Positions 1 to 64,000 of a DNA stretch of 64,000 bases are shown here, piece by piece. Position 1 is the stretch's first letter. Every line of letters starts with the position of its first letter. Source of the stretch: Poseidonia sp. (GTDB lineage: Archaea > Thermoplasmatota > Poseidoniia > Poseidoniales > Poseidoniaceae); contig JAUREJ010000005.1 of NCBI GenBank assembly GCA_030827475.1, positions 2,128 to 66,127 of the forward strand, given 5' to 3'. The position numbers were made by a program, and so were the translations under genes. The notes below the pieces were generated by a model. The model searched no databases and was not told the DNA's origin. It saw only the letters and a list, made by a program, of their open reading frames with translations.

Positions 1-1151
1 CCGTTCACGCCCACATAGAGTACACCTTCCTCGCTTCGCAATGAGAGGTCACTGCGCTCAAGACCGGGAAAGTGGAGGTGAATGCGTTCACCCTCTTCGC
101 TCAATTCGGTGACCATCCCCCGGTGAATCCGATGATGGAGCACCTGGCCCATGGCGTGAGGCCCAATGGCATCAGGGAAGGTGACAACATCCCCGTAAAG
201 CGTCCTGCCGACGTGACGAAGTGCGTCAACACCCACAATTTCGTGGTTAGCGAGGTCGAGCCGGCCCACGGTTACGCCTTCGAGTGCTGTTTCCAATTCA
301 TCAATACGTTCCAGTTCTTGTTGTCGTCGTTGCTGAAGGAACGGGTGGTCAAACTCGGGGGTGATTCGGTTGACGAGGCACCCTCCGATGGGCAGGTTGT
401 ATTCCTTCAACGATTGATGTGCACGCAAGGTTTCGTTGACACCCATACGCTCTGGAATGGTGACCAAGGTGAAAGCCGATGTTGAGGGGTCGCTCAGAAC
501 ACGCCGCACATGGAGCACCCTTCGGCGAAAGCGCTCAAGTTCCTCTTTCATGGCGTCGCTCTCTTTTCGCCCAAACAGCATGGAGCGAAGGCCGCCCGAT
601 ACACGCATCAAGCGCAGCAACCTGCCGGACCACGCTTCAATGAGTTCGGGAAGGGAAAGGAACCGCAAGGTGTGTCCTGTGGGAGCCGTATCAAACACAA
701 CAACGTCCCAGGTTGGGTTTTCCATGTGTTTGAGCAACTCGTCGAAGGCCAAGGCTTCGTCGAGACCGGGGAGAATCATGTCGGCGGTTTTGATGTCCGA
801 GCGTAAATCCTCCATCTCCTCTCTTGCAGACGGGTCCAGCATCATGCCGAGACCTCCCAATCCACCCATGCCGCCCGAACTCATGTTGTTCATGGCTTCA
901 CCAACCTTGGGCAATAAATTGGATAATTTCGCTTCGGGGTCCATTTCTAGACCAAATAAACCCGGAACACCCTCGACCTCGGTGGGAACGGTCCCCAACT
1001 CAACGTTCAACGAGTCCGAGGTTGAATGCGCCGGGTCACTTGAAACCAGCAGCACGCGAAGGCCCGCGTCCGCCAGCCAAACAGCCGTGGCGCACGAGGT
1101 TGTGGTTTTCCCAACGCCACCTTTTCCGCCGAACAACAACAGGCGAGCCAT
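1..1151 (-). CDS. ArsA/Get3-family anion-transporting-type ATPase, with the C-terminal end cut by the window edge
   Basis: My own minus-strand translation from the ATG at 1151 gives MARLLLFGGKGGVGKTTTSCATAVWLADAGLRVLLVSSDPAHSTSDSLN. Further on it shows VVVFDTAPTGHTLRFL and ends EGERIHLHFPGLERSDLSLRSEEGVLYVGVNG. It has the deviant Walker A, the SSDPAHS motif and the DTAPTGHT signature. The ORF has no stop before position 1, so it is absent from the ORF track. Confidence 0.85.
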   Translation of the reverse strand, partial: MARLLLFGGKGGVGKTTTSCATAVWLADAGLRVLLVSSDPAHSTSDSLNVELGTVPTEVEGVPGLFGLEMDPEAKLSNLLPKVGEAMNNMSSGGMGGLGGLGMMLDPSAREEMEDLRSDIKTADMILPGLDEALAFDELLKHMENPTWDVVVFDTAPTGHTLRFLSLPELIEAWSGRLLRLMRVSGGLRSMLFGRKESDAMKEELERFRRRVLHVRRVLSDPSTSAFTLVTIPERMGVNETLRAHQSLKEYNLPIGGCLVNRITPEFDHPFLQQRRQQELERIDELETALEGVTVGRLDLANHEIVGVDALRHVGRTLYGDVVTFPDAIGPHAMGQVLHHRIHRGMVTELSEEGERIHLHFPGLERSDLSLRSEEGVLYVGVN

Positions 1152-1240
1152 GGATGGCCGAGTTGGCCAAGGTGTTTGAATTACACCCTTGACCTCTTTC
1201 CAGCCAAGGGTTTCATGAAGGGAGGCATGCAGGCACGGGC

Positions 1241-2032
1241 ATGGTTTCAGAACTCGTGCTCTTCCAGCTCTCGAGTTTCTGCGCCCTCATCGGCATGACG
1301 CTTGGCTGGCGTGGCGTGATGACCAAGTTTGCTGGATTTTACGACCTTCCAACGGCCTGGAGTCAGGTGTTTTGGGGCATCGTCCTTGGAGGCGCCTATG
1401 CGGTCATGGCCGATGGTCTCCTCTTTCGCCCGTATTACACGACGGTCATCAGCAGCGACAGCGTCTACACGGGGTTGAACATCATCTCGTTGATGATCGT
1501 GACCCTGTTCGCTTCCGTTTTTGCCCACCTTTTGCTGCGACGTTCTCGAGTTCGACGCGGGGGTTCGCAGCCGACCAGCGGGTGGGCTCTCGGCCTAGCA
1601 ATCGGCGGCATGCTGGCCATGGTCATGATGTTCAGGATGTTTGAGTTTGAGGACATCTTCACGGTCGCAGGTCTTGCCAACATCGCTCTGGTATCGGTTG
1701 TGACGCCACGCGCAGAAGCCCTCATCACGGCTCGCCACGGGTACATGATGCTCCAAGGTCGCCGCTGGGGAGCGGTTTTGCGATCAGCATTTTGGCGGGC
1801 TTCTTTCTTGGTTGCGTTGTACTTTGTGGTCTTCCAACCCGTTGGTTGGGTGTTCATTTTACCGTTTTTGTTTCTCGCAGCCCCCTCGGCCGAGACGTGG
1901 ATATGGGAATCGGTTCCAAAGGAAGGACGGCGACGACTTCGGCGCCTTTGGGCGGAACAAGCACGTACTGCTCAGGCCGGTCATGCCCAAGGGGTCGGCA
2001 AAGACCTCAATGTGCAAACCGAAGAGGAGTAA
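1241..2032 (+). CDS. Hypothetical polytopic membrane protein
   Basis: 263-aa ORF with about 6-7 hydrophobic segments and a basic C-terminal tail (RRRLRRLW). It is divergent from the ArsA-like gene. I recognise no family motif. Confidence 0.5.
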   Translation: MVSELVLFQLSSFCALIGMTLGWRGVMTKFAGFYDLPTAWSQVFWGIVLGGAYAVMADGLLFRPYYTTVISSDSVYTGLNIISLMIVTLFASVFAHLLLRRSRVRRGGSQPTSGWALGLAIGGMLAMVMMFRMFEFEDIFTVAGLANIALVSVVTPRAEALITARHGYMMLQGRRWGAVLRSAFWRASFLVALYFVVFQPVGWVFILPFLFLAAPSAETWIWESVPKEGRRRLRRLWAEQARTAQAGHAQGVGKDLNVQTEEE

Positions 2033-2113
2033 GTCTTCCCTTGTTTGATGCATGTCGATATGAATGGGCGTGAGTAAACCCACCAGTTGACCATCTTTTG
2101 AAGGCGGGTAATC

Positions 2114-3745
2114 TTGAGGAATCGTTATACGACGCCAGCCGAGCCAAAGGGCATGGGTGCTTGCCCGTATTGCCGCAGCACGGCGCTGCCCAGCGATACG
2201 ATTTGTTATTCGTGCGGCCGAGTTCTTCCCCAAGGGGACCGCTCGAGTTACCGCATGGAACAGCAGTTTAGCATGAAAGGCAACCGTGCTACCGCCTACA
2301 AAATGGCTCAGAAGCCCTCCCAGCGAGGGGTTGTTCAAACCCACACGGGTCGGCAACGAAACATCATGAAGCGGCGGAAAAACCGGTTTCGTAGCGTCGT
2401 TATGCTTGGCCTGGTGGCCTTCGTTATGCTTTCACCACAAGCCCAAGAAGCAATTTTTGGAGAGTTTGGTGGCGTAGAGGAGTTCCTTCAATCCCAACTC
2501 GCACCCTATCATGTCTATCCCATCGAGGCCACGTACACGCTGGCGAAAAACGCAGATGTCTCGATGTCGGGTAGCGGAGGGACCGGTGCGGTCACGGAGA
2601 GCATTCTCATCCCTCCGCTTCTCCGATCATCGCTGACCTCGTCGACCCAATTTACCACGTTGGGTGGGGCCAGCGAAACACCGGCCATCACGCTGCAAGA
2701 AACGCTCGAACTCGGGTTGGTGGTTGACGGTCAGGCGATCAATGTCCCTGTTGACGGCTTGCCCGACAAATCGTACGCCAACCGAATCACGACCAACACA
2801 GGGCACGAGGTTTGGTGGCCGAGCGTCGGAACCGGTGACGAGAAATGCGCCGTTGCAAAATGCATCAAAGTCCGCGTCAACATGAACTCTGGCGACTCGA
2901 TACGGTATTCGTTCCAAGTGAAAGTCAAGTCCACTTCGTTTTCCTGGTGGGACGACGGGCGAGTCGACGCCCGCATTGCAGGAAAGTCCACGGGAATCAA
3001 CGTCGAGAATTCCGGTACATTTGCTGACATCGCCCAGCGAGGAAACGGTGTTCGACAAAGCGATTTTGGAGGGGAACAGTGGTACTACAGAGACCCGCCT
3101 GTAAGCAACCACGCCATCGACGCACAGGACGCTTTGGTCGTCAGCACCGCCGACGCCATCGCATCAAGCCTTCCAGAGGGTTCATCAAGCAACGCCTATG
3201 CCTTCGCTCGGGCCACGTTTGACTATCTCCACGCATACGTTTCCTACGACCGAGATGCTCCATCAACGGCCCGGTCCGGCCCTCAGTGCCTTGCAGCAAA
3301 GACCGGAGATTGCGACGAGCAAACAAACGCCTTCTTCAGCATCCTGCGAACCAGAGGGATTCCCGGCTGGTACGCTTTTGGCGTGCTTGGTGACCCCTTC
3401 TACTCAAACGAAGGTTGGGAAGCTCACGCTTGGGGCTACATCCAATTGCCCCTCAAAGATGCATGGTGCGAAGAACGGAACATCGTTCTTCAGAGTTGCT
3501 TTGTTGAAGGCCAAGTCGACGTGGTGAACAACAAATGGATGCTGGCAACACCAACTGCCTACGTTGATTGGGTCGAAGAAGCGGACCCGTCCGGAACATT
3601 GGCTTACGAATATTATCATCCGGTTCGGAGCATTACCTATGACTCAGGCAGCATTCAGCGGCAACGAAGTTTCGAAACTTTGGGAGACGTGGTGTTCTCA
3701 GGTGGTACATACAAGGTGAAAATGTATCCCGAAGCGCTTGGTTGA
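2114..3745 (+). CDS. Transglutaminase-like (Cys-His-Asp core) protein with an N-terminal zinc ribbon and one TM segment
   Basis: N-terminal CPYCRS..CYSCG, a TM segment (VVMLGLVAFVMLSP), then KTGDCDEQTNAFFSILRTRGIPGWY and EAHAWGYIQ, the transglutaminase-core Cys and His contexts. The ORF-track start at 2114 is TTG. An ATG at 2153 is an alternative. Confidence 0.7.
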   Translation: MRNRYTTPAEPKGMGACPYCRSTALPSDTICYSCGRVLPQGDRSSYRMEQQFSMKGNRATAYKMAQKPSQRGVVQTHTGRQRNIMKRRKNRFRSVVMLGLVAFVMLSPQAQEAIFGEFGGVEEFLQSQLAPYHVYPIEATYTLAKNADVSMSGSGGTGAVTESILIPPLLRSSLTSSTQFTTLGGASETPAITLQETLELGLVVDGQAINVPVDGLPDKSYANRITTNTGHEVWWPSVGTGDEKCAVAKCIKVRVNMNSGDSIRYSFQVKVKSTSFSWWDDGRVDARIAGKSTGINVENSGTFADIAQRGNGVRQSDFGGEQWYYRDPPVSNHAIDAQDALVVSTADAIASSLPEGSSSNAYAFARATFDYLHAYVSYDRDAPSTARSGPQCLAAKTGDCDEQTNAFFSILRTRGIPGWYAFGVLGDPFYSNEGWEAHAWGYIQLPLKDAWCEERNIVLQSCFVEGQVDVVNNKWMLATPTAYVDWVEEADPSGTLAYEYYHPVRSITYDSGSIQRQRSFETLGDVVFSGGTYKVKMYPEALG

Positions 3746-3754
3746 GGTGAAATC

Positions 3755-5167
3755 ATGAGAATCATCATTGGGGGGGCAGGTCGCGTGGGAATTGCTTTGG
3801 CAAAATCGCTGGCCAACGACAAATACGACATCGTCGTCATCGACAACGATTCCAGGGCTGTTGCTACAGCCCAAGGGCTGGATTGCCTTGTGATTCACGG
3901 CAGCATCACCTCTCGAGAGAAATTGCTCGAGGCCGGCATTGCGAACGCCGAAGTGTTTGTTGCAGCCACGCCTTCCGACGAAGCCAACCTCATTGCTTGC
4001 GCCATTGCTGAGCATGCCTACGTTGAAGAAGGGGGTAAATCGGCCCTCAACAGCATTTGCCGCTTACGAGATTCAACTTACATCGAAGAGTTCCGCAATG
4101 GCCATCTGACCAAGTGGGCAAACGTTGATCACGTCGTCAACCCGTTACGAGGGGCCATCGGACGATTGAACGCTGGCCTTCGTTCAACCGACCTTGAAGA
4201 AGTGGTGAATTTCGAAGATGATGCTTATGTTCTTGAGTTCGACGTCGCCAAAACAGCTCGTAACCTCGTAGGTCGCCCCCTCGGTGAAGTCAAAGAGGAC
4301 TTCGTTCATGGCTTGCCAAACATCGTCGGTGTGAAGCGGGAGGGTCAGAAAAGTTTCATTCCAAACGATGAGAGCATCCTTGAGATCGGGGACAGGGTCG
4401 CCGTGGCTGTTGTTGGATTTGATAAGTTCAATCCAGCCCTCATCACCTTTGGGCATGAGGTGAGAAGCTTCCCTGAACACCCGAAAGTGGTCATTGTTGG
4501 TGCGACCAAAAACGGTACCATAATGGCCGAAGATTGGCTCAAACACGATGCTCATGTTACCGTACTTGAGCGAGATTTGAATCTAGCAAACGAACTCTCG
4601 GGCTCCAACATTGGGGGTCATCCGAATCTGGATGTGATTCACGGCGACCACCTCGACAGGGAAGTTCTTGCCGAAATTTCTATTGAAAAATTCGATGTTG
4701 CTCTGAGTGCGCTTTCCGATGACCACGCGAACATCGCAGCCGTTCTCCTCCTTTCCGACCTCGGCGTTCCGCATACAGGTCTCATGCTGAACGATGCCGA
4801 TTTGGTGAAGGTCACGCAACGAATGGGGATCTCGTTTGCTGTTGACCGACACCGAGTTGCAGTAAGCAACATTTTGACCCATATTTATCAAAGTACGTCG
4901 GGTCATTTCGCCCTGCTTGCTGAAATTCCGAATGTGGTCGGTATCACCTTAGAAGTGACGGAGAAGGCGAAATTCGCCGGAAAGAAAGTTGGCGAGGCGA
5001 ACTTTCCAGATTGGCTTCGACCTGCCTTCATCAAACGACAAAACCTCTCCGGCTCGTGGAGCTCCTTGGAACCTCGGCCTGACGAACTGCTGCTGGAGAA
5101 CGACAGAGTCGTCGTCTTTTGTCTCAAGGAGAAGGTTTCAGAAGCCCAGAAGAGATTCAAGGTGTGA
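3755..5167 (+). CDS. trkA: Trk potassium uptake system NAD-binding subunit TrkA (tandem RCK-type)
   Basis: MRIIIGGAGRVGIALAKSL..DIVVIDND Rossmann motif, with a second VVIVGATKNG repeat. It is followed directly by trkH. Confidence 0.85.
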   Translation: MRIIIGGAGRVGIALAKSLANDKYDIVVIDNDSRAVATAQGLDCLVIHGSITSREKLLEAGIANAEVFVAATPSDEANLIACAIAEHAYVEEGGKSALNSICRLRDSTYIEEFRNGHLTKWANVDHVVNPLRGAIGRLNAGLRSTDLEEVVNFEDDAYVLEFDVAKTARNLVGRPLGEVKEDFVHGLPNIVGVKREGQKSFIPNDESILEIGDRVAVAVVGFDKFNPALITFGHEVRSFPEHPKVVIVGATKNGTIMAEDWLKHDAHVTVLERDLNLANELSGSNIGGHPNLDVIHGDHLDREVLAEISIEKFDVALSALSDDHANIAAVLLLSDLGVPHTGLMLNDADLVKVTQRMGISFAVDRHRVAVSNILTHIYQSTSGHFALLAEIPNVVGITLEVTEKAKFAGKKVGEANFPDWLRPAFIKRQNLSGSWSSLEPRPDELLLENDRVVVFCLKEKVSEAQKRFKV

Positions 5168-5169
5168 CC

Positions 5170-6816
5170 ATGCGTTACGACGTCCTCAACTTGATCTTGG
5201 GTTGGACCCTTGTCGCTCTCACGGTCCCGCTAATTGCGTGTTTTTTGATCACCTGGGCACTTGACGGATTGGAACTTGCGATTCAGGCGTTTTTACCTGC
5301 GGTAGCGATAAGCTCCGGTTTGGGAACCGTTTTGCTAGCGTTTTTTACGCGTACCGATTCAGCAGAACGTTTACGGGATTTGGAAGCCTTTGTCGGGGTT
5401 GGCTTGGTTTGGCCAGTGACGGTGTTTATCGGGGCCATGCCGTTCTGGTTTGGTGGTATGTTCGTCGGTCCACTCACGGATGGAGCAGCCTTCATCGACA
5501 TCGCCCGAGGTTTCGTGAATTCTTGGTTCGAGTCCATGTCGGGATTTACCACGACCGGTGCGACGGTTATCTCGCATTCCATGAGTCCGAATTGCATCCC
5601 TGGTGCCACGCCGGATTGCATCTATGCGCAACCTCGAGGCTTGTTGATTTGGCGTTCCCTCACCCAATGGTTTGGCGGAATGGGAATCATCATGCTCGGG
5701 ATGATGATCTTGAGCCGGGTGATCGGCGGGGGCATGGCGCTTGCACGTGCAGAATTGACCGGCCCGTCCCTCTCAAGGCTACGGCCAAAATTGAAGCAGA
5801 CAGCGTTTGCGTTGTGGGGGCTCTATCTCTTTCTCACCTTCACCGAATTTTTATTGCTCTACTTCACGGGAGCGATGGACCTGTTTGATTCGGTGAACCA
5901 CGCATTAACGACCATGCCTTCTGGCGGATACTCAACACGAGACAGCAGCATTGGCTACTACGATTCGCCGCTTGTTGAATCAATCATCGTGGTGTTCATG
6001 TTTTTGGCAGGGGTGAATTTTGCTCTGCTGTGGTTCGTGAGGGGCGGCGAATTCGGGCGAGCCTTCAAAGACGAAGAGTTTCGGCTCTACCTTGCCTACA
6101 TACTCATCGCCATTTTGGCTTTGAAATTGGCGTTGTACACCTCGGGTGTTGGTCTTACCACCGGGATACGGGAGAGCGTTTTCCAGGCCGTCTCCTTCGG
6201 AACCTCCACGGGGTACACTTCCACCAACTACATGGATGGTTCTTGGCCCCTCGTGGCTCACATTATTCTCTTCATCCTCATGGTTGTTGGGGCAAGCGCA
6301 GGCTCAACAGCAGGTGGTCTCAAGTTGCTCAGAGTCAACATCGCATTCAAAATCGCCATGCGTGAACTTGCTCGAATTGCTCAACCTCGTAAAGTTCAGC
6401 AAATTCGGATGAACGGTGAGGTGGTTGAAGATAAACAGCTCGGGCTCATCGTTGGTATGCTCTTCGTTTGGGTCGGTTTGTTTTTCATTTCAAGCGTGAT
6501 CCTCGCCATCTTCATGCCAGACGCATCGTTTGAGAGTGTGACCATGGTCGTGGCGAGTTCATTGGGGAACACCGGACCGACACTTGGTGATTACGGGCCG
6601 GAGGAAACGTGGGGGTCCATGAATTCCGGTGCTCTTCTTTTCACCTCGATTTTGATGTGGTTCGGACGGTTGGAATTGTTGACCGCCATTCTCCTGCTTC
6701 ACCCGCACAACTGGCGTCGTGAAGACAAATCCGATGGAGAGCGGCAAGGGATGGCCGTGGTGAAACGCATGCTCGACCGAGACGAAGATGAATCCAATCA
6801 AAACAAGGTTGTTTGA
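5170..6816 (+). CDS. trkH: Trk-type K+ transporter membrane subunit TrkH
   Basis: Polytopic protein with repeated pore-loop-like segments (SGFTTTGAT, FGTSTGYTS, LGNTGPTLG). The ATG at 5170 lies 2 nt after the trkA stop. The ORF track opens earlier, at 5119. Confidence 0.85.
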   Translation: MRYDVLNLILGWTLVALTVPLIACFLITWALDGLELAIQAFLPAVAISSGLGTVLLAFFTRTDSAERLRDLEAFVGVGLVWPVTVFIGAMPFWFGGMFVGPLTDGAAFIDIARGFVNSWFESMSGFTTTGATVISHSMSPNCIPGATPDCIYAQPRGLLIWRSLTQWFGGMGIIMLGMMILSRVIGGGMALARAELTGPSLSRLRPKLKQTAFALWGLYLFLTFTEFLLLYFTGAMDLFDSVNHALTTMPSGGYSTRDSSIGYYDSPLVESIIVVFMFLAGVNFALLWFVRGGEFGRAFKDEEFRLYLAYILIAILALKLALYTSGVGLTTGIRESVFQAVSFGTSTGYTSTNYMDGSWPLVAHIILFILMVVGASAGSTAGGLKLLRVNIAFKIAMRELARIAQPRKVQQIRMNGEVVEDKQLGLIVGMLFVWVGLFFISSVILAIFMPDASFESVTMVVASSLGNTGPTLGDYGPEETWGSMNSGALLFTSILMWFGRLELLTAILLLHPHNWRREDKSDGERQGMAVVKRMLDRDEDESNQNKVV

Positions 6817-8375
6817 CCTGCAGGTGGCTGACCATCTTCCTGTTCCGCCTCATCATGATGGGGGTGGACTGGCTCCTCCACCACGCGAACCGGCTCGCTT
6901 CGAGGCGTGGGGCGCCTTGTTTCATCCTCGTGTTTCAGCCATGCCGCATCGTAAGCCGCCATCAGCTCTTTTGAGGAGCGTCGCGATTTGGCCATGCCGG
7001 TGAGCGAAAGATGCTCCTCTGCAGTAAATCCAAGGTGAATCGAGGTGGTGAAATGCTCGGGGTTGCCCAACGGTGAATCCGGTTGTGCCAGGGTGAGGAG
7101 CGGTTGAAGGAAATCTTCTCTCGTCGCAACTTGGCTGGTTGAGCACCATTCGGACAATTTCCCGATCATTCCGCCTCTGCCTACAGAACCGCTGCGTCGT
7201 AGAAAGTTCGGATAATTTGGATACAACTTGCCTTTCAGCGGAACACGGTTGGCCACTGAGGCTGAGAGGGCACTGAGGTGTTGTGTCCAGTAAGTTGAGC
7301 GGTGTGCTTGGTTGATGAAACGCCCCATGAAGTTCCGATCGGCTTGAACCAGTGTCCGGCTGCCTCGCCGAACGCTCTTTGCGTCCGTAAAGAGGGATGC
7401 GTTATTCCAATGCACCCAGGCCAGGAAATCTTGAGGCTCTTTGTCAATGGTTCTGATGACTTCGGATGCTTCACTCGAGGCGCTCATTCTATAGAGGTTC
7501 TCGAGCCCCGGAAAAATTTCCACCGTGATGTCACGCTGACTGGCCTCAACGTGGTGGAGCACGATTGATTTTGTCAACGGTTTCCCGTTCAAGCCAGCCG
7601 TCATCACTTGAAGGTCGCGGACCAATGCTCTGAGGTCACCGTGGTTGGTTTGGGCCAATGCGTTGATGGCCTCATCGTCGAAGTCGATCTTCTCTTCCCG
7701 GAGAACCCGGCGTGCGATTCGGCGAAGTGCCTCGTCGCTGGCGCGTACGAAATTGATCTTCAGGACATGTTTTGTGAATCGGTCGCGGGTTGACCGCCAA
7801 GATGAGTTGCGCCCCCACAAACCCATTTCTTCGTTGCAAGCCAACATCACGGGTTGTTTTGTTTGCTGCAGCAGGCTGAGCAATTCGGCTTTTCCTCCCG
7901 AGTCTCCCGAGAGGGAGGCATTTGGACCTTCCTCGCCCGTCATCGCCCGATTGATTCGGTCTTGACTGACCTGGCGAAGCCCGCCGCTCAAATGGTCCAC
8001 TTCATCAAGCAAGACAAGTGTCCGAGATGGTGGGGCGTTGGGGTCGTGAAAGAGCGATCGGTGGATGGCTCCGCTCGTGGCCGCTTTCCGAATTGCTGCT
8101 GCGTTTCGGTCATCGCTTGCGTTCAATTCGACGACGTTCCAGCCCATGTCCTCTGCTATGGCCCGAGCGACCGTTGTTTTCCCAACACCTGGAGGTCCGA
8201 CCAATAGCAAGGCTTTCTTATTGGGAACGCCGTTCCGCCATTCGTCCAACCACGCACGAATTTTCCTTCGTTGGACATCATTTCCCTCCAACGATTGTTC
8301 CGAACGAGGCCGATGCCGCTCGGTCCAGTCGCTGGGTTGCTGCATCGTTGCAAAATCCGGTGGAGGGTTCTTCAA
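6798..8375 (-). CDS. rfcL: Replication factor C large subunit
   Basis: LLLVGPPGVGKTTVARAIAEDMGWNVVELNASDDR (AAA+ clamp-loader Walker A), LVLLDEVD Walker B, and a C-terminal QTTLF PIP-box-like end. Confidence 0.85.
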   Translation of the reverse strand: MKNPPPDFATMQQPSDWTERHRPRSEQSLEGNDVQRRKIRAWLDEWRNGVPNKKALLLVGPPGVGKTTVARAIAEDMGWNVVELNASDDRNAAAIRKAATSGAIHRSLFHDPNAPPSRTLVLLDEVDHLSGGLRQVSQDRINRAMTGEEGPNASLSGDSGGKAELLSLLQQTKQPVMLACNEEMGLWGRNSSWRSTRDRFTKHVLKINFVRASDEALRRIARRVLREEKIDFDDEAINALAQTNHGDLRALVRDLQVMTAGLNGKPLTKSIVLHHVEASQRDITVEIFPGLENLYRMSASSEASEVIRTIDKEPQDFLAWVHWNNASLFTDAKSVRRGSRTLVQADRNFMGRFINQAHRSTYWTQHLSALSASVANRVPLKGKLYPNYPNFLRRSGSVGRGGMIGKLSEWCSTSQVATREDFLQPLLTLAQPDSPLGNPEHFTTSIHLGFTAEEHLSLTGMAKSRRSSKELMAAYDAAWLKHEDETRRPTPRSEPVRVVEEPVHPHHDEAEQEDGQPPAGQTTLF

Positions 8376-8420
8376 CCTTCACCTCCATGGAGGCTGGGAA
8401 TGCGGTTCCCATTTGGAACA

Positions 8421-10133
8421 TCAGAGACGGTCAATCGGCACACGTAACTGCTTTCCGGTGTCACGATCTCGCAATGTGACCGTCCCGTCTTCGAGGGTTT
8501 GGTGATCGACCGTCACGCATTGGGGGATCCCAATTTCATCGGCTCTCGCATAGCGGCGACCAATGGAACCGCTTCCGTCGTACATGGAGAAGGTGCCTGT
8601 TCGGGCGCATAATCGCCGGTGGATTTCAGCAGCGGTTGCGTCCATGCCGTCTTTTTCATAGAGGGGGAAAACCGCAATGTCAACAGGGGCGACAGCTGGG
8701 GTGAATTGCATCACCGTGTAGGTTTCCCCGTTCTTTTCCAGCTCAGCATAGGCGTGGTCAATGACATGCCAGATGATTCGGTCAATTCCAAAAGCGGGTT
8801 CTATGACGTGGGGAATGAACCACTCGCCCGTTTCCTTCACCGTTTTCTTGTTCGGTTTGACATGTTCTGGGCCCACCACCACGACCTCACCGTTTTCAAG
8901 CGTCAGTGTGGCGGGGAAATCGGTGTCTTTTGACAGGGCTTCAACGGCGATTTTCACCAAGCCGGCATTGGCTTTGAAGGCAGGGCCGGCGGTTGACCCA
9001 TCGATGGTCCATGCATCGATAACGGTGGTGCGAGGCTCGTCAAACTCACGGCGGGCTCGAAGCGTCTTTCCAGTGGCCCGTTCATGACTCTCAAGGTCGT
9101 AACATCCTCGATGAGCGATGCCGACGCATTCAATCCAGCCATAACTACCCTCAATTTCAGCATCCCAACAATCCATGGCGTAGTGAGCCATTTCATCACC
9201 TTCGTGTTGTCTGAACCTTATCCGCTTGGTGTCAATACCAACCGCTTCCAAGAACTCGTGCGTGATGCCCATGAATCGTGCAACGGTTGAATGACGAATG
9301 ACACCCTGTTGGCACGCAGCACTCAAGGTCATCTTTACCGGGCTCTTACCATCAGGTACAAGCCACAAAGGCGTGGTGTCCCATGGCGTCAAATCGTCGT
9401 TTGGAGCGGATTCCGGGTCGATGAAATATTCCAATTCTGCCATGTTGAATTCCCGCAGGCGAATCATGCCTTGGCGCGGTGAAATTTCGTTTCTGTATCC
9501 TTTTCCAACCTGCATTGCGCCGAAGGGTAAACGCTCACGAAAGTGTCGGTACAAGGCATTGAACGAGGTGAACATGCCTTGAGCGGTTTCAGGACGAAGA
9601 AAACCTGGCCGTCCGGAAGCGCCTGCTCCAATGGTCGTGTTGAACATCAGATTTTGTGCTACGACCTCGCTCCACGAGGCTTCTCCACATGCTGGGCAAA
9701 CAGGTTCCTCCTGGGCCAGGAGATTTTGCAGGTCGTCTCGTTTCAGTGCATCTGGGTTTGGGTGGTAAGGCTCGAGAAGGGTGTCGGCCCGACTTGCTTC
9801 TTCGCAGGCCATGCATTGGGTCATAAAATCAGAAAATTCACCGACGTGACCGCTTGCTTCTAACACGGCGTAGGGCGTGACGGTTGGACAGGAGATTTCG
9901 ACCACGTTTCCCAGTTTAAGCCAGTGATGAAGCCATTCTTGGTTCACTTTTGACCGAATTCTTCCGCCAACAGGTCCAAAGTCGTAGAGGCCTTTTGAAC
10001 CGCCGTGAATTTCGAACGAGGGGAGAAGAAAACCGCGCCGTTTGAGCATGCCGTTTAAGCGGTCGAGTCGTTCTTCGTCCGTCACGGTGGTCGCCCTCGT
10101 CTGTGGCTGGGATGAGGCCTCTATGAACTTCAC
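8421..10133 (-). CDS. glyS: Glycine--tRNA ligase (archaeal/eukaryal dimeric type)
   Basis: 570 aa. RRGFLLPSFEIHGGSKGLYDFGPVG, GFLRPETAQGMF and RNEISPRQGMIRLREF are class II motifs characteristic of alpha2 GlyRS. Confidence 0.9.
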   Translation of the reverse strand: MKFIEASSQPQTRATTVTDEERLDRLNGMLKRRGFLLPSFEIHGGSKGLYDFGPVGGRIRSKVNQEWLHHWLKLGNVVEISCPTVTPYAVLEASGHVGEFSDFMTQCMACEEASRADTLLEPYHPNPDALKRDDLQNLLAQEEPVCPACGEASWSEVVAQNLMFNTTIGAGASGRPGFLRPETAQGMFTSFNALYRHFRERLPFGAMQVGKGYRNEISPRQGMIRLREFNMAELEYFIDPESAPNDDLTPWDTTPLWLVPDGKSPVKMTLSAACQQGVIRHSTVARFMGITHEFLEAVGIDTKRIRFRQHEGDEMAHYAMDCWDAEIEGSYGWIECVGIAHRGCYDLESHERATGKTLRARREFDEPRTTVIDAWTIDGSTAGPAFKANAGLVKIAVEALSKDTDFPATLTLENGEVVVVGPEHVKPNKKTVKETGEWFIPHVIEPAFGIDRIIWHVIDHAYAELEKNGETYTVMQFTPAVAPVDIAVFPLYEKDGMDATAAEIHRRLCARTGTFSMYDGSGSIGRRYARADEIGIPQCVTVDHQTLEDGTVTLRDRDTGKQLRVPIDRL

Positions 10134-10202
10134 CGAGTTTCTTTACCTCGCTCCCTTGTTTGTAAGACACATCATTATAGCAAGGGGCTGTGCTTTCCAA
10201 TC

Positions 10203-10517
10203 ATGGGCCAATCCATGGTCACTATTGTGCAGGACGACTGCACCGGTTGCGATCTCTGCATCTATCACTGCCCGTTTGAAGCCCTCCTTCCTTTGGTTGA
10301 GAACCCCCCCGGACGCCGACATGCAAAACGGCCTGTGGTCGTCGAGGAAAATCGGTGTGTTGGTTGCTTGTCATGTATTGGTTCGTGCCCAACCGATGCG
10401 CTACATGAGATAGCGGTCCCACCCATTGCTTTGGAATCTCCCCTCCTGCAGACAAACGTACCTCAAGCGACGGTGCCCGTTCTTCGTTGGAAAAAACGGG
10501 CCACACGATGGGCATGA
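10203..10517 (+). CDS. 2x[4Fe-4S] ferredoxin-domain protein
   Basis: Two CxxCxxCxxxCP clusters: CTGCDLCIYHCP and CVGCLSCIGSCP. Confidence 0.75.
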   Translation: MGQSMVTIVQDDCTGCDLCIYHCPFEALLPLVENPPGRRHAKRPVVVEENRCVGCLSCIGSCPTDALHEIAVPPIALESPLLQTNVPQATVPVLRWKKRATRWA

Positions 10518-10591
10518 TGTATTTTTTAAAGAGCGGAACAATTAAAGTAAGAATATTCGCCCTCTCACACTCATAGGGCGTGAGAGGAAGA

Positions 10592-13500
10592 ATGGCTGAG
10601 ATTGAGTATTTGGATTCTCCACTCGAATCCGATGTCTTGTACGAGCGCTTGTGTGCTCCTGTTCGCAACTGGTTTCGGGATAAATTTCCTGATTTCACCA
10701 GGCCGCAAAAACTCGCCATTCCTGCCATCATGGAACAAAAACACCTCTTGTTGTGTTCGCCTACGGGGTCGGGAAAAACGCTCACGGCTTTTTTGAGCGT
10801 TATCGACCAACTGGTTAGGCTTGCATTGGATAAAAAATTGGAAAAAAAGGTGTATGCGATCTACATCTCGCCCATCAAGGCCCTCGCCAACGACATCCAG
10901 CGAAACTTGATCGGCCCGCTTGAAGAAATCAAAGCCAATTATCTGCCCGACCGAGCCCAAGAGATACGCGTCGGCTTGCGTACCGGAGATACCTCCCAAT
11001 CGGACCGTCAAAAGATGCTGCGAAACCCCCCCCATATCCTCATCACCACACCTGAAAGCCTTGCCATCGCCATCACCTCTCCACGTTTCCAACCCATCAT
11101 CAGCGAAGTCGAATACATGATCCTCGACGAACTGCATTCCATGGTGCCGACCAAACGCGGTGTCCATTTGTCCTTGACCCTCTCCTTGCTCGATTCTTTG
11201 CTCAAGAACCCGGTTCAGCGCATCGGCATCTCAGCCACCATGGAGCCCTTGGAAACGGTCGCTGAATATCTTGTGAGCAGCGATGACCGAGAGGCTCGTA
11301 GCCAAAACAGCGCGGTTTCGATTGCTAAAATATCTGGTTCTCGTGAACTTGATTTGGACATTCTCATCACCCATCCAAAGTTTAGCGATTTACCTGTCTT
11401 GAAAATCCTGGAATACAACATCGAAGCTATCGCCGACTTGATCAGCGCGCACACCACCACGCTCGTGTTCGCCAACACGAGAAAAATGACCGAAACCATC
11501 GTGCAAAAACTAAGGCCGTTCCTCGGGGATTTGGTTGCCGGACATCACGGTTCGATGGACAAGAACATCCGGTTGGACGTTGAAAAGCGTTTGAAATACG
11601 GCCACCTTCGTGCGGTTGTCACCTCATCGTCCTTGGAAATGGGTATCGATATTGGGTCGGTGGATTTGGTGCTTCAAGTTGGTAGCCCCGGTGATATCGC
11701 CACCGCTCTCCAGCGGATCGGACGAGCAGGCCACCACGTAGGGGGCATCCCAAGGGCCCGTTTCCTGCCGCAAAGCGTGGATGATTTGTTGGAACTCGCT
11801 GCGCTCCAAGCAGCGATTCAAACCGGAGACATGGACCGATTGGACTTCCCGCAAAATTGCCTGGATGTGGTGGCTCAATTCATCATCGGATTGGTGATTA
11901 TCAACGACCTCGATATCGACGAAGCCTTCGAAATCATCGTCAATTCTTGGTCGTATCGAAATTTCGAGTACGACGACTTCATCGAAGTTTTGGACATGCT
12001 CGAAGAAGAACGCCGCATTTGGGTGGATTGGGAAGAAAACATCTTCGGAAAGCGCGGTTATTCAAGAATGATTTACTACACGAACATCGGAACAATCGCC
12101 CCAGATAATTCGTACCTGGTGTTTAACGCAGAAGGCTCAATCTTGGGCAAACTTTCGGGTTCGTTCGTATCAAATTTGAGAACCGGTGACGTCATCTTGT
12201 TGGGTGGTTCGACCTACAGGGTCACCAACATCCAAGGAACCCGCGTGAACGTCACGAGCGTTACAGGGCACAGACCCACCATCCCATCGTGGTCCGGAGA
12301 GGCACGCAGTAGAAGCCGCGAGTTGTCCAAAGCCCTTCAGGACCTCATCGGGCATTGTATGGTGTCGCTGCGTCGTGAAAGCGACCCGAGGTTGCTTCTG
12401 CGCGACGTCTACGGACTTTCAAACGAAGTCGCCAACGCCATCGCTCGCCACCTTGAGGAGCATTCCTTGGATTCGTTCCAAGTCCCCGACCCTCATCGTA
12501 TCTTGATTGAACAGGTTGTCAGCGGTTCGTTCCCTACCTACATGATCACCACATGCAGAGGCCGTGGCTTCAACACCGCCCTTGGATACTTCATGGCCGG
12601 TCTTGCTGAGGCCAACAGCATCAACGTCATCGAGATGTCCTTTGACGAAAACGGATTGTTGCTGAAAACGTCTCAAGAGGTTGACCCCGGGTCAATGTAC
12701 ACCGCATTCCGGGACAACAATCACATCGATGTCATCGAACGGTACATCATCAACACCCAAATATTTGCAAAACGGTTCAGGGAGGTTTCCGGTCGCTCGC
12801 TCATCATCCCCAAAAGGATGGGTGCAGAAGAAATCAGCCCTCAACAATTCCAGCAGCGAGCCGATGCGCTTCTTCAGAAACACCGAAGCATGGATGGCAG
12901 CCTTTTGATGCGGGAAGCCAAAAACGAAATTCTCTTTGGCGATATTGACCTCATCGGCCTTGAACAATTCCTTGAGGCCTGCAGCACCGGGTCTGCTCGC
13001 ATCGTCCACACCAAGGTCGTGGTCCCTTCGAGGTTGGGCATGTCGTTGTTCATGTCGGCGTTTGAAGATTTGATGTCCATGAAAACTCGGGCGTTCTTGG
13101 TCAAGGACATTGACCCTTCCATCCTCCAACGCCTCTTGGGAACTCGGTCCCTCGCCACCGAACTGTCAAGCGAACAATTGACGGAGTATTATCTCGGGAA
13201 GGCACCGGTTCCGACCAATGCACGGGAACTGCACCATTTGATGAGCCACGGTGGTGGGCTCGACCGCCAATTCAACAACCCGTTGTACCGTGAGAAATTG
13301 AACGAGGTGTCCTTGGAAACCATCCGAGGTTGGGTAGAGGAACTCTGTCAGGCTGGCAAAATAACCAAGCTTGAGGGTACGGGTCAGGATGAATTGGATG
13401 GGAAATGGTTCACGCCTTATATGGCCGAAATTCACGGAACCCTCGGTTGCTTGGCTGTTGCCGGTGGAAAAGACGTCGAGAATCTTCTCGAATTGCACAC

Positions 13501-15874
13501 GCGTGGTCTCACCTACAACATCGCAACCAAGTTTGACGGGACAAAACCCGTTGAATGGGAAGAACGCGAGCTCGGCGACCCGCAGGAAGCTTTGCGCGTG
13601 AAGGTCATTGAAACGCTCGGTTCTGAGGGACCCAAATCCTCGGAGGAACTGGTAGAGCGGTTGCCGTTCCCTCAGGGCTTGATCGAAAGAGCCCTGCATG
13701 AACTTGAAGGGCGAAATGTCATTTCTGTCGGGTTTTTCACCCAAACCAACGATGCAGAATACATCCTGAAAATCGACGAACACCGTTTGACGGGTGGCGA
13801 AGAAGAAGTCGTTGAGTACCGCTGGATTCAAAATATGGTTTTGGAGAAATCATTCCATCAATATCCTGACAGTTTTACAGCGTTCAACGAACATGTTTTG
13901 TTCCAAAAACAACAGGAATTGCTCTACCGAGTCGACCAATTTGCCTTCAATGATTGGTCCGACGTTCAACTTGATTCGGATGTCATCATGGGCCGTCTGC
14001 TCCACAACCGAATCGGTTACACGACCAAAGGAAACATCCCTGTGCTCCTCGGCTTGAAACCCGAGCCCTACATCGGTCCGATGGAAGAGGAAATCCTAAC
14101 AAAAATTCCAGCTGGTGAAAATGTCACGCGGCAGGAGATCATGGCGAGTTATCCGAAAGGCGACGAGCATCGGGCACTTCAGCGAGATCTGAAAAATGCC
14201 TTGAACAACTTGGAGCGGCAAATGCTTGTTGTGAAACAATTCGAAGATATCGCCGGGCGCCGCCGCCGTCTTTCCTTGTTCCATCGCGTGGCAGATGTGT
14301 ACGAACCGCTTTCTTTTGAAGACGCATTGGTCGAAGTTGTCCGGAGAATGGGGCCTGTCAAGGCGAGTACCCTGCGCTTCTACGTGTCACGGTCCTTTGA
14401 GGAACTCACGGTCGCCCTCATGAACCTGGAACATGAAGGGCGCATCGCCAAGGTCATGGCCTTGGTACCCGAACCCGAGGCATTCTACTGTGCGCCTGAT
14501 GAGGTTGATGAACTTCAACGTCCACGGCGGGAAGACAGAACCGTTCGAATCCTCACCCAATCCGATCCTTATGTTTCTCGTTTCATATGGGAAGTCAGGA
14601 GTGTCCTTGACCGCGGCTGGTATTTGCCGATTTTCAAAGGGGTAGACCCCATCGGGAAGGTCCTGATGTTCAAGGTCAACGATTACTTGGAAATCAAAGA
14701 CCTGCATGTCCCAACTGCGTATCTGGATGAATTCTGCCAAGCGTTTGAGTTGTTGCTTGAAAATCATGCTGCTCAACTGGTGGATGTATCGGTGTTGTCG
14801 AATTTCAACAGCGAACCCATTACTTCACTTGACCAAACCACACGAGAGGCTCTTGAACGCATTGGATTCAAGGTGACGGGTGAGCGAATGATCAGGGGTG
14901 CCGTGGTGGACCCGCAACCCCGAGAAATCGCCGAACGAGCCTTGTTCCATCAGCACCATTTGCACCAAAACACGCGTCTTGAAAACGAGATTTTAGCACT
15001 GAAGCATGTGGACGAAATTCGGGATGATTTTGCGTTGCGAGGACGTGCTGAACTCTACCGGGTCGATCTGAAGAGCATGGCGAGTGCCCATCGTCTCCAC
15101 CACGGCATCAACCTGAGGGGTCACCAAGTTTGGGCGAGTTACGAACATTTCCAAAACATCCTCGCCATACGCAACCAACCACCCGATGAAGAACTCATCG
15201 ATATCATTGAGTTCTTTAGCAACCACTCCGACCCGAATTTGTTCAAAGAACGGCATGCCCTTTCTCAATCTGAATTCCGTAAATTGATTCAACCGTTGAT
15301 GAAGACGGGGCACATCGTTCAAGATTTCCGTGGCGGATTCCGCAGTGTTTTTGTCGCCGAAGGTGTCGATCGCGCTGAATTGCGGAAAGAGTACATCCGG
15401 CGTTTGGTGGAAAAATACCCCGTCATTACCCTTCGTCAGTTGACTCAACTCGCTGGCCCCTCGTTCAAGCCGGAGGAGCTCAAGGCCGTTTTGAATGGCT
15501 TTGAAGAGGACGAGACCCTCATCAAGGGCTTCTTGATCAAAGATTTTCATCAGGTTTGTTGGGGCAGGAAATCCTTGCTTCAAGATGCCAAATCCATTCC
15601 ATCAATACGGGATTTCGTTCTCCCTCCTTCCGACCCAATCGCTCCTTACTTCACGGACATCATGAAGGAGAGGTTCGGTTTCGGTTCGGCATATTTGGTG
15701 TTCAAAAATGCTGAACCGGTGGCTGCGTTCAAGGCCAACACCCGAAACAAAATCATTGACGTCAAGGATTTCGAAGGCTCCGAAAAAGCCTGGCGCATCG
15801 TGAAGGAATTTGCTTGGGAACACCAAATGCCGCTGCAAACCGAACTCCGCATTGGTGGGAAGAAACTGGACTGA
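10592..15874 (+). CDS. lhr: Lhr-family large ATP-dependent helicase with a long C-terminal extension
   Basis: SF2 motifs: PTGSGKTL, ILDELH, SATM, TSSLEMGIDIG, QRIGRAGH. The Lhr-type core covers the first ~900 aa, followed by ~860 aa of winged-helix-like modules. An ATG at 10592 lies 12 nt inside the GTG-opened ORF at 10580. Confidence 0.85.
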   Translation: MAEIEYLDSPLESDVLYERLCAPVRNWFRDKFPDFTRPQKLAIPAIMEQKHLLLCSPTGSGKTLTAFLSVIDQLVRLALDKKLEKKVYAIYISPIKALANDIQRNLIGPLEEIKANYLPDRAQEIRVGLRTGDTSQSDRQKMLRNPPHILITTPESLAIAITSPRFQPIISEVEYMILDELHSMVPTKRGVHLSLTLSLLDSLLKNPVQRIGISATMEPLETVAEYLVSSDDREARSQNSAVSIAKISGSRELDLDILITHPKFSDLPVLKILEYNIEAIADLISAHTTTLVFANTRKMTETIVQKLRPFLGDLVAGHHGSMDKNIRLDVEKRLKYGHLRAVVTSSSLEMGIDIGSVDLVLQVGSPGDIATALQRIGRAGHHVGGIPRARFLPQSVDDLLELAALQAAIQTGDMDRLDFPQNCLDVVAQFIIGLVIINDLDIDEAFEIIVNSWSYRNFEYDDFIEVLDMLEEERRIWVDWEENIFGKRGYSRMIYYTNIGTIAPDNSYLVFNAEGSILGKLSGSFVSNLRTGDVILLGGSTYRVTNIQGTRVNVTSVTGHRPTIPSWSGEARSRSRELSKALQDLIGHCMVSLRRESDPRLLLRDVYGLSNEVANAIARHLEEHSLDSFQVPDPHRILIEQVVSGSFPTYMITTCRGRGFNTALGYFMAGLAEANSINVIEMSFDENGLLLKTSQEVDPGSMYTAFRDNNHIDVIERYIINTQIFAKRFREVSGRSLIIPKRMGAEEISPQQFQQRADALLQKHRSMDGSLLMREAKNEILFGDIDLIGLEQFLEACSTGSARIVHTKVVVPSRLGMSLFMSAFEDLMSMKTRAFLVKDIDPSILQRLLGTRSLATELSSEQLTEYYLGKAPVPTNARELHHLMSHGGGLDRQFNNPLYREKLNEVSLETIRGWVEELCQAGKITKLEGTGQDELDGKWFTPYMAEIHGTLGCLAVAGGKDVENLLELHTRGLTYNIATKFDGTKPVEWEERELGDPQEALRVKVIETLGSEGPKSSEELVERLPFPQGLIERALHELEGRNVISVGFFTQTNDAEYILKIDEHRLTGGEEEVVEYRWIQNMVLEKSFHQYPDSFTAFNEHVLFQKQQELLYRVDQFAFNDWSDVQLDSDVIMGRLLHNRIGYTTKGNIPVLLGLKPEPYIGPMEEEILTKIPAGENVTRQEIMASYPKGDEHRALQRDLKNALNNLERQMLVVKQFEDIAGRRRRLSLFHRVADVYEPLSFEDALVEVVRRMGPVKASTLRFYVSRSFEELTVALMNLEHEGRIAKVMALVPEPEAFYCAPDEVDELQRPRREDRTVRILTQSDPYVSRFIWEVRSVLDRGWYLPIFKGVDPIGKVLMFKVNDYLEIKDLHVPTAYLDEFCQAFELLLENHAAQLVDVSVLSNFNSEPITSLDQTTREALERIGFKVTGERMIRGAVVDPQPREIAERALFHQHHLHQNTRLENEILALKHVDEIRDDFALRGRAELYRVDLKSMASAHRLHHGINLRGHQVWASYEHFQNILAIRNQPPDEELIDIIEFFSNHSDPNLFKERHALSQSEFRKLIQPLMKTGHIVQDFRGGFRSVFVAEGVDRAELRKEYIRRLVEKYPVITLRQLTQLAGPSFKPEELKAVLNGFEEDETLIKGFLIKDFHQVCWGRKSLLQDAKSIPSIRDFVLPPSDPIAPYFTDIMKERFGFGSAYLVFKNAEPVAAFKANTRNKIIDVKDFEGSEKAWRIVKEFAWEHQMPLQTELRIGGKKLD

Positions 15875-15884
15875 TCAAAACCAC

Positions 15885-15889
15885 TTTTT
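15885..15889 (+). terminator. Oligo-T tract downstream of lhr (possible archaeal intrinsic terminator)
   Basis: TTTTT lies 11 nt after the lhr stop codon. Archaeal RNAP commonly terminates at T-runs. Confidence 0.25.
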
Positions 15890-16101
15890 CTGGGCCCGGC
15901 CAAGGCGCATGGACTCGTTGAACGAGGTAAACCTGAATTCACAAGCGGACGTATCGCGCATGGGCTTTGCCTCATGCCTCAATATCAACGCGCCATTTTC
16001 TTTGATTTGACAAATTGAAGAGGGGATTGTACCTATTTCGCCGTTCAGGTGCAAAGCGATTTACCAACTCGTTAATAGTGGAGTGCCGTTTAGTTTTGGA
16101 C

Positions 16102-19100
16102 ATGAAGAAGGCACTTTGCATACTTTTTCTTTTTCTTTTCAGTCTTGCGACACCCGTTCTGAACACTTCCGCCGAAGAGACCGGTCAGGGGATGGAAGTG
16201 CTTCACACCGCCATCAATCCCGCCAATAACAACACCTACCACCTTCTTTCCTCCTCCTCGTGGACCGACGCAGCTTCCTATGCTCAATCGCTTGGTGGTT
16301 TTCTCGTAACCGTGGACGACAGCGACGAAAACACCTGGTTGTTTGAGACGTTTGGCACATGGGGAAATCAATCTCGACACCTCTGGATTGGTTTGAACGA
16401 TGCAGCCGATGAAGGGCAGTTCAAGTGGCACGATGGTACGCCGTTTTTCTACCGCTCTTGGGGCGACGCCCAGCCCTCCGAGGGAGGGGATGAAGATTAC
16501 GTTCACATCACAGGAACGAACATGGGGAACATCGACCCGGGAACTTGGAACGATTTGGAAAACGACCCACAATACTTCCCGGTCTATGGTGTGGTCGAAA
16601 TCGGACCCGGAGCAGATTATGCTCTCCGCTTTGACGGGGAGTCCGACCACGTGCTTGTTCAGGACGATAGCGGGCTCGACACGAGCAACGACTCCAGCCT
16701 CGTTATCTCGGCTTGGGTTCATCCGTTTTCCGTTCAAGGGAATCAATTCATCATGATGAAAGGTGATTACGGATGGGGGCTTTACCTCAGCGACGACCGT
16801 GTCGCCTTCGCATCGGAATACAGCCTTGCCCGTCATCCTACCTCAAACGGAAGTGTTCAGGCAAATGTTTGGACCTTGGTGGGTGTTGAAGTTACGCGAG
16901 GTGTGGGTTACACCTTCTCCATCAACGGGGAAGAGGCGGGTACGGTGCTGGACGAGGATGCCGATATTCCCCTCGGCGACTTTGGCTCGAACGATTGTTT
17001 TGAGCAAGGATTGGCTTGCGATGAACTCTACATTGGTCGGATGGGTGCCGGTTGCGATTGTGCACATTTCGAGGGTCTTCTCGACAACATCACCGTGCTC
17101 GCTGGGAACAACCTCTCCAACCTCGAAGAGCGAACAGCGTGGATGTTTGGTGAGGGAGAGGGTGCGACAACGCAAGACAGCGTGGCTAACCGAACTGCGA
17201 CCATCCACGGGGCGGACTGGGTGATGCCCGATGGAAGCATCGTAGCCCAGGCCGTTGAACTGAAAATGGGCGAAGAGCATTTGGTTGAGGGCGCCTCCGA
17301 AGGCGACACCCTACTGTTTTTCAGCGACGTAGAAACGTACACTCGGACGTTGTCGTGGTTCTCCTCGTCGTGGATGTTTGACGATTGGAACGATGACATG
17401 GAATCAATGTTTACGGTTTACGTAGGCTTCAATCAAGTTCCGGACAGGTGGGTGAACAACGGCTCGTTCTCGGATGATTTTGGCTTCGCATATCAAGAAT
17501 GGTCGTGGCCGGATGAAGGTACGATTTGGTTTGTTATGGTCGTTGAATCCCCGATCGGGGAACTCTACATCTCTCTGGACGCGGATGTGGCTGACCCTCC
17601 TCCGACGCTCGAAGACATGACCGAACTCAAGGAGAGCATCGCTGTCACCAATCAAGAGGTGGGAGCGAATTTTGATAGCGGTCAAGGTTACGGTGCTCTG
17701 TACTATTACGTCAACGTCACCGAACCTCTGGCAGACCTCAGAATTCGCACCTACGGCGGACGGGGGGATGTTGACCTCGGTATTTCCTATTACAGCCCAC
17801 CTGCTCCAGACGATTTCTGGTTTTTTAATGACGGTGATTTTGGAATTTCCCTTGACGGAGAGGCCGAAAAGAGCACCTCAAAATCCGAATGGTCAACCGG
17901 CCCAGGAAACGATGAGGAAGTTCACCTCTACGATGTCCAGCCCGGCATTTACTACATCACGGCATACACCTATCGAAACGCTCGTGGTTTTACCATTCTT
18001 GCCGATTTCATTTACCCTCCAACCAATGTAGAGCCTGCAGATGCCATCACCTTATCGCCGGGCATTGAATACGGCTTGTTGAGCGGATACGATGGACTGA
18101 TGCAATATTTCAAGGTAGACGTCCCTCAAGGCACAGAACGGCTGGTTGTTGAGCTCACGGAGGGTGGCGGCGAGGCCTCTCTCTACATGCGACACGAGCA
18201 GGCACCAACCACAACCGCCTACGACCACCACACGACGACCGCCGGGGTCGGTGACCGTGTGGCATTTAACGACCCAACACCAGGTTGGTGGTACATCCTC
18301 CTCACCACGGATTCAGCATTTAGCGGCGTGAACATTCTTGCTGAATTCGCAGACCGTTATGTCTGGGAGTATAACGGCGTTCCCATTGAACTCTTCAACG
18401 GTGAAACAGTTGAGGGCATTGGCGTTGGAAAACAAGGCAGTGTGTCCTTCTTCGCGATGCTGGACCGTCCAGGGAATTTCTTCCAAGTTGAAACCTACGG
18501 TGGTGTTGGTGATGCACAATTGCTCCTCGAGGGGTCGCAGTACGAGGTTGAGTTTGGTGATTGGGGTAGGCCCATGCAAGATGGCGAGATACAGACCTCC
18601 ACGAACGAGGTCACGTTGAAGAGCGGTGATGATGGAACTCAACATGTTGTACGGTTTGAAGCGCCGATGAACGGGCGAATCAGCATCCAACTGATTGGCA
18701 TTTCCGATGTTGAAGACATCTCCATCGTCGCTCGCTGGGACGTTTCTGAATTCCCAATTGAACCTGTGGAACCGATTGAACCGACCTCCGTTGAAACGTG
18801 TTCCGAGTCGGCTGATGGTATGTTCAGGAAATTGGATCGCAACCTCGATGGCATCCTTACCGAAGAAGAGCGTCAAAGCATCGATGCATCCGAGAGTAAC
18901 CGTCTTGCCATGGACCTCAACGGCGACGATGCGATTGAATACCGAGAATACCTCCAATTCAAATGCACGTGTGACGTTGAATTACAATCCGTTTTTGATG
19001 GCTTTTCAGAGGGCCGTAACACCGTCAGCCTGTCATCGCTTCGTTCTCATACTTGGGCCAACGTCTACGATTTGAACTTGTACGACGCCAACCAAGACGC

Positions 19101-19680
19101 CTTCCTTGACAAAGAGGAACTTGAATTGCTCATCCTGATGTGCGAGACGACGTTTGACGCCTTTGATGGTGACGGTGATGGCGTTCCAGATGAAGACGAT
19201 GCCTTCCCCAACGACCCGACCGAAACCAAGGATACCGATGGTGACGGTGTGGGCGACAATGCCGACATCGTGGCTTCCGTTTCCAACGACATCGTTTACG
19301 CCACAGCAGGAACCCTCATCGTGGTGCTGCTCGGGCTCCTCATGCTGTTTTTGCGAAGCGGTTCGCAAGGTCAGGCGGCGTTGGACAAGGAGTGGGGTGA
19401 TGAGGCTCGCTTTGAGGATGCGGTCTCCAATCAAACAACATCCTTCGATCCCTTTGTGAACGGTGAAAGTGTCCTCGATACACCACCGGTTCTGTCCGAA
19501 ATTACTTCGGCACAACCATTCAATACTGAGGCACGTTCCTCGATGGGTCATGAACCTCCAAACAGGGCGTTGATGGGCATGATGCTGGACGGTGTCGAAA
19601 CCGTTGAACATCCAACGGGAAGTGGACACTTTTGGATTCGTCTCGATCCTGAATCGGATTGGGAAGTCAAGAACCTCTGA
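16102..19680 (+). CDS. Large secreted, membrane-anchored mosaic adhesin-like protein (C-type-lectin-like, LamG-like, 3x PPC-like, EF-hands, thrombospondin type-3-like repeats)
   Basis: Signal peptide MKKALCILFLFLFSLATPVLNTSA. CTLD-like WIGLNDAADEGQFKWHDGTPFFYRSWGDAQPSEGG...WNDLEND. LamG-like LRFDGESDHVLV...ISAWVHP. PPC-like blocks such as YYYVNVTEPLADLRIRTYGGRGDVDLGI. EF-hand loops DRNLDGILTEEE and DLNGDDAIEYREY. DGDGDGVPDEDDAFPNDPTETKDTDGDGVGDNAD. TM segment IVYATAGTLIVVLLGLLMLFL, then a ~110-aa tail. Confidence 0.8.
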   Translation: MKKALCILFLFLFSLATPVLNTSAEETGQGMEVLHTAINPANNNTYHLLSSSSWTDAASYAQSLGGFLVTVDDSDENTWLFETFGTWGNQSRHLWIGLNDAADEGQFKWHDGTPFFYRSWGDAQPSEGGDEDYVHITGTNMGNIDPGTWNDLENDPQYFPVYGVVEIGPGADYALRFDGESDHVLVQDDSGLDTSNDSSLVISAWVHPFSVQGNQFIMMKGDYGWGLYLSDDRVAFASEYSLARHPTSNGSVQANVWTLVGVEVTRGVGYTFSINGEEAGTVLDEDADIPLGDFGSNDCFEQGLACDELYIGRMGAGCDCAHFEGLLDNITVLAGNNLSNLEERTAWMFGEGEGATTQDSVANRTATIHGADWVMPDGSIVAQAVELKMGEEHLVEGASEGDTLLFFSDVETYTRTLSWFSSSWMFDDWNDDMESMFTVYVGFNQVPDRWVNNGSFSDDFGFAYQEWSWPDEGTIWFVMVVESPIGELYISLDADVADPPPTLEDMTELKESIAVTNQEVGANFDSGQGYGALYYYVNVTEPLADLRIRTYGGRGDVDLGISYYSPPAPDDFWFFNDGDFGISLDGEAEKSTSKSEWSTGPGNDEEVHLYDVQPGIYYITAYTYRNARGFTILADFIYPPTNVEPADAITLSPGIEYGLLSGYDGLMQYFKVDVPQGTERLVVELTEGGGEASLYMRHEQAPTTTAYDHHTTTAGVGDRVAFNDPTPGWWYILLTTDSAFSGVNILAEFADRYVWEYNGVPIELFNGETVEGIGVGKQGSVSFFAMLDRPGNFFQVETYGGVGDAQLLLEGSQYEVEFGDWGRPMQDGEIQTSTNEVTLKSGDDGTQHVVRFEAPMNGRISIQLIGISDVEDISIVARWDVSEFPIEPVEPIEPTSVETCSESADGMFRKLDRNLDGILTEEERQSIDASESNRLAMDLNGDDAIEYREYLQFKCTCDVELQSVFDGFSEGRNTVSLSSLRSHTWANVYDLNLYDANQDAFLDKEELELLILMCETTFDAFDGDGDGVPDEDDAFPNDPTETKDTDGDGVGDNADIVASVSNDIVYATAGTLIVVLLGLLMLFLRSGSQGQAALDKEWGDEARFEDAVSNQTTSFDPFVNGESVLDTPPVLSEITSAQPFNTEARSSMGHEPPNRALMGMMLDGVETVEHPTGSGHFWIRLDPESDWEVKNL

Positions 19681-19717
19681 TGGAAGGACTTTAATCCACG
19701 CCCGAGACGGCAAAGTT

Positions 19718-19789
19718 GCCCTTGTAGTGTAGTGGATATCACCCTCGCCTCCGGAGCGAGGAACCCGCGTTCGAATCGCGGCAGGGGCG
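19718..19789 (+). tRNA. tRNA-Arg (anticodon CCG)
   Basis: Hand-folded cloverleaf. Acceptor GCCCTTG/CAGGGGC. Anticodon stem CTCGC/GCGAG with loop CT-CCG-GA. T arm CCGCG-TTCGAAT-CGCGG. No encoded CCA and no intron. Confidence 0.9.
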
Positions 19790-19806
19790 CTTCAGACGGT
19801 TTGACC

Positions 19807-20895
19807 TCAGTCTTCCAGAACAAAGTTCTGCCAGCGGCGCATATAATCAATGAACACGGGGCTCAATGCTTGATTTTCCAGATGGTCCGTGCTGAACGGT
19901 GGCCGTGCTGGTTCAAGTGCCCCCTCTGTCAAGTACGAGGGCCAATTGTGATGGCCAATACCCGCTCGGGCAACACCGATGAAATCCGCTCCTTGCCTCA
20001 ATCCATGCTCAGCGTCCTCGGCGGTCCAAATAGCCCCTGTTGTGATGAGGGGGAGTTTACCGTTGACCCATTCTGCGAACCATTCAGTGTATCGTTGAGT
20101 TCGTTGGTCCAATGTCCCTTCCTCGTTGATGTCCCAACATGAGAGATGGAGAAAATCAAGTTCCCACCCCAAACAGGCCTTCGCCGTTGCCTTCGCGTCC
20201 TCCAAGGTGATGCCCGTCGAGGTTTGAACGGGAGACAAGCGAACACCGACGAGAAATTCTGGCGAAGTGTGCTGGCGGACCTCTTTCACGATGGCGGAAA
20301 GGAACCGATGCCTCGCTTCGGTAGAGCCCCCCCAAGCATCGGTTCGCTGATTGCTCGTTGGCCCAAGAAATTGAGAAATCAAATACCCGTGGGCACCGTG
20401 GAGTTCAATGCCGTCAAAACCAGCCTCCTCGCACCGGCGAGCAGCTTGGCCGAAGGCATGCAGCGTGCCGTGGATTTCGTGCACTTCCATGGCACGTGCC
20501 GTCACATTTGGAGATACGCTGTGGGTGGATGCTGATTTAGGCTGGACGCCCGTGATTTCTTCAGGCGCCCTTATTCCGCCGTGGAAAAGTTGAGCCAAGG
20601 CGAGGGCACCGTGTTTTTTGATAGAACGCGCTGTCTTCGTCATGCCGGGTAGGAAAGCATCGGAATACGTAGCGAATGCTCCGTTCCAACCCTTTCCATC
20701 GGCTTCAACATGGGTGGCTGCGGTAAACACCATCCCAAAACCCCCCCTGGCTCTTGCTTCCAGCCATTTCACTTCAGCCTCCGAGATTTCCCCGCTCTCG
20801 TGGCTTTGTTTGTTGGTCATCGCCGCTAGGACACAACGGTTTCTAACCTCGATGCCCGCCCGCTCAAAAACAAAGGGTTGGAGGGCTGGGTGCAT
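19807..20895 (-). CDS. NADH:flavin oxidoreductase, Old Yellow Enzyme family
   Basis: MHPALQPFVFERAGIEVRNRCVLAAMTN... with GFDGIELHGAHGYLISQFL (OYE TIM-barrel motifs). The ORF-track start at 20979 would overlap tRNA-Gly. The ATG at 20895 gives the canonical N-terminus. Confidence 0.8.
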   Translation of the reverse strand: MHPALQPFVFERAGIEVRNRCVLAAMTNKQSHESGEISEAEVKWLEARARGGFGMVFTAATHVEADGKGWNGAFATYSDAFLPGMTKTARSIKKHGALALAQLFHGGIRAPEEITGVQPKSASTHSVSPNVTARAMEVHEIHGTLHAFGQAARRCEEAGFDGIELHGAHGYLISQFLGPTSNQRTDAWGGSTEARHRFLSAIVKEVRQHTSPEFLVGVRLSPVQTSTGITLEDAKATAKACLGWELDFLHLSCWDINEEGTLDQRTQRYTEWFAEWVNGKLPLITTGAIWTAEDAEHGLRQGADFIGVARAGIGHHNWPSYLTEGALEPARPPFSTDHLENQALSPVFIDYMRRWQNFVLED

Positions 20896-20973
20896 GATTG
20901 TGTTGTGACGAGCCCTCAAATCATGTTTTCCAACCACAGGCCTCATGAATCCGAGCAAACTGGCGTGAGATGG

Positions 20974-21045
20974 GCACACGTGATCTAGCGGTTATGATGG
21001 GAGGTTCCCAACCTCTCTACCCGAGTTCGAGTCTCGGCGTGTGCA
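20974..21045 (+). tRNA. tRNA-Gly (anticodon CCC)
   Basis: Hand-folded. Acceptor GCACACG/CGTGTGC. Anticodon stem GGAGG/CCTCT with loop TT-CCC-AA. T arm CCGAG-TTCGAGT-CTCGG. No CCA and no intron. Confidence 0.9.
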
Positions 21046-21046
21046 C

Positions 21047-22057
21047 TCATGTCGACCGTTTTTTTGATTGGGGGGAGGTCAGCGCCATGATGTGCCGGTG
21101 CATGCTCGGAAGCATCTCAAACATGATGAGCGCCATCAAGAACATCGCAAATAAACTGACGAACCGAGCGACATAGGTGTGGCCGAATTCAAACACGCTC
21201 ATCCCCCACAAATCCCATTGGGTGTAGTTCATGTGCATCCAAATCAAGCCGGCATTTCGGAACAAGTTCAGGAGATGAATGAGCGGTAAGATCAGCAAGA
21301 GTGCTCGGACCCTTTGTTTCCATGACAGTTCCAAGACGGAGATGGCGCCGATGAAGAGGACCATGGATTGAATCGCCGTACAAGCCAAGACGAAATTGAT
21401 GCCGATCAGGCCGCCATCTGCGAGGAGAAGTTCGGATTGAAAGGCATATTCTCCGGTGAAGTCCGTCGCAAACCATCGGTTCCCTTCCCATTCCTCCCAA
21501 GAAACACGGCCGCTTGGGTCATTGACCCAAGTGGTGCCGATTTCGATTTCTTGCCCGGTCGCAAAACCGAGAAACCAAGCCGATTGTGAAGCCACAAACC
21601 AAATGGCAAGCACACTCAGATACGGAACATACGTCACCAGCATGTAGGGCCCTCCAGCGAAAGCAACGGTCCCTCGAGCCCAAACCAGAGCCTTGTGCTG
21701 CTCTTCCTCGGCCGTTTTTTCAAACCAAGCAGCCCAACACGCCAGCGGGAGGGTAAGCGTGCACAGAATGGTGAGGACGAGGTCATCGTGTTCAAGGTAG
21801 GTCCAGGCTTGGGTGAAAAAGGAAAACCCAACAAAAACCCATCCGACTTGCGCGAGGCGTAGGCCGCCTTGACGGCGTCTCAACCAAGATATGCCCAAAG
21901 CCAGCATGCCGAGGCCACCAATCAACGCGGAGGTGGATTCGCTGACCAGCACATGATGCCCTTGTGGTGGATGGTTTTGAACCTCTCTCCTCCTCAACAA
22001 AACCCAAGGGCGTCTTTGTCCACCGACCGTCATGGAGGGGCCGTATGTTCGCGTCAC
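21047..22057 (-). CDS. Archaeosortase/exosortase-family integral membrane transpeptidase
   Basis: Polytopic protein with the family's Cys/Arg/His signature contexts: INFVLACTAIQSMVLFIG, LLNLFRNAGLIWM and FEFGHTYVARFVSLF. The start is uncertain (22057 or 22033). Confidence 0.6.
   Translation of the reverse strand: MTRTYGPSMTVGGQRRPWVLLRRREVQNHPPQGHHVLVSESTSALIGGLGMLALGISWLRRRQGGLRLAQVGWVFVGFSFFTQAWTYLEHDDLVLTILCTLTLPLACWAAWFEKTAEEEQHKALVWARGTVAFAGGPYMLVTYVPYLSVLAIWFVASQSAWFLGFATGQEIEIGTTWVNDPSGRVSWEEWEGNRWFATDFTGEYAFQSELLLADGGLIGINFVLACTAIQSMVLFIGAISVLELSWKQRVRALLLILPLIHLLNLFRNAGLIWMHMNYTQWDLWGMSVFEFGHTYVARFVSLFAMFLMALIMFEMLPSMHRHIMALTSPQSKKRST
21059..21065 (+). terminator. T7 tract 14 nt downstream of tRNA-Gly
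   Basis: TTTTTTT follows the tRNA directly. It lies within the 3' end of the convergent archaeosortase ORF, where it encodes KK on the other strand. Confidence 0.35.
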
Positions 22058-22688
22058 GACGGAGGTGCCCTTTGAACAACGTCAACAAGCTCCCATTGCA
22101 TTTCTGGATAGGGACGGCGTGGTGAACATCGGGCGGCCAGGATATGTCAACACGGCCACCGAGGTCGTGCTATTGCCGGGTGCAGCAACGAGCATAGGGG
22201 CGTTGAAGCAACAAGGTTACTTGGTTTGCATTGTCACCAACCAGTCTCCTCTTTCGCGTGGCCTGTGGGGGCCAACCCAACTTGAGGAGATTCATCGGTC
22301 CCTTCAGTCGAAGCTTCTGAGGGAGGATCCAAATGCACATATTGATGCCTTTATCACGTGCCCACATCGGTTTGAAGACCAATGTTCGTGTCGCAAACCA
22401 TCACCAAACATGTTGCACCTGGGCCATCACCTGCTTCGGGCTGATGCCCGCTTTTCAAGCGATGAATTGCACAATGCAGGCAAACAATACGGTGTTGTGG
22501 ATTGGTGGGGGGACAAGCCGCAACCGTTTCACGGATTGGACGCCATGGTTGGCGACCGTCGCTCGGACATGGGAGCTGGGTGGGGTTACGGAGCGAGGTT
22601 GTTCCGTGTTTCTCGTGATGTCGGTTTGGTCCAAGTTGAACAACGCGTCTTGGACGAAAACGACCAAGGTGATTCGTTTCAACCCTGA
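22032..22688 (+). CDS. HAD-IIIA phosphatase (GmhB / histidinol-phosphatase-like)
   Basis: AFLDRDGVVN (DxD nucleophile motif), IVTNQS, and CPHRFEDQCSCRKP (Zn-binding loop typical of GmhB). A GTG at 22065 is a plausible shorter start that avoids overlap with the divergent gene. Confidence 0.75.
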   Translation: MEGPYVRVTTEVPFEQRQQAPIAFLDRDGVVNIGRPGYVNTATEVVLLPGAATSIGALKQQGYLVCIVTNQSPLSRGLWGPTQLEEIHRSLQSKLLREDPNAHIDAFITCPHRFEDQCSCRKPSPNMLHLGHHLLRADARFSSDELHNAGKQYGVVDWWGDKPQPFHGLDAMVGDRRSDMGAGWGYGARLFRVSRDVGLVQVEQRVLDENDQGDSFQP

Positions 22689-22697
22689 GGTGGTGCA

Positions 22698-23894
22698 ATG
22701 GGTTGGCTAGGGCTTGACGATACGGATTCCTTGAACGGCGGATGCACCACGGAAGTGTTTCATCGCCTGCTGAACGGACTTCCCGAAGATGCGGAGTTGG
22801 GTACGCCCCGCTTGGTGAGGTTGTGGCCGTTCGCCCAGAGGCGGACGCGTGGGAACGCCGCAGTAGCGGTTGAAATTCGTTCAAACGACGAGCCCGCCCT
22901 CCTCAACCATCTTGACCGCTGGTGGAAAAATCACATTTTTCCCCTGACGGGAGACGTTCAAGAATCAACGATCTCCGAGCGCGTCCAAACCCCTGCGAGC
23001 CCGGGGATGGTTTGGTTTTCCCGACCGCCAGATGCGGCGATCTATTGGGCGGCGGTACGGGGAGAGGTGTCCGAAGAAGACCTTCCCAAACCCTTACGAC
23101 GCTGGGGCGGTCACGGTTGCATTGGAGCCACCGCAGCCGTGGCTTGGCCTGCTATGACGTTCACTTGGGAAGCGATTGCGTGGCGCAAAAACGGTGCGAA
23201 TGGCCCTCGTTTCGTCGATGAGAATACCCTCCTGATGTTGGACGCTTGGCCTGAGGTCGTGTTTTCTCGAGACCCTCGTCGTGGAAAACAATTGGTTGCT
23301 CCCCGGGGTGTTTCACCGGTTCTCTTTGGCCTCCGTGCCCTCTCAGAGTCAACCGCTGAACGTGCATGCCGCACTTTGCTCAACGCAGAAGATACGGAGG
23401 AGGCGATGGGTTGGCGAGTTTTTCAAACCAACCAAGCCAGCGGGGACCACTTGGAAGGAAGCATTATCGGAGATGTCCTCGCACTTGAGGTTGATTCGGT
23501 TCGTAAGCACGCGATGTTGACCGTATCCGAAAATACATTGATTCGGGTTTTTGCAGAAAGCGGGCCCGTAAATGCTCTCGCCCGCTGGTTGATGCCGGGT
23601 GACAGAATTGAGGTTCGAGGGCTTCGTCATCCTGACGGGAGTGTGCATGCAGAACAGATGCGACTGGTTGAGAGTGTTCCAAGGGCCCGTCTTCGCCCGC
23701 TTTGTCCATCTTGTGGGCATCGTATGAAGAGCATGGGCTCAGGCCAAGGGGTTCGTTGTCCCATCTGCAAGCACCGCAGTGGGGACGACTGGGTTTCTGT
23801 TGAATCCAAACCTCCGTACGAAAGTTGGGTTGAGCCGGAAGTTGACGGTCGCCGCCATCTCGCTCGTCCCCTTGAATGGAGAAAAAATCAATGA
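22698..23894 (+). CDS. tiaS: tRNA(Ile2) 2-agmatinylcytidine synthetase TiaS
   Basis: N-terminal MGWLGLDDTDSLNGGCTT (TiaS kinase-like motif), an OB-like middle region, and a C-terminal zinc ribbon CPSCGHRMKS..RCPICKH. Confidence 0.8.
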   Translation: MGWLGLDDTDSLNGGCTTEVFHRLLNGLPEDAELGTPRLVRLWPFAQRRTRGNAAVAVEIRSNDEPALLNHLDRWWKNHIFPLTGDVQESTISERVQTPASPGMVWFSRPPDAAIYWAAVRGEVSEEDLPKPLRRWGGHGCIGATAAVAWPAMTFTWEAIAWRKNGANGPRFVDENTLLMLDAWPEVVFSRDPRRGKQLVAPRGVSPVLFGLRALSESTAERACRTLLNAEDTEEAMGWRVFQTNQASGDHLEGSIIGDVLALEVDSVRKHAMLTVSENTLIRVFAESGPVNALARWLMPGDRIEVRGLRHPDGSVHAEQMRLVESVPRARLRPLCPSCGHRMKSMGSGQGVRCPICKHRSGDDWVSVESKPPYESWVEPEVDGRRHLARPLEWRKNQ

Positions 23895-23947
23895 AAACGT
23901 TCTCCCTCACGAAAGCATGAAAAGGACTTGATTCCGTAATTGCTTTC

Positions 23948-24205
23948 ATGGACCCTGAAACGACACGCACCGTTGGCCTCTTTGTCGGTGCCCTTTCTCT
24001 TTTGGTCATGCTTTGGTTTATCAGTCAACGTGCGATGAAAAATCGCATGAAGATGATGGAGGACAACGCCCCGAAAATCGCAGGTGAAGACACCCTCGAA
24101 GGGGGTGCCCGTAACCCCCAGCTCTTTGACGAGCCGGACGATGACGCCCTTGACGAGATGGCGAAATTGCTGGGCGAAGACGATGATTCAGAGATGGAAG
24201 CCTGA
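23948..24205 (+). CDS. Small single-pass membrane protein with an acidic C-terminal tail
   Basis: 85 aa. TM segment VGLFVGALSLLVMLWFI, then DEPDDDALDEMAKLLGEDDDSEMEA. No recognisable family. Confidence 0.4.
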   Translation: MDPETTRTVGLFVGALSLLVMLWFISQRAMKNRMKMMEDNAPKIAGEDTLEGGARNPQLFDEPDDDALDEMAKLLGEDDDSEMEA

Positions 24206-25141
24206 ATCGTCCAACGTTAGCGAGATCGCTTCCGTTCTTGTTTGCAGTACCCGGTGTTGCTGCCGCTCACCTCGCCAGAGTCTCCAGATCTCAAAACCCA
24301 TCTTTTCCATGCGTTCCGATGCTCGGGCGACGATGGGGTCCGTTGTTGAGCCGCTTGCATCGATGCTGCCCTTTGAGATGAGGAGGAGCGTCATGCCTTC
24401 AGGCACGCCGTTAGTGAAACGCTCAATTTGGTCGAGGTGAACTGCCTCGATGCGCCCACTCGATGGACACCAATCGTCAAGGACCACGAGGCCAACGCTC
24501 GGCAACGAGTTTGTTGCCTCAAGCAAAGCATCGATGGCTCGTTCGAATTTTCCTCCAAAATTCATGGCGTGAAAACGTGAGCTTTCAACCAATGAAAGGT
24601 GCTCGAAAAGTTGGGAAAATCGTGTGGGGTCGGGCATCTCGGTCGAAACCCAGAGAACACGCTTTCCAGCGTTGATCGTATCGGCTGCGGCATGGAGTCC
24701 CACCGAGGTTCCTCCGGTGCTACCTTCGACCGCAAGATGGATACGACGCTCGTTGAGAGCAAAATCAAACCGTTCCATGCGCCCCCACGTGGGGCAACGG
24801 TGAATGAGGCTTGTGGAGGTGTGATGATTCGTAAGGGCTATGACCTCTGCCACGTTCCACGGTGCATGGCTGGTGATGTACGAGAGGGCGAGCGCATTCC
24901 TCGAAGACCTGCGCCGGAGTTTGAAGAGGCCGGCAGTTTTGTTGAGGCCATCTCCCGAGATGGCTTCTTTGGAACGGCGTTGGACGATAAAAACCAGTAC
25001 GGCCCTGTAGCGATGATGGTGCTCTTGCTCATCGTCGCCGCCATCACCGGAACCGTGATTCGCCTGCTCGGCTAAATCGCCCACCTTGCGACCCTTGGCC
25101 AAGGGAAACATCATACCCCCTTTGTCCCCGTGTTGACCCAT
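24188..25141 (-). CDS. RecA/KaiC-superfamily-like protein with a degenerate Walker A (start uncertain)
   Basis: The C-terminal ~195 aa read RIHLAVEGSTGGTSVGLHAA (P-loop without Lys), VLWVST and GLVVLDDW (Walker B-like). The ATG at 24778 (MERFDF) gives 197 aa. Codon 3rd-position GC stays high in this frame up to about 24950, so a longer form with an HTH-like segment (WNVAEVIALTNHHTSTSLIHR) is possible. Confidence 0.5.
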   Translation of the reverse strand: MGQHGDKGGMMFPLAKGRKVGDLAEQANHGSGDGGDDEQEHHHRYRAVLVFIVQRRSKEAISGDGLNKTAGLFKLRRRSSRNALALSYITSHAPWNVAEVIALTNHHTSTSLIHRCPTWGRMERFDFALNERRIHLAVEGSTGGTSVGLHAAADTINAGKRVLWVSTEMPDPTRFSQLFEHLSLVESSRFHAMNFGGKFERAIDALLEATNSLPSVGLVVLDDWCPSSGRIEAVHLDQIERFTNGVPEGMTLLLISKGSIDASGSTTDPIVARASERMEKMGFEIWRLWRGERQQHRVLQTRTEAISLTLDDSGFHL

Positions 25142-25580
25142 GAGTGAAGGCTCGGTGAATGTTGAGAGCCGAACCTCCTCTCAAGACAAACGCTGGACCA
25201 TCATGGCGGCGTTGCTCGGTACGAACACAGCGATCCTTCTGTTCCAAGGGATTGAACAGTCCAGAGATTACAACGCTGTTCGGGAGGTGGCGCTTTCCAT
25301 CATCGCTGCTGCTTTGCCTTTCCAAGCCATCTACTTCCTCATCTACACCTTCATCCTCGAGCATGAAGCACAACTGAGTTCCGGCCGCCTTCACAAACTT
25401 GCCTTGGCTTCAGCCCTGTGTCAGGTCGTCTCCTATGCGTCGCTCATCGGTGTGGCCGTGATGTGGTACGAGACATCGGCTTGGGTTGGCCTTTCCTTTA
25501 CCTTGTCTTCCGTTCTCGCTCTCTTCCTCATCAGGGCGGTCATGGGTCCTGTCAAGGAAACCGTTATGGCCGAAGCATGA
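25140..25580 (+). CDS. Hypothetical 4-TM membrane protein
   Basis: 146-aa ORF with four hydrophobic helices. No recognisable motif. An alternative ATG lies at 25203. Confidence 0.45.
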   Translation: MSEGSVNVESRTSSQDKRWTIMAALLGTNTAILLFQGIEQSRDYNAVREVALSIIAAALPFQAIYFLIYTFILEHEAQLSSGRLHKLALASALCQVVSYASLIGVAVMWYETSAWVGLSFTLSSVLALFLIRAVMGPVKETVMAEA

Positions 25581-25642
25581 CGTGTTTTCCACTCAATCTT
25601 ACGAAAGGCAAGGTTGATTTAGCGAGGCGAATGCCTTGAAAC

Positions 25643-26992
25643 ATGGCCTTCTGCCCGCTCGATTACCGCTACGGTTGTCAGGATTTCAAACACATTTGGT
25701 CTGAACAAGGCCGCCATGAACGGCAGCTTGAGGTTGAAAGGGCGTTGATTTGGGCCCACTGGCAACTTGGCCGAGTAACGGAGGCTGACTACAACGCCGT
25801 GGCCGCCATCGCTAACCCGAACGATGTGACCAAGGAACGTGTTAGCGAAATCGAGGCAGAGACCCGACACGACATCATGGCCCTCACCAAAGCCATGGCT
25901 GAGGCGGCGGGTGATGCAGGGTGGTGCATCCACCTCGGAGCAACTTCCAACGATATTGTGGATACGGCAGTCGGCCTTCAGTTGCGGGACAGCATGGTTC
26001 TCCTCCGGGAACAACTGTGCAACTTGATCAGGGTGTGTGCCGATGTAGCTGAACGTGAACGAGACACGGTCATGCTTGGGCGAACCCACGGTCAGGCTGC
26101 AGTCCCCATCACGTTTGGATTGAAAGCAGCGGTTTGGCTTGATGAATTGCGGCGGCAATTGATTCGCCTGGACGAGGCATCTCCCCGCGTTGCAGTCGGC
26201 AAATTCCTGGGAGCGGTGGGCACCGGTGCAGCCCAAGGTGAACACGCTCGAGAACTTCAACGCTTGATCCTCACTCACCTCGGATTGGGCGTGCCGCTGG
26301 CAACCACACAAGTTGTTGGTAGGGACCGTTATGTGGAGTACGTGTCTTGGTTGGCCAACGTCGCCACGACCTGCGAGAAAATCCTCCAGGAGATTCGCAA
26401 CCTCCAACGTTCAGAATTGTCCGAGGCCGGCGAGGGTTTTGATATCAAAAAGCAAGTTGGTTCATCGACCATGGCTCACAAAAAGAACCCCATTAAGTCC
26501 GAAAACGCGTCCGGTTTGGCTCGAATCGTCAGGTCATTTATCATCCCAACCTACGAAAACGCCCTTTTGTGGCACGAACGCGACCTCGCCAATTCCAGCA
26601 GCGAACGTTTCACCCTTTCACACGCTTCGGCACTTTGCGAAGACGTGATGGCTAAGACAGCGGATGTCTTGACCAACATGTGGGTTGACCGTGAGCGCTG
26701 CCTTGCGAACATTCACGCACAACGCGGTTTGGTGATGGCAGAAAAGGTGATGATTGAACTGGTCGATCATGGAATGCCACGGGATGAAGCTCACGAAGTC
26801 CTTCGAGCAGCCTCGTTTGAAGCCGTGGAGAAAAAAGAGGAACTCATCGATGTGTGCAGTCGGACACCGGCCATCGCTGCAGCGTTCTCTGCAGAGGAAT
26901 TGGAACGGATGTTTGACCCCATGAACCACGTTGGCGTCGCAGGTGAAATCGTCGATGAATGCGTCGTTCTTGCACGAGAAGCCGTTCAGTGA
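25643..26992 (+). CDS. purB: Adenylosuccinate lyase
   Basis: HLGATSNDIVDTA and GSSTMAHKKNP (fumarate-lyase superfamily signature), with PurB-like length and N-terminus (CPLDYRYG). Confidence 0.9.
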   Translation: MAFCPLDYRYGCQDFKHIWSEQGRHERQLEVERALIWAHWQLGRVTEADYNAVAAIANPNDVTKERVSEIEAETRHDIMALTKAMAEAAGDAGWCIHLGATSNDIVDTAVGLQLRDSMVLLREQLCNLIRVCADVAERERDTVMLGRTHGQAAVPITFGLKAAVWLDELRRQLIRLDEASPRVAVGKFLGAVGTGAAQGEHARELQRLILTHLGLGVPLATTQVVGRDRYVEYVSWLANVATTCEKILQEIRNLQRSELSEAGEGFDIKKQVGSSTMAHKKNPIKSENASGLARIVRSFIIPTYENALLWHERDLANSSSERFTLSHASALCEDVMAKTADVLTNMWVDRERCLANIHAQRGLVMAEKVMIELVDHGMPRDEAHEVLRAASFEAVEKKEELIDVCSRTPAIAAAFSAEELERMFDPMNHVGVAGEIVDECVVLAREAVQ

Positions 26993-27633
26993 AACGACAG
27001 ATGGCCTCGCCGACCGTCCCAAGAGGCCGACCATTCGATTTCAAGCCGGCCCGGCAAATGAGGCCCCCCAAGGACCAATGTTTCGTATTCGCCACCTTCA
27101 CCTTCCACGTGGAAGCGGTGTTTTTTTGCAAGCTCGTTCAGTCGGGAAAAGGAATTTTCGGTTAGCACGTGCCCGAGCCATGTTTCATCCAATCCATCCG
27201 CTGACACGCTTGTGATCATGATCTCAAAACCGTTGGCAACCATGTCGTTGACGTGTTGAAAACCGTCTTGATGCCAAAGCGGTGTCCAACTGCGAATCCC
27301 CAAACGCTCCGCCATCCGCTCGAGGCGAGATTTTTGGTAGTCCGAGCGCAAAGCACCGCTCACAAAACCATCGATTTCCCGATTCTTGAGTGCACAAGCC
27401 AAGGCTTCAAGATCATCGGGTGTGCTACCGGTTGCCTCGACTTCAACCCATTGTACACCTGCGAGTTTGGCTTGCTGACCCACCAATCGCGTCCCGGGAA
27501 TTTGGAACATGGGTGAATCATCGCCCGTGATTCGAACGGTGACCAAGGAATCAACCGTCCATCCCTGGCACATGGCCCACCACCATGCAGCGGCCGAATC
27601 TTTGCCTCCCGAAGAGAGGACGGCCACGCGCAT
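26986..27633 (-). CDS. Diphthine--ammonia ligase (Dph6-type ATP pyrophosphatase, MJ0570 family)
   Basis: MRVAVLSSGGKDS (PP-loop), GALRSDYQKSRLE, PLWH, GEGGEYETLV. Confidence 0.8.
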   Translation of the reverse strand: MRVAVLSSGGKDSAAAWWWAMCQGWTVDSLVTVRITGDDSPMFQIPGTRLVGQQAKLAGVQWVEVEATGSTPDDLEALACALKNREIDGFVSGALRSDYQKSRLERMAERLGIRSWTPLWHQDGFQHVNDMVANGFEIMITSVSADGLDETWLGHVLTENSFSRLNELAKKHRFHVEGEGGEYETLVLGGPHLPGRLEIEWSASWDGRRGHLSFH

Positions 27634-27787
27634 GGTTGGACGTGGGAGGGCCGCTTCATGAGACTATGCGTGGGCGTGGGTTGATACGAGACGGGGTTTT
27701 CAAAGGGGTGGCACGGGAAGAGAACCCATCCATTTCAACCCTCATCCTCTTAAAGTGTCAACCGAACCAAGAACCTGAGGTCAGACC

Positions 27788-28510
27788 ATGCAACCAAGCG
27801 GACGAGGATACGATCACGGAATCACCACTTTCAGCCCAGACGGACGACTCTTTCAAGTCGAATACGCCCGTGAATCCGTCAAGCGAGGGACCACCACGGC
27901 TGGATTGAAATTCAAAGACGGTGTCGTTTTGGTGTGCGATAAACGCATCATCAGCCGACTGATCATCCCTGAATCCATCGAAAAGATGTTCAAAATCGAC
28001 GGCCACATCGGAATCGCAACCTCCGGCCTCGTGGCAGACGCACGCCAACTTGTTGCTCGTGCACGAGTTGAGGCTCAAATCAACCGCATCACCTACGGGG
28101 CTACCGTTCCCGTTGACGTCATGGTGAAGAAAATCTGCGACTTCAAGCAGTCGTTCACCCAATACGGTGGCTCCCGTCCTTTCGGAACAGCCCTCTTGAT
28201 TGGAGGTGTTGACGACAGCGGCATCCATCTGTACGAAACCGACCCCTCCGGAGCATACCAGTCCTACCATGCTGGCGCCATCGGCAGTGGTCGAAACACG
28301 GTCATCGAGTTCTTTGAGGACAACTGGAAGGAGAACATGACTCTCAACGCCGCCATGAAACTTGGACTCGAGGCCCTGCGTTCTGCCAACGATGCTGAAC
28401 TCAACAGGGATGCTGTCGAGGTGACGGTCGTTGACAACAACGGCTACCGAGTCCTTGACAGGGAGGAAGTCAACAAGCAAATCGACCGACTCAAGCCTCT
28501 CGAGGATTGA
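27788..28510 (+). CDS. psmA: Proteasome subunit alpha
   Basis: YDHGITTFSPDGRLFQVEYA, the canonical alpha-subunit N-terminus. 240 aa. Confidence 0.95.
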   Translation: MQPSGRGYDHGITTFSPDGRLFQVEYARESVKRGTTTAGLKFKDGVVLVCDKRIISRLIIPESIEKMFKIDGHIGIATSGLVADARQLVARARVEAQINRITYGATVPVDVMVKKICDFKQSFTQYGGSRPFGTALLIGGVDDSGIHLYETDPSGAYQSYHAGAIGSGRNTVIEFFEDNWKENMTLNAAMKLGLEALRSANDAELNRDAVEVTVVDNNGYRVLDREEVNKQIDRLKPLED

Positions 28511-28551
28511 GCAAGGAGGGCGCCTGAGGCAAATCGCCGAGGTGATGGTGC

Positions 28552-29238
28552 ATGGTCAGCCTTGATGACGCCGTGCTTGCCCGTCTCGAGAAAGGTGGAA
28601 AGCGGTACGAAGTCTTGGTTGACCCCGTCTTGGTCGAGATGTTCAAATCCGACCCCAGCAGCGTAGACATCAACGACTTCCTTGCGATGGACGAGGTTTT
28701 TCACGATGCACGTGGTGGTGAACGACCAACCGAGGAAGCCATTGAATCTGTTTTTCAGACCCAAGACATCACGGCCATCACCACCATCATTCTTGACAAG
28801 GGCTCCATTCAGCTCACCACGGCTCAACGAAAGGCGATGGTTGAAACCATGCGGCAGAAAATCATCCACCACATTCACACGCAGGCCGTCGATCCTAAAA
28901 CAAAATCACCTCATCCGAAAACCAGGATTGAATTGGCCCTTGAGGAATCTCGGTATTCGGTTGATCCGTTCAAGCGCCTTGAGGACCAGGTCAAGGACGC
29001 CATTGGGAAGTTGAAGCCGCTGATTCCCCTCTCGTTTGAAACGGTTCGTTTGGCATTCAAAGTTCCAGGTTCGGCTTACGGAGGCGTGAACCAAGTTCTC
29101 CGTGCATACCAGCAAAAAGAAGGCTGGTTAGAGGACGGTTCGTGGGCATCCGTCATCGAGTGCCCTGCGGGCATGAAAGGTGAACTCATCGGCCTCGTGA
29201 TGCGAAAAAGCGCAGATGCTGAAGTCAAAGAACTCTAA
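28552..29238 (+). CDS. SBDS-family ribosome maturation protein
   Basis: ARLEKGGKRYEVLVDP FYSH-domain start, correct length, and the conserved position between psmA and rrp4. Confidence 0.85.
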   Translation: MVSLDDAVLARLEKGGKRYEVLVDPVLVEMFKSDPSSVDINDFLAMDEVFHDARGGERPTEEAIESVFQTQDITAITTIILDKGSIQLTTAQRKAMVETMRQKIIHHIHTQAVDPKTKSPHPKTRIELALEESRYSVDPFKRLEDQVKDAIGKLKPLIPLSFETVRLAFKVPGSAYGGVNQVLRAYQQKEGWLEDGSWASVIECPAGMKGELIGLVMRKSADAEVKEL

Positions 29239-29308
29239 TGTCGGTTTGGGCATGCACAGGGTGGCCTTTATCATGGGTAGGCGGCTCGCCGCAACTGGAG
29301 AGAAAAGA

Positions 29309-29998
29309 ATGTCCCAAGGTCAATCCGGCGCCGAGCAGCGCCTAGTGACCCCGGGAATGGCCGTTGGGCCATCCACCGGGAAGCGAGCAGGCAGCGGAGT
29401 TGTCGCCGCCAACGATACCTTCATCGCCACCCAACTGGGTTGGCTTCGAGAACGAAATTCCACCGTTTCGGTTGACCCCATCAACGCAGCCTACATGCCA
29501 CGTTCGGGCGATCTCGTCATCGGTATGGTGGCCGAGGTCCGAAACAACTTGTGGTTCATGGACATCAACGGGTCGTTTCAGGGCTTGCTTCCCATGTCCC
29601 TCGCACCTTGGAAAGTTGAGTTCGGGGGCGCTCGCCAACACATGGATGTCGGCGATGTGGTCCTGGCCCGCGTCCAGGAAGTCGACGAATGCCACAACGT
29701 GGTTCTGACCATGAAGGGTGTTGGCCTTCGCCGCCTCAATCAAGGCGCCGTGGAGCGTCTTCCCGTTCAGCACATCGACCGCATTCGAGGCGAGAACAAT
29801 GAGCGCCTTCAACGGTTGCGCGATGCATGCGATTGTCGAATTATGGTAGGCGAAAACGGCCGTGTTTGGATCGACGGTTCCCCCGAAGGCATCCGTTGGG
29901 CAAGAAAAGCAGTCCACGCACTCGCTTCATCCGGGCACCGAACGGACATTGACGAACTTCTTACAACTTTGGAAAACGAATTGAAAGGTGATGCATGA
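29309..29998 (+). CDS. rrp4: Exosome complex RNA-binding protein Rrp4 (S1 + KH)
   Basis: VTPGMAVG..., S1-like PRSGDLVIGMVAEVRNNLWFMDING, KH-like C-terminus. An ATG at 29309 is preceded by GGAGAGAAAAG. The ORF opens at 29216. Confidence 0.85.
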   Translation: MSQGQSGAEQRLVTPGMAVGPSTGKRAGSGVVAANDTFIATQLGWLRERNSTVSVDPINAAYMPRSGDLVIGMVAEVRNNLWFMDINGSFQGLLPMSLAPWKVEFGGARQHMDVGDVVLARVQEVDECHNVVLTMKGVGLRRLNQGAVERLPVQHIDRIRGENNERLQRLRDACDCRIMVGENGRVWIDGSPEGIRWARKAVHALASSGHRTDIDELLTTLENELKGDA

Positions 29999-30726
29999 TG
30001 GGTGGATATGGAGATGTACAACTGCTACGCGACGACGGGCTTCGGCTCGACGGTCGAAAAATTGACGAAATGCGACCGGTGAGCATCGAAGCAGGTGTTC
30101 TTCCTGCTGCCGACGGCTCTGCTATGGTGACGCACGGTCTCAACGTGGCCGTCGCTGCGGTTTACGGCCCTATGGAAGCTCACCCTCGCAAAATTCAGCG
30201 TCAAGACCGGGCGGTCATTGATGTGCGTTACAACATGGCGCCCTTCTCTACCTCGGACCGCATTCGGCCCGGATTCAACCGCCGCTCTCGAGAAATCTCC
30301 AAGGTTACGGCTGAAGCTCTGGAATCGGTTGTTCTCGTCGAGCGCTATCCTCGCTCGAAAATCCGAGTTGAGATTGAAATTCTCGCTGCAGAAGCCGGCA
30401 CACGATGCGTCGGCATCACTGCAGCGGCCGTCGCTCTTGCTGACGCTGGCATTCCGATGCGGGATCTCATCGTCGGCGTGGCTTCCGGAAAGGTCGAAGA
30501 CACCGTTGTGCTTGACCTTGACAAGGCTGAAGACAACTACGGTCAAGCCGACCTTCCTGTTGGAATCCTTCCAAATACGGGCGAAATCGCCTTCCTTCAG
30601 ATGGACGGTGACCTCTCCCCCGATGAGTTTAATCTGGCCATGGAGTACAACTTCAAAGCCGCCAAAGAAATTCATGAAATCATGGTGGATGCACTCCGTC
30701 GCCGATACGAAGGAGGTGAAGTTTGA
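29995..30726 (+). CDS. rrp41: Exosome complex exonuclease Rrp41 (RNase PH domain)
   Basis: LRLDGRKIDEMRPVSIEAGVLPAADGSA... is an RNase PH fold. Its ATG overlaps the rrp4 stop (ATGA). Confidence 0.9.
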   Translation: MMGGYGDVQLLRDDGLRLDGRKIDEMRPVSIEAGVLPAADGSAMVTHGLNVAVAAVYGPMEAHPRKIQRQDRAVIDVRYNMAPFSTSDRIRPGFNRRSREISKVTAEALESVVLVERYPRSKIRVEIEILAAEAGTRCVGITAAAVALADAGIPMRDLIVGVASGKVEDTVVLDLDKAEDNYGQADLPVGILPNTGEIAFLQMDGDLSPDEFNLAMEYNFKAAKEIHEIMVDALRRRYEGGEV

Positions 30727-31511
30727 TGCCCGAACTCGTTCCCGCTTTGCTTCGCCAAGAACTCGCCCGTCTTGCTGACGAGGATAAGCGCCTCGACGGT
30801 CGAGGTCGCTGGGACGGCCGCGAGGTCTCCTTGGAAGTCGATTGCCTGTACAACGCCGAAGGCTCTGCCAAGGTTATTATCGGGGGCACGGTTGTCTATG
30901 CCGGTGTCAAATTTGAGTTGCGAACACCTTGGCCAGACCGTCCCACACAAGGCTCCTTGATGTGCGGTGCTGAACTCCGTCCAGTCGCTGGTCGCAAGTA
31001 CGAACCCGGTCCCCCCTCGCCCGAATCGATTGAACTCGGTCGTGTTGTTGACCGTGGCATTCGTGAGTCAGGCTGCATTAACATGGACAGCCTCTGTATC
31101 GTACCTGGCGAGAAGGTTTGGGGCATCATGATCGATATCCACGTTCTCTCCGACCAGGGCAATATCTTCGACGCGTGCGGACTTGCTGCCATCGCAGCAC
31201 TTCGAACGGCTATGGTCCCTGCTGAACGCTTTGACGTTGGCGAGGACCACCGTCTGGAAGTGAACGGCACGCCGATCATGGCGTCGTTCACTCGAGTTGG
31301 CGGCCGTTATGTCTTGGACGCATCTGAGGAAGAAGAGTTGGGCGGTGACGAACGCATTCACATCACCCTCGGGGATGAAGGGCATCTCCATTCGTTACAG
31401 AAGGGGCTAAAAGGAGTGTTCACTCCCGCCGAGTTTGCCGAGATCTTTGAGGTGGCGCAACAACGGTGTGTTGAACTTCGAAAACTCGTTGCGGAAAAGG
31501 AGGGGAATTGA
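30726..31511 (+). CDS. rrp42: Exosome complex subunit Rrp42 (RNase PH-like, inactive)
   Basis: RLDGRGRWDGREVSLEVDCLYNAEGSAKV. Its ATG overlaps the rrp41 stop (TGATG). Confidence 0.85.
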   Translation: MPELVPALLRQELARLADEDKRLDGRGRWDGREVSLEVDCLYNAEGSAKVIIGGTVVYAGVKFELRTPWPDRPTQGSLMCGAELRPVAGRKYEPGPPSPESIELGRVVDRGIRESGCINMDSLCIVPGEKVWGIMIDIHVLSDQGNIFDACGLAAIAALRTAMVPAERFDVGEDHRLEVNGTPIMASFTRVGGRYVLDASEEEELGGDERIHITLGDEGHLHSLQKGLKGVFTPAEFAEIFEVAQQRCVELRKLVAEKEGN

Positions 31512-31904
31512 TTGGCCAAGCGAACCCAAAAAGCAGGTGCAACAGCACGATTTGGAGCACGCTACGGTGTGTCCGTCCGCCGAAATGCGGGTGCCGCCAT
31601 GGCGAAGCGATCCCGGAAGTACACCTGTCCCGTCTGCCAGTACCCCAAGGTTGAGCGTCAATCCGTCGGTATCTGGTCCTGCAAGAAGTGCGATCACACC
31701 TTCGCCGGTGGTGCTTGGGAACCGTTCACCCGTGCATCCGATGCGAACAACCGCATTCTCCGTCGCTCTGTCGAAGGTGCGACCACGGCCGATATGGCCT
31801 TCATCGCACAGGAGGCAGCCATGAACTACGAGCGTGAACTCGCCAACCGCGCACCGGTCGGTGAAGAAGAGGCCGCTCCAGAGGCTGCCGACGAAGAAGA
31901 GTGA
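31512..31904 (+). CDS. rpl37ae: Ribosomal protein L37Ae (eL43) with an acidic C-terminal extension
   Basis: KRTQKAGATARFGARYG and the zinc ribbon CPVCQ..CKKCDHTFAGGAW. TTG start directly after the rrp42 stop. An extra tail of ~40 aa ends EEEAAPEAADEEE. Confidence 0.85.
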   Translation: MAKRTQKAGATARFGARYGVSVRRNAGAAMAKRSRKYTCPVCQYPKVERQSVGIWSCKKCDHTFAGGAWEPFTRASDANNRILRRSVEGATTADMAFIAQEAAMNYERELANRAPVGEEEAAPEAADEEE

Positions 31905-32146
31905 TTCGGAGCGGGGCGCCCATGTGGCAACTCAACCTTACCATCGCCTCACGCTCAACCGATGACACGCGAGCATTGGCTGCGTGCCTCGCCACCGATT
32001 GCGATGTTACATGGCTCAATGAAGACGCTTTTTCTCTTCACCTTGAAGAAGCCGCCTGCAAGGACTTGCGAGCGATGTGGAACACCCGCCTTCGTGGTCT
32101 TATTGCAACGGATAACGTGCTGAAGGTGTTCGGAAAGCATTCTTGA
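31901..32146 (+). CDS. KEOPS subunit Pcc1-like protein
   Basis: 81 aa. The C-terminal ACKDLRAMWNTRLRGLIATDNVLKVF resembles the Pcc1 ..ALRa..NSyLRwi.. helix. Its superoperon position next to L37Ae and prefoldin beta fits. GTG start overlaps the preceding stop. Confidence 0.55.
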   Translation: MIRSGAPMWQLNLTIASRSTDDTRALAACLATDCDVTWLNEDAFSLHLEEAACKDLRAMWNTRLRGLIATDNVLKVFGKHS

Positions 32147-32490
32147 ACCACGGCCTCGCCCTGTGGATTGGTGAGCCTGTGGAAAACATCGATCAACTTC
32201 AACTGGTGGTTGCCGAAGTCCAAGCAGCCCGTCAGCAAGTCAGCAGCGTTCGTGCCCAAGTCCAAGAATTGGAGGGCACCATTGCAGCGGTGCAATCCCA
32301 GCCAGAGGGTCTCGCTCTGCACCGTCAATTGGGCGGTGTTTTGATTGAAGTAGCCGACCGAGAAGCGTTGATTTCTGACCTCAAAGAAACGCTTGTTTCG
32401 TTGACCACCCACCTTGAACGGTTCTCTGAGCGGGAAAAACAGTTGATTCAAACCTATGAGGAGTTGAAAAAGTCCCTGCAAGGTGCTTGA
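32143..32490 (+). CDS. pfdB: Prefoldin subunit beta
   Basis: 115-aa coiled-coil / beta-hairpin / coiled-coil layout (QLQLVVAEVQAARQQV...LHRQLGGVLIEV...EREKQLIQTYEELKKSL) in the conserved superoperon position. Confidence 0.7.
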   Translation: MNHGLALWIGEPVENIDQLQLVVAEVQAARQQVSSVRAQVQELEGTIAAVQSQPEGLALHRQLGGVLIEVADREALISDLKETLVSLTTHLERFSEREKQLIQTYEELKKSLQGA

Positions 32491-33500
32491 CAATGAAGGA
32501 CGAATCGTTCGTTGTGAATGACCTTCAGCGTCTGCATGAATGGCTTCTGTCCGCGGTGTCAAACGGACCCGTGGCGGTGATCACCGGTAAAAACGGAGAC
32601 ATGGACACTGTCGGTTCAGCGGTTGCACTCGCTGCAAGTCACCCCAGCATGATGGCCTTTGGGCTTCACCTCGGAAGGCTAGCAAAGCAACTTGTCGACC
32701 AGCACCGAGCCCCATTCCGTAAAGTCGCTCAAAACCATGCGGCGTGGCCAACCGAACTTGCAGCCGCTGTGGTCGTTGACGCGGCCTCGCCCGAACAGGT
32801 TGGCTTTCCAATGCCGGATGTACCGCTTTGCATCATCGATCATCACGCAACGGATGCTTGGGAACTCGGTGAAAACGATTTGGCCTTGAAATGGGATGTA
32901 CGTTCAACCACCGAGGTGGTTTCACGTTACCTCGAACGTCATGTTCCTGAAGCATTAACACCACCAGTTTGCGAATTCCTCTTGGCCGGTTTGGTCTCGG
33001 ACACCGGTCGGTTCCGCCACGCAGACAGCGGTGCCTTCCGCACTGCTGCCTTGCTCGTTGAGCGTGGTGAAATCGATTATCAGGTCTTCATTGAATCCCT
33101 TGAAGACCAATCCCCCAGCCCGAGCGATAGGGGAGCCATCCTTCGTGGATTGCAACGTGCAGACGCCACTGAAGCCGGCCCCTGGACCGTCCTGCGCACC
33201 ACCTCAGGAACATTGGAGGGGAGGGTTGCAAGCCTCCTCAACGGTTTAGGGGCTGACGCTGTGGTCGTAACACGCCATCGTCACGGTGAAACGCGTCTTA
33301 CCGTACGTGCTCCTCGCTCAAGTGTTCTTGCTGGCTTGCACATGGGCGTCATCATGGAACGGGTTGCTCAATCCATCGGTGGCGAGGGTGGAGGACATGA
33401 CGGCGCAGCAGGTTGGGCAGGCAATGCTGACCCCATTGCAGCCGAAACAGCATTCCTTGATGCCGTGGCGCGAGTGAAGAGGCAGGAGGTTGGACCATGA
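32487..33500 (+). CDS. DHH/DHHA1-family phosphoesterase (NrnA/RecJ-like)
   Basis: GDMDTVGSAVAL, VVDAASP, IIDHH, SDTGRFRH and GGGHDGAAG are DHH motifs I-IV plus the DHHA1 GGGH. A likely ATG lies at 32493. Confidence 0.8.
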   Translation: MTMKDESFVVNDLQRLHEWLLSAVSNGPVAVITGKNGDMDTVGSAVALAASHPSMMAFGLHLGRLAKQLVDQHRAPFRKVAQNHAAWPTELAAAVVVDAASPEQVGFPMPDVPLCIIDHHATDAWELGENDLALKWDVRSTTEVVSRYLERHVPEALTPPVCEFLLAGLVSDTGRFRHADSGAFRTAALLVERGEIDYQVFIESLEDQSPSPSDRGAILRGLQRADATEAGPWTVLRTTSGTLEGRVASLLNGLGADAVVVTRHRHGETRLTVRAPRSSVLAGLHMGVIMERVAQSIGGEGGGHDGAAGWAGNADPIAAETAFLDAVARVKRQEVGP

Positions 33501-34567
33501 CCGTCATTGACACGCCCGTTGGACCGGGGATTTTCGTTTCAAAGTGGAGGGAAGAAGGCCCGGTGGGCAGCGACGTTCTTCTCTCTTGGAAAGAGGATAT
33601 GAACTGGCCATCGTGGTTAATCCTCGCAGAAGCTGCCCTTTTCATGGATGCACCGGAACTTCTTGACGCCATGGACCCGCACCTGACGGCGGGTGAGCGT
33701 GCAGTTCTTGGCTTGGTGCGTCGCCGGTGGCTTGGCGATACGCATCTTGAAGAGGCGATTGAAGAGGCGCTTCAAGTTGTTCGCGCACCGGATACACGAG
33801 ACTTGGCCCTTGAAGGCCGCCTCAGAATGGAACGTGGCCTTGCGAGATTTGAACGCGGCGATGCAACTGGTGCAGAGGACGACCTGACCTGGGCTGAAGT
33901 CCGCTTGAAGTCCGTTGCAAAAGCGAGCAGAGATCACGACTTGTCGTTGCTGAACAAAGCGGCCTATCACATGGCGCAAGGCGAATCTCTGATGGCGCTT
34001 CAGGTGTATGGGGACATTTCAAGGAATGGCGGACATGCTCACGAAACAATCGCCATCTCCCGGCTCGGTGCCAGCAGAATTCGCCAAGCCTTAGGTCACA
34101 CTTTTGACGCCTGTCGACATGCTTGGAACGCCCATAAACACGCCATCCTCGCATCGCAAATTCAAATGGCGATTGAAGCAGGGGCGTTATTCCTTGACCT
34201 TGCATGCGAGCATCAGAACAGGGAGGCTGAGCCGATGCACGTTCAGGTTGAACAAGCAAAACCCATCGACCTCAATGAAGTTCGGCCGATGTTGGAGGTG
34301 CACCCTGACGACATCAACGGTGTTTTTGATTGGTGCGTAGAACATATGGATGCTGGATTTAGCGGAGTTGAACGTCCCGATGTTCGAGCGATGTTAACGC
34401 TCGCCCATCGCATGGATCGGATGGAACGGTTTGCAGCCTTGATGCAAGACCCCTCCCAAGTGGACGACCCGATGTTGGCTGCGGTGGCGCAAGCATGCGC
34501 TGAAACCGAAGAAGAAACCAAGGTTTGGGGTCAACGCCTCGCAGTTCTCACCTCGTTGACCTCATGA
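33497..34567 (+). CDS. Hypothetical all-helical (TPR-like) protein
   Basis: 356-aa ORF coupled by an ATGA overlap to the DHH gene. Helical-repeat character, no catalytic motif recognised. Confidence 0.5.
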   Translation: MTVIDTPVGPGIFVSKWREEGPVGSDVLLSWKEDMNWPSWLILAEAALFMDAPELLDAMDPHLTAGERAVLGLVRRRWLGDTHLEEAIEEALQVVRAPDTRDLALEGRLRMERGLARFERGDATGAEDDLTWAEVRLKSVAKASRDHDLSLLNKAAYHMAQGESLMALQVYGDISRNGGHAHETIAISRLGASRIRQALGHTFDACRHAWNAHKHAILASQIQMAIEAGALFLDLACEHQNREAEPMHVQVEQAKPIDLNEVRPMLEVHPDDINGVFDWCVEHMDAGFSGVERPDVRAMLTLAHRMDRMERFAALMQDPSQVDDPMLAAVAQACAETEEETKVWGQRLAVLTSLTS

Positions 34568-34999
34568 TGAGAAAAGACGAGCGAGGTCTTCGAATTCCTG
34601 TTCTGTCCACGCGATGACGGACGGCGTGGTTGACCACCACCGGACCGAAGCCACCTTCTCGTCGTCCACGAACCAAGCGTCCGAGGTTGTTGGAGGAACA
34701 CGGACATGACCGACCCACCCTTCGGGGTAATACGTGCGATTCCACGAAACCAATTTTCCAGACAAACCGGTCTCTTCTTTGAGTTCTCTGCAAAGGGCGA
34801 TGTCGGGCGCTTCACCTTCCTCGAGGTGACCACCAGGGATTTCCCAACCTCGTTCAGGATGTTCAACGAAGAGAACACGACCCCCTTCTCCCATTGGCGT
34901 AGGTTCTTCGCCTTCAACGGTCACCCATGCAAGCACAAAGCGGGGGCGAACATCGGTCACCTTCTCACCTACCATTCCGATTGTATGCGTACAAGCCAC
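34562..34999 (-). CDS. NUDIX hydrolase
   Basis: Nudix box GGHLEEGEAPDIALCRELKEETGL. Confidence 0.8.
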   Translation of the reverse strand: MACTHTIGMVGEKVTDVRPRFVLAWVTVEGEEPTPMGEGGRVLFVEHPERGWEIPGGHLEEGEAPDIALCRELKEETGLSGKLVSWNRTYYPEGWVGHVRVPPTTSDAWFVDDEKVASVRWWSTTPSVIAWTEQEFEDLARLFSS

Positions 35000-35967
35000 G
35001 CTTCAGCCCACGATTCTCCGCTGGCGACCAGACGTCTGGCGAGGAAGAAAGCAGCCTGGACATCTCCTTTTTCAAGCAAGGTTGCAAGTTTTGTTTCGTC
35101 CGGGTGCGCCGTGTTTTCTTCGGTCAGATTTTGAGGGTCGGCTCTTTTTTCCTCGGGTGAAGAGATTCGGTCGGTCAGGGTTTGCATGCCCTTCAAAAAC
35201 GCCTCTCGGTGTTCGATGGTTGGACCGGACCATGCTTTCTTTTCCTCACCGTCCATGTTTCCCTTCAGGCGCTCAAGGAAGCGATCCCGCTCCTCGCTGT
35301 GCGGCCGCAACTGTTGAACTTGGTCGTAACATGACCATGCATGGTCGGCTTCGCCTCGACGTTCGTGCAGGCGTCCGAGTTCAAGCCACAACTCATGGTT
35401 CATCGGCCGGTGGGCGAGCAAGTGCCGTGCAAGGTCGATGAACATCTCGATGTGTCCTGCAGAGCGGATTCTCTCGAGACGGCGCCCGTAGACGATGTTG
35501 GCCCTTTGGTCACGGAAATCAAGCCTTCGACAACGCTCTGCGAACTGGTCAAGCGTGGAACGGGGTTGGTTGCCCGACACCTGTTTCCACCACATTTCGG
35601 GGTCCAGAGCATCGTTTGCGAAGGTTGCTTCGAGCAAGGTTCTCCCGTGAGCAAGGAAGTCAATGCCCTTGAGTTGTTCAACTTGCTCGGGGTCTCTGCC
35701 GAGGACGCTGAAGACATCTTCAAGAACGGTGTGCAAGCCCTCGGCGTCGCCGTTCAGCACTTTTAATTCGGCAAGACAACGCCAATTTCTCTCGTCCGTA
35801 AAATCATGGAGAAGGGCCTGGCGAGCATTCTGCTCTGCCCAGGCAAGGTTCTCCTTGGAACGTGAAGGGTCGTCTTTTGCCAGTTTTGCAAATTTTTGTG
35901 CTGTTGAGCGGTACCGATTCCCAAGGTTCCTTCGCGGATGCTGGAGAAGGTCTTGGCTGTCGCTCAT
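34969..35967 (-). CDS. Hypothetical TPR-like helical repeat protein
   Basis: 332-aa ORF between the UbiD-family and NUDIX genes on the same strand. It has repeated W/L/A-rich helix pairs (e.g. ELWLELGRLHERRGEADHAWSCYDQV). Confidence 0.5.
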   Translation of the reverse strand: MSDSQDLLQHPRRNLGNRYRSTAQKFAKLAKDDPSRSKENLAWAEQNARQALLHDFTDERNWRCLAELKVLNGDAEGLHTVLEDVFSVLGRDPEQVEQLKGIDFLAHGRTLLEATFANDALDPEMWWKQVSGNQPRSTLDQFAERCRRLDFRDQRANIVYGRRLERIRSAGHIEMFIDLARHLLAHRPMNHELWLELGRLHERRGEADHAWSCYDQVQQLRPHSEERDRFLERLKGNMDGEEKKAWSGPTIEHREAFLKGMQTLTDRISSPEEKRADPQNLTEENTAHPDETKLATLLEKGDVQAAFFLARRLVASGESWAEAWLVRIQSEW

Positions 35968-35976
35968 GAAATCGCC

Positions 35977-37248
35977 TCATTGAACGGACATGAAACCCGA
36001 TGGGTCCACACCGTGGTCAATGGTGGCATCGTACCCTATTTTTGAGGTGTTGCCGTCATCGTACCTTGATGGGTCCAAGGAACTCCCCTTTTGGTTGCTG
36101 AGAATCAGCGTGTCCTTGTCGGGCTGCCAGCGGGTCATCAGGGCCCATTCCACGCGTACGGGGTCCGTGATGTCGATGTCTTCGTCGACCACAGTCACCA
36201 TCTTCATGCTCTTGTGTCCGTCGAAAGCTGCCTTGATGGCTTTCATCCCGTCATCAGGGTTGACTTTCTTGATTTTCAAAACCGCACCAAGCCAACCACA
36301 ACCGCCCTCGGTCATGTGCACATCGGTGCAGGTCACCACCTTATTCACAGCGTCTTTGATGGTCGGTGCGCGAGGGAGACCCATCAGCGTCTTGTGTTCA
36401 GCCTCTCCGGGAATCAACGCGTGAAAGATGGGTTCCTTCCTGTGGGATAACCCATCAATTTCGATCACCGGTTCTTGACGGATATCGTCAACGGTTCCGG
36501 TGATGTCGACGTACGGTCCTTCCTCATCGTCCTCGAGGGTGATTCGCCCCCACCACACGTATTCTGCGTCGGCGGGTGCGTGAACGCCGTTTGGTAATTT
36601 GACAAGTTGGAGAGGGTTGCCGTACAGCTTTTCATGCAACGCAGCAGCGATGGTTAACTCGTCGATGTTTTCGTTGAAGGACATTGCAGCTGCGAGCAAA
36701 ACAACGGGGTCGGGGGCGTTAACGATGGCGACGTGCACTTCTCGCCCTTCCGCTCTTGCGTTCATCACCATGGTGCGCAGATGCCGGGGGACGAGTCGAA
36801 CCACGAGGTGATTTGCATCCCTGAGAAATTGTCGGTGGAAGGAAACGTTTCGTATGCCGTTGTCTTCGGCGATGATAATGCTCGCAGAAGAGTATCGCCC
36901 TCGGTCTTGTGGCCAATGGTGTGGAATCGGGATGGTTCGCAAATCGACTTGGTCGGGTTGCACTTCGCAACAAGGCGCTTCGGTTGGAGCAACGGTCACC
37001 GGTTGGCCTGGATGCTTCATGGCCCAGCCCAAGGTGTCGATGTACGCTTCAGGTTCAATCCCGATTGCAGCGCACAACCGGTCCCTTGTCAACATGTTTA
37101 CCGCCGCACGGTGACCGGGGCATTCCTGAATCGTGTTGAACACGGTCATGGCGTGGCCGCTGGCCTTTGAGTGGTTGAGCATACCGTGCACGAGACTCAC
37201 CGGAGCGTTCTCGTGTTCAGCGGCGCCAAGATGGTCGCGAAAGGCCAT
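35977..37248 (-). CDS. UbiD-family (prenyl-FMN-dependent) decarboxylase
   Basis: UbiD-like blocks: QPDQVDLRTIPIPHHWPQDRGRYSSASIIIAEDNGIRNVSFHR, EEGPYVDITG and GGCGWLGAVLKIKK. An ATG at 37248 (MAFRDHLG) is preceded by GGAGAAACC. The ORF opens at 37383. Confidence 0.8.
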   Translation of the reverse strand: MAFRDHLGAAEHENAPVSLVHGMLNHSKASGHAMTVFNTIQECPGHRAAVNMLTRDRLCAAIGIEPEAYIDTLGWAMKHPGQPVTVAPTEAPCCEVQPDQVDLRTIPIPHHWPQDRGRYSSASIIIAEDNGIRNVSFHRQFLRDANHLVVRLVPRHLRTMVMNARAEGREVHVAIVNAPDPVVLLAAAMSFNENIDELTIAAALHEKLYGNPLQLVKLPNGVHAPADAEYVWWGRITLEDDEEGPYVDITGTVDDIRQEPVIEIDGLSHRKEPIFHALIPGEAEHKTLMGLPRAPTIKDAVNKVVTCTDVHMTEGGCGWLGAVLKIKKVNPDDGMKAIKAAFDGHKSMKMVTVVDEDIDITDPVRVEWALMTRWQPDKDTLILSNQKGSSLDPSRYDDGNTSKIGYDATIDHGVDPSGFMSVQ

Positions 37249-37356
37249 GGTTTCTCCACACCGGCGCATTGCTTGAAGTTGTTCCTGAAATTTGAACAGG
37301 GGCACGGGGTCAAAACCAAATGACGCCGCCTTGGTTCCGCTCGTCGTGAGGGATTT

Positions 37357-37365
37357 GATTAAATA
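37357..37365 (+). promoter_or_regulatory. TATA-like box upstream of the S12-S7-EF2 operon
   Basis: GATTAAATA lies ~40 nt upstream of the rps12 ATG. A GAGGTG Shine-Dalgarno sits at 37395-37400. Confidence 0.3.
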
Positions 37366-37403
37366 GGGGCGGTAAGTCGGCAACTTGCTTCAATGAGGTG
37401 AAC

Positions 37404-37835
37404 ATGATGGGCAGAGGACTCTTCGCAGGTGCTAAGATGGCCAAGGACCGACAAAAGTTTCGTTGGTCAGACCGTCGATACAAGAAGCGCATGTTGAAGT
37501 CGCGGGCCAAGCATGACCCTCTTGCGGGGTCGACCCAAGCCAAGGGTATCGTTGTCGAAAAAGTCGGCATCGAGGCCAAGCAGCCCAACTCCGGAATCCG
37601 AAAGGCCGTGAAAATCTCCCTCATCAAAAACGGCAACAAACTCACCGCCTTTGCTCCCGGCGACGGAGCCATCAACTTCATCGATGAGCACGATGAAGTC
37701 ATGGTGGAAGGTATCGGTGGGCGCATGGGCCGGTCATACGGTGACATCCCAGGAGTTCGCTACAAAGTCATTCAAGTCAACGGCGTCTCGCTTGATGAGA
37801 TGGTCCGAGGGCGCAAGGAGAAACCTGTCCGTTGA
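37404..37835 (+). CDS. rps12: Ribosomal protein S12 (uS12)
   Basis: [52 protein letters not shown]. An ATG at 37404 follows the GAGGTG SD. Confidence 0.95.
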
Positions 37836-37842
37836 GGTGTTG

Positions 37843-38457
37843 ATGATGAGCGAGGAAGAATCCATAGTTGTTGAAGTCAAACCCATCGCTGGAATCGGCA
37901 CTAAGGTTTTCGGAAAGTGGGATGCTTCCGAAGTCACGTGCCGGGACCCCGGACTCGCTCCCTACATCAACTTGACAACGGTCGGTGTCCCTCATACCGG
38001 TGGTCGACACGCCAATGCCTGGTTTGGAAAATCCAAGCTCTCCGTCGTTGAGCGCTACATCAACAAACTCATGCGCACCGGTCCTTACACCGGCAAAAAA
38101 ATGGGCGCTATGAAGGCTTTTGAGGGCGCCTTGGACCACATCGCTGAACGCTCTGGGAACAACCCCCTCCAAGTCTTTGTTGACGCCATCTGTTCGGCAG
38201 CCCCCATGGAAGAGATCACCCGAATCAAGTTTGGTGCCGTCTCCCAGCCAAAGGCCGTTGACTCCTCACCGTCTCGCCGCCTCGATATCGCCCTCGCCAA
38301 TTTGGCCAAGGGCGCCCAACAGGGGACGCACAAGTCCAAGCGCACCCTGCAGAGTTGCATCATCAACGAGCTCACGAAAGCCAGCGATGGTGATGTGACT
38401 TCCTACGCCGTAAGCAAGAAAGAAGAACTTGAGCGCATCGCTGCCTCGGCTCGTTGA
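37843..38457 (+). CDS. rps7: Ribosomal protein S7 (uS7)
   Basis: KVFGKWDASEVTCRDPGLAPYINL...ERYINKLMRTG...AICSAAPMEEITR. An ATG at 37843 lies in frame inside the longer track ORF 37651..38457, which overlaps rps12. Confidence 0.9.
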   Translation: MMSEEESIVVEVKPIAGIGTKVFGKWDASEVTCRDPGLAPYINLTTVGVPHTGGRHANAWFGKSKLSVVERYINKLMRTGPYTGKKMGAMKAFEGALDHIAERSGNNPLQVFVDAICSAAPMEEITRIKFGAVSQPKAVDSSPSRRLDIALANLAKGAQQGTHKSKRTLQSCIINELTKASDGDVTSYAVSKKEELERIAASAR

Positions 38458-38710
38458 AGCACCGGGGTCTTTGCGCCACGCTCTTGCATGGGTGTTGTTG
38501 AGGCAAGTTCTCAATCCATTGAGCCGTTGCTTCCAACCTCGGCCTCCTTTGTTTCCCGGACAAAGCCTCGCCTTGACAGGGGTCACTCCTGGTGCTTCCG
38601 TTTCACGCCATCATGGCTCAAGTCTTCACGGATTGAGAGCCGTGTTTGGGTTGCACCGTTTCGCCCTCAGCGATGCCGTTCCGGGAGGTCTTCAACGCGG
38701 CACTTAAGAA

Positions 38711-38744
38711 CCCGGTTCAGGTGGGCAGGGACAACCGAACCGGG
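38711..38744 (+). promoter_or_regulatory. Perfect 8-bp stem hairpin ending 8 nt upstream of the EF-2 start codon
   Basis: CCCGGTTC (38711-18), an 18-nt loop, then GAACCGGG (38737-44). The 3' arm overlaps the GGGTGG SD-like element before the ATG at 38753. Confidence 0.3.
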
Positions 38745-38752
38745 TGGTATCC

Positions 38753-40960
38753 ATGGGACGTAAAGAAGACAACATCAAGAAGGCCACAGAAGTCATGCAC
38801 GTCCTTCCTCAAATCAGGAACTTGTGTATCGCCGCTCACATTGACCACGGAAAGACCACGCTCTCGGACAACCTCATCGCAGGCGCAGGCATGATGTCCA
38901 ACGAACTTGCAGGTGCTGCCCGCGTGCTCGATTTTGACGAACAGGAATCCGCTCGTGGAATCACGATCAATGCTGCCTCGGCTTCGATGGTCCACTCCGT
39001 CGAAGGTACGGACTATCTCATCAACCTCATCGATACGCCAGGTCACGTTGACTTTGGCGGTGACGTGACGCGTGCCATGCGGGCTGTAGATGGATGTTTC
39101 ATCCTCGCATGCGCCGTTGAAGGACCCATGCCGCAGACAGAGACGGTTGTTCGCCAAGCCTTGAAAGAGAAAGTGAAGCCTGTTTTGTTCATCAACAAGG
39201 TCGACCGCCTCATCAACGAGTTGCAGGTGACGCCCGACGACATGATGGCCCGGTTCACCGAGACCATCAAAAAGGTCAACAAACTCATCAAGCAATTTGC
39301 CCCCGAAAACAAAAAGAAGGACTGGCAGGTCTCTGTTCAAGACGGAACGGTAGCATTCGGTTCTGCTTACCACAACTGGGGGATTACTGTCCCTTACATG
39401 GCCAAGTCAGGGATTTCTTTCAAGGAAATTTTCGAGTACTGCAACAACGAGGATCAAAAGTCCCTCGCTAAGAAGGCCCCCGTACACGAGGTTCTTCTCG
39501 ACATGGCAGTGACCAAACTCCCCGGACCCATCGAGGCTCAAAAGTACCGTATTCCCAACATCTGGACCGGGGACCTGGATTCCGAAATAGGCCAAGCCAT
39601 GCTCAATTGCGACCCCAATGCCGAACTCGCTATGATGGTCACCAAGATTTGGATGGACCCGCACGCTGGTGAAGTCGCTGTCGGTCGCGTGTACTCCGGT
39701 TCAGTTAACCAAGGCGAATCGGTGTACGCCATTGGTGCCGCCAAATCCGAGCGTGTTCAGCAGGTCGCCATGATGGTCGGTGGGGACCGAATTACCGTCC
39801 CTAAAGTCGTTGCTGGAAACATCGCTGCCGTCACCGGTATCCGGTCAGCAGCTGCGGGTGTGACGCTGTCCAAAAACAAGGACTTCACGCCCTTTGAAGC
39901 CATCCGCCACTATTCCGACCCGGTCGTGACCGTGGCCGTTGAGCCCAAGAGCATGAAGGACCTCCCCAAGTTCATTGATGCACTTCGCTCCCTCGCCAAG
40001 GCCGACGCGTCTTTGCAGGTGACCACCAACCAAGAAACGGGCGAAGCGCTGCTCGCAGGTATGGGTGAACTCCATTTGGAAATCACCGTTTACCGCATTG
40101 AGGAAGAACAGAACATCAAGGTCAAAGTGAGTCCGCCCATCGTGGTGTATCGGGAAGGTATCCAAGGATCCAACCGAGGAAATGCGTTTGAGGGCAAATC
40201 TCCAAACCGCCACAACCGGTTTTTCTTTGAAATCGAAGCCCTCCCCACCGAGGTCGTGGATGCACTCCGTGCAGGTGACCTCGGTGATGGACCTGTTCGG
40301 AGCAGCGATTCAAAGGAGGTTGGGAACAAGTTCGGCGAATACGGAATGGACAAAGATGTGATGAGAAAGATTTACGCAATCAAAGGCACCAATGTCCTCG
40401 TCAACGATACCAAGGGTATTCAAAACCTTCACGAAACCCGTGAGCTTATCATTGAGGCGTTCAATGAAGTCTGTGTCAAAGGCCCCATTGCTGACGAACC
40501 CGTTCAAGGCATGTTCGTCCGCCTTGTTGATGCAAAGTTGCATGAAGATGCCATCCACCGCGGCCCAGCCCAAACCATCCCAGCGGTTCGTAACGGAATC
40601 AAGGGGGCCATGATGCGTGCACGCACCGTCTTGCTTGAGCCCATGCAGAAGGCCTTCATTTCTGTCCCAAACGACTGGCTTGGTCAGGTCACGCGTGAAG
40701 TCACCACCCGTCGAGGTATCATCGAAGACATGCCGTCAGAAGGCAACGTCACCACCGTGGTTGGCGTGATCCCAATCGCCGAGACCTTTGGGTTCTCCAA
40801 CGACATTCGCGCAGCATCGCAAGGTCGGGCCGTTTGGAACACGGAAAACCTCGGTTTCGAGATTCTTCCACCCCAACTCTTCGACAAGGTCGTTGGAGAA
40901 ATCCGGCAGCGTAAGGGCCTCAAGCCAGAGCCCAACCCCGAATCGTATTACGCCGATTGA
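38753..40960 (+). CDS. fusA: Translation elongation factor 2 (aEF-2)
   Basis: IRNLCIAAHIDHGKTTLSDNL, DTPGHVDF, NKVDR, and the diphthamide-loop region HEDAIHRGPAQ. Confidence 0.95.
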   Translation: MGRKEDNIKKATEVMHVLPQIRNLCIAAHIDHGKTTLSDNLIAGAGMMSNELAGAARVLDFDEQESARGITINAASASMVHSVEGTDYLINLIDTPGHVDFGGDVTRAMRAVDGCFILACAVEGPMPQTETVVRQALKEKVKPVLFINKVDRLINELQVTPDDMMARFTETIKKVNKLIKQFAPENKKKDWQVSVQDGTVAFGSAYHNWGITVPYMAKSGISFKEIFEYCNNEDQKSLAKKAPVHEVLLDMAVTKLPGPIEAQKYRIPNIWTGDLDSEIGQAMLNCDPNAELAMMVTKIWMDPHAGEVAVGRVYSGSVNQGESVYAIGAAKSERVQQVAMMVGGDRITVPKVVAGNIAAVTGIRSAAAGVTLSKNKDFTPFEAIRHYSDPVVTVAVEPKSMKDLPKFIDALRSLAKADASLQVTTNQETGEALLAGMGELHLEITVYRIEEEQNIKVKVSPPIVVYREGIQGSNRGNAFEGKSPNRHNRFFFEIEALPTEVVDALRAGDLGDGPVRSSDSKEVGNKFGEYGMDKDVMRKIYAIKGTNVLVNDTKGIQNLHETRELIIEAFNEVCVKGPIADEPVQGMFVRLVDAKLHEDAIHRGPAQTIPAVRNGIKGAMMRARTVLLEPMQKAFISVPNDWLGQVTREVTTRRGIIEDMPSEGNVTTVVGVIPIAETFGFSNDIRAASQGRAVWNTENLGFEILPPQLFDKVVGEIRQRKGLKPEPNPESYYAD

Positions 40961-40970
40961 GGTCGCTCAA

Positions 40971-41432
40971 ATGGTGGCGAGGGCGGTTGGCCTTCACGTC
41001 AATCCCCACGGAGGCGTGCCCAAATACCCTGTTGACCACCTCATCGTTCAGGCAAACGGTTGTCTCGGAGATAAACAACGGAACACGCGCTACCATGGCG
41101 GGCCGGACCGTGCCGTGTGTATCCTCCTCACTTCGGTCCTGGAGAAACTTCAAGCCGACGGTCACCCCATTGAAGCGGGGAGCACCGGTGAAAATCTGCT
41201 CATCGACGGTTTGCATCCTGAATCATTGCATGCAGGTTGCCGATTAAACGTCGGGGAGGTAGTTTTGGAACTGACGGGTGACGCACCGCCTTGCAAAACA
41301 ATCGGTTCATCGTTTGAGAACGGCATGTTCAGAGCATTAAGTCACAAGCAAACCCGTGGACAAACACGTTGGTACGCGAGGGTTCTTGTTGAAGGGACCG
41401 TTCGTTTGAACGACGGTGTGCACCTTCAATGA
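40971..41432 (+). CDS. MOSC-domain protein (YiiM-like)
   Basis: GGVPKYPV..GDKQRNTRYHGGPDRAV..GENLLIDGL..PPCKTI are MOSC beta-barrel motifs including the conserved Cys. An ATG at 40971 lies in frame in track ORF 40788..41432. Confidence 0.75.
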   Translation: MVARAVGLHVNPHGGVPKYPVDHLIVQANGCLGDKQRNTRYHGGPDRAVCILLTSVLEKLQADGHPIEAGSTGENLLIDGLHPESLHAGCRLNVGEVVLELTGDAPPCKTIGSSFENGMFRALSHKQTRGQTRWYARVLVEGTVRLNDGVHLQ

Positions 41433-43213
41433 AGCCTCGCGAGTTGGAAATCGGTCAACTCTCGTAGGGCAACCAAAGCAGGGCCGTCATCGATTCGGTC
41501 AAGGCAAGCATGCGCTTGCGAATGAAACGCCTCAGCCATTTCTCGAGCGTAAGTAACGGAGCCCAATTCTTTGAGCGCCTCCAGACCATCGCTGAGCGCA
41601 GCGTCTCCAATTGAATCACCTTTTCCGAGAACGGCCAGGAGTCGGTCTTTTACTGGGCCTTCAGGTTGGCGAAGAGCGTGAATGACCATCAGTGTGCGCT
41701 TTCCTTGGGCTATGTCAGAGCCAGCCGGCTTGCCCAAGGTTTCTGAATCTGAGAGAACATCGATGATGTCGTCCATCAGTTGGAAGCAGAGTCCGACAGC
41801 CTTGCCCCAATCAGCCATCAACTGGACGGTTTCCTCATCAGCACCCGATATGCGGGCCCCGATTTCAGCACAAATTAGGAACATGACAGCGGTTTTTCCT
41901 TCGATCATCTCCAAGTATTCATCTTCCGAAACGCCGATTCGGTCTTCAAATTCGATGTCCAACTGTTGGCCTTCGCTCACTCGACGAACCATCCATGCGA
42001 TGCGGTTGACCAACGGTGCGACATCGGTTGGCTCAAGATTCTCCGCTTGAACAAGGCGTTCAAAAGCGATAGCGAGCATCGCATCGCCAGCGTTGATCGC
42101 CGTCGGCATGCCGTATTCCACGTGAACCGCGTTTCTTCCCCGACGAATTTCGTCATCGTCCATGATGTCATCATGGACCAGCGTGAAATTGTGAACGGTT
42201 TCGATGGCCGCTCCAATATCAAGGAGGCCAGAATGGGTTTCCCCGACAGCCTTTGCAATGAGCCAAGGTAGTGTGGCTCGCATGCGTTTTCCACCGCCTT
42301 CAACGAGGTGCATCATGGCGTTAGCCAACCGTTCATGACGTGATGCTCGAAGACTTGCTTCAATCCTCGCTTCAATGAGAGGTTTGACTTCCATGATGGA
42401 GGTGAGCAAATCAGCCCCTTCTGCACCCGGTAGCATGTGGCTGATGTCTCCCATGTCGTGGATGTTGTCGTTGGCCAGTTCGGCGAGTTTGGAGGGATCA
42501 GCGTGGTGACTCCACCAATCTTTGGTCATGATGCGTGCTGCGATGGAACGGAACCACGGTGCTACGGCGTTTTGGGGGGGGCGTTCTTCAATGAGCATGG
42601 CTTCCAGAGCATCCCGGCTTACCCACATGATGTCGGAAACCTCGTTTGGATTTGGTTTCAATTCAACATCGGCCGTCATGACCAAGATGTGGTCGATTTC
42701 GCGTTCGATCCATTCAGCATTCATTCGAGATGCGTATCGCATTTTTGTCATGAAGGTCATGTCGTCTTCTGAAATTTGGGTTGGGTCAATGCCCAGTTCT
42801 TGTTCTAATTTTCGAACGGCGGCCCGTTTCACGCCCATGGCATTGGTTTCGTCCAGCTCAGCTTCTGCGTGGAGCGGGTGCGAGCAGCACGCATTGGCCC
42901 ATACGCCTGGGAAGGTGACTTTGTCCATCGACCGGCGTTGGAGGAGCATCTCACCTTTTGAGTTGAACAACAGCAGACTAAACGCACGGTGGAATGAACC
43001 GGCCCCTCGGTGCGCTTCTAATTTCGAGAGCGGTCCAATGACCTTGTCCCACTCGTCCACCTGAATGACGGCTTCAGCCATGAGCGTAATCTGTGCCTCA
43101 TCTTTATTCAAGAGCGATGAGCGGTCGTCCTCGGACAATTCAACATGCGGGACATCCTCAATGTTGTATCCCGCCATAGTTTCACCGACCTGACGTGGTC
43201 GCGGAGGATACAT
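41426..43213 (-). CDS. Fusion protein: type-1 isopentenyl-diphosphate isomerase (Nudix-type IDI) + geranylgeranyl/polyprenyl diphosphate synthase
   Basis: The N-terminal half reads HRAFSLLLFNSKGEMLLQRRSMDKVTFPGVWANACCSHP (IDI1 signature). The C-terminal half carries LVHDDIMDDDEIRRGR (FARM) and FQLMDDIIDV (SARM). It is one uninterrupted 595-aa ORF. Confidence 0.85.
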   Translation of the reverse strand: MYPPRPRQVGETMAGYNIEDVPHVELSEDDRSSLLNKDEAQITLMAEAVIQVDEWDKVIGPLSKLEAHRGAGSFHRAFSLLLFNSKGEMLLQRRSMDKVTFPGVWANACCSHPLHAEAELDETNAMGVKRAAVRKLEQELGIDPTQISEDDMTFMTKMRYASRMNAEWIEREIDHILVMTADVELKPNPNEVSDIMWVSRDALEAMLIEERPPQNAVAPWFRSIAARIMTKDWWSHHADPSKLAELANDNIHDMGDISHMLPGAEGADLLTSIMEVKPLIEARIEASLRASRHERLANAMMHLVEGGGKRMRATLPWLIAKAVGETHSGLLDIGAAIETVHNFTLVHDDIMDDDEIRRGRNAVHVEYGMPTAINAGDAMLAIAFERLVQAENLEPTDVAPLVNRIAWMVRRVSEGQQLDIEFEDRIGVSEDEYLEMIEGKTAVMFLICAEIGARISGADEETVQLMADWGKAVGLCFQLMDDIIDVLSDSETLGKPAGSDIAQGKRTLMVIHALRQPEGPVKDRLLAVLGKGDSIGDAALSDGLEALKELGSVTYAREMAEAFHSQAHACLDRIDDGPALVALRELTDFQLARLH

Positions 43214-43231
43214 GAAGAGTTCTCTGCCATC

Positions 43232-44041
43232 TTATGCGACCAATCTCGTGCCCCTGACCGAATGGCCAAGACAAGCATCAGCAACTCTTTCTTGCGCCTC
43301 ACCACAGACCAAGATGACTTCCACACCGTGGGCAAGCACGAGAAAACCCCGTTCAACCTTCAATCCGATGCCTCCAGTGACATCGATTTCAGAGGCATGG
43401 TCGCCCCTAAAGACCTGCTCCCTTTCCAAGGTCGTCAAGAGATGCTGTTCCCTTCCTGGTTGAGGAGGTTCCGCCAAGACACCGTCAACACCGCCCATTG
43501 CGAAGACGAGGCGTTTGACTCGTGGCAATTCAACGGCGAGGCGGACGACGAGGTCGTCGCCAGAGAGAATGCCAAATTCCGAATCACCATCGCACTCAAC
43601 AACATCCCCGTAGGTCACAAGCACGATGCCCGGGGGGGCGTCTTGGAACAACGAGAGGTCACCGTTGAAATGTGGTCCGGTGTTTCGCGCCCATTGGTGG
43701 GGTGGAAGCGTGACTGCACTGATGTCACGTTTGGTGAGTGCGTTCATCACATGCTCGTTGAGGTCGAGCATGTCTTGGCGAACTTCCTCGACGGCTTCAT
43801 CTTGCGTCAGTTCGCCTTTGATTTCTTGAGCATTTACTCGTCCTTCAGCAAGGCGGTATTGTTTCGCCTTGAGATGGCCGAATGAACCCGCTCCATGAAC
43901 GAGGACCACGTCCATTTCGTTGTCCAAACATCTTTCAAGTTGTTCAGCGAGTAGGTCAAGAACATCGATTCGAGGCGTCTTCAATGCTGCCTTGTCAGTG
44001 ATGAGGCCACCGCCCCATTTGATGACGACGCGGTCTCGCAT
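43232..44041 (-). CDS. Isopentenyl phosphate kinase (amino-acid-kinase fold)
   Basis: VIKWGGGLITDK and VLVHGAGSFGHLKAK. An ATG at 44041 gives 269 aa. The ORF opens at 44158. Confidence 0.8.
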   Translation of the reverse strand: MRDRVVIKWGGGLITDKAALKTPRIDVLDLLAEQLERCLDNEMDVVLVHGAGSFGHLKAKQYRLAEGRVNAQEIKGELTQDEAVEEVRQDMLDLNEHVMNALTKRDISAVTLPPHQWARNTGPHFNGDLSLFQDAPPGIVLVTYGDVVECDGDSEFGILSGDDLVVRLAVELPRVKRLVFAMGGVDGVLAEPPQPGREQHLLTTLEREQVFRGDHASEIDVTGGIGLKVERGFLVLAHGVEVILVCGEAQERVADACLGHSVRGTRLVA

Positions 44042-44099
44042 GGCCGTGCGAAGGAATGGAGCATCATGAGGCTGCCGTTTTTTTGAGGAGCAAGGATTC

Positions 44100-44462
44100 A
44101 TGAGGCATCGTGGTTCAGCGCGAGCCATGAGCGATGAGCCAACCGTTGACGCTTTCATGCGTCATTTGCAAGTTTGCCTTGAAGAGGCACGAACCATTGC
44201 AGACGGGAAAGAGCGACAAGAGCGTTGCTGGCAGTTGGAATCAGCGCTCCAAGAAGCCATCATTTACAAAAATCGAATCGAGGAATTGCAACGTCACGGT
44301 TTGGATCCCGTTCGGCTTGTCGAGGGCGATGGCACCAACACCCCTGCGCCGGCTCCGAAAAAGGTTGAGGCATTGATATCCGGTCACGTCCATTGCGGGA
44401 CATGTCGGGCCGTTCTCGAGCCTGATTTGGCGTTCTGCCCTGCCTGCGGCGCAGAAAAGTGA
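44100..44462 (+). CDS. Hypothetical coiled-coil protein with a C-terminal zinc ribbon
   Basis: 120-aa ORF ending HCGTCRAVLEPDLAFCPACG. No family recognised. Confidence 0.4.
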   Translation: MRHRGSARAMSDEPTVDAFMRHLQVCLEEARTIADGKERQERCWQLESALQEAIIYKNRIEELQRHGLDPVRLVEGDGTNTPAPAPKKVEALISGHVHCGTCRAVLEPDLAFCPACGAEK

Positions 44463-44467
44463 ACGAA

Positions 44468-45166
44468 TCACTCCTCTTCTTCTCGAACCCATTCCTCGAT
44501 AACCTCGAGAATCAGTGGGTCTTCAGGATCGACTTGGTAGAGATACTCCCCTGGGACTTCATCGGTCAGGAACACCGTCGTTCCGGCGCGATAGATGGTG
44601 TGGCCGTCTGCAATGGCACGAACGGTGTCAACTTCCAGAATGGCTGGACGGTCAATACGAACGTGCCCGGCTTCCATGGCGTTTTGGATTGAACGGGAGA
44701 GGTGAACATTTTTACGGTCACCTGAGGTAATACCGTATTCAAGCATGGTCGCTACTTCGTCTGCTTCACATGGATAGAACAAGGCTTCGGGAATGTCGTC
44801 CGTAGGCAAGTCGAGATCCAGTTCAATGGAATGGCCGTATGTTGCACGAATCATGCCGTTTTCAACTTGGTATCGTCCTTTCTCATCGGCATTGGCAATC
44901 GCTTCGAAGTGCCATCCGCGCAACCAGTGGTAGTGGCGACGTTGATTGCCGATGGCCTCCGAGAGCTCTCGCGAGTTCACCCAACCGTTGATGTCCATCT
45001 CGACGTTGAATTTCTCCGGTGCGTGGCGCAAAACCAAGGCCAACATGCGACCAAGTGAGTTGGCTTCCCGGTCGCTCATGATGAATTTTCCTTCATCGTT
45101 GCAAACAGCACAGTTGGTTCCTGAAAAGTGTCCATGGCTTCGGCATTGGCGTAGCATAATGTCCAT
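44468..45166 (-). CDS. kptA: RNA 2'-phosphotransferase Tpt1/KptA
   Basis: SLGRMLALVLRHAPEKFNVEMDINGWV and MIRATYGHSIELDL (Tpt1 R-H-R-R context), plus an N-terminal Cys/His cluster (CRSHGH..CAVC). Confidence 0.8.
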   Translation of the reverse strand: MDIMLRQCRSHGHFSGTNCAVCNDEGKFIMSDREANSLGRMLALVLRHAPEKFNVEMDINGWVNSRELSEAIGNQRRHYHWLRGWHFEAIANADEKGRYQVENGMIRATYGHSIELDLDLPTDDIPEALFYPCEADEVATMLEYGITSGDRKNVHLSRSIQNAMEAGHVRIDRPAILEVDTVRAIADGHTIYRAGTTVFLTDEVPGEYLYQVDPEDPLILEVIEEWVREEEE

Positions 45167-45273
45167 GCGGGTGAGGCCTGTTCAAGAACCCTGCGGGTTA
45201 AAAACCCGATGAAACTCACGAGAGAGGTCTTCTTCGCCGTGGGTATGAAATGCTGGCGTTGGTTGCATGGGTC

Positions 45274-46446
45274 ATGGTGGATGTGGCCGTTGTCGGCGCA
45301 GGGCAAACCCGTTACGGTAACCACGCCCTTGGCTTAAAGGGGATGTGGGCGGAAGCCGCCCGAAGTGCCTTTTCGAGCATTGACGGCGACTTTGATGTAA
45401 AGTCGGTTGATGAAGCGTACATCGGCAGTTTAGCTTTTGGAGGTGCCCAACTCGGAAACACCGCAGCCCTCTTGACCGAACACTCCGACATGGAGGGTGT
45501 CCCCGTTCGGAGGGTTGAGAATGCCTGCGCCTCTTCTGGTTTTGCATTTCGAGATGCGTGGATGGCGATCAAAAGCGGTCAAGCCGATATCGTTGTTGCA
45601 GGAGGCATTGAAAAAATGAACGATTTAACACCTGAGCGCCGTAGATATTGGCTCGGTGTCTCTGGCGATACGGAATGGGAGCGGCTGGCTGGGCTCACGT
45701 TTCCGGGGACTTACGCTCTCATGGCTCGACGTTATTTCCATGAATTCGACGCAAGCCATGATGATTTGGTCCATGTTACCGTCAAAAACCACCTTCACGG
45801 CTCACTGAACCCGCTCGCTCATATTCAAAAGGAGGTCTCGTTCGAAAAAGCCGCCTCTGGCTTCATGGTTGCTGACCCGCTCACCCTTTACGATTGTTGC
45901 CCCACATCGGACGGGGCCTCGTGCGTTGTTTTGGCTGCGGACCATGTTGCGAAGCGGATGACGGACACACCCGTTTGGGTTCGGGGCTCAGGCGCCGCTT
46001 CCGACCACCTTGCACTCCATGACCGCCCATCCATTACGCAACTCAAAGCGACCCAAACAGCGGGAAGAAAGGCCTACGAAATGGCAAATCTGAAGCCTCG
46101 GGACATCGATATTGCCGAGGTTCATGACTGCTTTACCATCGCTGAAGTGTTGGCTACCGAAGACCTTGGTTTTGCTGAACGAGGTCATGGCGGTCGCTTT
46201 GCACGGGAGGGCCAGGGTGTCATCAATCAGGGAAGCGTTGCGGTGAACGCAAGTGGAGGGCTCAAATCCAAAGGCCATCCGCTCGGGGCAACCGGGACCG
46301 GTCAGGTGGTTGAGGTGTTCAAGCAACTGCGAGGTCAAGTGGAGTCTCAACGGCAAGTGAAGGATGCTGAAGTCGGCTTAACACACAACGTCGGCGGTTC
46401 GGGCGCGACGTGTGCCGTTCATGTTTTTGGGAGGGACCGACCATGA
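45274..46446 (+). CDS. Thiolase-superfamily acetyl-CoA acetyltransferase (archaeal SCP-x-like type)
   Basis: VAVVGAGQTRYG, ENACASSGFAFRDAWMAIKSG (active-site Cys context), EVHDCFTIAE and GGLKSKGHPLGATG. Confidence 0.85.
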   Translation: MVDVAVVGAGQTRYGNHALGLKGMWAEAARSAFSSIDGDFDVKSVDEAYIGSLAFGGAQLGNTAALLTEHSDMEGVPVRRVENACASSGFAFRDAWMAIKSGQADIVVAGGIEKMNDLTPERRRYWLGVSGDTEWERLAGLTFPGTYALMARRYFHEFDASHDDLVHVTVKNHLHGSLNPLAHIQKEVSFEKAASGFMVADPLTLYDCCPTSDGASCVVLAADHVAKRMTDTPVWVRGSGAASDHLALHDRPSITQLKATQTAGRKAYEMANLKPRDIDIAEVHDCFTIAEVLATEDLGFAERGHGGRFAREGQGVINQGSVAVNASGGLKSKGHPLGATGTGQVVEVFKQLRGQVESQRQVKDAEVGLTHNVGGSGATCAVHVFGRDRP

Positions 46447-47273
46447 CTGAGGAGGTTTGGATGGGCTATCTCGTGGACCATTGCACCAACTACACGGTCG
46501 TTCAATCCCCCTTTGTTTTGGGCGAGGAACGCGTCTTTGGTGCGGACAGCGACGCCACGACCCTCTCGGTTGCGGCTATTCTCCATCGGCTCCAACATGA
46601 TGCTATTGCGTCGGTTGCTGTGCCCGATGGGATTGATGCAGACACTGTTTCGACGGCTTGTAACGTCCATGTTTGGGACGAAGAATCGGAGGCCGGTCCC
46701 GAATGGGATTTGCTGTTGAGCGAGGAAGCCATCATCGTGCTTGCACGGCCAGGTGCGGATGTTGAAATTTCTGTCATGGACATGGCTGTTGAGGTGGACC
46801 GACCTTTCCACGAGGCCATCCTCACTGCTTGGGAGATGGAACTGAACACACTTCATGTGAGTCAAGGTGCGTACGTGTCTCAAGCACAATACGTTGAAGC
46901 AGCCAGCTCGAGGCTGTCGCTTTCGGGACAAATAGGGGCCAACGGTCCCGTATGGCCACCACGCTATTCAGCCCATGGGCCCGTGAACGGAAACGGCGTC
47001 CACAAATTAACGCCCAACGGACATGTGCTGTCGTGGACCACCCTCTCGGCAGCAGGCTCACCATCAGAATTTTCACTTCGGGCCCCCTTGCTTGGAGGCG
47101 TAAGTACCGTTTTACTCGAACTCACCGACGGGCCAAACGGGGTGTTTTTGATCGTTGACGACGAGGAACCCGAATTGTCCATGGATGCGCCGATGGAATT
47201 GGTGGTTCGCCGGATTTACGCGCAAGAGGGTTTCATCCGGTACGGTTTGAAGGCCCGTCCCATGTCGGCATGA
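46443..47273 (+). CDS. DUF35/OB-fold (thiolase-associated) protein with a ~150-aa N-terminal extension
   Basis: C-terminal WPPRYSA..GHVLSWTTL..GGVSTVLLELTDGPNGVFLIVDDEE..MELVVRRIY matches the DUF35 OB fold. Its ATG overlaps the thiolase stop (ATGA). Confidence 0.65.
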   Translation: MTEEVWMGYLVDHCTNYTVVQSPFVLGEERVFGADSDATTLSVAAILHRLQHDAIASVAVPDGIDADTVSTACNVHVWDEESEAGPEWDLLLSEEAIIVLARPGADVEISVMDMAVEVDRPFHEAILTAWEMELNTLHVSQGAYVSQAQYVEAASSRLSLSGQIGANGPVWPPRYSAHGPVNGNGVHKLTPNGHVLSWTTLSAAGSPSEFSLRAPLLGGVSTVLLELTDGPNGVFLIVDDEEPELSMDAPMELVVRRIYAQEGFIRYGLKARPMSA

Positions 47274-47310
47274 CAAAGGATTCATAGAAAGCAAAGTTCA
47301 CCGAAGTTGC

Positions 47311-48327
47311 ATGGCGGGTTTTGGCGGTATGCGCAAAGGGCGTGAAGAGGCCAAAGACAACCTCAGCTATTCCGAAGGCGGAGATTGCCCCCGGTGCGGT
47401 GGAAACGCACAGGATTCAACGATGGCAGGGTATTTGCAATGCGGCTCATGTGGGCATGAGTGGGCAGATCCCAATTATGTCGAACCAAAAAAGCGACCAG
47501 CGCCGCCAACCTACCAACGGGATGCGGAGCTTATTGAACAATTCAAACAAGAGATGACTACGGGGGAGCTTGCCAACGTTCTCGGTGTGAAAAAGAACCT
47601 CTCCGGTGAGCAGGAACAATCGCTCAAGCGCTTGGAAGAGAAATGGATGAGCGGTATGCAAGGCCATTACAACGCAGCTTCAGAAGAACGAAAACCGCTC
47701 ATGATCAGCTTTGACGACGACGACAACATCGTCTCCACGGAAGTCGCCGCCATCACCATCGTTTCCAACGGTTTTGACGGTGGCGAAGAAATCCGATTGG
47801 AGTACCCAGGGATGGGTACGGAGTTTTACGCTTACAACGAACGTAGCCCCACCGGGTGGAAGCGTGGACCAAACGCCGAGACGACCGCCCGGTCCATCAC
47901 GAACGTCATCAACCGATCATCAAAACTGGTCTATGCGACATTGGAAGGGGTAAGAATCTCTTTTGAATTGCGTGACGAGAACCTCAATGCCTCATCGTTT
48001 GTGATCTTCGTTGATGACCCTGGTGGGACCGATATCGTGGCAGAAAAGGGAGGTGTCGTCTTGGACCATCGTGATTTCTCGACCATACAAGATTACAGGA
48101 CCGTTGTTGAAATGGTCCTTGAAGACGGAATTATTTCACCAAGTGAAGACCAACTCCTATGGGCCATTCGTCAACAATTGAACATCGATGATGCCTACCA
48201 CATTCAGATGGTCATGCAACTTTCCGGGGAAAACACCCTCAAAGAATGCACCTCCTGCGGCAGCATGGCTGACTTGTATCCCGAACATGCTGCGTGGTAC
48301 TGTCATCCGTGTGATGCGTGGTGCTAA
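47311..48327 (+). CDS. Hypothetical protein with N- and C-terminal zinc ribbons
   Basis: CPRCGG..CGSCGH at the N-terminus and CTSCGS..CHPCDAWC at the C-terminus. The middle is beta-rich, followed by a DGIISPSEDQLLWAIRQQLNI helical motif. It sits immediately upstream of the actin-like gene. Confidence 0.55.
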   Translation: MAGFGGMRKGREEAKDNLSYSEGGDCPRCGGNAQDSTMAGYLQCGSCGHEWADPNYVEPKKRPAPPTYQRDAELIEQFKQEMTTGELANVLGVKKNLSGEQEQSLKRLEEKWMSGMQGHYNAASEERKPLMISFDDDDNIVSTEVAAITIVSNGFDGGEEIRLEYPGMGTEFYAYNERSPTGWKRGPNAETTARSITNVINRSSKLVYATLEGVRISFELRDENLNASSFVIFVDDPGGTDIVAEKGGVVLDHRDFSTIQDYRTVVEMVLEDGIISPSEDQLLWAIRQQLNIDDAYHIQMVMQLSGENTLKECTSCGSMADLYPEHAAWYCHPCDAWC

Positions 48328-48455
48328 ATTAAACGCAGTGACTCGTTCTATAGGAGCCTGAAACAAACTCTATTCTGCCACCCAGACCGTAGCGTCCGAA
48401 TTTCTTTTGGGGACTCTTCATAAACTCAAGTGATGTCCCAAAAGATGGTGAGCCT

Positions 48456-49481
48456 ATGGCGAAAGATGTGTTGTATATCGGAATTGACTTGGGAACCTTC
48501 CGCTCAGTGATGGTTTCTTCTGACAGCCACGAAGTTGAAGAATTGACCGTGATTGGAACACCGAAAGACCCCATTGCTCGAAATTTCTTGAAGCGCGATG
48601 TTCTCTTTGGGGAAGAAGCACTCAAAAACCGACTTGCACTCAACCTTTTCCGACCCTTGGAACTCGGAGTCATCAAGGACACGCCCGAAGACAGAGAATT
48701 CATTGCTCACTTCATCACCCATTTGATTGGTCTTTCCGACCCTGAAGAGTACGACCGCGTGGTCGCTGTTATCGGTGCTCCTGCCGAAGCAAGCCACGTC
48801 GACAAAACCGCCATCTTTGACGCAGCAGCGGGTTCTGTTAACTCCGCTATGATCATCTCCGAACCATTTGCCGTCGCTTACGCTCTTGACATGATTACCC
48901 ATACGCTGGTCATTGACATCGGTGCTGGAACGACTGACCTTTGCCGCGTCTACGGGACCATTCCAGGACCCGGTGACCAAATGCACACCGGTCATGCCGG
49001 TGACTACGTCGACAACCAACTGATCAAAGAAATCCAATCCAAGTACAACGGCGCACAAATCACCAAGGACATGGCTCGACGCTGGAAGGAAGCCTACTCG
49101 TTCGTATCGACGGCAACTCCCGATGAGCCTGTTCTCGTGGACTTTTCCATTGAAGGAAAGGCCATGACCCTCGACATCACAGACTGCATGCAGCGTGCTT
49201 GTGAATCCATCGTTGACCCCATTGTAGAGAACGTCAAGAAACTCATTGCTGGTTCTAACCCTGAATACCACGATGAGTTCCGCAAGAACATGGTTCTCGC
49301 CGGTGGCGGTTCTTCCATCAGGGGCCTCGGTGCCCTCATTGAGCGCCGTCTCTCTGACATGGGCGACGTCAACGTTCACGTTGTCGACGATCCTGTTCGC
49401 TTGGGCGCCATGGGCGGTCTCCGCCTCGCCATGGAAGTACCCGAAGAGATGTGGAAAAACCTCACGCTCGCTTCACGCTGA
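48456..49481 (+). CDS. Actin-fold ATPase, MamK/MreB-like filament protein
   Basis: Phosphate-1 YIGIDLGTFRS, VIGAPAEAS, ISEPFAVAYALD, phosphate-2 LVIDIGAGTTDLCRV, adenosine motif MVLAGGGSSIRGL. GGTGA SD before the ATG. Confidence 0.8.
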   Translation: MAKDVLYIGIDLGTFRSVMVSSDSHEVEELTVIGTPKDPIARNFLKRDVLFGEEALKNRLALNLFRPLELGVIKDTPEDREFIAHFITHLIGLSDPEEYDRVVAVIGAPAEASHVDKTAIFDAAAGSVNSAMIISEPFAVAYALDMITHTLVIDIGAGTTDLCRVYGTIPGPGDQMHTGHAGDYVDNQLIKEIQSKYNGAQITKDMARRWKEAYSFVSTATPDEPVLVDFSIEGKAMTLDITDCMQRACESIVDPIVENVKKLIAGSNPEYHDEFRKNMVLAGGGSSIRGLGALIERRLSDMGDVNVHVVDDPVRLGAMGGLRLAMEVPEEMWKNLTLASR

Positions 49482-49691
49482 TTTCTTGAGTCATGCCTAA
49501 GATGATAACATCGTCCATCGAAACCAAGGCTCTGTTCATCAGGCCATTTTCTTGAGAGGAGTGCTCGAGGCACACCGCTTGGAATTCTCTGATCTTTCGG
49601 TCAATTTGTCATCCGGAACAGGTGTGGTTCCCTCTCTGTGCATGCAAGTGGGCTCGGCAAACCGTTGGAATCCTGTACGCAGGGCTTGTGT

Positions 49692-50351
49692 TCAAGCGTT
49701 GCCGGCTCTCTCGACTTCAGCCCAGTCTCGCATAAAGCCCTCAAGACCCTTGTCGGTGAGGGGGTGGCTCATGAGTTGTCGGAAGGTCTTCGCAGGCATC
49801 GTGGCCGTATGCGCACCGAGTTGGATGCATTGCAGGACATGCGTGGGGTGGCGGATTGATGCTGCGAGCACCTTGGTGTTGAGGTCGTAGTTTGCCCACG
49901 TGTTCATGATCTCTGCAATGAGTTCCATACCGTCGTGTCCTGTATCATCGATTCGTCCAATAAAGGGTGAAACATAGGTCGCACCGGCTTTCGCAGCCAT
50001 GAGGGCTTGAGCGGCTGAGAAAATGAGGGTCACGTTTGTATCAATGCCCTCTTCGGAGAGAATTTTCGTTGCAGCAAGCCCTTCGGGTGTACAGGGGATT
50101 TTGATGATCACATTGGGAGGCAATTCGTCCTTCAATGCCCTACCTTGCTGAACCATTCCCTCGGTGTCCATGGCCGTCACCTCAGCGGATATCGGGCCTG
50201 AACAAATCCCGGCAATTTCTCGGACGACCTCTTTGAAGTCGCGGCCTGATTTTTTGATCAGCGAGGGGTTGGTCGTCACACCATCGAGGATTCCCCAGGC
50301 GGCGATTTCTCGAATTTCATCCACATCTGCAGTATCAAGGAAGAACTCCAT
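49692..50351 (-). CDS. Transaldolase / fructose-6-phosphate aldolase (short subfamily)
   Basis: [32 protein letters not shown] and the Schiff-base context NVIIKIP. An ATG at 50351 gives ~219 aa. Confidence 0.85.
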
Positions 50352-50408
50352 GATACCTGTTCCTCCAAGGGATTCTATGAACTCTCCCCTGTGGTCGACC
50401 ATCACGGA

Positions 50409-51347
50409 TTAGGCCTTTCGAGCGATGGCCCGCTTGGCAGCAGCTGCGATAAAAGGTGCTGAAATTTCCATGACTTCGAGCATTTCATCGGATTGTCCTG
50501 ACTCACCGAATCGGTCCTTGACGCCGACGCGCTCAAGTGGAGCATACGTGTTAGCGGTGAGGTGCTCTGCAACCGCTCCTCCAAGGCCTCCGATGACGTT
50601 GTGGTCCTCTGCCGTCACCAAGGCACCGCACGTTAAGACAAGGTTGTCGATAAGGGGGCCGTCCAGTGGCTTGAGGGTGTGCATGTCGACAACGCTCGCT
50701 TGGATGCCTTCTGCTTGAAGGCTTTCAGCGGCCTTGAGGGCTTCCGAGACCATCACACCGCAAGCAATGATGGCAACATCGCTTCCTTCTTTGAGCACGA
50801 TTCCCTTTCCGATTTCAATTTCGTTTTCCCGACCTTCGTACAGAACGGGTGTTTTGTTGCGTGCTGTCCTCATGTACGATGGCGAAGCCTTGTCAGCGAG
50901 TTGAATCGTAAGTTGCTTGGTGGAAACAACATCGCTTGGATTCATCACGATAACGTTGGGAAGAGTGCGGTAAATCGCCAGGTCTTCGATGGATTGCGCC
51001 GATGATCCGTCCGTTCCCGTGTGCGTCCCTCCGTGGCTCCCGCAAACGTGGACAGCAAGGTTTGGTCGAGCAACACCGTTTCTCATTTGTTCAAAGGCAC
51101 GTTCGGTAAAAATTGCAAAAGTGCTCGCAAAGGGAATGTATCCTGAGGCTGCAAGTCCTGCACCGATCAGCAACATGTTCTGTTCGCCAATGCCACAGGA
51201 AACGGTCCTCTCCGGGTGTGCCTTTCGAAAGTGAAGCGATTTTGTGGATTTCCCGAGATCGGCTTCAAGAACGACAACTTTGGGGTTATTGGCCAGTTCG
51301 AGAAGCGCCTCGCCGTACCCGTCACGCGTTGCTGCCATCTTGGTCAT
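50409..51347 (-). CDS. Transketolase, C-terminal (pyrimidine-binding) subunit
   Basis: TRDGYGEALLELA, GIGEQNMLLIGAGLA, and HGGTHTGTDGSSAQSIEDLA. Confidence 0.9.
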   Translation of the reverse strand: MTKMAATRDGYGEALLELANNPKVVVLEADLGKSTKSLHFRKAHPERTVSCGIGEQNMLLIGAGLAASGYIPFASTFAIFTERAFEQMRNGVARPNLAVHVCGSHGGTHTGTDGSSAQSIEDLAIYRTLPNVIVMNPSDVVSTKQLTIQLADKASPSYMRTARNKTPVLYEGRENEIEIGKGIVLKEGSDVAIIACGVMVSEALKAAESLQAEGIQASVVDMHTLKPLDGPLIDNLVLTCGALVTAEDHNVIGGLGGAVAEHLTANTYAPLERVGVKDRFGESGQSDEMLEVMEISAPFIAAAAKRAIARKA

Positions 51348-52168
51348 GCGCCCACCTCACCAAGTTCTTGCATGGCCAATGCATACTGTTCGTCGTTTGG
51401 AGCTGCACCGTGGAAGGCGGGGTTGTCCGCCATGAACGAGACACCGTGGCCTTTCACGGTGTGGGCAATCAAAATCGAAGGGCCGCTGTTCGTTGTCGAC
51501 AGGAATTGCATTCCATCCACGATCTCTTCCATATTGTGGCCGTCAATTTCTTTCACGTTCCATCCAAACGCCTTCCATTTCGCTGGAATGTCAAACATGC
51601 GCATTTGGGCTTCACAGAAGTCGTCGTTTTGTATTCGGTTCCGGTCCAAAATGACGTTAAGGTTGCCGAGTTCATGGTGTGCTGCCGCCATGGCCGCCTC
51701 CCAAACGCTTCCTTCCTGAAGTTCCCCGTCACCGAGCATGACGTAGACTTGGCGTTCACTTTCCTCAAGACGTCCGGCGATGGCAGCCCCCAAGCCGAAG
51801 GAGAGACCCATTCCGAGCGAACCTGCTGAGAAATCAACGCCTGGGCACCATTTCATGTCGACGTGACCCTGGCAGATGCCTCCGAGGACCCGATAAGATG
51901 TCAAATCCTCCTCTGAGATGAATCCCATTTCTGCGAGGATTGCATACATTCCAGGCGAAGCATGCCCCTTTGAGAGGATGAACCGGTCGCGGTCTTCCCA
52001 ACGTGGATCCGATGGGCGAACGCGGAGGGTCGTTTTGTAGAGTGCAACGAGCAAATCGATTTCAGAAAGTGAACCGCCAGGGTGACCGGCTTGTGCCCGA
52101 TGAACCATGTTCACGATATGGACGCGACAACGCCGGGCGAGTTCTCTTAATTCATCTGGACTTGTCAT
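51344..52168 (-). CDS. Transketolase, N-terminal (TPP-binding) subunit
   Basis: AQAGHPGGSLS, ILSKGHASP and MLGDGELQEGSVWEA. A 4-nt overlap with the C-terminal subunit gene. Confidence 0.9.
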   Translation of the reverse strand: MTSPDELRELARRCRVHIVNMVHRAQAGHPGGSLSEIDLLVALYKTTLRVRPSDPRWEDRDRFILSKGHASPGMYAILAEMGFISEEDLTSYRVLGGICQGHVDMKWCPGVDFSAGSLGMGLSFGLGAAIAGRLEESERQVYVMLGDGELQEGSVWEAAMAAAHHELGNLNVILDRNRIQNDDFCEAQMRMFDIPAKWKAFGWNVKEIDGHNMEEIVDGMQFLSTTNSGPSILIAHTVKGHGVSFMADNPAFHGAAPNDEQYALAMQELGEVGA

Positions 52169-52243
52169 GGGACCACTTGCCCCAACGGCTTCATGGATGG
52201 CCTTTGATGGTTGTGCCTGCGGCCGCTCATGGTTCGGGATGCA

Positions 52244-54289
52244 TCAGCGACGTTTTGGCTGCAAAGCATCGATGAGGTTTCGTACAGCGTCGGCCGTCAC
52301 CATCACGGCATCGCCTGCGAGGGTGCCGCCTTTGGGCAACGCCCTCGATGCGAGCCAGATAAACACGGCAACAAACCATGCAAAGAATACAAGCGAGAAG
52401 ACGTTGTTGAGGGTCACGATGCCAAAAATTTCGGGGAGGTCGATTTTTGCGACGATCAAAACGGCGATGAGGACCCCCATGATCGACTCTCCAGCAATGA
52501 AACCGGCCCCGATGAGCACGCCCCTGTTCTCCACTTCCTTCGCGGCTTCAACGGCACGGGGTGAGGGTTCGGCTCTCAATACACCGTCAACCCGAAGATG
52601 AGCGCTCCTCAACAGGACGTGAGAGATGATACCACCCGCCATGATAGGTACGGAGAGGCCAAGCGGGAGGTAGATTCCAATGGCGACGCTCATCACCGGC
52701 ATGTTAAGCCGAATCAGGGCCACAGCGATTGCAGCACCGAGGACGACCATCTGAATGTTGAGGTCGCCTCCAAAAGCGCCCTGGACGATGGCGCCAATCA
52801 ATTCAGCCTGCGGTGCAAAAAGGGCCTTGGAACAGGTGGGGTCGCCAGGGAGCGGGTTCATCTGGCAAGCTGTTTGTGAAATTCGAAAAGCATCGTGGAG
52901 CAGCGACAAGACGGGGCCGATGACCACGGCGCCGGTAAGGACGCCGATGATTTCGGCAGTTTGCTGTCGTTTTGGGGTCGCCCCAAGCATGTGACCGGTT
53001 TTCAAGTCCTGCATGACATCGCCAGCGATAGCAGCACTTGAGGCCACGATAGCAGCGATGAGCAAGGTGGCGTACATGAGGTCTTGGCGAGCCATCCCTA
53101 ACATCACATCGCCGACGATGTAGACCAAGCCGACCGTGAACAAGAGCGTTGCAATGGTCATCCCCGAAACGGGCGAATTGGATGAGCCAACAACTCCAGC
53201 AATGTACCCCGCAACGGCTGCGAAAAAGAAGGCGACAAATGCCAAAAACAGTGCGCCCGCTAGAGCGAGGACAAAGGATTCGGTTGCCCACCAGTAAAAG
53301 AAGAACGTGAGGCCGACCAATGCTGCACAGGCCATGAACACGATGTTCATTGAAATATCTTGTTCGGTTCGAGGGAGTGCAGTCTCGTTTTCTCCACTCT
53401 TCACGAAGGCCTTTGAGAGGCCGGTGATGATGGTCTTCCTCATTGACCAGAGGGTATAGACGCCCCCGACAACCATCGCTCCAACGCCGACATACCGAAT
53501 TTGGGTTGACCAAATGCTGTAAAATCCATCGACGAGAGAATCGGTTGCAGGCCACCCGTAGATGAGGCCGTACATGGGGACGAGAAGGCCAAAACCAAGC
53601 ACGCCCCCAAAGAAGATGAACGATGCGATTCGAATCCCGACGATGTAGCCCACCGAGAGAAGGGCGATGGAAAGGTCCATGCCCGCATAAAGTCGAGTTG
53701 AAACAAACGAGAAGGCTCCTTCCACGGTGTGGTGTGTTACTTCAAACCCCTTTACCATCAAGCCGTAAACGCCACCAATGGCCAGTGCATAGAGAATGGC
53801 GAGTGCCCCTTCGCCCCCTTCTTCCCCGGCAACCAAGACCTCTCTGCAAGCCACGCCTTCCGGATATGGCAACGCTTCTTCAACGATGAAAAGACGACGC
53901 AGTGCAATGGTGAACATGGTTCCGAGCAATCCTCCAAGGGTTGCAATGATCAGCGTCTCCATCCATTGGATGCTCGTCCAGAGGTTCATGACCAGCAAGG
54001 CGGGAACCGTGAAAATCACCCCTGCTGCCAGCGATTCTCCTGCAGAAGCCATGGTTTGAACGGCGTTGTTTTCAAGGATGGAGACGTCTTTGAACATCGA
54101 CCGGAGAATGATCATCGACATGACTGCTGCGGGAATGCTGGCTGAAACGGTCATGCCCGCATAGAGTCCTAGGTAGGCGTTTGCCGCTGTCATCAATACG
54201 CCAAGGACGATTCCCACGCCAATGACCCGGCCCGTCAGTTCGAGCGGTGATTCATCCGCAGGGATGTAGGGCTCTTGCGCACCGCTCAT
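52244..54289 (-). CDS. OPT-superfamily oligopeptide transporter
   Basis: 681 aa with ~16 TM segments. ELTGRVIGVGIVLGVLMTAANAYLGLYAGMTVSASIPAAVMSM is the typical OPT N-terminal block. Confidence 0.8.
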   Translation of the reverse strand: MSGAQEPYIPADESPLELTGRVIGVGIVLGVLMTAANAYLGLYAGMTVSASIPAAVMSMIILRSMFKDVSILENNAVQTMASAGESLAAGVIFTVPALLVMNLWTSIQWMETLIIATLGGLLGTMFTIALRRLFIVEEALPYPEGVACREVLVAGEEGGEGALAILYALAIGGVYGLMVKGFEVTHHTVEGAFSFVSTRLYAGMDLSIALLSVGYIVGIRIASFIFFGGVLGFGLLVPMYGLIYGWPATDSLVDGFYSIWSTQIRYVGVGAMVVGGVYTLWSMRKTIITGLSKAFVKSGENETALPRTEQDISMNIVFMACAALVGLTFFFYWWATESFVLALAGALFLAFVAFFFAAVAGYIAGVVGSSNSPVSGMTIATLLFTVGLVYIVGDVMLGMARQDLMYATLLIAAIVASSAAIAGDVMQDLKTGHMLGATPKRQQTAEIIGVLTGAVVIGPVLSLLHDAFRISQTACQMNPLPGDPTCSKALFAPQAELIGAIVQGAFGGDLNIQMVVLGAAIAVALIRLNMPVMSVAIGIYLPLGLSVPIMAGGIISHVLLRSAHLRVDGVLRAEPSPRAVEAAKEVENRGVLIGAGFIAGESIMGVLIAVLIVAKIDLPEIFGIVTLNNVFSLVFFAWFVAVFIWLASRALPKGGTLAGDAVMVTADAVRNLIDALQPKRR

Positions 54290-54339
54290 GCTCGGGCCAT
54301 GTCAAAGAGGTAGGTATAGCCTGCGATGAGCGTCGAATG

Positions 54340-54383
54340 AAAATATAGAGTCTTTGGTGGGTGCCCCATCCTGCCATATAATA
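54340..54383. promoter_or_regulatory. AT-rich TATA-like elements in the divergent OPT / P-type ATPase intergenic region
   Basis: AAAATATAG (54340-48) and ATATAATA (54376-83) are the only AT-rich blocks in the 153-nt divergent spacer. Confidence 0.25.
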
Positions 54384-54442
54384 GAGGGGCCGTGTGAGCA
54401 GGGAGTGGTTTTGGTGCAAGCCATGGCCGCAGGTGAGCGTTT

Positions 54443-57331
54443 ATGAACATGGAGTGGCACACCCTTTCCCCGGAGGACAGCATCGCCCGACAAGACAGTT
54501 CCATCGAGGGTATCTCAATGGAGGAAGTTCAAACTCGAACGAAACGTTACGGGTTCAACAAACTCGCAGAACCTGAGAAAACACCAGCATTTTTACGGTT
54601 CATTTCTCAGTACAACGACCCCTTAAATTACCTCCTTATTGGTGCTGCTTTGGTGGCACTCGCCATCCATCCTGATCAGCCCGGTGATGCGATTTTCATT
54701 TTTATTGTGCTCACGGCCAATGCTTTTTTTGGTTTCTGGCAGGAAGGTCAAGCCGAGCAAGCGATGGACTCCTTGAAACAGATGTCCGTCTCGACATGTG
54801 TGGTCATACGCGGAACTTTTGAAAGTGAAATTCCTACTCCTGAGTTGGTTCCAGGGGACATCGTTTGTTTGGAACAAGGCCTCAATGTTCCAGCTGATGT
54901 CCGCATGATTCGTTCGTTGCAGTGTAAAATTGACGAATCAGCACTGACCGGTGAATCCCTCACGGTTCGTAAGACAGTTGACGCATTGCCTGCAGGAACC
55001 GTGCTCGCAGAGCGGACCAACATGGCGTACATGGGCACCACCGTGTCGTCGGGTCGTGGTTTGGGTTTGGTGATTGGCACTGGAATGAACACTGAACTCG
55101 GAAAAATTGCACAAAATCTTGCCGAAAGCACGACGCCGAAAACACCGCTGGAATTGAAACTCGAAAGTCTCGGTCGTTTTCTGGGTTTCATTGCCCTCGT
55201 CGTCGCCGTTTTGTTGGTGAGTCTAAACCTGATCGTATCCTACGGTCGACCCGGTGTCGATCTCAAGGAGGTCGCAGTCCAGCAATTCATTGTCGCCATT
55301 GCCATCTTCGTTGCCATTGTACCCGAAGGCCTCCCCATTATTTTGGTCATCACCTTGTCTCTTGGAATGCGAAACATGGCTCGTCATAAAGCCATCATCC
55401 GTCGTATGAAGGCGGTCGAAACGCTCGGGTCAACCACCGTTATCTGCTCTGATAAAACGGGGACGTTGACAAAAAACCAGATGACGGTTCGTCAAATCTT
55501 CACCCTCGACGAAGACTTCGGCGTTTCCGGGGAGGGATTCAAGCCCGATGGGAATTTAGTACGCCACGGCATAGAACTTTCCGATGACGACCTTCAAGCC
55601 CATCAGTCCGACATGGGTTTTCGTCTGCTGAGCGCATGTTTGTCTCTCTGTCACAATTCAACCATCGCAAAAACGGATGGACTCTGGCAGGCGATTGGTG
55701 ATCCTACGGATTCAGCCTGCGCTGTTGCCGGATGGAAAATCAACGGAGACGTCAAGAAATTTGCTCATCGGCACCCGAGGATCAATGAATTCTTTTTTGA
55801 TTCAACTCGCAAACGCATGAGCGTTCTTCACGAATACCAAGGGAGCCGATGGGTGTTTTCCAAAGGCAGCGTAGAAGGCTATGCTGATTTGATGACCTCG
55901 AAAATCGTGCACAACGAAGTGGTGCCGTTAACGAAAGACGACCACACCTCAATTCGGGATATGAACGAAACCATGGGTGGGAAGGCCATGCGTGTTATCG
56001 GTTTGTTCGCCCGTCCTTTTGGTGAGGATGAGGACATGAACGATGTGAAAACCATTGAATCGAACTTGGTCTTCCTCGGACTGATTGGCATCATGGACCC
56101 GCCTCGCCCTGAAGTGAAAGACGCCATTGCAACCTGTCAACGCGCAGGAATCAAAGTGAAAATGATCACCGGCGACCAACAAATGACGGCCGCAGCCATC
56201 GGCAGGGAGTTGGACATCAAATCGGGCACGCTCGGTACACTTGACGGTCAAAGCCTCTCCGAGATGTCGGACGAAGAATTGATCAACGTTTCAGCCAACG
56301 TTTCGATTTACGCCCGCGTCACTCCCGACCAAAAAATGCGCATTGTTTCGTCGCTTCAGGCCCAAGGTGAAATCGTGGCCATGACCGGTGACGGCGTGAA
56401 CGACGCACCTGCGCTTTCAGGGGCAAACATTGGTGTGGCCATGGGCATATCCGGAACGGATGTTGCAAAGGATGCGGCCGACATGGTGCTGCAGGATGAT
56501 AACTTTGCAAACATTGTCCATGCCGTGGAAGAAGGTCGAAAAATCTACCAGAACATTCGGAATTTTGTTCGCTATCAGGTGTCCACCAACGTGGCTGCCG
56601 TCTTACTCTTGGTCCTCGCCACCGTGCTCTTCGGCCCTGAATCCATACCGTTAACGGCAACACAGATTCTTGTGATCAACATCTTGATGGACGGTCCGCC
56701 TGCGGTGGCATTGGGCGTTGAAAAGAAACACGGTAACGTCATGAATCAACCTCCGAGGCCGGTAGACGAAGGTTTACCGAACGGAAAAGATATTTCATTG
56801 ATTTTTTACCTCGGAATCGTCATGGTCACGGGCACACTCGCCATCTTTTATCTCGCAGGTGGAGGCTTAGCTGAATGCGAAATGCTGCCAACGGAAACAA
56901 CAACCACGGCCTTTGACGTCGTAGCCTGTAACGCTGGAGATGTTGAGGAGTTGAACAAATGGCAGGTTTACGCTGACGGCCATTTCGCTCATGCCCAAAC
57001 CATGACCTTCTCGGTGTTCATCGTCTTCCAATTGTTCAATGTGCTGAATTGCCGCTCAAACGATCAATCCGTTTTCGAGTTGGGGCTGTTTTCCAATCGT
57101 GCCATCAACCTCGCCTTGTTGATCTCCGGTGGGTTGTTGCTCTTCTTCGTCCAGCTGGCCGATGCATCGATCCCGCTGGTTGGTATACAGGTGGGCAATT
57201 TGCTCTCAACAACCACCCTTTCCGCAAACGATTGGACTGTCGTGGTCCTCGTTGCTTCCGGTGTTTTCATCATCGAGGAGTTCAGGAAATTACTCGTGAA
57301 ATCAAAGTTCTTTTCGGTTCGGGCACCCTGA
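54443..57331 (+). CDS. Cation-transporting P-type ATPase (type II, Ca2+/Na+-ATPase-like)
   Basis: TGES, IVPEGLP (M4), CSDKTGTLT, KGS, MITGDQ and MTGDGVNDAPAL. 962 aa. Confidence 0.9.
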   Translation: MNMEWHTLSPEDSIARQDSSIEGISMEEVQTRTKRYGFNKLAEPEKTPAFLRFISQYNDPLNYLLIGAALVALAIHPDQPGDAIFIFIVLTANAFFGFWQEGQAEQAMDSLKQMSVSTCVVIRGTFESEIPTPELVPGDIVCLEQGLNVPADVRMIRSLQCKIDESALTGESLTVRKTVDALPAGTVLAERTNMAYMGTTVSSGRGLGLVIGTGMNTELGKIAQNLAESTTPKTPLELKLESLGRFLGFIALVVAVLLVSLNLIVSYGRPGVDLKEVAVQQFIVAIAIFVAIVPEGLPIILVITLSLGMRNMARHKAIIRRMKAVETLGSTTVICSDKTGTLTKNQMTVRQIFTLDEDFGVSGEGFKPDGNLVRHGIELSDDDLQAHQSDMGFRLLSACLSLCHNSTIAKTDGLWQAIGDPTDSACAVAGWKINGDVKKFAHRHPRINEFFFDSTRKRMSVLHEYQGSRWVFSKGSVEGYADLMTSKIVHNEVVPLTKDDHTSIRDMNETMGGKAMRVIGLFARPFGEDEDMNDVKTIESNLVFLGLIGIMDPPRPEVKDAIATCQRAGIKVKMITGDQQMTAAAIGRELDIKSGTLGTLDGQSLSEMSDEELINVSANVSIYARVTPDQKMRIVSSLQAQGEIVAMTGDGVNDAPALSGANIGVAMGISGTDVAKDAADMVLQDDNFANIVHAVEEGRKIYQNIRNFVRYQVSTNVAAVLLLVLATVLFGPESIPLTATQILVINILMDGPPAVALGVEKKHGNVMNQPPRPVDEGLPNGKDISLIFYLGIVMVTGTLAIFYLAGGGLAECEMLPTETTTTAFDVVACNAGDVEELNKWQVYADGHFAHAQTMTFSVFIVFQLFNVLNCRSNDQSVFELGLFSNRAINLALLISGGLLLFFVQLADASIPLVGIQVGNLLSTTTLSANDWTVVVLVASGVFIIEEFRKLLVKSKFFSVRAP

Positions 57332-57376
57332 CGGTGGGAAGCACATCTTCATGAACACCGGCATGGTGAGGGAACC

Positions 57377-58585
57377 ATGCAAGCCTTGGAGATGCCTCAA
57401 CCGCTCGCTGGGGAATCCCCAGACTGGTTGGCACGGCTCAACGATTTCTTGGAGGGGCATGGGCGCTGGTCTGGTGAATTACAGGCCATTGTCAATAAAT
57501 TAAAAGACAACATGCCCCTTTCCCACGAGGACGGTTTGACACTTTATCACCATCCGAACCTTCCAGAAATTGGTGCGCTCGCAGATGCGGTTCGTACAGC
57601 GAGATTTGGACGACAGACTTTTTTCAACTCAAACGTCCACATCAATCAAACCAACATCTGTGTTCTTGCCTGCCGCTTTTGCGCCTTTCGTCGAGGACCA
57701 AAAGCCAAGGATGCTTACGCCATGACCGTTGACGAGTATGTAGAGGACCTTGGGAAATATGCGCACGCTGTGGATGAAGTCCATTCCGTGGGAGGACTTC
57801 ATCCGGATTGGGATGTTTCCCACTACGAAACGATGTTTCGAAAAACTCAATCTGCACACCCCCACGTGTCCATCAAAGCCCTGACTGCAGTTGAGATCAA
57901 ACATCTTGCTGAACGTTCTCAAATCACAACCAAAACGGTTCTCCAACGGTTGAAGCACGCAGGCCTTTCCTCGTTGCCTGGGGGCGGTGCAGAAATCCTC
58001 GATGATGACGTGAGAGCGGTCATCTGCAATGGAAAGGAGAGTTCCGAGGAATACCTTCGTATCCATAGAGAGGCTCATGAAATTGGGTTGCCGTCCAATT
58101 GCACGATGCTTTTTGGAACCGTTGAAACACTTGACCAGCGTATCCAACATATGATCTCTCTTCGTGAACTTCAATCACAGACATTTGGGTTCCAATGCTT
58201 CGTCCCCTACCCTTTTTTGCCTGACCACACCCGCCTTCCAGAAGCCCAACTCGCAACCGGAACCGAAATCTTGCGTACCATTGCTGTCTCTCGTCTTCTC
58301 CTTAACAACATCCCCCACATCAAGGCCTACCGGATGAACATCGGGGATCATGTGGCCGAACTCGCCCTTCAATACGGCGCAGATGACATTGACGGAACCG
58401 TCCAAAAAGAGTCGATTATGCACCTTGCCGGTTCAACAGCACCTCTCGATCATGACCGTTCCCGTCTTGCACGACTCATCCGCAATGCTGGTTGCGAACC
58501 CGTGCAGCGAAACACCGTGTACTCAACGTTCACGCCTTATACGGATCCAGAACCAACCCATCGCCGGCTTCGGATGGCACAATGA
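57377..58585 (+). CDS. Radical-SAM menaquinone (futalosine pathway) enzyme, MqnE/MqnC (CofH-like) family
   Basis: NICVLACRFCAF (CxxxCxxC), ~400 aa, followed by mqnA and mqnD homologues. I cannot tell MqnE from MqnC by eye. Confidence 0.7.
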   Translation: MQALEMPQPLAGESPDWLARLNDFLEGHGRWSGELQAIVNKLKDNMPLSHEDGLTLYHHPNLPEIGALADAVRTARFGRQTFFNSNVHINQTNICVLACRFCAFRRGPKAKDAYAMTVDEYVEDLGKYAHAVDEVHSVGGLHPDWDVSHYETMFRKTQSAHPHVSIKALTAVEIKHLAERSQITTKTVLQRLKHAGLSSLPGGGAEILDDDVRAVICNGKESSEEYLRIHREAHEIGLPSNCTMLFGTVETLDQRIQHMISLRELQSQTFGFQCFVPYPFLPDHTRLPEAQLATGTEILRTIAVSRLLLNNIPHIKAYRMNIGDHVAELALQYGADDIDGTVQKESIMHLAGSTAPLDHDRSRLARLIRNAGCEPVQRNTVYSTFTPYTDPEPTHRRLRMAQ

Positions 58586-58594
58586 GGTCGTCCG

Positions 58595-59395
58595 ATGAAG
58601 CACCCTACATGGCTATCGACCATCGGACGGGTGGCATTCATCAACTGCGATCCTCTCTTTTACGGGTTGTCCCGCCAATGGAACGTTCTCGCTGCTCCCC
58701 CATCTTGGCTGACCGGCCATGTCTTGCGAAAAGATTGCATTCTTGCGCCGATTCCAGCTGCTGATTATGCGAAACATGCGGATGAACTTCTTTTGTTGCC
58801 GGACATTGGCATCGGGAGCCAAGGTGAGGTTGGAAGCGTCCTTCTGTTTGGTGCTATTCCACTCGATGCGATGAAAACCATAGCCCTGCCCTCAGACTCC
58901 GCAACATCAGTTGCCCTTTTGAAGCACCTTGTCTCAAAGCGTGGAATGGGCATGAACTACGTTGATACAGGACCTGATTACGACGCGATGATGTCGCTTG
59001 CTGACGGTGCTCTCTTGATCGGAGACCGAGCATTGGAAGCAGCGAGAGAGTTTCCGGAAATGGTCCAAATGGACCTCGGCAAGGCTTGGATGGAGCTGGA
59101 GGGGCTACCGATGATCTTCGGTGTCTTCGTCGCACGAAGGGACACGCCCGTCGAGGCTCTTAAGGAGGCTCACTCGGCCTTGGTTGAGAATTTGGCTGCA
59201 TTTGAGTCTGGGGGTCAACGAAGGGAGGAGGTTATCGTTGGATCAATGAAAAAATCCGGTCTCGCTTACGAACGCCTCGACCAATATTACGGAGAGGTGT
59301 TTAATCGCCTTGATGACCACCATTTGGAAGGCTTGTTTCGGTTCCTTTCCGAAGCCTGCGGGATGGGGGCACCCCCTGAATTTGCATTGATTTGA
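58595..59395 (+). CDS. mqnA: Chorismate dehydratase MqnA
   Basis: IGRVAFINCDPLFYGL, ILAPIPAADY, GEVGSVLLF and LPSDSATSVALLK (MqnA/MqnD periplasmic-binding-like fold family). Confidence 0.7.
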   Translation: MKHPTWLSTIGRVAFINCDPLFYGLSRQWNVLAAPPSWLTGHVLRKDCILAPIPAADYAKHADELLLLPDIGIGSQGEVGSVLLFGAIPLDAMKTIALPSDSATSVALLKHLVSKRGMGMNYVDTGPDYDAMMSLADGALLIGDRALEAAREFPEMVQMDLGKAWMELEGLPMIFGVFVARRDTPVEALKEAHSALVENLAAFESGGQRREEVIVGSMKKSGLAYERLDQYYGEVFNRLDDHHLEGLFRFLSEACGMGAPPEFALI

Positions 59396-59454
59396 CCTCC
59401 CTTGTTTCGATTTTCCAACGGTTGGTTCTTGAAGGGGCCGCGTTTAGCCGAAGC

Positions 59455-60333
59455 ATGGTGGTTGAACTTCCTCTTGATTCGGACGGGAACAAAATCGTAC
59501 GAATAGGCCACAGCCCAGATCCGGATGACGCCTTTATGTTTCATGCCATGACCACGGGAGCGTTCCCCACGCCCGGGTACACTTTCGTTCACGAATTGCA
59601 AGATATTGAGACGTTGAATCAACGGGCGATGAATCAAGATCTCGAAGTTTCAGCAGTTTCCATTCATGCTTATCCCGACATCGCTGAACATTACGCCTTA
59701 ATGAACTGCGGGGCATCGATGGGCGAGGGCTACGGCCCCATGGTGGTTTGCAAGCAAGGCGTGACCGAGGCCGAGGCCAGGGCGGGCGTCATCGCCGTCC
59801 CGGGTTTGAAAACCAGTGCCTATCTTGGTCTTCGGTTAGCTTGGGGAGATGTATCCGTGGCCGTCGTGCCCTTTGACGAGATCATCCCCCGAATCCTTGA
59901 CGACACATACGTCAGCGGGCTGATTATTCACGAAGGCCAGCTTACCTATGTCGACCACGACTTGGATGTTTTGGTTGACCTTGGCAAGTGGTGGAACGGC
60001 CGAACAGAGAACTGGCCGATGCCTCTGGGTGGAAACGTGGTACGCCGAGATTTGGGTGAAAGCGTCATGGAGGACATCACAAAATACACCAAGATGAGCA
60101 TTGAATACGCCCTCCACTCCCCCGGAGAAGCGCTTGAGTTTGCTAAAGCCTGGGGAAGGGGTATTGATGATGAAACGAATCAGGCCTTCGTCAGTATGTA
60201 TGTGAATGACCGAACAATCGATTACCGGGATGAAGGCCGAAAATCCATCCAACGCTTCATCAAAGAAGGTCAAGAGATCGGCCTCATCCGGGACGATTTT
60301 GACACGGACTCGATGGTCTTTATCGGCGCGTGA
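59455..60333 (+). CDS. mqnD: 1,4-dihydroxy-6-naphthoate synthase MqnD-like
   Basis: IVRIGHSPDPDDAFMFHAM, DIETLNQRA, VSAVSIHAY and GEGYGPMVV. The ATG at 59455 is preferred over the TTG-opened ORF at 59392. Confidence 0.65.
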   Translation: MVVELPLDSDGNKIVRIGHSPDPDDAFMFHAMTTGAFPTPGYTFVHELQDIETLNQRAMNQDLEVSAVSIHAYPDIAEHYALMNCGASMGEGYGPMVVCKQGVTEAEARAGVIAVPGLKTSAYLGLRLAWGDVSVAVVPFDEIIPRILDDTYVSGLIIHEGQLTYVDHDLDVLVDLGKWWNGRTENWPMPLGGNVVRRDLGESVMEDITKYTKMSIEYALHSPGEALEFAKAWGRGIDDETNQAFVSMYVNDRTIDYRDEGRKSIQRFIKEGQEIGLIRDDFDTDSMVFIGA

Positions 60334-60342
60334 GGTTTGCAC

Positions 60343-60831
60343 ATGGACGGTGACACCCCTCGCCCCCAAGTTAGTCAATACGGGTCCGTTGACCCAGCCC
60401 CCCCTGAACAAAACGGCGAACTGCTTTCTTGGACAGGAACCTTGTGCGATGAACAAGAACCGATGTTCCAACGTATGCGCGCTGTCTTTGCTCTCCGAAA
60501 CCAAAGCAGCGATGAAGCCTGCCTCGCTCTCTGCAAGGGGTTTGCCAGCACCAGTGCGCTGCTTCGCCATGAGATCGCCTATGTCCTCGGACAGATGCAA
60601 AACCCTGTTGCCCTTCCAACGTTAATACAACGTCTCGAAGACGAAAACGAGCACGTCATGGTGCGCCATGAAGCGGCTGAAGCGATGGGGGCCATCGGTG
60701 ACCGGTCGGTGATTCCCATCCTTGAACGATTCTCCAACGACCCACTCCCCGAGGTCGCAGAATCGTGCGTTGTCGCTCTCGATCTGCTGGCGTGGGTGCA
60801 ACGTGCAGAATTTGCTCAAACTGAATGGTGA
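60343..60831 (+). CDS. HEAT-repeat protein resembling one half of deoxyhypusine hydroxylase (two His-Glu motifs)
   Basis: RMRAVFALRN...SALLRHEIAYVLGQMQNPVALPTL...HVMVRHEAAEAMGAIGDRSVIPIL...PEVAESCVVALDLL. GAGGT SD lies 6 nt before the ATG at 60343. Confidence 0.6.
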   Translation: MDGDTPRPQVSQYGSVDPAPPEQNGELLSWTGTLCDEQEPMFQRMRAVFALRNQSSDEACLALCKGFASTSALLRHEIAYVLGQMQNPVALPTLIQRLEDENEHVMVRHEAAEAMGAIGDRSVIPILERFSNDPLPEVAESCVVALDLLAWVQRAEFAQTEW

Positions 60832-60884
60832 GCGACCTCAAGTTCAAAGACTAGGATGCACACCCCAAATTAGGAAGGAGACTC

Positions 60885-61094
60885 ATGCCTCACGACCACA
60901 TTCAACTTGCCCAAGCCCCAAACGGCGAACTTGGCCCACGCTGCCACAACTGCGGTGTGAGGTTGACGTTCGGCAACGCCATGGTCGTCGACAAATACTA
61001 CATGTGTTGGGAGCACTATGTTGAAGCCACCGGTGCCGACACGGCCACCGAAGTCGCTCAAGCCGACGAACGCTTCTGGATGAAGCACGAATAG
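60885..61094 (+). CDS. Small hypothetical Cys/His protein
   Basis: 69-aa ORF with CHNCG...CWEH, preceded by AGGAAGGAGA. It lies directly upstream of priS. Confidence 0.4.
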   Translation: MPHDHIQLAQAPNGELGPRCHNCGVRLTFGNAMVVDKYYMCWEHYVEATGADTATEVAQADERFWMKHE

Positions 61095-61132
61095 AACGGT
61101 CGCCTTCAAGAACCCTCAACCCTCAGTTCCGG

Positions 61133-62344
61133 TTGGGGACGACGACTTTGAGTGGATGGGCAAAGGTTGCGCACCGGTTTGGCCAATATTACCGGCATGC
61201 TCCATTGTGGTCCCCGCCTCGCATCCGAACACGCGAATGGATGTTCATTCCTTTTGGTGGTGCCCCACCTCTTCGGCACAAGTCGTTTTCCGATGTAGAG
61301 CAGGTTCAACGCTTCCTCTCCGAAAGGGCCATGCACTCGTGCTTCTATTCAACGGCATACTGGCGGCGACCTCACGAGTTGAAAATGGCGGACAAACTCT
61401 GGCAGGGTGCTGATTTGATTTTTGATTTGGACGGAGACCATCTCCCCGGCGTGACGGACAAAGATTTTCCTGGCATGCTTCAGGTGATTCAAGAACAGGC
61501 ATGGACGCTTTGGAACGATTTCTTAGAACCTGAATTTGGATTTCATGAAGAGCACCTCCAAGTGACCTTTTCTGGGCATCGAGGATTCCATCTGCACTAC
61601 CGAGATCCTCGCCTGTTTCACTTGGACTCGGAAGCCCGCAGGGAACTGGTGTCGCACATTCGCGGCGAAGGTGTGGATGTGCAAGGTGGATTGGCGAGGT
61701 ACCACGATACTGACGCCCGAGGCTGGACGGAACGCATTCGAAGCGGCATGGACGATATGATCGTCAAATTGCGCCATATTCACCGGGGTACAGAAGATGG
61801 ACATGGTCAGTTGACACGCCTTGAATCTGCGCTTCAAGCCCTCCAAGACCGGGAGGGTGTCACCTCGCAACGCTCAGCTTCCGCCATCAAACGTCTCGCA
61901 GAATTGACCGACCACGATGGCCGAATACAACGCCTCAAAGACGGTCGATTTGATGTTCTCGGGAACTACCAAGGCTTGTTCCTGAACCTCTTGAAGGCGG
62001 ACGCTTCGGTCGTCCTCGGTAACGCAGGAGAAACCGACGAGGTGGTCACCATCGATGTCCGCCGTCAGATTCGTTGGCCGACTTCCCTTCACGGCAAATC
62101 AGGCATGCGAGTGAGTGAATTCCCGCTCGCAAGGCTTGACCCGGATGGAGGTCGCCCCTACAATCCACTGATGGAGGCTTTTGTCCTCGGCATGGACGAC
62201 GCACATGAAATGGAATGGACGGTCGATGATGCTGTTGTACAATTTGGCGAACACCGGTTAGAGAGCAAAAAAGGAAAGCGATTTTCTATCCATGAATCCG
62301 GAGCAACCTTCCTCATTCTGAAAGGATGGGCTGACTTCGTTTGA
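61133..62344 (+). CDS. priS: DNA primase small (catalytic) subunit PriS
   Basis: ADLIFDLDGDHL (catalytic DxD), LQVTFSGHRGFHLH (SGxRGxH) and RQIRWPTSLHGKSG. Confidence 0.85.
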   Translation: MGTTTLSGWAKVAHRFGQYYRHAPLWSPPRIRTREWMFIPFGGAPPLRHKSFSDVEQVQRFLSERAMHSCFYSTAYWRRPHELKMADKLWQGADLIFDLDGDHLPGVTDKDFPGMLQVIQEQAWTLWNDFLEPEFGFHEEHLQVTFSGHRGFHLHYRDPRLFHLDSEARRELVSHIRGEGVDVQGGLARYHDTDARGWTERIRSGMDDMIVKLRHIHRGTEDGHGQLTRLESALQALQDREGVTSQRSASAIKRLAELTDHDGRIQRLKDGRFDVLGNYQGLFLNLLKADASVVLGNAGETDEVVTIDVRRQIRWPTSLHGKSGMRVSEFPLARLDPDGGRPYNPLMEAFVLGMDDAHEMEWTVDDAVVQFGEHRLESKKGKRFSIHESGATFLILKGWADFV

Positions 62345-62439
62345 GTTGGTGCCTGCCGGGCATCAGACCTTCTCCAACGATTGCATTTTGAGGTAAGGTT
62401 CAAGGGTGGTTTCTTCCCCCTTAGGACGAGGTGAGGGTC

Positions 62440-63426
62440 ATGGGTCTGCGGCGAGGGAAGAAAAGCAAGGCCGTAGACAGCCCTCTTCCGATGCCAAATC
62501 TTCCTCCTCCGGGCGGCTTGCCAGCCCCTCTACCACTTCCACCAGGTGGCGCTCCCCTCCCGCCTTTGCCCGGTGTTCAGCCGGCTCCCCTCCCAGCACC
62601 AATCCCCGCACCAGCAAGTGCCAACCCTCTCCCCCCCGCACCGCTCCCTTCGGCTCCTGTGCCTGTTAACGACCCTAACACCACGCTGTCCGGACTCGTT
62701 GAAGAAAAGGGGTACAACGACCTATGGGCCAAAAGGTCGGAAAAACCGTTGCAACAGATCTACGGCCACATCGACAGAATCAGCAACAAAGAAGCTGGGT
62801 CGTTGTTGGACCGCTATGCTGACCGCTTTGGGCACTCGCTTGACAGGGAGATCATCGTTATGCGAAAAGCAGCGGTTGAAGAAAAAGTCGCGGAAATACG
62901 GGATGCTCCTACGGTTGAACTCATTGAAGAGGAACCCGCAGAAACCTTGACAGAACTCCAACGGGTTGAAAACGAACTCCGTGCCCTTAAACCGCTCTAT
63001 CAGGAAGCAAAAGATTTGGGTGACAAAGCCACCCTGGCCGAACTCACCCCGACGCTTCAATCCCTCATGGCCCAACGTAAGGCACTGAAGTCCGAAGGTG
63101 CAAGTGGTCCTACCGAGCCAACAACCGCAGTTGCCGCATCGGCTGACGATGACATGTTCGTGCAGTTCGTTTCAATCGTCGATGATTTGCTGGGTGAGCA
63201 TTTGCCGGAAGAAATCGTCAATGCATTCGTCGCGAGCCCTGACTTTGACACCTACAGGGCAGTGCTCGCAGACCCAGCAGGTGTTGACGAATCAACTCGT
63301 TCCTCGTTTTGCAACATGGTTGATGACCAACTTGGAAACATGTTCCCTGAATCCATCGAGGCGTTCATCGCTTCGCCGGAATTTGAAGTTTATCGCCAAG
63401 TAGGCGAGCAGTACAAGGATGCGTGA
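62440..63426 (+). CDS. Hypothetical protein: N-terminal proline-rich tract, coiled-coil middle, duplicated C-terminal motif
   Basis: PLPMPNLPPPGGLPAPLPLPPGGAPLPPLPGVQPAPLPAPIPAP. C-terminal tandem copies VDDLLGEHLPEEIVNAFVASPDFDTYRAV and VDDQLGNMFPESIEAFIASPEFEVYRQV. GAGGTGAGGG SD before the ATG at 62440. Confidence 0.55.
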   Translation: MGLRRGKKSKAVDSPLPMPNLPPPGGLPAPLPLPPGGAPLPPLPGVQPAPLPAPIPAPASANPLPPAPLPSAPVPVNDPNTTLSGLVEEKGYNDLWAKRSEKPLQQIYGHIDRISNKEAGSLLDRYADRFGHSLDREIIVMRKAAVEEKVAEIRDAPTVELIEEEPAETLTELQRVENELRALKPLYQEAKDLGDKATLAELTPTLQSLMAQRKALKSEGASGPTEPTTAVAASADDDMFVQFVSIVDDLLGEHLPEEIVNAFVASPDFDTYRAVLADPAGVDESTRSSFCNMVDDQLGNMFPESIEAFIASPEFEVYRQVGEQYKDA

Positions 63427-63431
63427 GAACC

Positions 63432-64000
63432 ATGGGACTACTTGACAAAGCCGGTACGACCGCCGAAGAAAAAAAGACACCTGCACCGAAAACGGTGGTG
63501 ACCGCTACGCAGCCAGCGGAATCAGCGAAGGCCAAACCAACGAAGGCTGCAAAAGCCGCAAAAACCACCAAACCAAAGGCACCGAAAGCACGGCCAATGG
63601 GCCTTGCTGATGATTATGAACTCGCCTCAAACATGAACCGGCGCATTTCTTGGCTCGTCAACTTTGCAATTAACTTTGGAGTCCTTTCTGCAGCGTTGGT
63701 TATGATGTTGTCCGACACCAATGTGGTGACGACCATTCTTGTGGCCGTGAGCGGCGTAATCATCATACTTAACGGCATTTTCATTCCAATGAAGTTCTCT
63801 CGAAACCTAGGCCAATTCGTTTCGCGAACGAAATTCATCCGCGGCGATGGAACCAATCCATTGTTTCTCCACGGCATTCTAGTCAACATGAGTGGTCTGC
63901 TTTCACTGATTGGAATCATACTTGTTGCCACACAAATTCAGAACCTCACCGATACAGACAACACCGGCGCCATCATCATGTTCTCGTTGGGTACCATATT
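63432..64000 (+). CDS. RDD-like membrane protein with a Lys/Ala/Pro-rich basic N-terminal tail (3' partial)
   Basis: My own translation from the ATG at 63432 gives MGLLDKAGTTAEEKKTPAPK..AKAKPTKAAKAAKTTKPKAPKARP. TM helices follow, then FSRNLGQFVSRTKFIRGDG (RDD-family-like loop). The ORF runs off the window end, so it is absent from the ORF track. Confidence 0.5.
   Translation, partial: MGLLDKAGTTAEEKKTPAPKTVVTATQPAESAKAKPTKAAKAAKTTKPKAPKARPMGLADDYELASNMNRRISWLVNFAINFGVLSAALVMMLSDTNVVTTILVAVSGVIIILNGIFIPMKFSRNLGQFVSRTKFIRGDGTNPLFLHGILVNMSGLLSLIGIILVATQIQNLTDTDNTGAIIMFSLGTI

What the first reader, a model, noticed from the sequence alone, without database searches (positions are those of the whole stretch)
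60337..60831. Half-length deoxyhypusine-hydroxylase-like protein (two HE motifs) in an archaeon
Seen in sequence: a 162-164 aa HEAT-repeat ORF carries two His-Glu motifs in matching contexts, ALLRHEIAYVLGQM and VMVRHEAAEAMGAIG, about 33 residues apart. It is flanked by RMRAVFALRN and PEVAESCVVALDLL. Established knowledge: eukaryotic deoxyhypusine hydroxylase (DOHH) is a ~300-aa, 8-HEAT-repeat di-iron enzyme. It is built from two symmetric halves, each contributing two HE motifs in very similar sequence contexts. Hypusine or deoxyhypusine occurs on archaeal aIF5A, but as far as I know no archaeal hydroxylase has been assigned and DOHH is usually treated as eukaryote-specific. Inference: this could be a single-half DOHH that homodimerises to rebuild a four-HE di-iron site. 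That would make it either an archaeal hypusine hydroxylase or an ancestral pre-duplication form.
Basis: partly seen in the sequence, partly recalled or inferred. Interest (0 to 1): 0.75.

Follow-up and report, generated by a model that had tools for sequence, protein, structure and literature searches.

The report
Half-size deoxyhypusine hydroxylase in marine archaea
Marine Group II archaea carry a conserved gene for exactly one half of the iron enzyme that eukaryotes use to finish the hypusine modification of translation factor 5A, an enzyme the hypusine literature says archaea lack; two copies probably pair up to rebuild the two-iron active site.

Summary
Window 60343-60831 (+) encodes a 162-aa protein (164 aa from the TTG at 60337) with four HEAT repeats and two His-Glu motifs exactly 33 residues apart.

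It is a true homologue of eukaryotic deoxyhypusine hydroxylase (DOHH), not a generic HEAT protein. It matches human DOHH (4D4Z) at E=5.5e-67. It aligns to both halves, and H78/E79 and H111/E112 fall on the iron-ligand motifs.

The host is a Poseidoniales (Marine Group II) archaeon. The gene is single-copy, about 160 aa in every genome seen, and under strong purifying selection. Both HE motifs are invariant.

Published pangenome tables list this gene and deoxyhypusine synthase as MGII core genes. Hypusine papers still say archaea have no DOHH homologue.

Two fused copies model confidently onto human DOHH (rmsd 1.2 Å). This fits a homodimer with a di-iron site but does not prove one.

Two points stay open:
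- Origin. The core is equidistant from the eukaryotic N and C halves, while the N-terminal tail carries the eukaryotic linker motif SVDPAPP.
- Substrate. The gene always sits directly after mqnD.

Verdict: a new variant of a known enzyme kind, with high interest.

The parts
60343..60831 (+). CDS of the half-size DOHH homologue. It is 162 aa from the ATG at 60343. An alternative TTG at 60337 gives 164 aa. All residue numbers in this report count from the TTG.
   Evidence: The ORF is listed. Orthologues are 160-162 aa and begin at the position of this ATG. Human DOHH matches at E=5.5e-67. dN/dS is about 0.075.
60373..60405 (+). N-terminal tail motif SQYGSVDPAPP (residues 13-23). It is invariant in MGII and homologous to the interdomain linker motif of eukaryotic DOHH.
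   Evidence: Residues G16 to P22 are invariant in 43 sequences. Query residues 9-33 align to the human DOHH linker. The motif xVDPxP occurs in 85, and DP.P in 99, of 112 eukaryotic linkers, but in only 2 of 112 N-termini. The tail has low pLDDT in the monomer model and pLDDT 92-96 when it serves as the linker in the fused model.
60568..60573 (+). First His-Glu motif, H78-E79, in LLRHEIAYVLGQM. It aligns to human H56-E57 and H207-E208. G85 aligns to human G63/G214.
   Evidence: Alignments are. The PDB SEQRES numbering offset (+5) was checked. The motif is invariant in the family. Columns H78, E79, G85 and Q86 are at least 90% conserved in both eukaryotic halves.
60667..60672 (+). Second His-Glu motif, H111-E112, in MVRHEAAEAMGAIG. 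It aligns to human H89-E90 and H240-E241, all of which are iron ligands.
   Evidence: The ligand identities come from PMC3306375.
60436..60816 (+). Four-HEAT-repeat core (about residues 34-160), built from eight helices.
   Evidence: Pfam HEAT_2 and HEAT_PBS match. The AF2 monomer has pLDDT 88 overall and 95-99 in the core, with helices H29-37 through H138-160. The top Foldseek hit is 4D4Z.
59392..60333 (+). mqnD (1,4-dihydroxy-6-naphthoate synthase). Its stop codon lies 3-9 nt before the DOHH-half start. It is the invariant upstream, same-strand neighbour and probably shares an operon.
   Evidence: Pfam VitK2_biosynth matches. PDB hits are 1zbm and 2czl/3a3u, annotated as a menaquinone biosynthetic enzyme. 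The adjacency holds in 84 of 84 related loci across three gene arrangements.
57377..59395 (+). An mqnE-like radical-SAM gene (57377-58585) and mqnA chorismate dehydratase (58595-59395). Together they form the upstream part of the same co-directional cluster.
   Evidence: NCBIfam MqnE scores 420.5 bits, just under its cut-off of 434.55. The PDB match is to chorismate dehydratase.

Best explanation
The gene encodes a single-half member of the deoxyhypusine hydroxylase (DOHH) lineage. It has one leader segment plus four HEAT repeats, equivalent to the linker plus one domain of the roughly 300-aa eukaryotic enzyme.

Each chain carries one complete iron site: H78, H111 and E112, equivalent to human H56/H89/E90 or H207/H240/E241. 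Each chain also carries one copy of the residues that bind substrate in the human enzyme (E79, G85).

Inferred mechanism:
1. Two chains associate around a two-fold axis, concave face to concave face, as the N and C domains do in human DOHH.
2. This sandwiches a di-iron centre built from four His and two Glu ligands.
3. The invariant SVDPAPP tail packs along the partner subunit as a clasp, in the place of the eukaryotic interdomain linker.
4. The di-iron centre activates O2 and hydroxylates the deoxyhypusine side chain made by deoxyhypusine synthase on aIF5A. These aerobic surface-ocean archaea would therefore make true hypusine.

Shown here: homology, ligand alignment, conservation, a core-gene distribution in Poseidoniales, presence of DHS in the lineage, and compatibility with the DOHH dyad fold.

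Inferred, not shown: dimerisation, iron binding, O2 chemistry and the aIF5A substrate.
For: - Human DOHH (4D4Z) matches at E=5.5e-67. Both halves align (110 and 119 bits), and the HE motifs fall on the ligand motifs.
- All 16 alignment columns that are at least 90% conserved in both halves of 112 eukaryotic DOHHs are identical in the MGII consensus.
- Identity is 45-48% to eukaryotic halves. Those halves are only 39-40% identical to each other.
- Among 1.84 billion cluster representatives, the top matches other than giant multi-repeat HEAT proteins are two-domain DOHH-length proteins. The one long contig I checked is eukaryotic.
- In 43 sequences, H78, E79, G85, H111 and E112 are invariant and length stays at 160-162 aa. 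dN/dS is about 0.075.
- There is one locus per genome in 80 Poseidoniales MAGs. The window holds no second half.
- The monomer model has pLDDT 88 and its best structural match is 4D4Z.
- The fused two-copy model has pLDDT 92.6 and pTM 0.90. It superposes on 4D4Z with TM 0.95 and rmsd 1.2 Å.
- DHS is present in 97-99% of MGII MAGs. This gene, auto-named DOHH, is present in 75-78% and listed as MGII core.
- A DHS homologue cluster in Poseidoniales is also reported in PMC10407285.
Against: - There is no experimental evidence of any kind.
- The fused model used an alignment of full-length eukaryotic DOHHs, and 4D4Z (released 2015) probably predates AlphaFold2's training cut-off (from memory). The model shows compatibility, not dimerisation. 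I could not inspect the metal-site geometry.
- The gene is never next to DHS or aIF5A in 1.35 Mb of related loci.
- It is always directly downstream of mqnD, which could point to a quinone-related substrate.
- Early amino-acid analyses found mainly deoxyhypusine in Euryarchaeota, including Thermoplasmatales. MGII itself was never analysed.
- A perfectly symmetric active site has no precedent for this enzyme.
Confidence: 0.55

Rival explanations
1. The fold and di-iron chemistry are the same, but the substrate differs. The protein would be an O2-dependent hydroxylase, or an accessory protein, working with the futalosine (menaquinone) pathway, co-transcribed with mqnD. In that case aIF5A in MGII stays deoxyhypusinated.
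For: In the window and all 84 related loci, the gene lies on the same strand immediately after mqnD. This holds across three arrangements: the window type, a type with a roughly 2.3-kb insertion between mqnA and mqnD, and an inverted mqnD-plus-HEAT pair in the 60%-identical clade. The intergenic gap is 3-9 nt. The upstream genes are MqnD and MqnA. mqn genes and this gene have nearly the same occupancy in MGII MAGs.
Against: The known futalosine pathway needs no hydroxylase (established knowledge, not tested here). The residues that bind eIF5A(Dhp) in the human enzyme (E57/E208 and G63/G214, from memory of Kang et al. 2007) are invariant here as E79 and G85, and overall identity to eukaryotic DOHH is 45-55%. 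That is unexpected after a switch to a small aromatic substrate. A promoterless gene can stay glued to its upstream neighbour for expression alone. No MqnD-HEAT fusion appeared among the listed homologues.
Confidence: 0.15
2. The protein does not form a homodimer. Either it works as a monomer with a mononuclear 2-His-1-carboxylate iron site, or it pairs with a different, more divergent HEAT protein encoded elsewhere in the genome.
For: Each half of DOHH supplies a 2-His-1-Glu set, which by itself resembles a facial triad. Dimerisation was not tested directly. Only part of each genome was examined.
Against: No second DOHH-like sequence occurs in the window. Each MAG has a single locus. All close homologues form one orthologous series. 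The sequence is intermediate between N and C halves, as expected for a chain that must play both roles. Two copies fit the dyad with pTM 0.90.
Confidence: 0.1
3. The gene is a non-catalytic relic. It would be a truncated remnant of a horizontally acquired eukaryotic DOHH gene, or a plain HEAT or PBS-lyase-type scaffold protein.
For: Pfam and NCBIfam see only generic HEAT, NblB and CpcE similarity. NCBI names the orthologues 'HEAT repeat domain-containing protein'.
Against: The catalytic motifs are invariant. dN/dS is about 0.075. Length is constant across two families of an archaeal order, and the gene is listed as MGII core. The NblB and CpcE scores (17-27 bits) are far below their cut-offs (300-600 bits).
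Confidence: 0.03
4. This rival concerns origin only. The gene would be a secondary derivative: a full-length eukaryotic DOHH, or its linker plus C-terminal half, was transferred into the Poseidoniales ancestor and reduced to one half. It would not be a surviving pre-duplication form.
For: DOHH is reported as present in all eukaryotes, whereas among prokaryotes I found the half-size form only in Poseidoniales. The N-terminal tail carries the SVDPAPP motif, which in eukaryotes occurs in the interdomain linker before the C half and almost never at the N-terminus. The MGII profile scores higher on C halves than N halves in 90 of 112 proteins.
Against: The HEAT core is not nested within C halves. 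In neighbour-joining bootstraps the sister group was N in 47, C in 36 and mixed in 17 of 100. Consensus identities are MGII-N 64%, MGII-C 59% and N-C 62%, which is a star. Signature columns split 2 N-like to 2 C-like. No eukaryotic lineage stands out as donor; the maximum mean identity is about 55%. A pre-duplication unit of tail plus four repeats would also explain why the second tail became the linker.
Confidence: 0.45

Closest known systems
Eukaryotic deoxyhypusine hydroxylase (DOHH / Lia1 / nero; EC 1.14.99.29; KEGG K06072; structure 4D4Z/4D50)
   Same: It has the same HEAT-repeat fold. The HE-motif contexts are the same ((L/F)(K/R)HExAYxLGQ and MVRHEAxEALGAI), with the same 33-residue spacing. 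The linker motif SVDPAPP is shared. Identity to each half is 45-55%. A two-copy model superposes on 4D4Z at 1.2 Å. Deoxyhypusine synthase co-occurs in the lineage.
   Different: It has half the length: 162 aa against about 300, and four HEAT repeats and two HE motifs per chain against eight and four. The dyad must therefore be built from two identical chains. The host is an archaeon. The gene sits in an operon-like cluster with menaquinone (futalosine) genes. Activity has not been tested.
PBS-lyase-type HEAT proteins (CpcE/CpcF, NblB, E. coli YibA, MTH187; Pfam HEAT_PBS/HEAT_2)
   Same: They share the same short HEAT-like repeat type, which is the only Pfam or NCBIfam signal.
   Different: Similarity is weak: E=1e-3 to 1e-6 against 1e-67 for DOHH. 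These proteins have no paired HE motifs in the DOHH context, and scores fall far below the family cut-offs.
Single-chain pseudo-symmetric enzymes that have homodimeric half-size relatives (a general evolutionary pattern of duplication and fusion of a homodimer, recalled from general knowledge)
   Same: A two-fold pseudo-symmetric active site in the long form corresponds to a presumed true two-fold homodimer in the short form. The short form is sequence-intermediate between the two halves.
   Different: The direction of evolution is unresolved here, and dimerisation has not been shown.

Membership tests
Deoxyhypusine hydroxylase (DOHH, EC 1.14.99.29) | Specific sequence homology to DOHH rather than to other HEAT-repeat proteins | tested here: met
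   phmmer against the PDB gives 4D4Z at E=5.5e-67, while the next natural HEAT protein reaches 5.6e-6. Apart from giant multi-repeat HEAT proteins, the top representatives are DOHH-length two-domain proteins at 45-51% identity. Foldseek's top hit is 4D4Z.
Deoxyhypusine hydroxylase (DOHH, EC 1.14.99.29) | His-Glu motifs that supply the iron ligands (human H56, H89, E90, H207, H240, E241), in conserved contexts 33 residues apart | tested here: met
   H78/E79 and H111/E112 align to both pairs. They are invariant in orthologues. The ligand list comes from PMC3306375. Note that each chain provides only one H-H-E set.
Deoxyhypusine hydroxylase (DOHH, EC 1.14.99.29) | Eight HEAT repeats and four HE motifs in one chain of about 300 aa, arranged as a symmetric dyad | tested here: not met
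   The protein has 162 aa, four repeats and two HE motifs. Length is constant in more than 100 orthologue clusters. The window holds no second half.
Deoxyhypusine hydroxylase (DOHH, EC 1.14.99.29) | The dyad architecture can be formed, with the active site sandwiched between two four-repeat layers | tested here: inconclusive
   The fused two-copy AF2 model has pLDDT 92.6 and pTM 0.90, with TM 0.95 and rmsd 1.2 Å to 4D4Z. However, the model was guided by an alignment of eukaryotic DOHHs.
Deoxyhypusine hydroxylase (DOHH, EC 1.14.99.29) | Residues needed for binding eIF5A(Dhp): human E57/E208 and G63/G214 (from memory of Kang et al. 2007, not re-read here) | tested here: met
   E79 and G85 occupy these columns. 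They are invariant in MGII and at least 90% conserved in both eukaryotic halves.
Deoxyhypusine hydroxylase (DOHH, EC 1.14.99.29) | Di-iron cofactor and O2-dependent hydroxylation of deoxyhypusine on IF5A | not testable with these tools
   This needs the recombinant protein, metal analysis and an activity assay.
Deoxyhypusine hydroxylase (DOHH, EC 1.14.99.29) | Co-occurrence with deoxyhypusine synthase and IF5A in the same organism | tested here: met
   DHPS is present in 153/158 and 91/92 MGII MAGs (Tully 2019 Suppl. Data 10). A DHS homologue cluster in Poseidoniales is reported. DHS is reported in all archaeal genomes. aIF5A itself was not retrieved for MGII; its presence is assumed from its universality in archaea.
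PBS-lyase HEAT proteins (CpcE/NblB type) | Score above the family's curated cut-off | tested here: not met
   NblB scores 26.7 bits against a cut-off of 300. CpcE scores 21.5 against 330. CpcY scores 17.4 against 600.
Futalosine-pathway (Mqn) enzymes | Homology to a known Mqn enzyme, or a known requirement for the step | tested here: not met
   There is no similarity to any Mqn family. Only the conserved adjacency to mqnD links the two. No hydroxylation step is known in the pathway (established knowledge).

The most novel reading that the evidence does not exclude
The Poseidoniales protein is a living representative of the pre-duplication, homodimeric stage of DOHH. On this reading, the eukaryotic eight-repeat enzyme arose by tandem duplication and fusion of such a unit of tail plus four repeats, with the second tail becoming the SVDPAPP linker. 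It would also mean that Marine Group II archaea make genuine hypusine with an O2-dependent enzyme, so the full hypusine pathway is not a eukaryote-only invention.
Probability: 0.25. Interest if true: 0.85.

Novelty: new variant of a known kind. Interest (0 to 1): 0.68.

Why it matters
Reviews and primary papers on hypusine state that archaea have deoxyhypusine synthase but no DOHH homologue. How, or whether, archaea hydroxylate deoxyhypusine is treated as an open question.

This gene is a clear DOHH homologue and a core gene of one of the most abundant archaeal groups in the surface ocean. That makes the question directly testable with one small recombinant protein.

The gene is also a natural half enzyme. 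DOHH is cited as an example of an oxygenase that arose de novo from a non-catalytic HEAT scaffold, with its active site sandwiched between two repeat layers. A homodimeric four-repeat form would be the missing intermediate or a minimal version of that architecture. It would also be a simpler, symmetric system for studying the unusually stable peroxo-diiron intermediate.

The finding does not explain hypusine in anaerobic Crenarchaeota, because I found the gene only in Poseidoniales.

Tried and rejected
- **Second half in the window.** tblastn of the ORF against all six frames found nothing.
- **aIF5A or DHS nearby.** I searched with a GKHG motif and with tblastn, using human DHPS and M. jannaschii aIF5A sequences written from memory. 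The target was the window plus 84 related loci (1.35 Mb). Nothing was found, so there is no neighbourhood link to the hypusine pathway.
- **Pfam and NCBIfam.** Neither has a DOHH-specific model hit. Only generic HEAT hits and sub-threshold NblB and CpcE hits appeared. I rejected the PBS-lyase reading.
- **Nesting within C or N halves.** A neighbour-joining tree of 246 half-domains with 100 bootstraps was unresolved. Signature columns were too few, at 2 against 2. No maximum-likelihood software was available.
- **Tandem AF2 with an MGII-only alignment (A2).** I then used a tandem first row with eukaryotic full-length rows (A3), which was accepted.
- **Viral contigs.** No relatives were found, so there is no sign of a viral vector.
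- **Full-length close relatives in prokaryotes.** The P0113 contig is eukaryotic, carrying an IP3 receptor and eIF2B-epsilon. The P0111 contig is too short to tell.
- **Literature.** Searches for DOHH with Asgard, Poseidoniales or MGII found no paper discussing an archaeal DOHH. One search, on duplication and homodimers, was uninformative. The Kim et al. 2006 paper was not held.
- **Not achieved.**
  - I could not list half-size homologues below the top 150 or 120 hits, so other lineages with such proteins cannot be excluded.
  - I did not retrieve the MGII aIF5A sequence.
Full report
**1. The observation**

The ORF at 60337..60831 (+) is real. From the TTG it is 164 aa. An ATG two codons downstream (60343) gives 162 aa, which is the length and start position of almost all orthologues.

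The two His-Glu motifs are H78-E79 and H111-E112 (numbered from the TTG). They are exactly 33 residues apart.

**2. What the protein is**

Pfam sees only generic HEAT families (HEAT_2, HEAT_PBS). NCBIfam gives NblB, CpcE and CpeY hits of 17-27 bits against cut-offs of 300-600. Domain libraries therefore do not name it.

Direct comparison does:
- phmmer against all PDB sequences gives human DOHH (4D4Z/4D50) at E=5.5e-67. Designed alphaRep proteins follow, and natural HEAT proteins appear only at E≥5.6e-6.
- The query aligns to both halves of human DOHH. Residues 34-156 align to the N domain (110 bits). Residues 9-151 align to the linker plus C domain (119 bits).
- After correcting for the 5-residue tag in the PDB SEQRES, H78/E79 fall on H56/E57 and H207/E208. 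H111/E112 fall on H89/E90 and H240/E241.
- H56, H89, E90, H207, H240 and E241 are the published iron ligands (PMC3306375).
- An AF2 monomer model (pLDDT 88; 95-99 in the core) is an eight-helix, four-repeat solenoid. Its best PDB match is 4D4Z.

**3. Who has it**

The large protein search returned 1777 hits. The top ~110 clusters are 160-162-aa proteins at 65-92% identity from Poseidonia and Poseidoniales MAGs. NCBI names them 'HEAT repeat domain-containing protein' and JGI names them 'deoxyhypusine monooxygenase'.

In one-genome-per-species prokaryote contigs, the 80 listed of 100 matching loci are Poseidoniales. There is one locus per genome, including the CM001443 MG-II chromosome. Two contigs are labelled Verrucomicrobiales and Salinimicrobium. 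Both have the full MGII synteny and are evidently mis-binned.

Against 1.84 billion cluster representatives, the best matches are DOHH-length two-domain proteins (45-51% identity) and giant HEAT-repeat proteins. One other half-size cluster appears (P0233, 159 aa, 60% identity, 177 members). Its contigs share the MGII gene neighbourhood at 46-59% identity. It is probably the other MGII family (inference).

The one long contig I checked for a close full-length relative is eukaryotic. No relatives were found in viral contigs.

Tully 2019 (PMC6336850, Suppl. Data 10, sheet 'MGII Core') lists the following:

| Gene | Group 1 MAGs | Group 2 MAGs |
|---|---|---|
| DOHH; deoxyhypusine monooxygenase | 119/158 | 72/92 |
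| DHPS (deoxyhypusine synthase) | 153/158 | 91/92 |

The automated label therefore exists in databases and supplements. I found no paper that discusses it. The hypusine literature states that archaea lack a DOHH homologue.

**4. Conservation**

In 43 aligned sequences, 56 columns are invariant. They include H78, E79, G85, Q86, R110, H111, E112 and E115, and the tail residues G16 to P22 of the motif GSVDPAPP (P23 is at least 90% conserved).

All 16 columns that are at least 90% conserved in both halves of 112 eukaryotic DOHHs are identical in the MGII consensus.

dN/dS is about 0.075 for the pairs in which dS is not saturated. The gene is not a relic.

**5. Relation to the two eukaryotic halves**

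I split 112 two-domain DOHHs into N and C halves with an HMM of the MGII core.

| Comparison | Mean identity | Consensus identity |
|---|---|---|
| MGII vs N halves | 45% | 64% |
| MGII vs C halves | 48% | 59% |
| N vs C halves | 39-40% | 62% |

The MGII sequence sits near the N/C split, and the consensus values form a three-way star.

A neighbour-joining tree attaches a monophyletic MGII group at that split. Bootstraps do not decide between an N sister (47), a C sister (36) or a mixed sister group (17). Signature columns split 2 N-like to 2 C-like.

The N-terminal tail points the other way. It carries SVDPAPP, which occurs in the eukaryotic interdomain linker. The stricter pattern xVDPxP is found in 85, and DP.P in 99, of 112 linkers, but in only 2 of 112 N-termini.

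The origin is therefore unresolved. Two readings fit:
- A pre-duplication-type unit of tail plus four repeats, whose second tail became the linker after fusion.
- An ancient transfer of the linker plus C half, which then evolved under the constraint of playing both roles.

The restriction to one archaeal order favours transfer in one direction or the other. No eukaryotic donor lineage stands out.

**6. Can two copies make the enzyme?**

A multimer run was not available. I fused residues 3-156 to residues 6-164, so that the second tail replaces the human linker, and modelled the fusion with 60 eukaryotic DOHHs as the alignment (A3).

The model has pLDDT 92.6 and pTM 0.90. The linker copy of the tail has pLDDT 92-96, whereas the free N-terminal copy is disordered. 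The model superposes on 4D4Z with TM 0.95 and rmsd 1.2 Å over 283 columns.

This shows that the sequence is compatible with both positions of the dyad. It is not independent evidence of dimerisation.

**7. Genomic context**

The window is an ordinary MGII chromosome segment. It encodes an Lhr helicase, aEF-2, a P-type ATPase, an OPT transporter, PriS and others.

The gene is the last member of a co-directional cluster:
- an mqnE-like radical-SAM gene (57377-58585)
- mqnA (58595-59395)
- mqnD (59392-60333)
- the DOHH half

The identities of mqnA and mqnD were confirmed against PDB entries. The mqnD stop lies 3 nt before the TTG and 9 nt before the ATG.

In all 84 related loci the gene follows mqnD on the same strand. 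This holds in the lineages with a ~2.3-kb insertion between mqnA and mqnD. It also holds in the 60%-identical clade, where the mqnD-plus-HEAT pair is inverted relative to mqnA, mqnE and PriS.

DHS and aIF5A are not within 10 kb in any locus.

The adjacency is the main evidence for a rival, quinone-related role. It is equally explained by a promoterless gene that depends on mqnD transcription. The futalosine pathway has no known hydroxylation step (established knowledge).

**8. Mechanism and verdict**

The most likely reading (about 0.55 for the whole chain of inference; above 0.95 for homology alone) is a homodimeric, half-size DOHH.
- Each chain gives one iron site (H78, H111, E112) plus E79 and G85 for substrate binding.
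- Two chains sandwich a di-iron centre.
- O2 is activated, and deoxyhypusine on aIF5A is hydroxylated.

An O2-dependent enzyme suits these aerobic surface-ocean photoheterotrophs. Relatives such as Thermoplasmatales were reported to contain mainly deoxyhypusine, so MGII would be an exception acquired with this gene.

Rivals and their estimated probabilities:
- a different substrate tied to menaquinone synthesis (0.15)
- a monomer or heterodimer (0.10)
- a non-catalytic relic (0.03)

The protein fails one defining feature of DOHH, namely eight repeats and four HE motifs in one chain. It meets the sequence, ligand and pathway-co-occurrence criteria. I therefore file it as a new variant of a known kind, not as a plain member.

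**9. Significance**

The finding contradicts a standing statement in the hypusine field. It also offers a minimal, symmetric version of an enzyme cited as a de novo oxygenase built from a HEAT scaffold.

It does not solve hypusine formation in anaerobic Crenarchaeota. Interest score: 0.68.

Noticed in passing
window 60885-61094 (+): A 69-aa ORF with CxxC...CWEH spacing, which looks like a small zinc-ribbon protein. It lies between the DOHH half and PriS. It is conserved at 46-97% identity in all 84 related loci, and it stays next to PriS even in the inverted arrangement. It has no Pfam hit.
   Followed up: partly
L029 (NZEQ01000006.1) and L075 (CAXRAI010000015.1): These contigs are deposited as Verrucomicrobiales bacterium and Salinimicrobium sp. 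MAGs. They carry the complete MGII synteny (mqnE-mqnA-mqnD-HEAT-small ORF-PriS) at 59-93% identity to the window. They are almost certainly mis-binned Poseidoniales contigs.
   Followed up: partly
L048, L050-L055, L057, L058, L060, L066-L071 (region about 1-3.3 kb upstream of the HEAT gene): In one sub-lineage, about 2.3 kb of extra DNA separates mqnA from mqnD, while mqnD and the HEAT gene stay adjacent. I did not examine the content of the insertion.
   Followed up: no
window 41426-43213 (-): A 595-aa protein that fuses an N-terminal NUDIX domain to a polyprenyl synthetase domain. It may be an IPP-isomerase-like or hydrolase module fused to a prenyl-diphosphate synthase.
   Followed up: no
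window 48456-49481 (+): A 341-aa actin-fold protein that matches MreB_Mbl and the archaeal Salactin and Volactin families.
   Followed up: no
window 16015-19680 (+): A 1221-aa protein with a C-type lectin domain and a PPC (pre-peptidase C-terminal) domain. A C-type lectin domain is unusual in an archaeon. The protein is probably secreted or on the cell surface.
   Followed up: no
window 10580-15874 (+): A 1764-aa Lhr-type helicase (DEAD, Helicase_C, WH_Lhr and DEAD_assoc domains) with a C-terminal AlkZ-like DNA glycosylase region.
   Followed up: no
window 57377-58585 (+): This radical-SAM gene scores best as MqnE (420.5 bits) but falls just under the NCBIfam cut-off (434.55). It also scores 345 bits as MqnC. 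Its assignment as MqnE or MqnC is therefore not certain.
   Followed up: partly
window 62431-63426 (+): A 331-aa protein with a proline-rich, low-complexity N-terminus and no significant Pfam hit. It is conserved downstream of PriS in most related loci at 34-91% identity.
   Followed up: no
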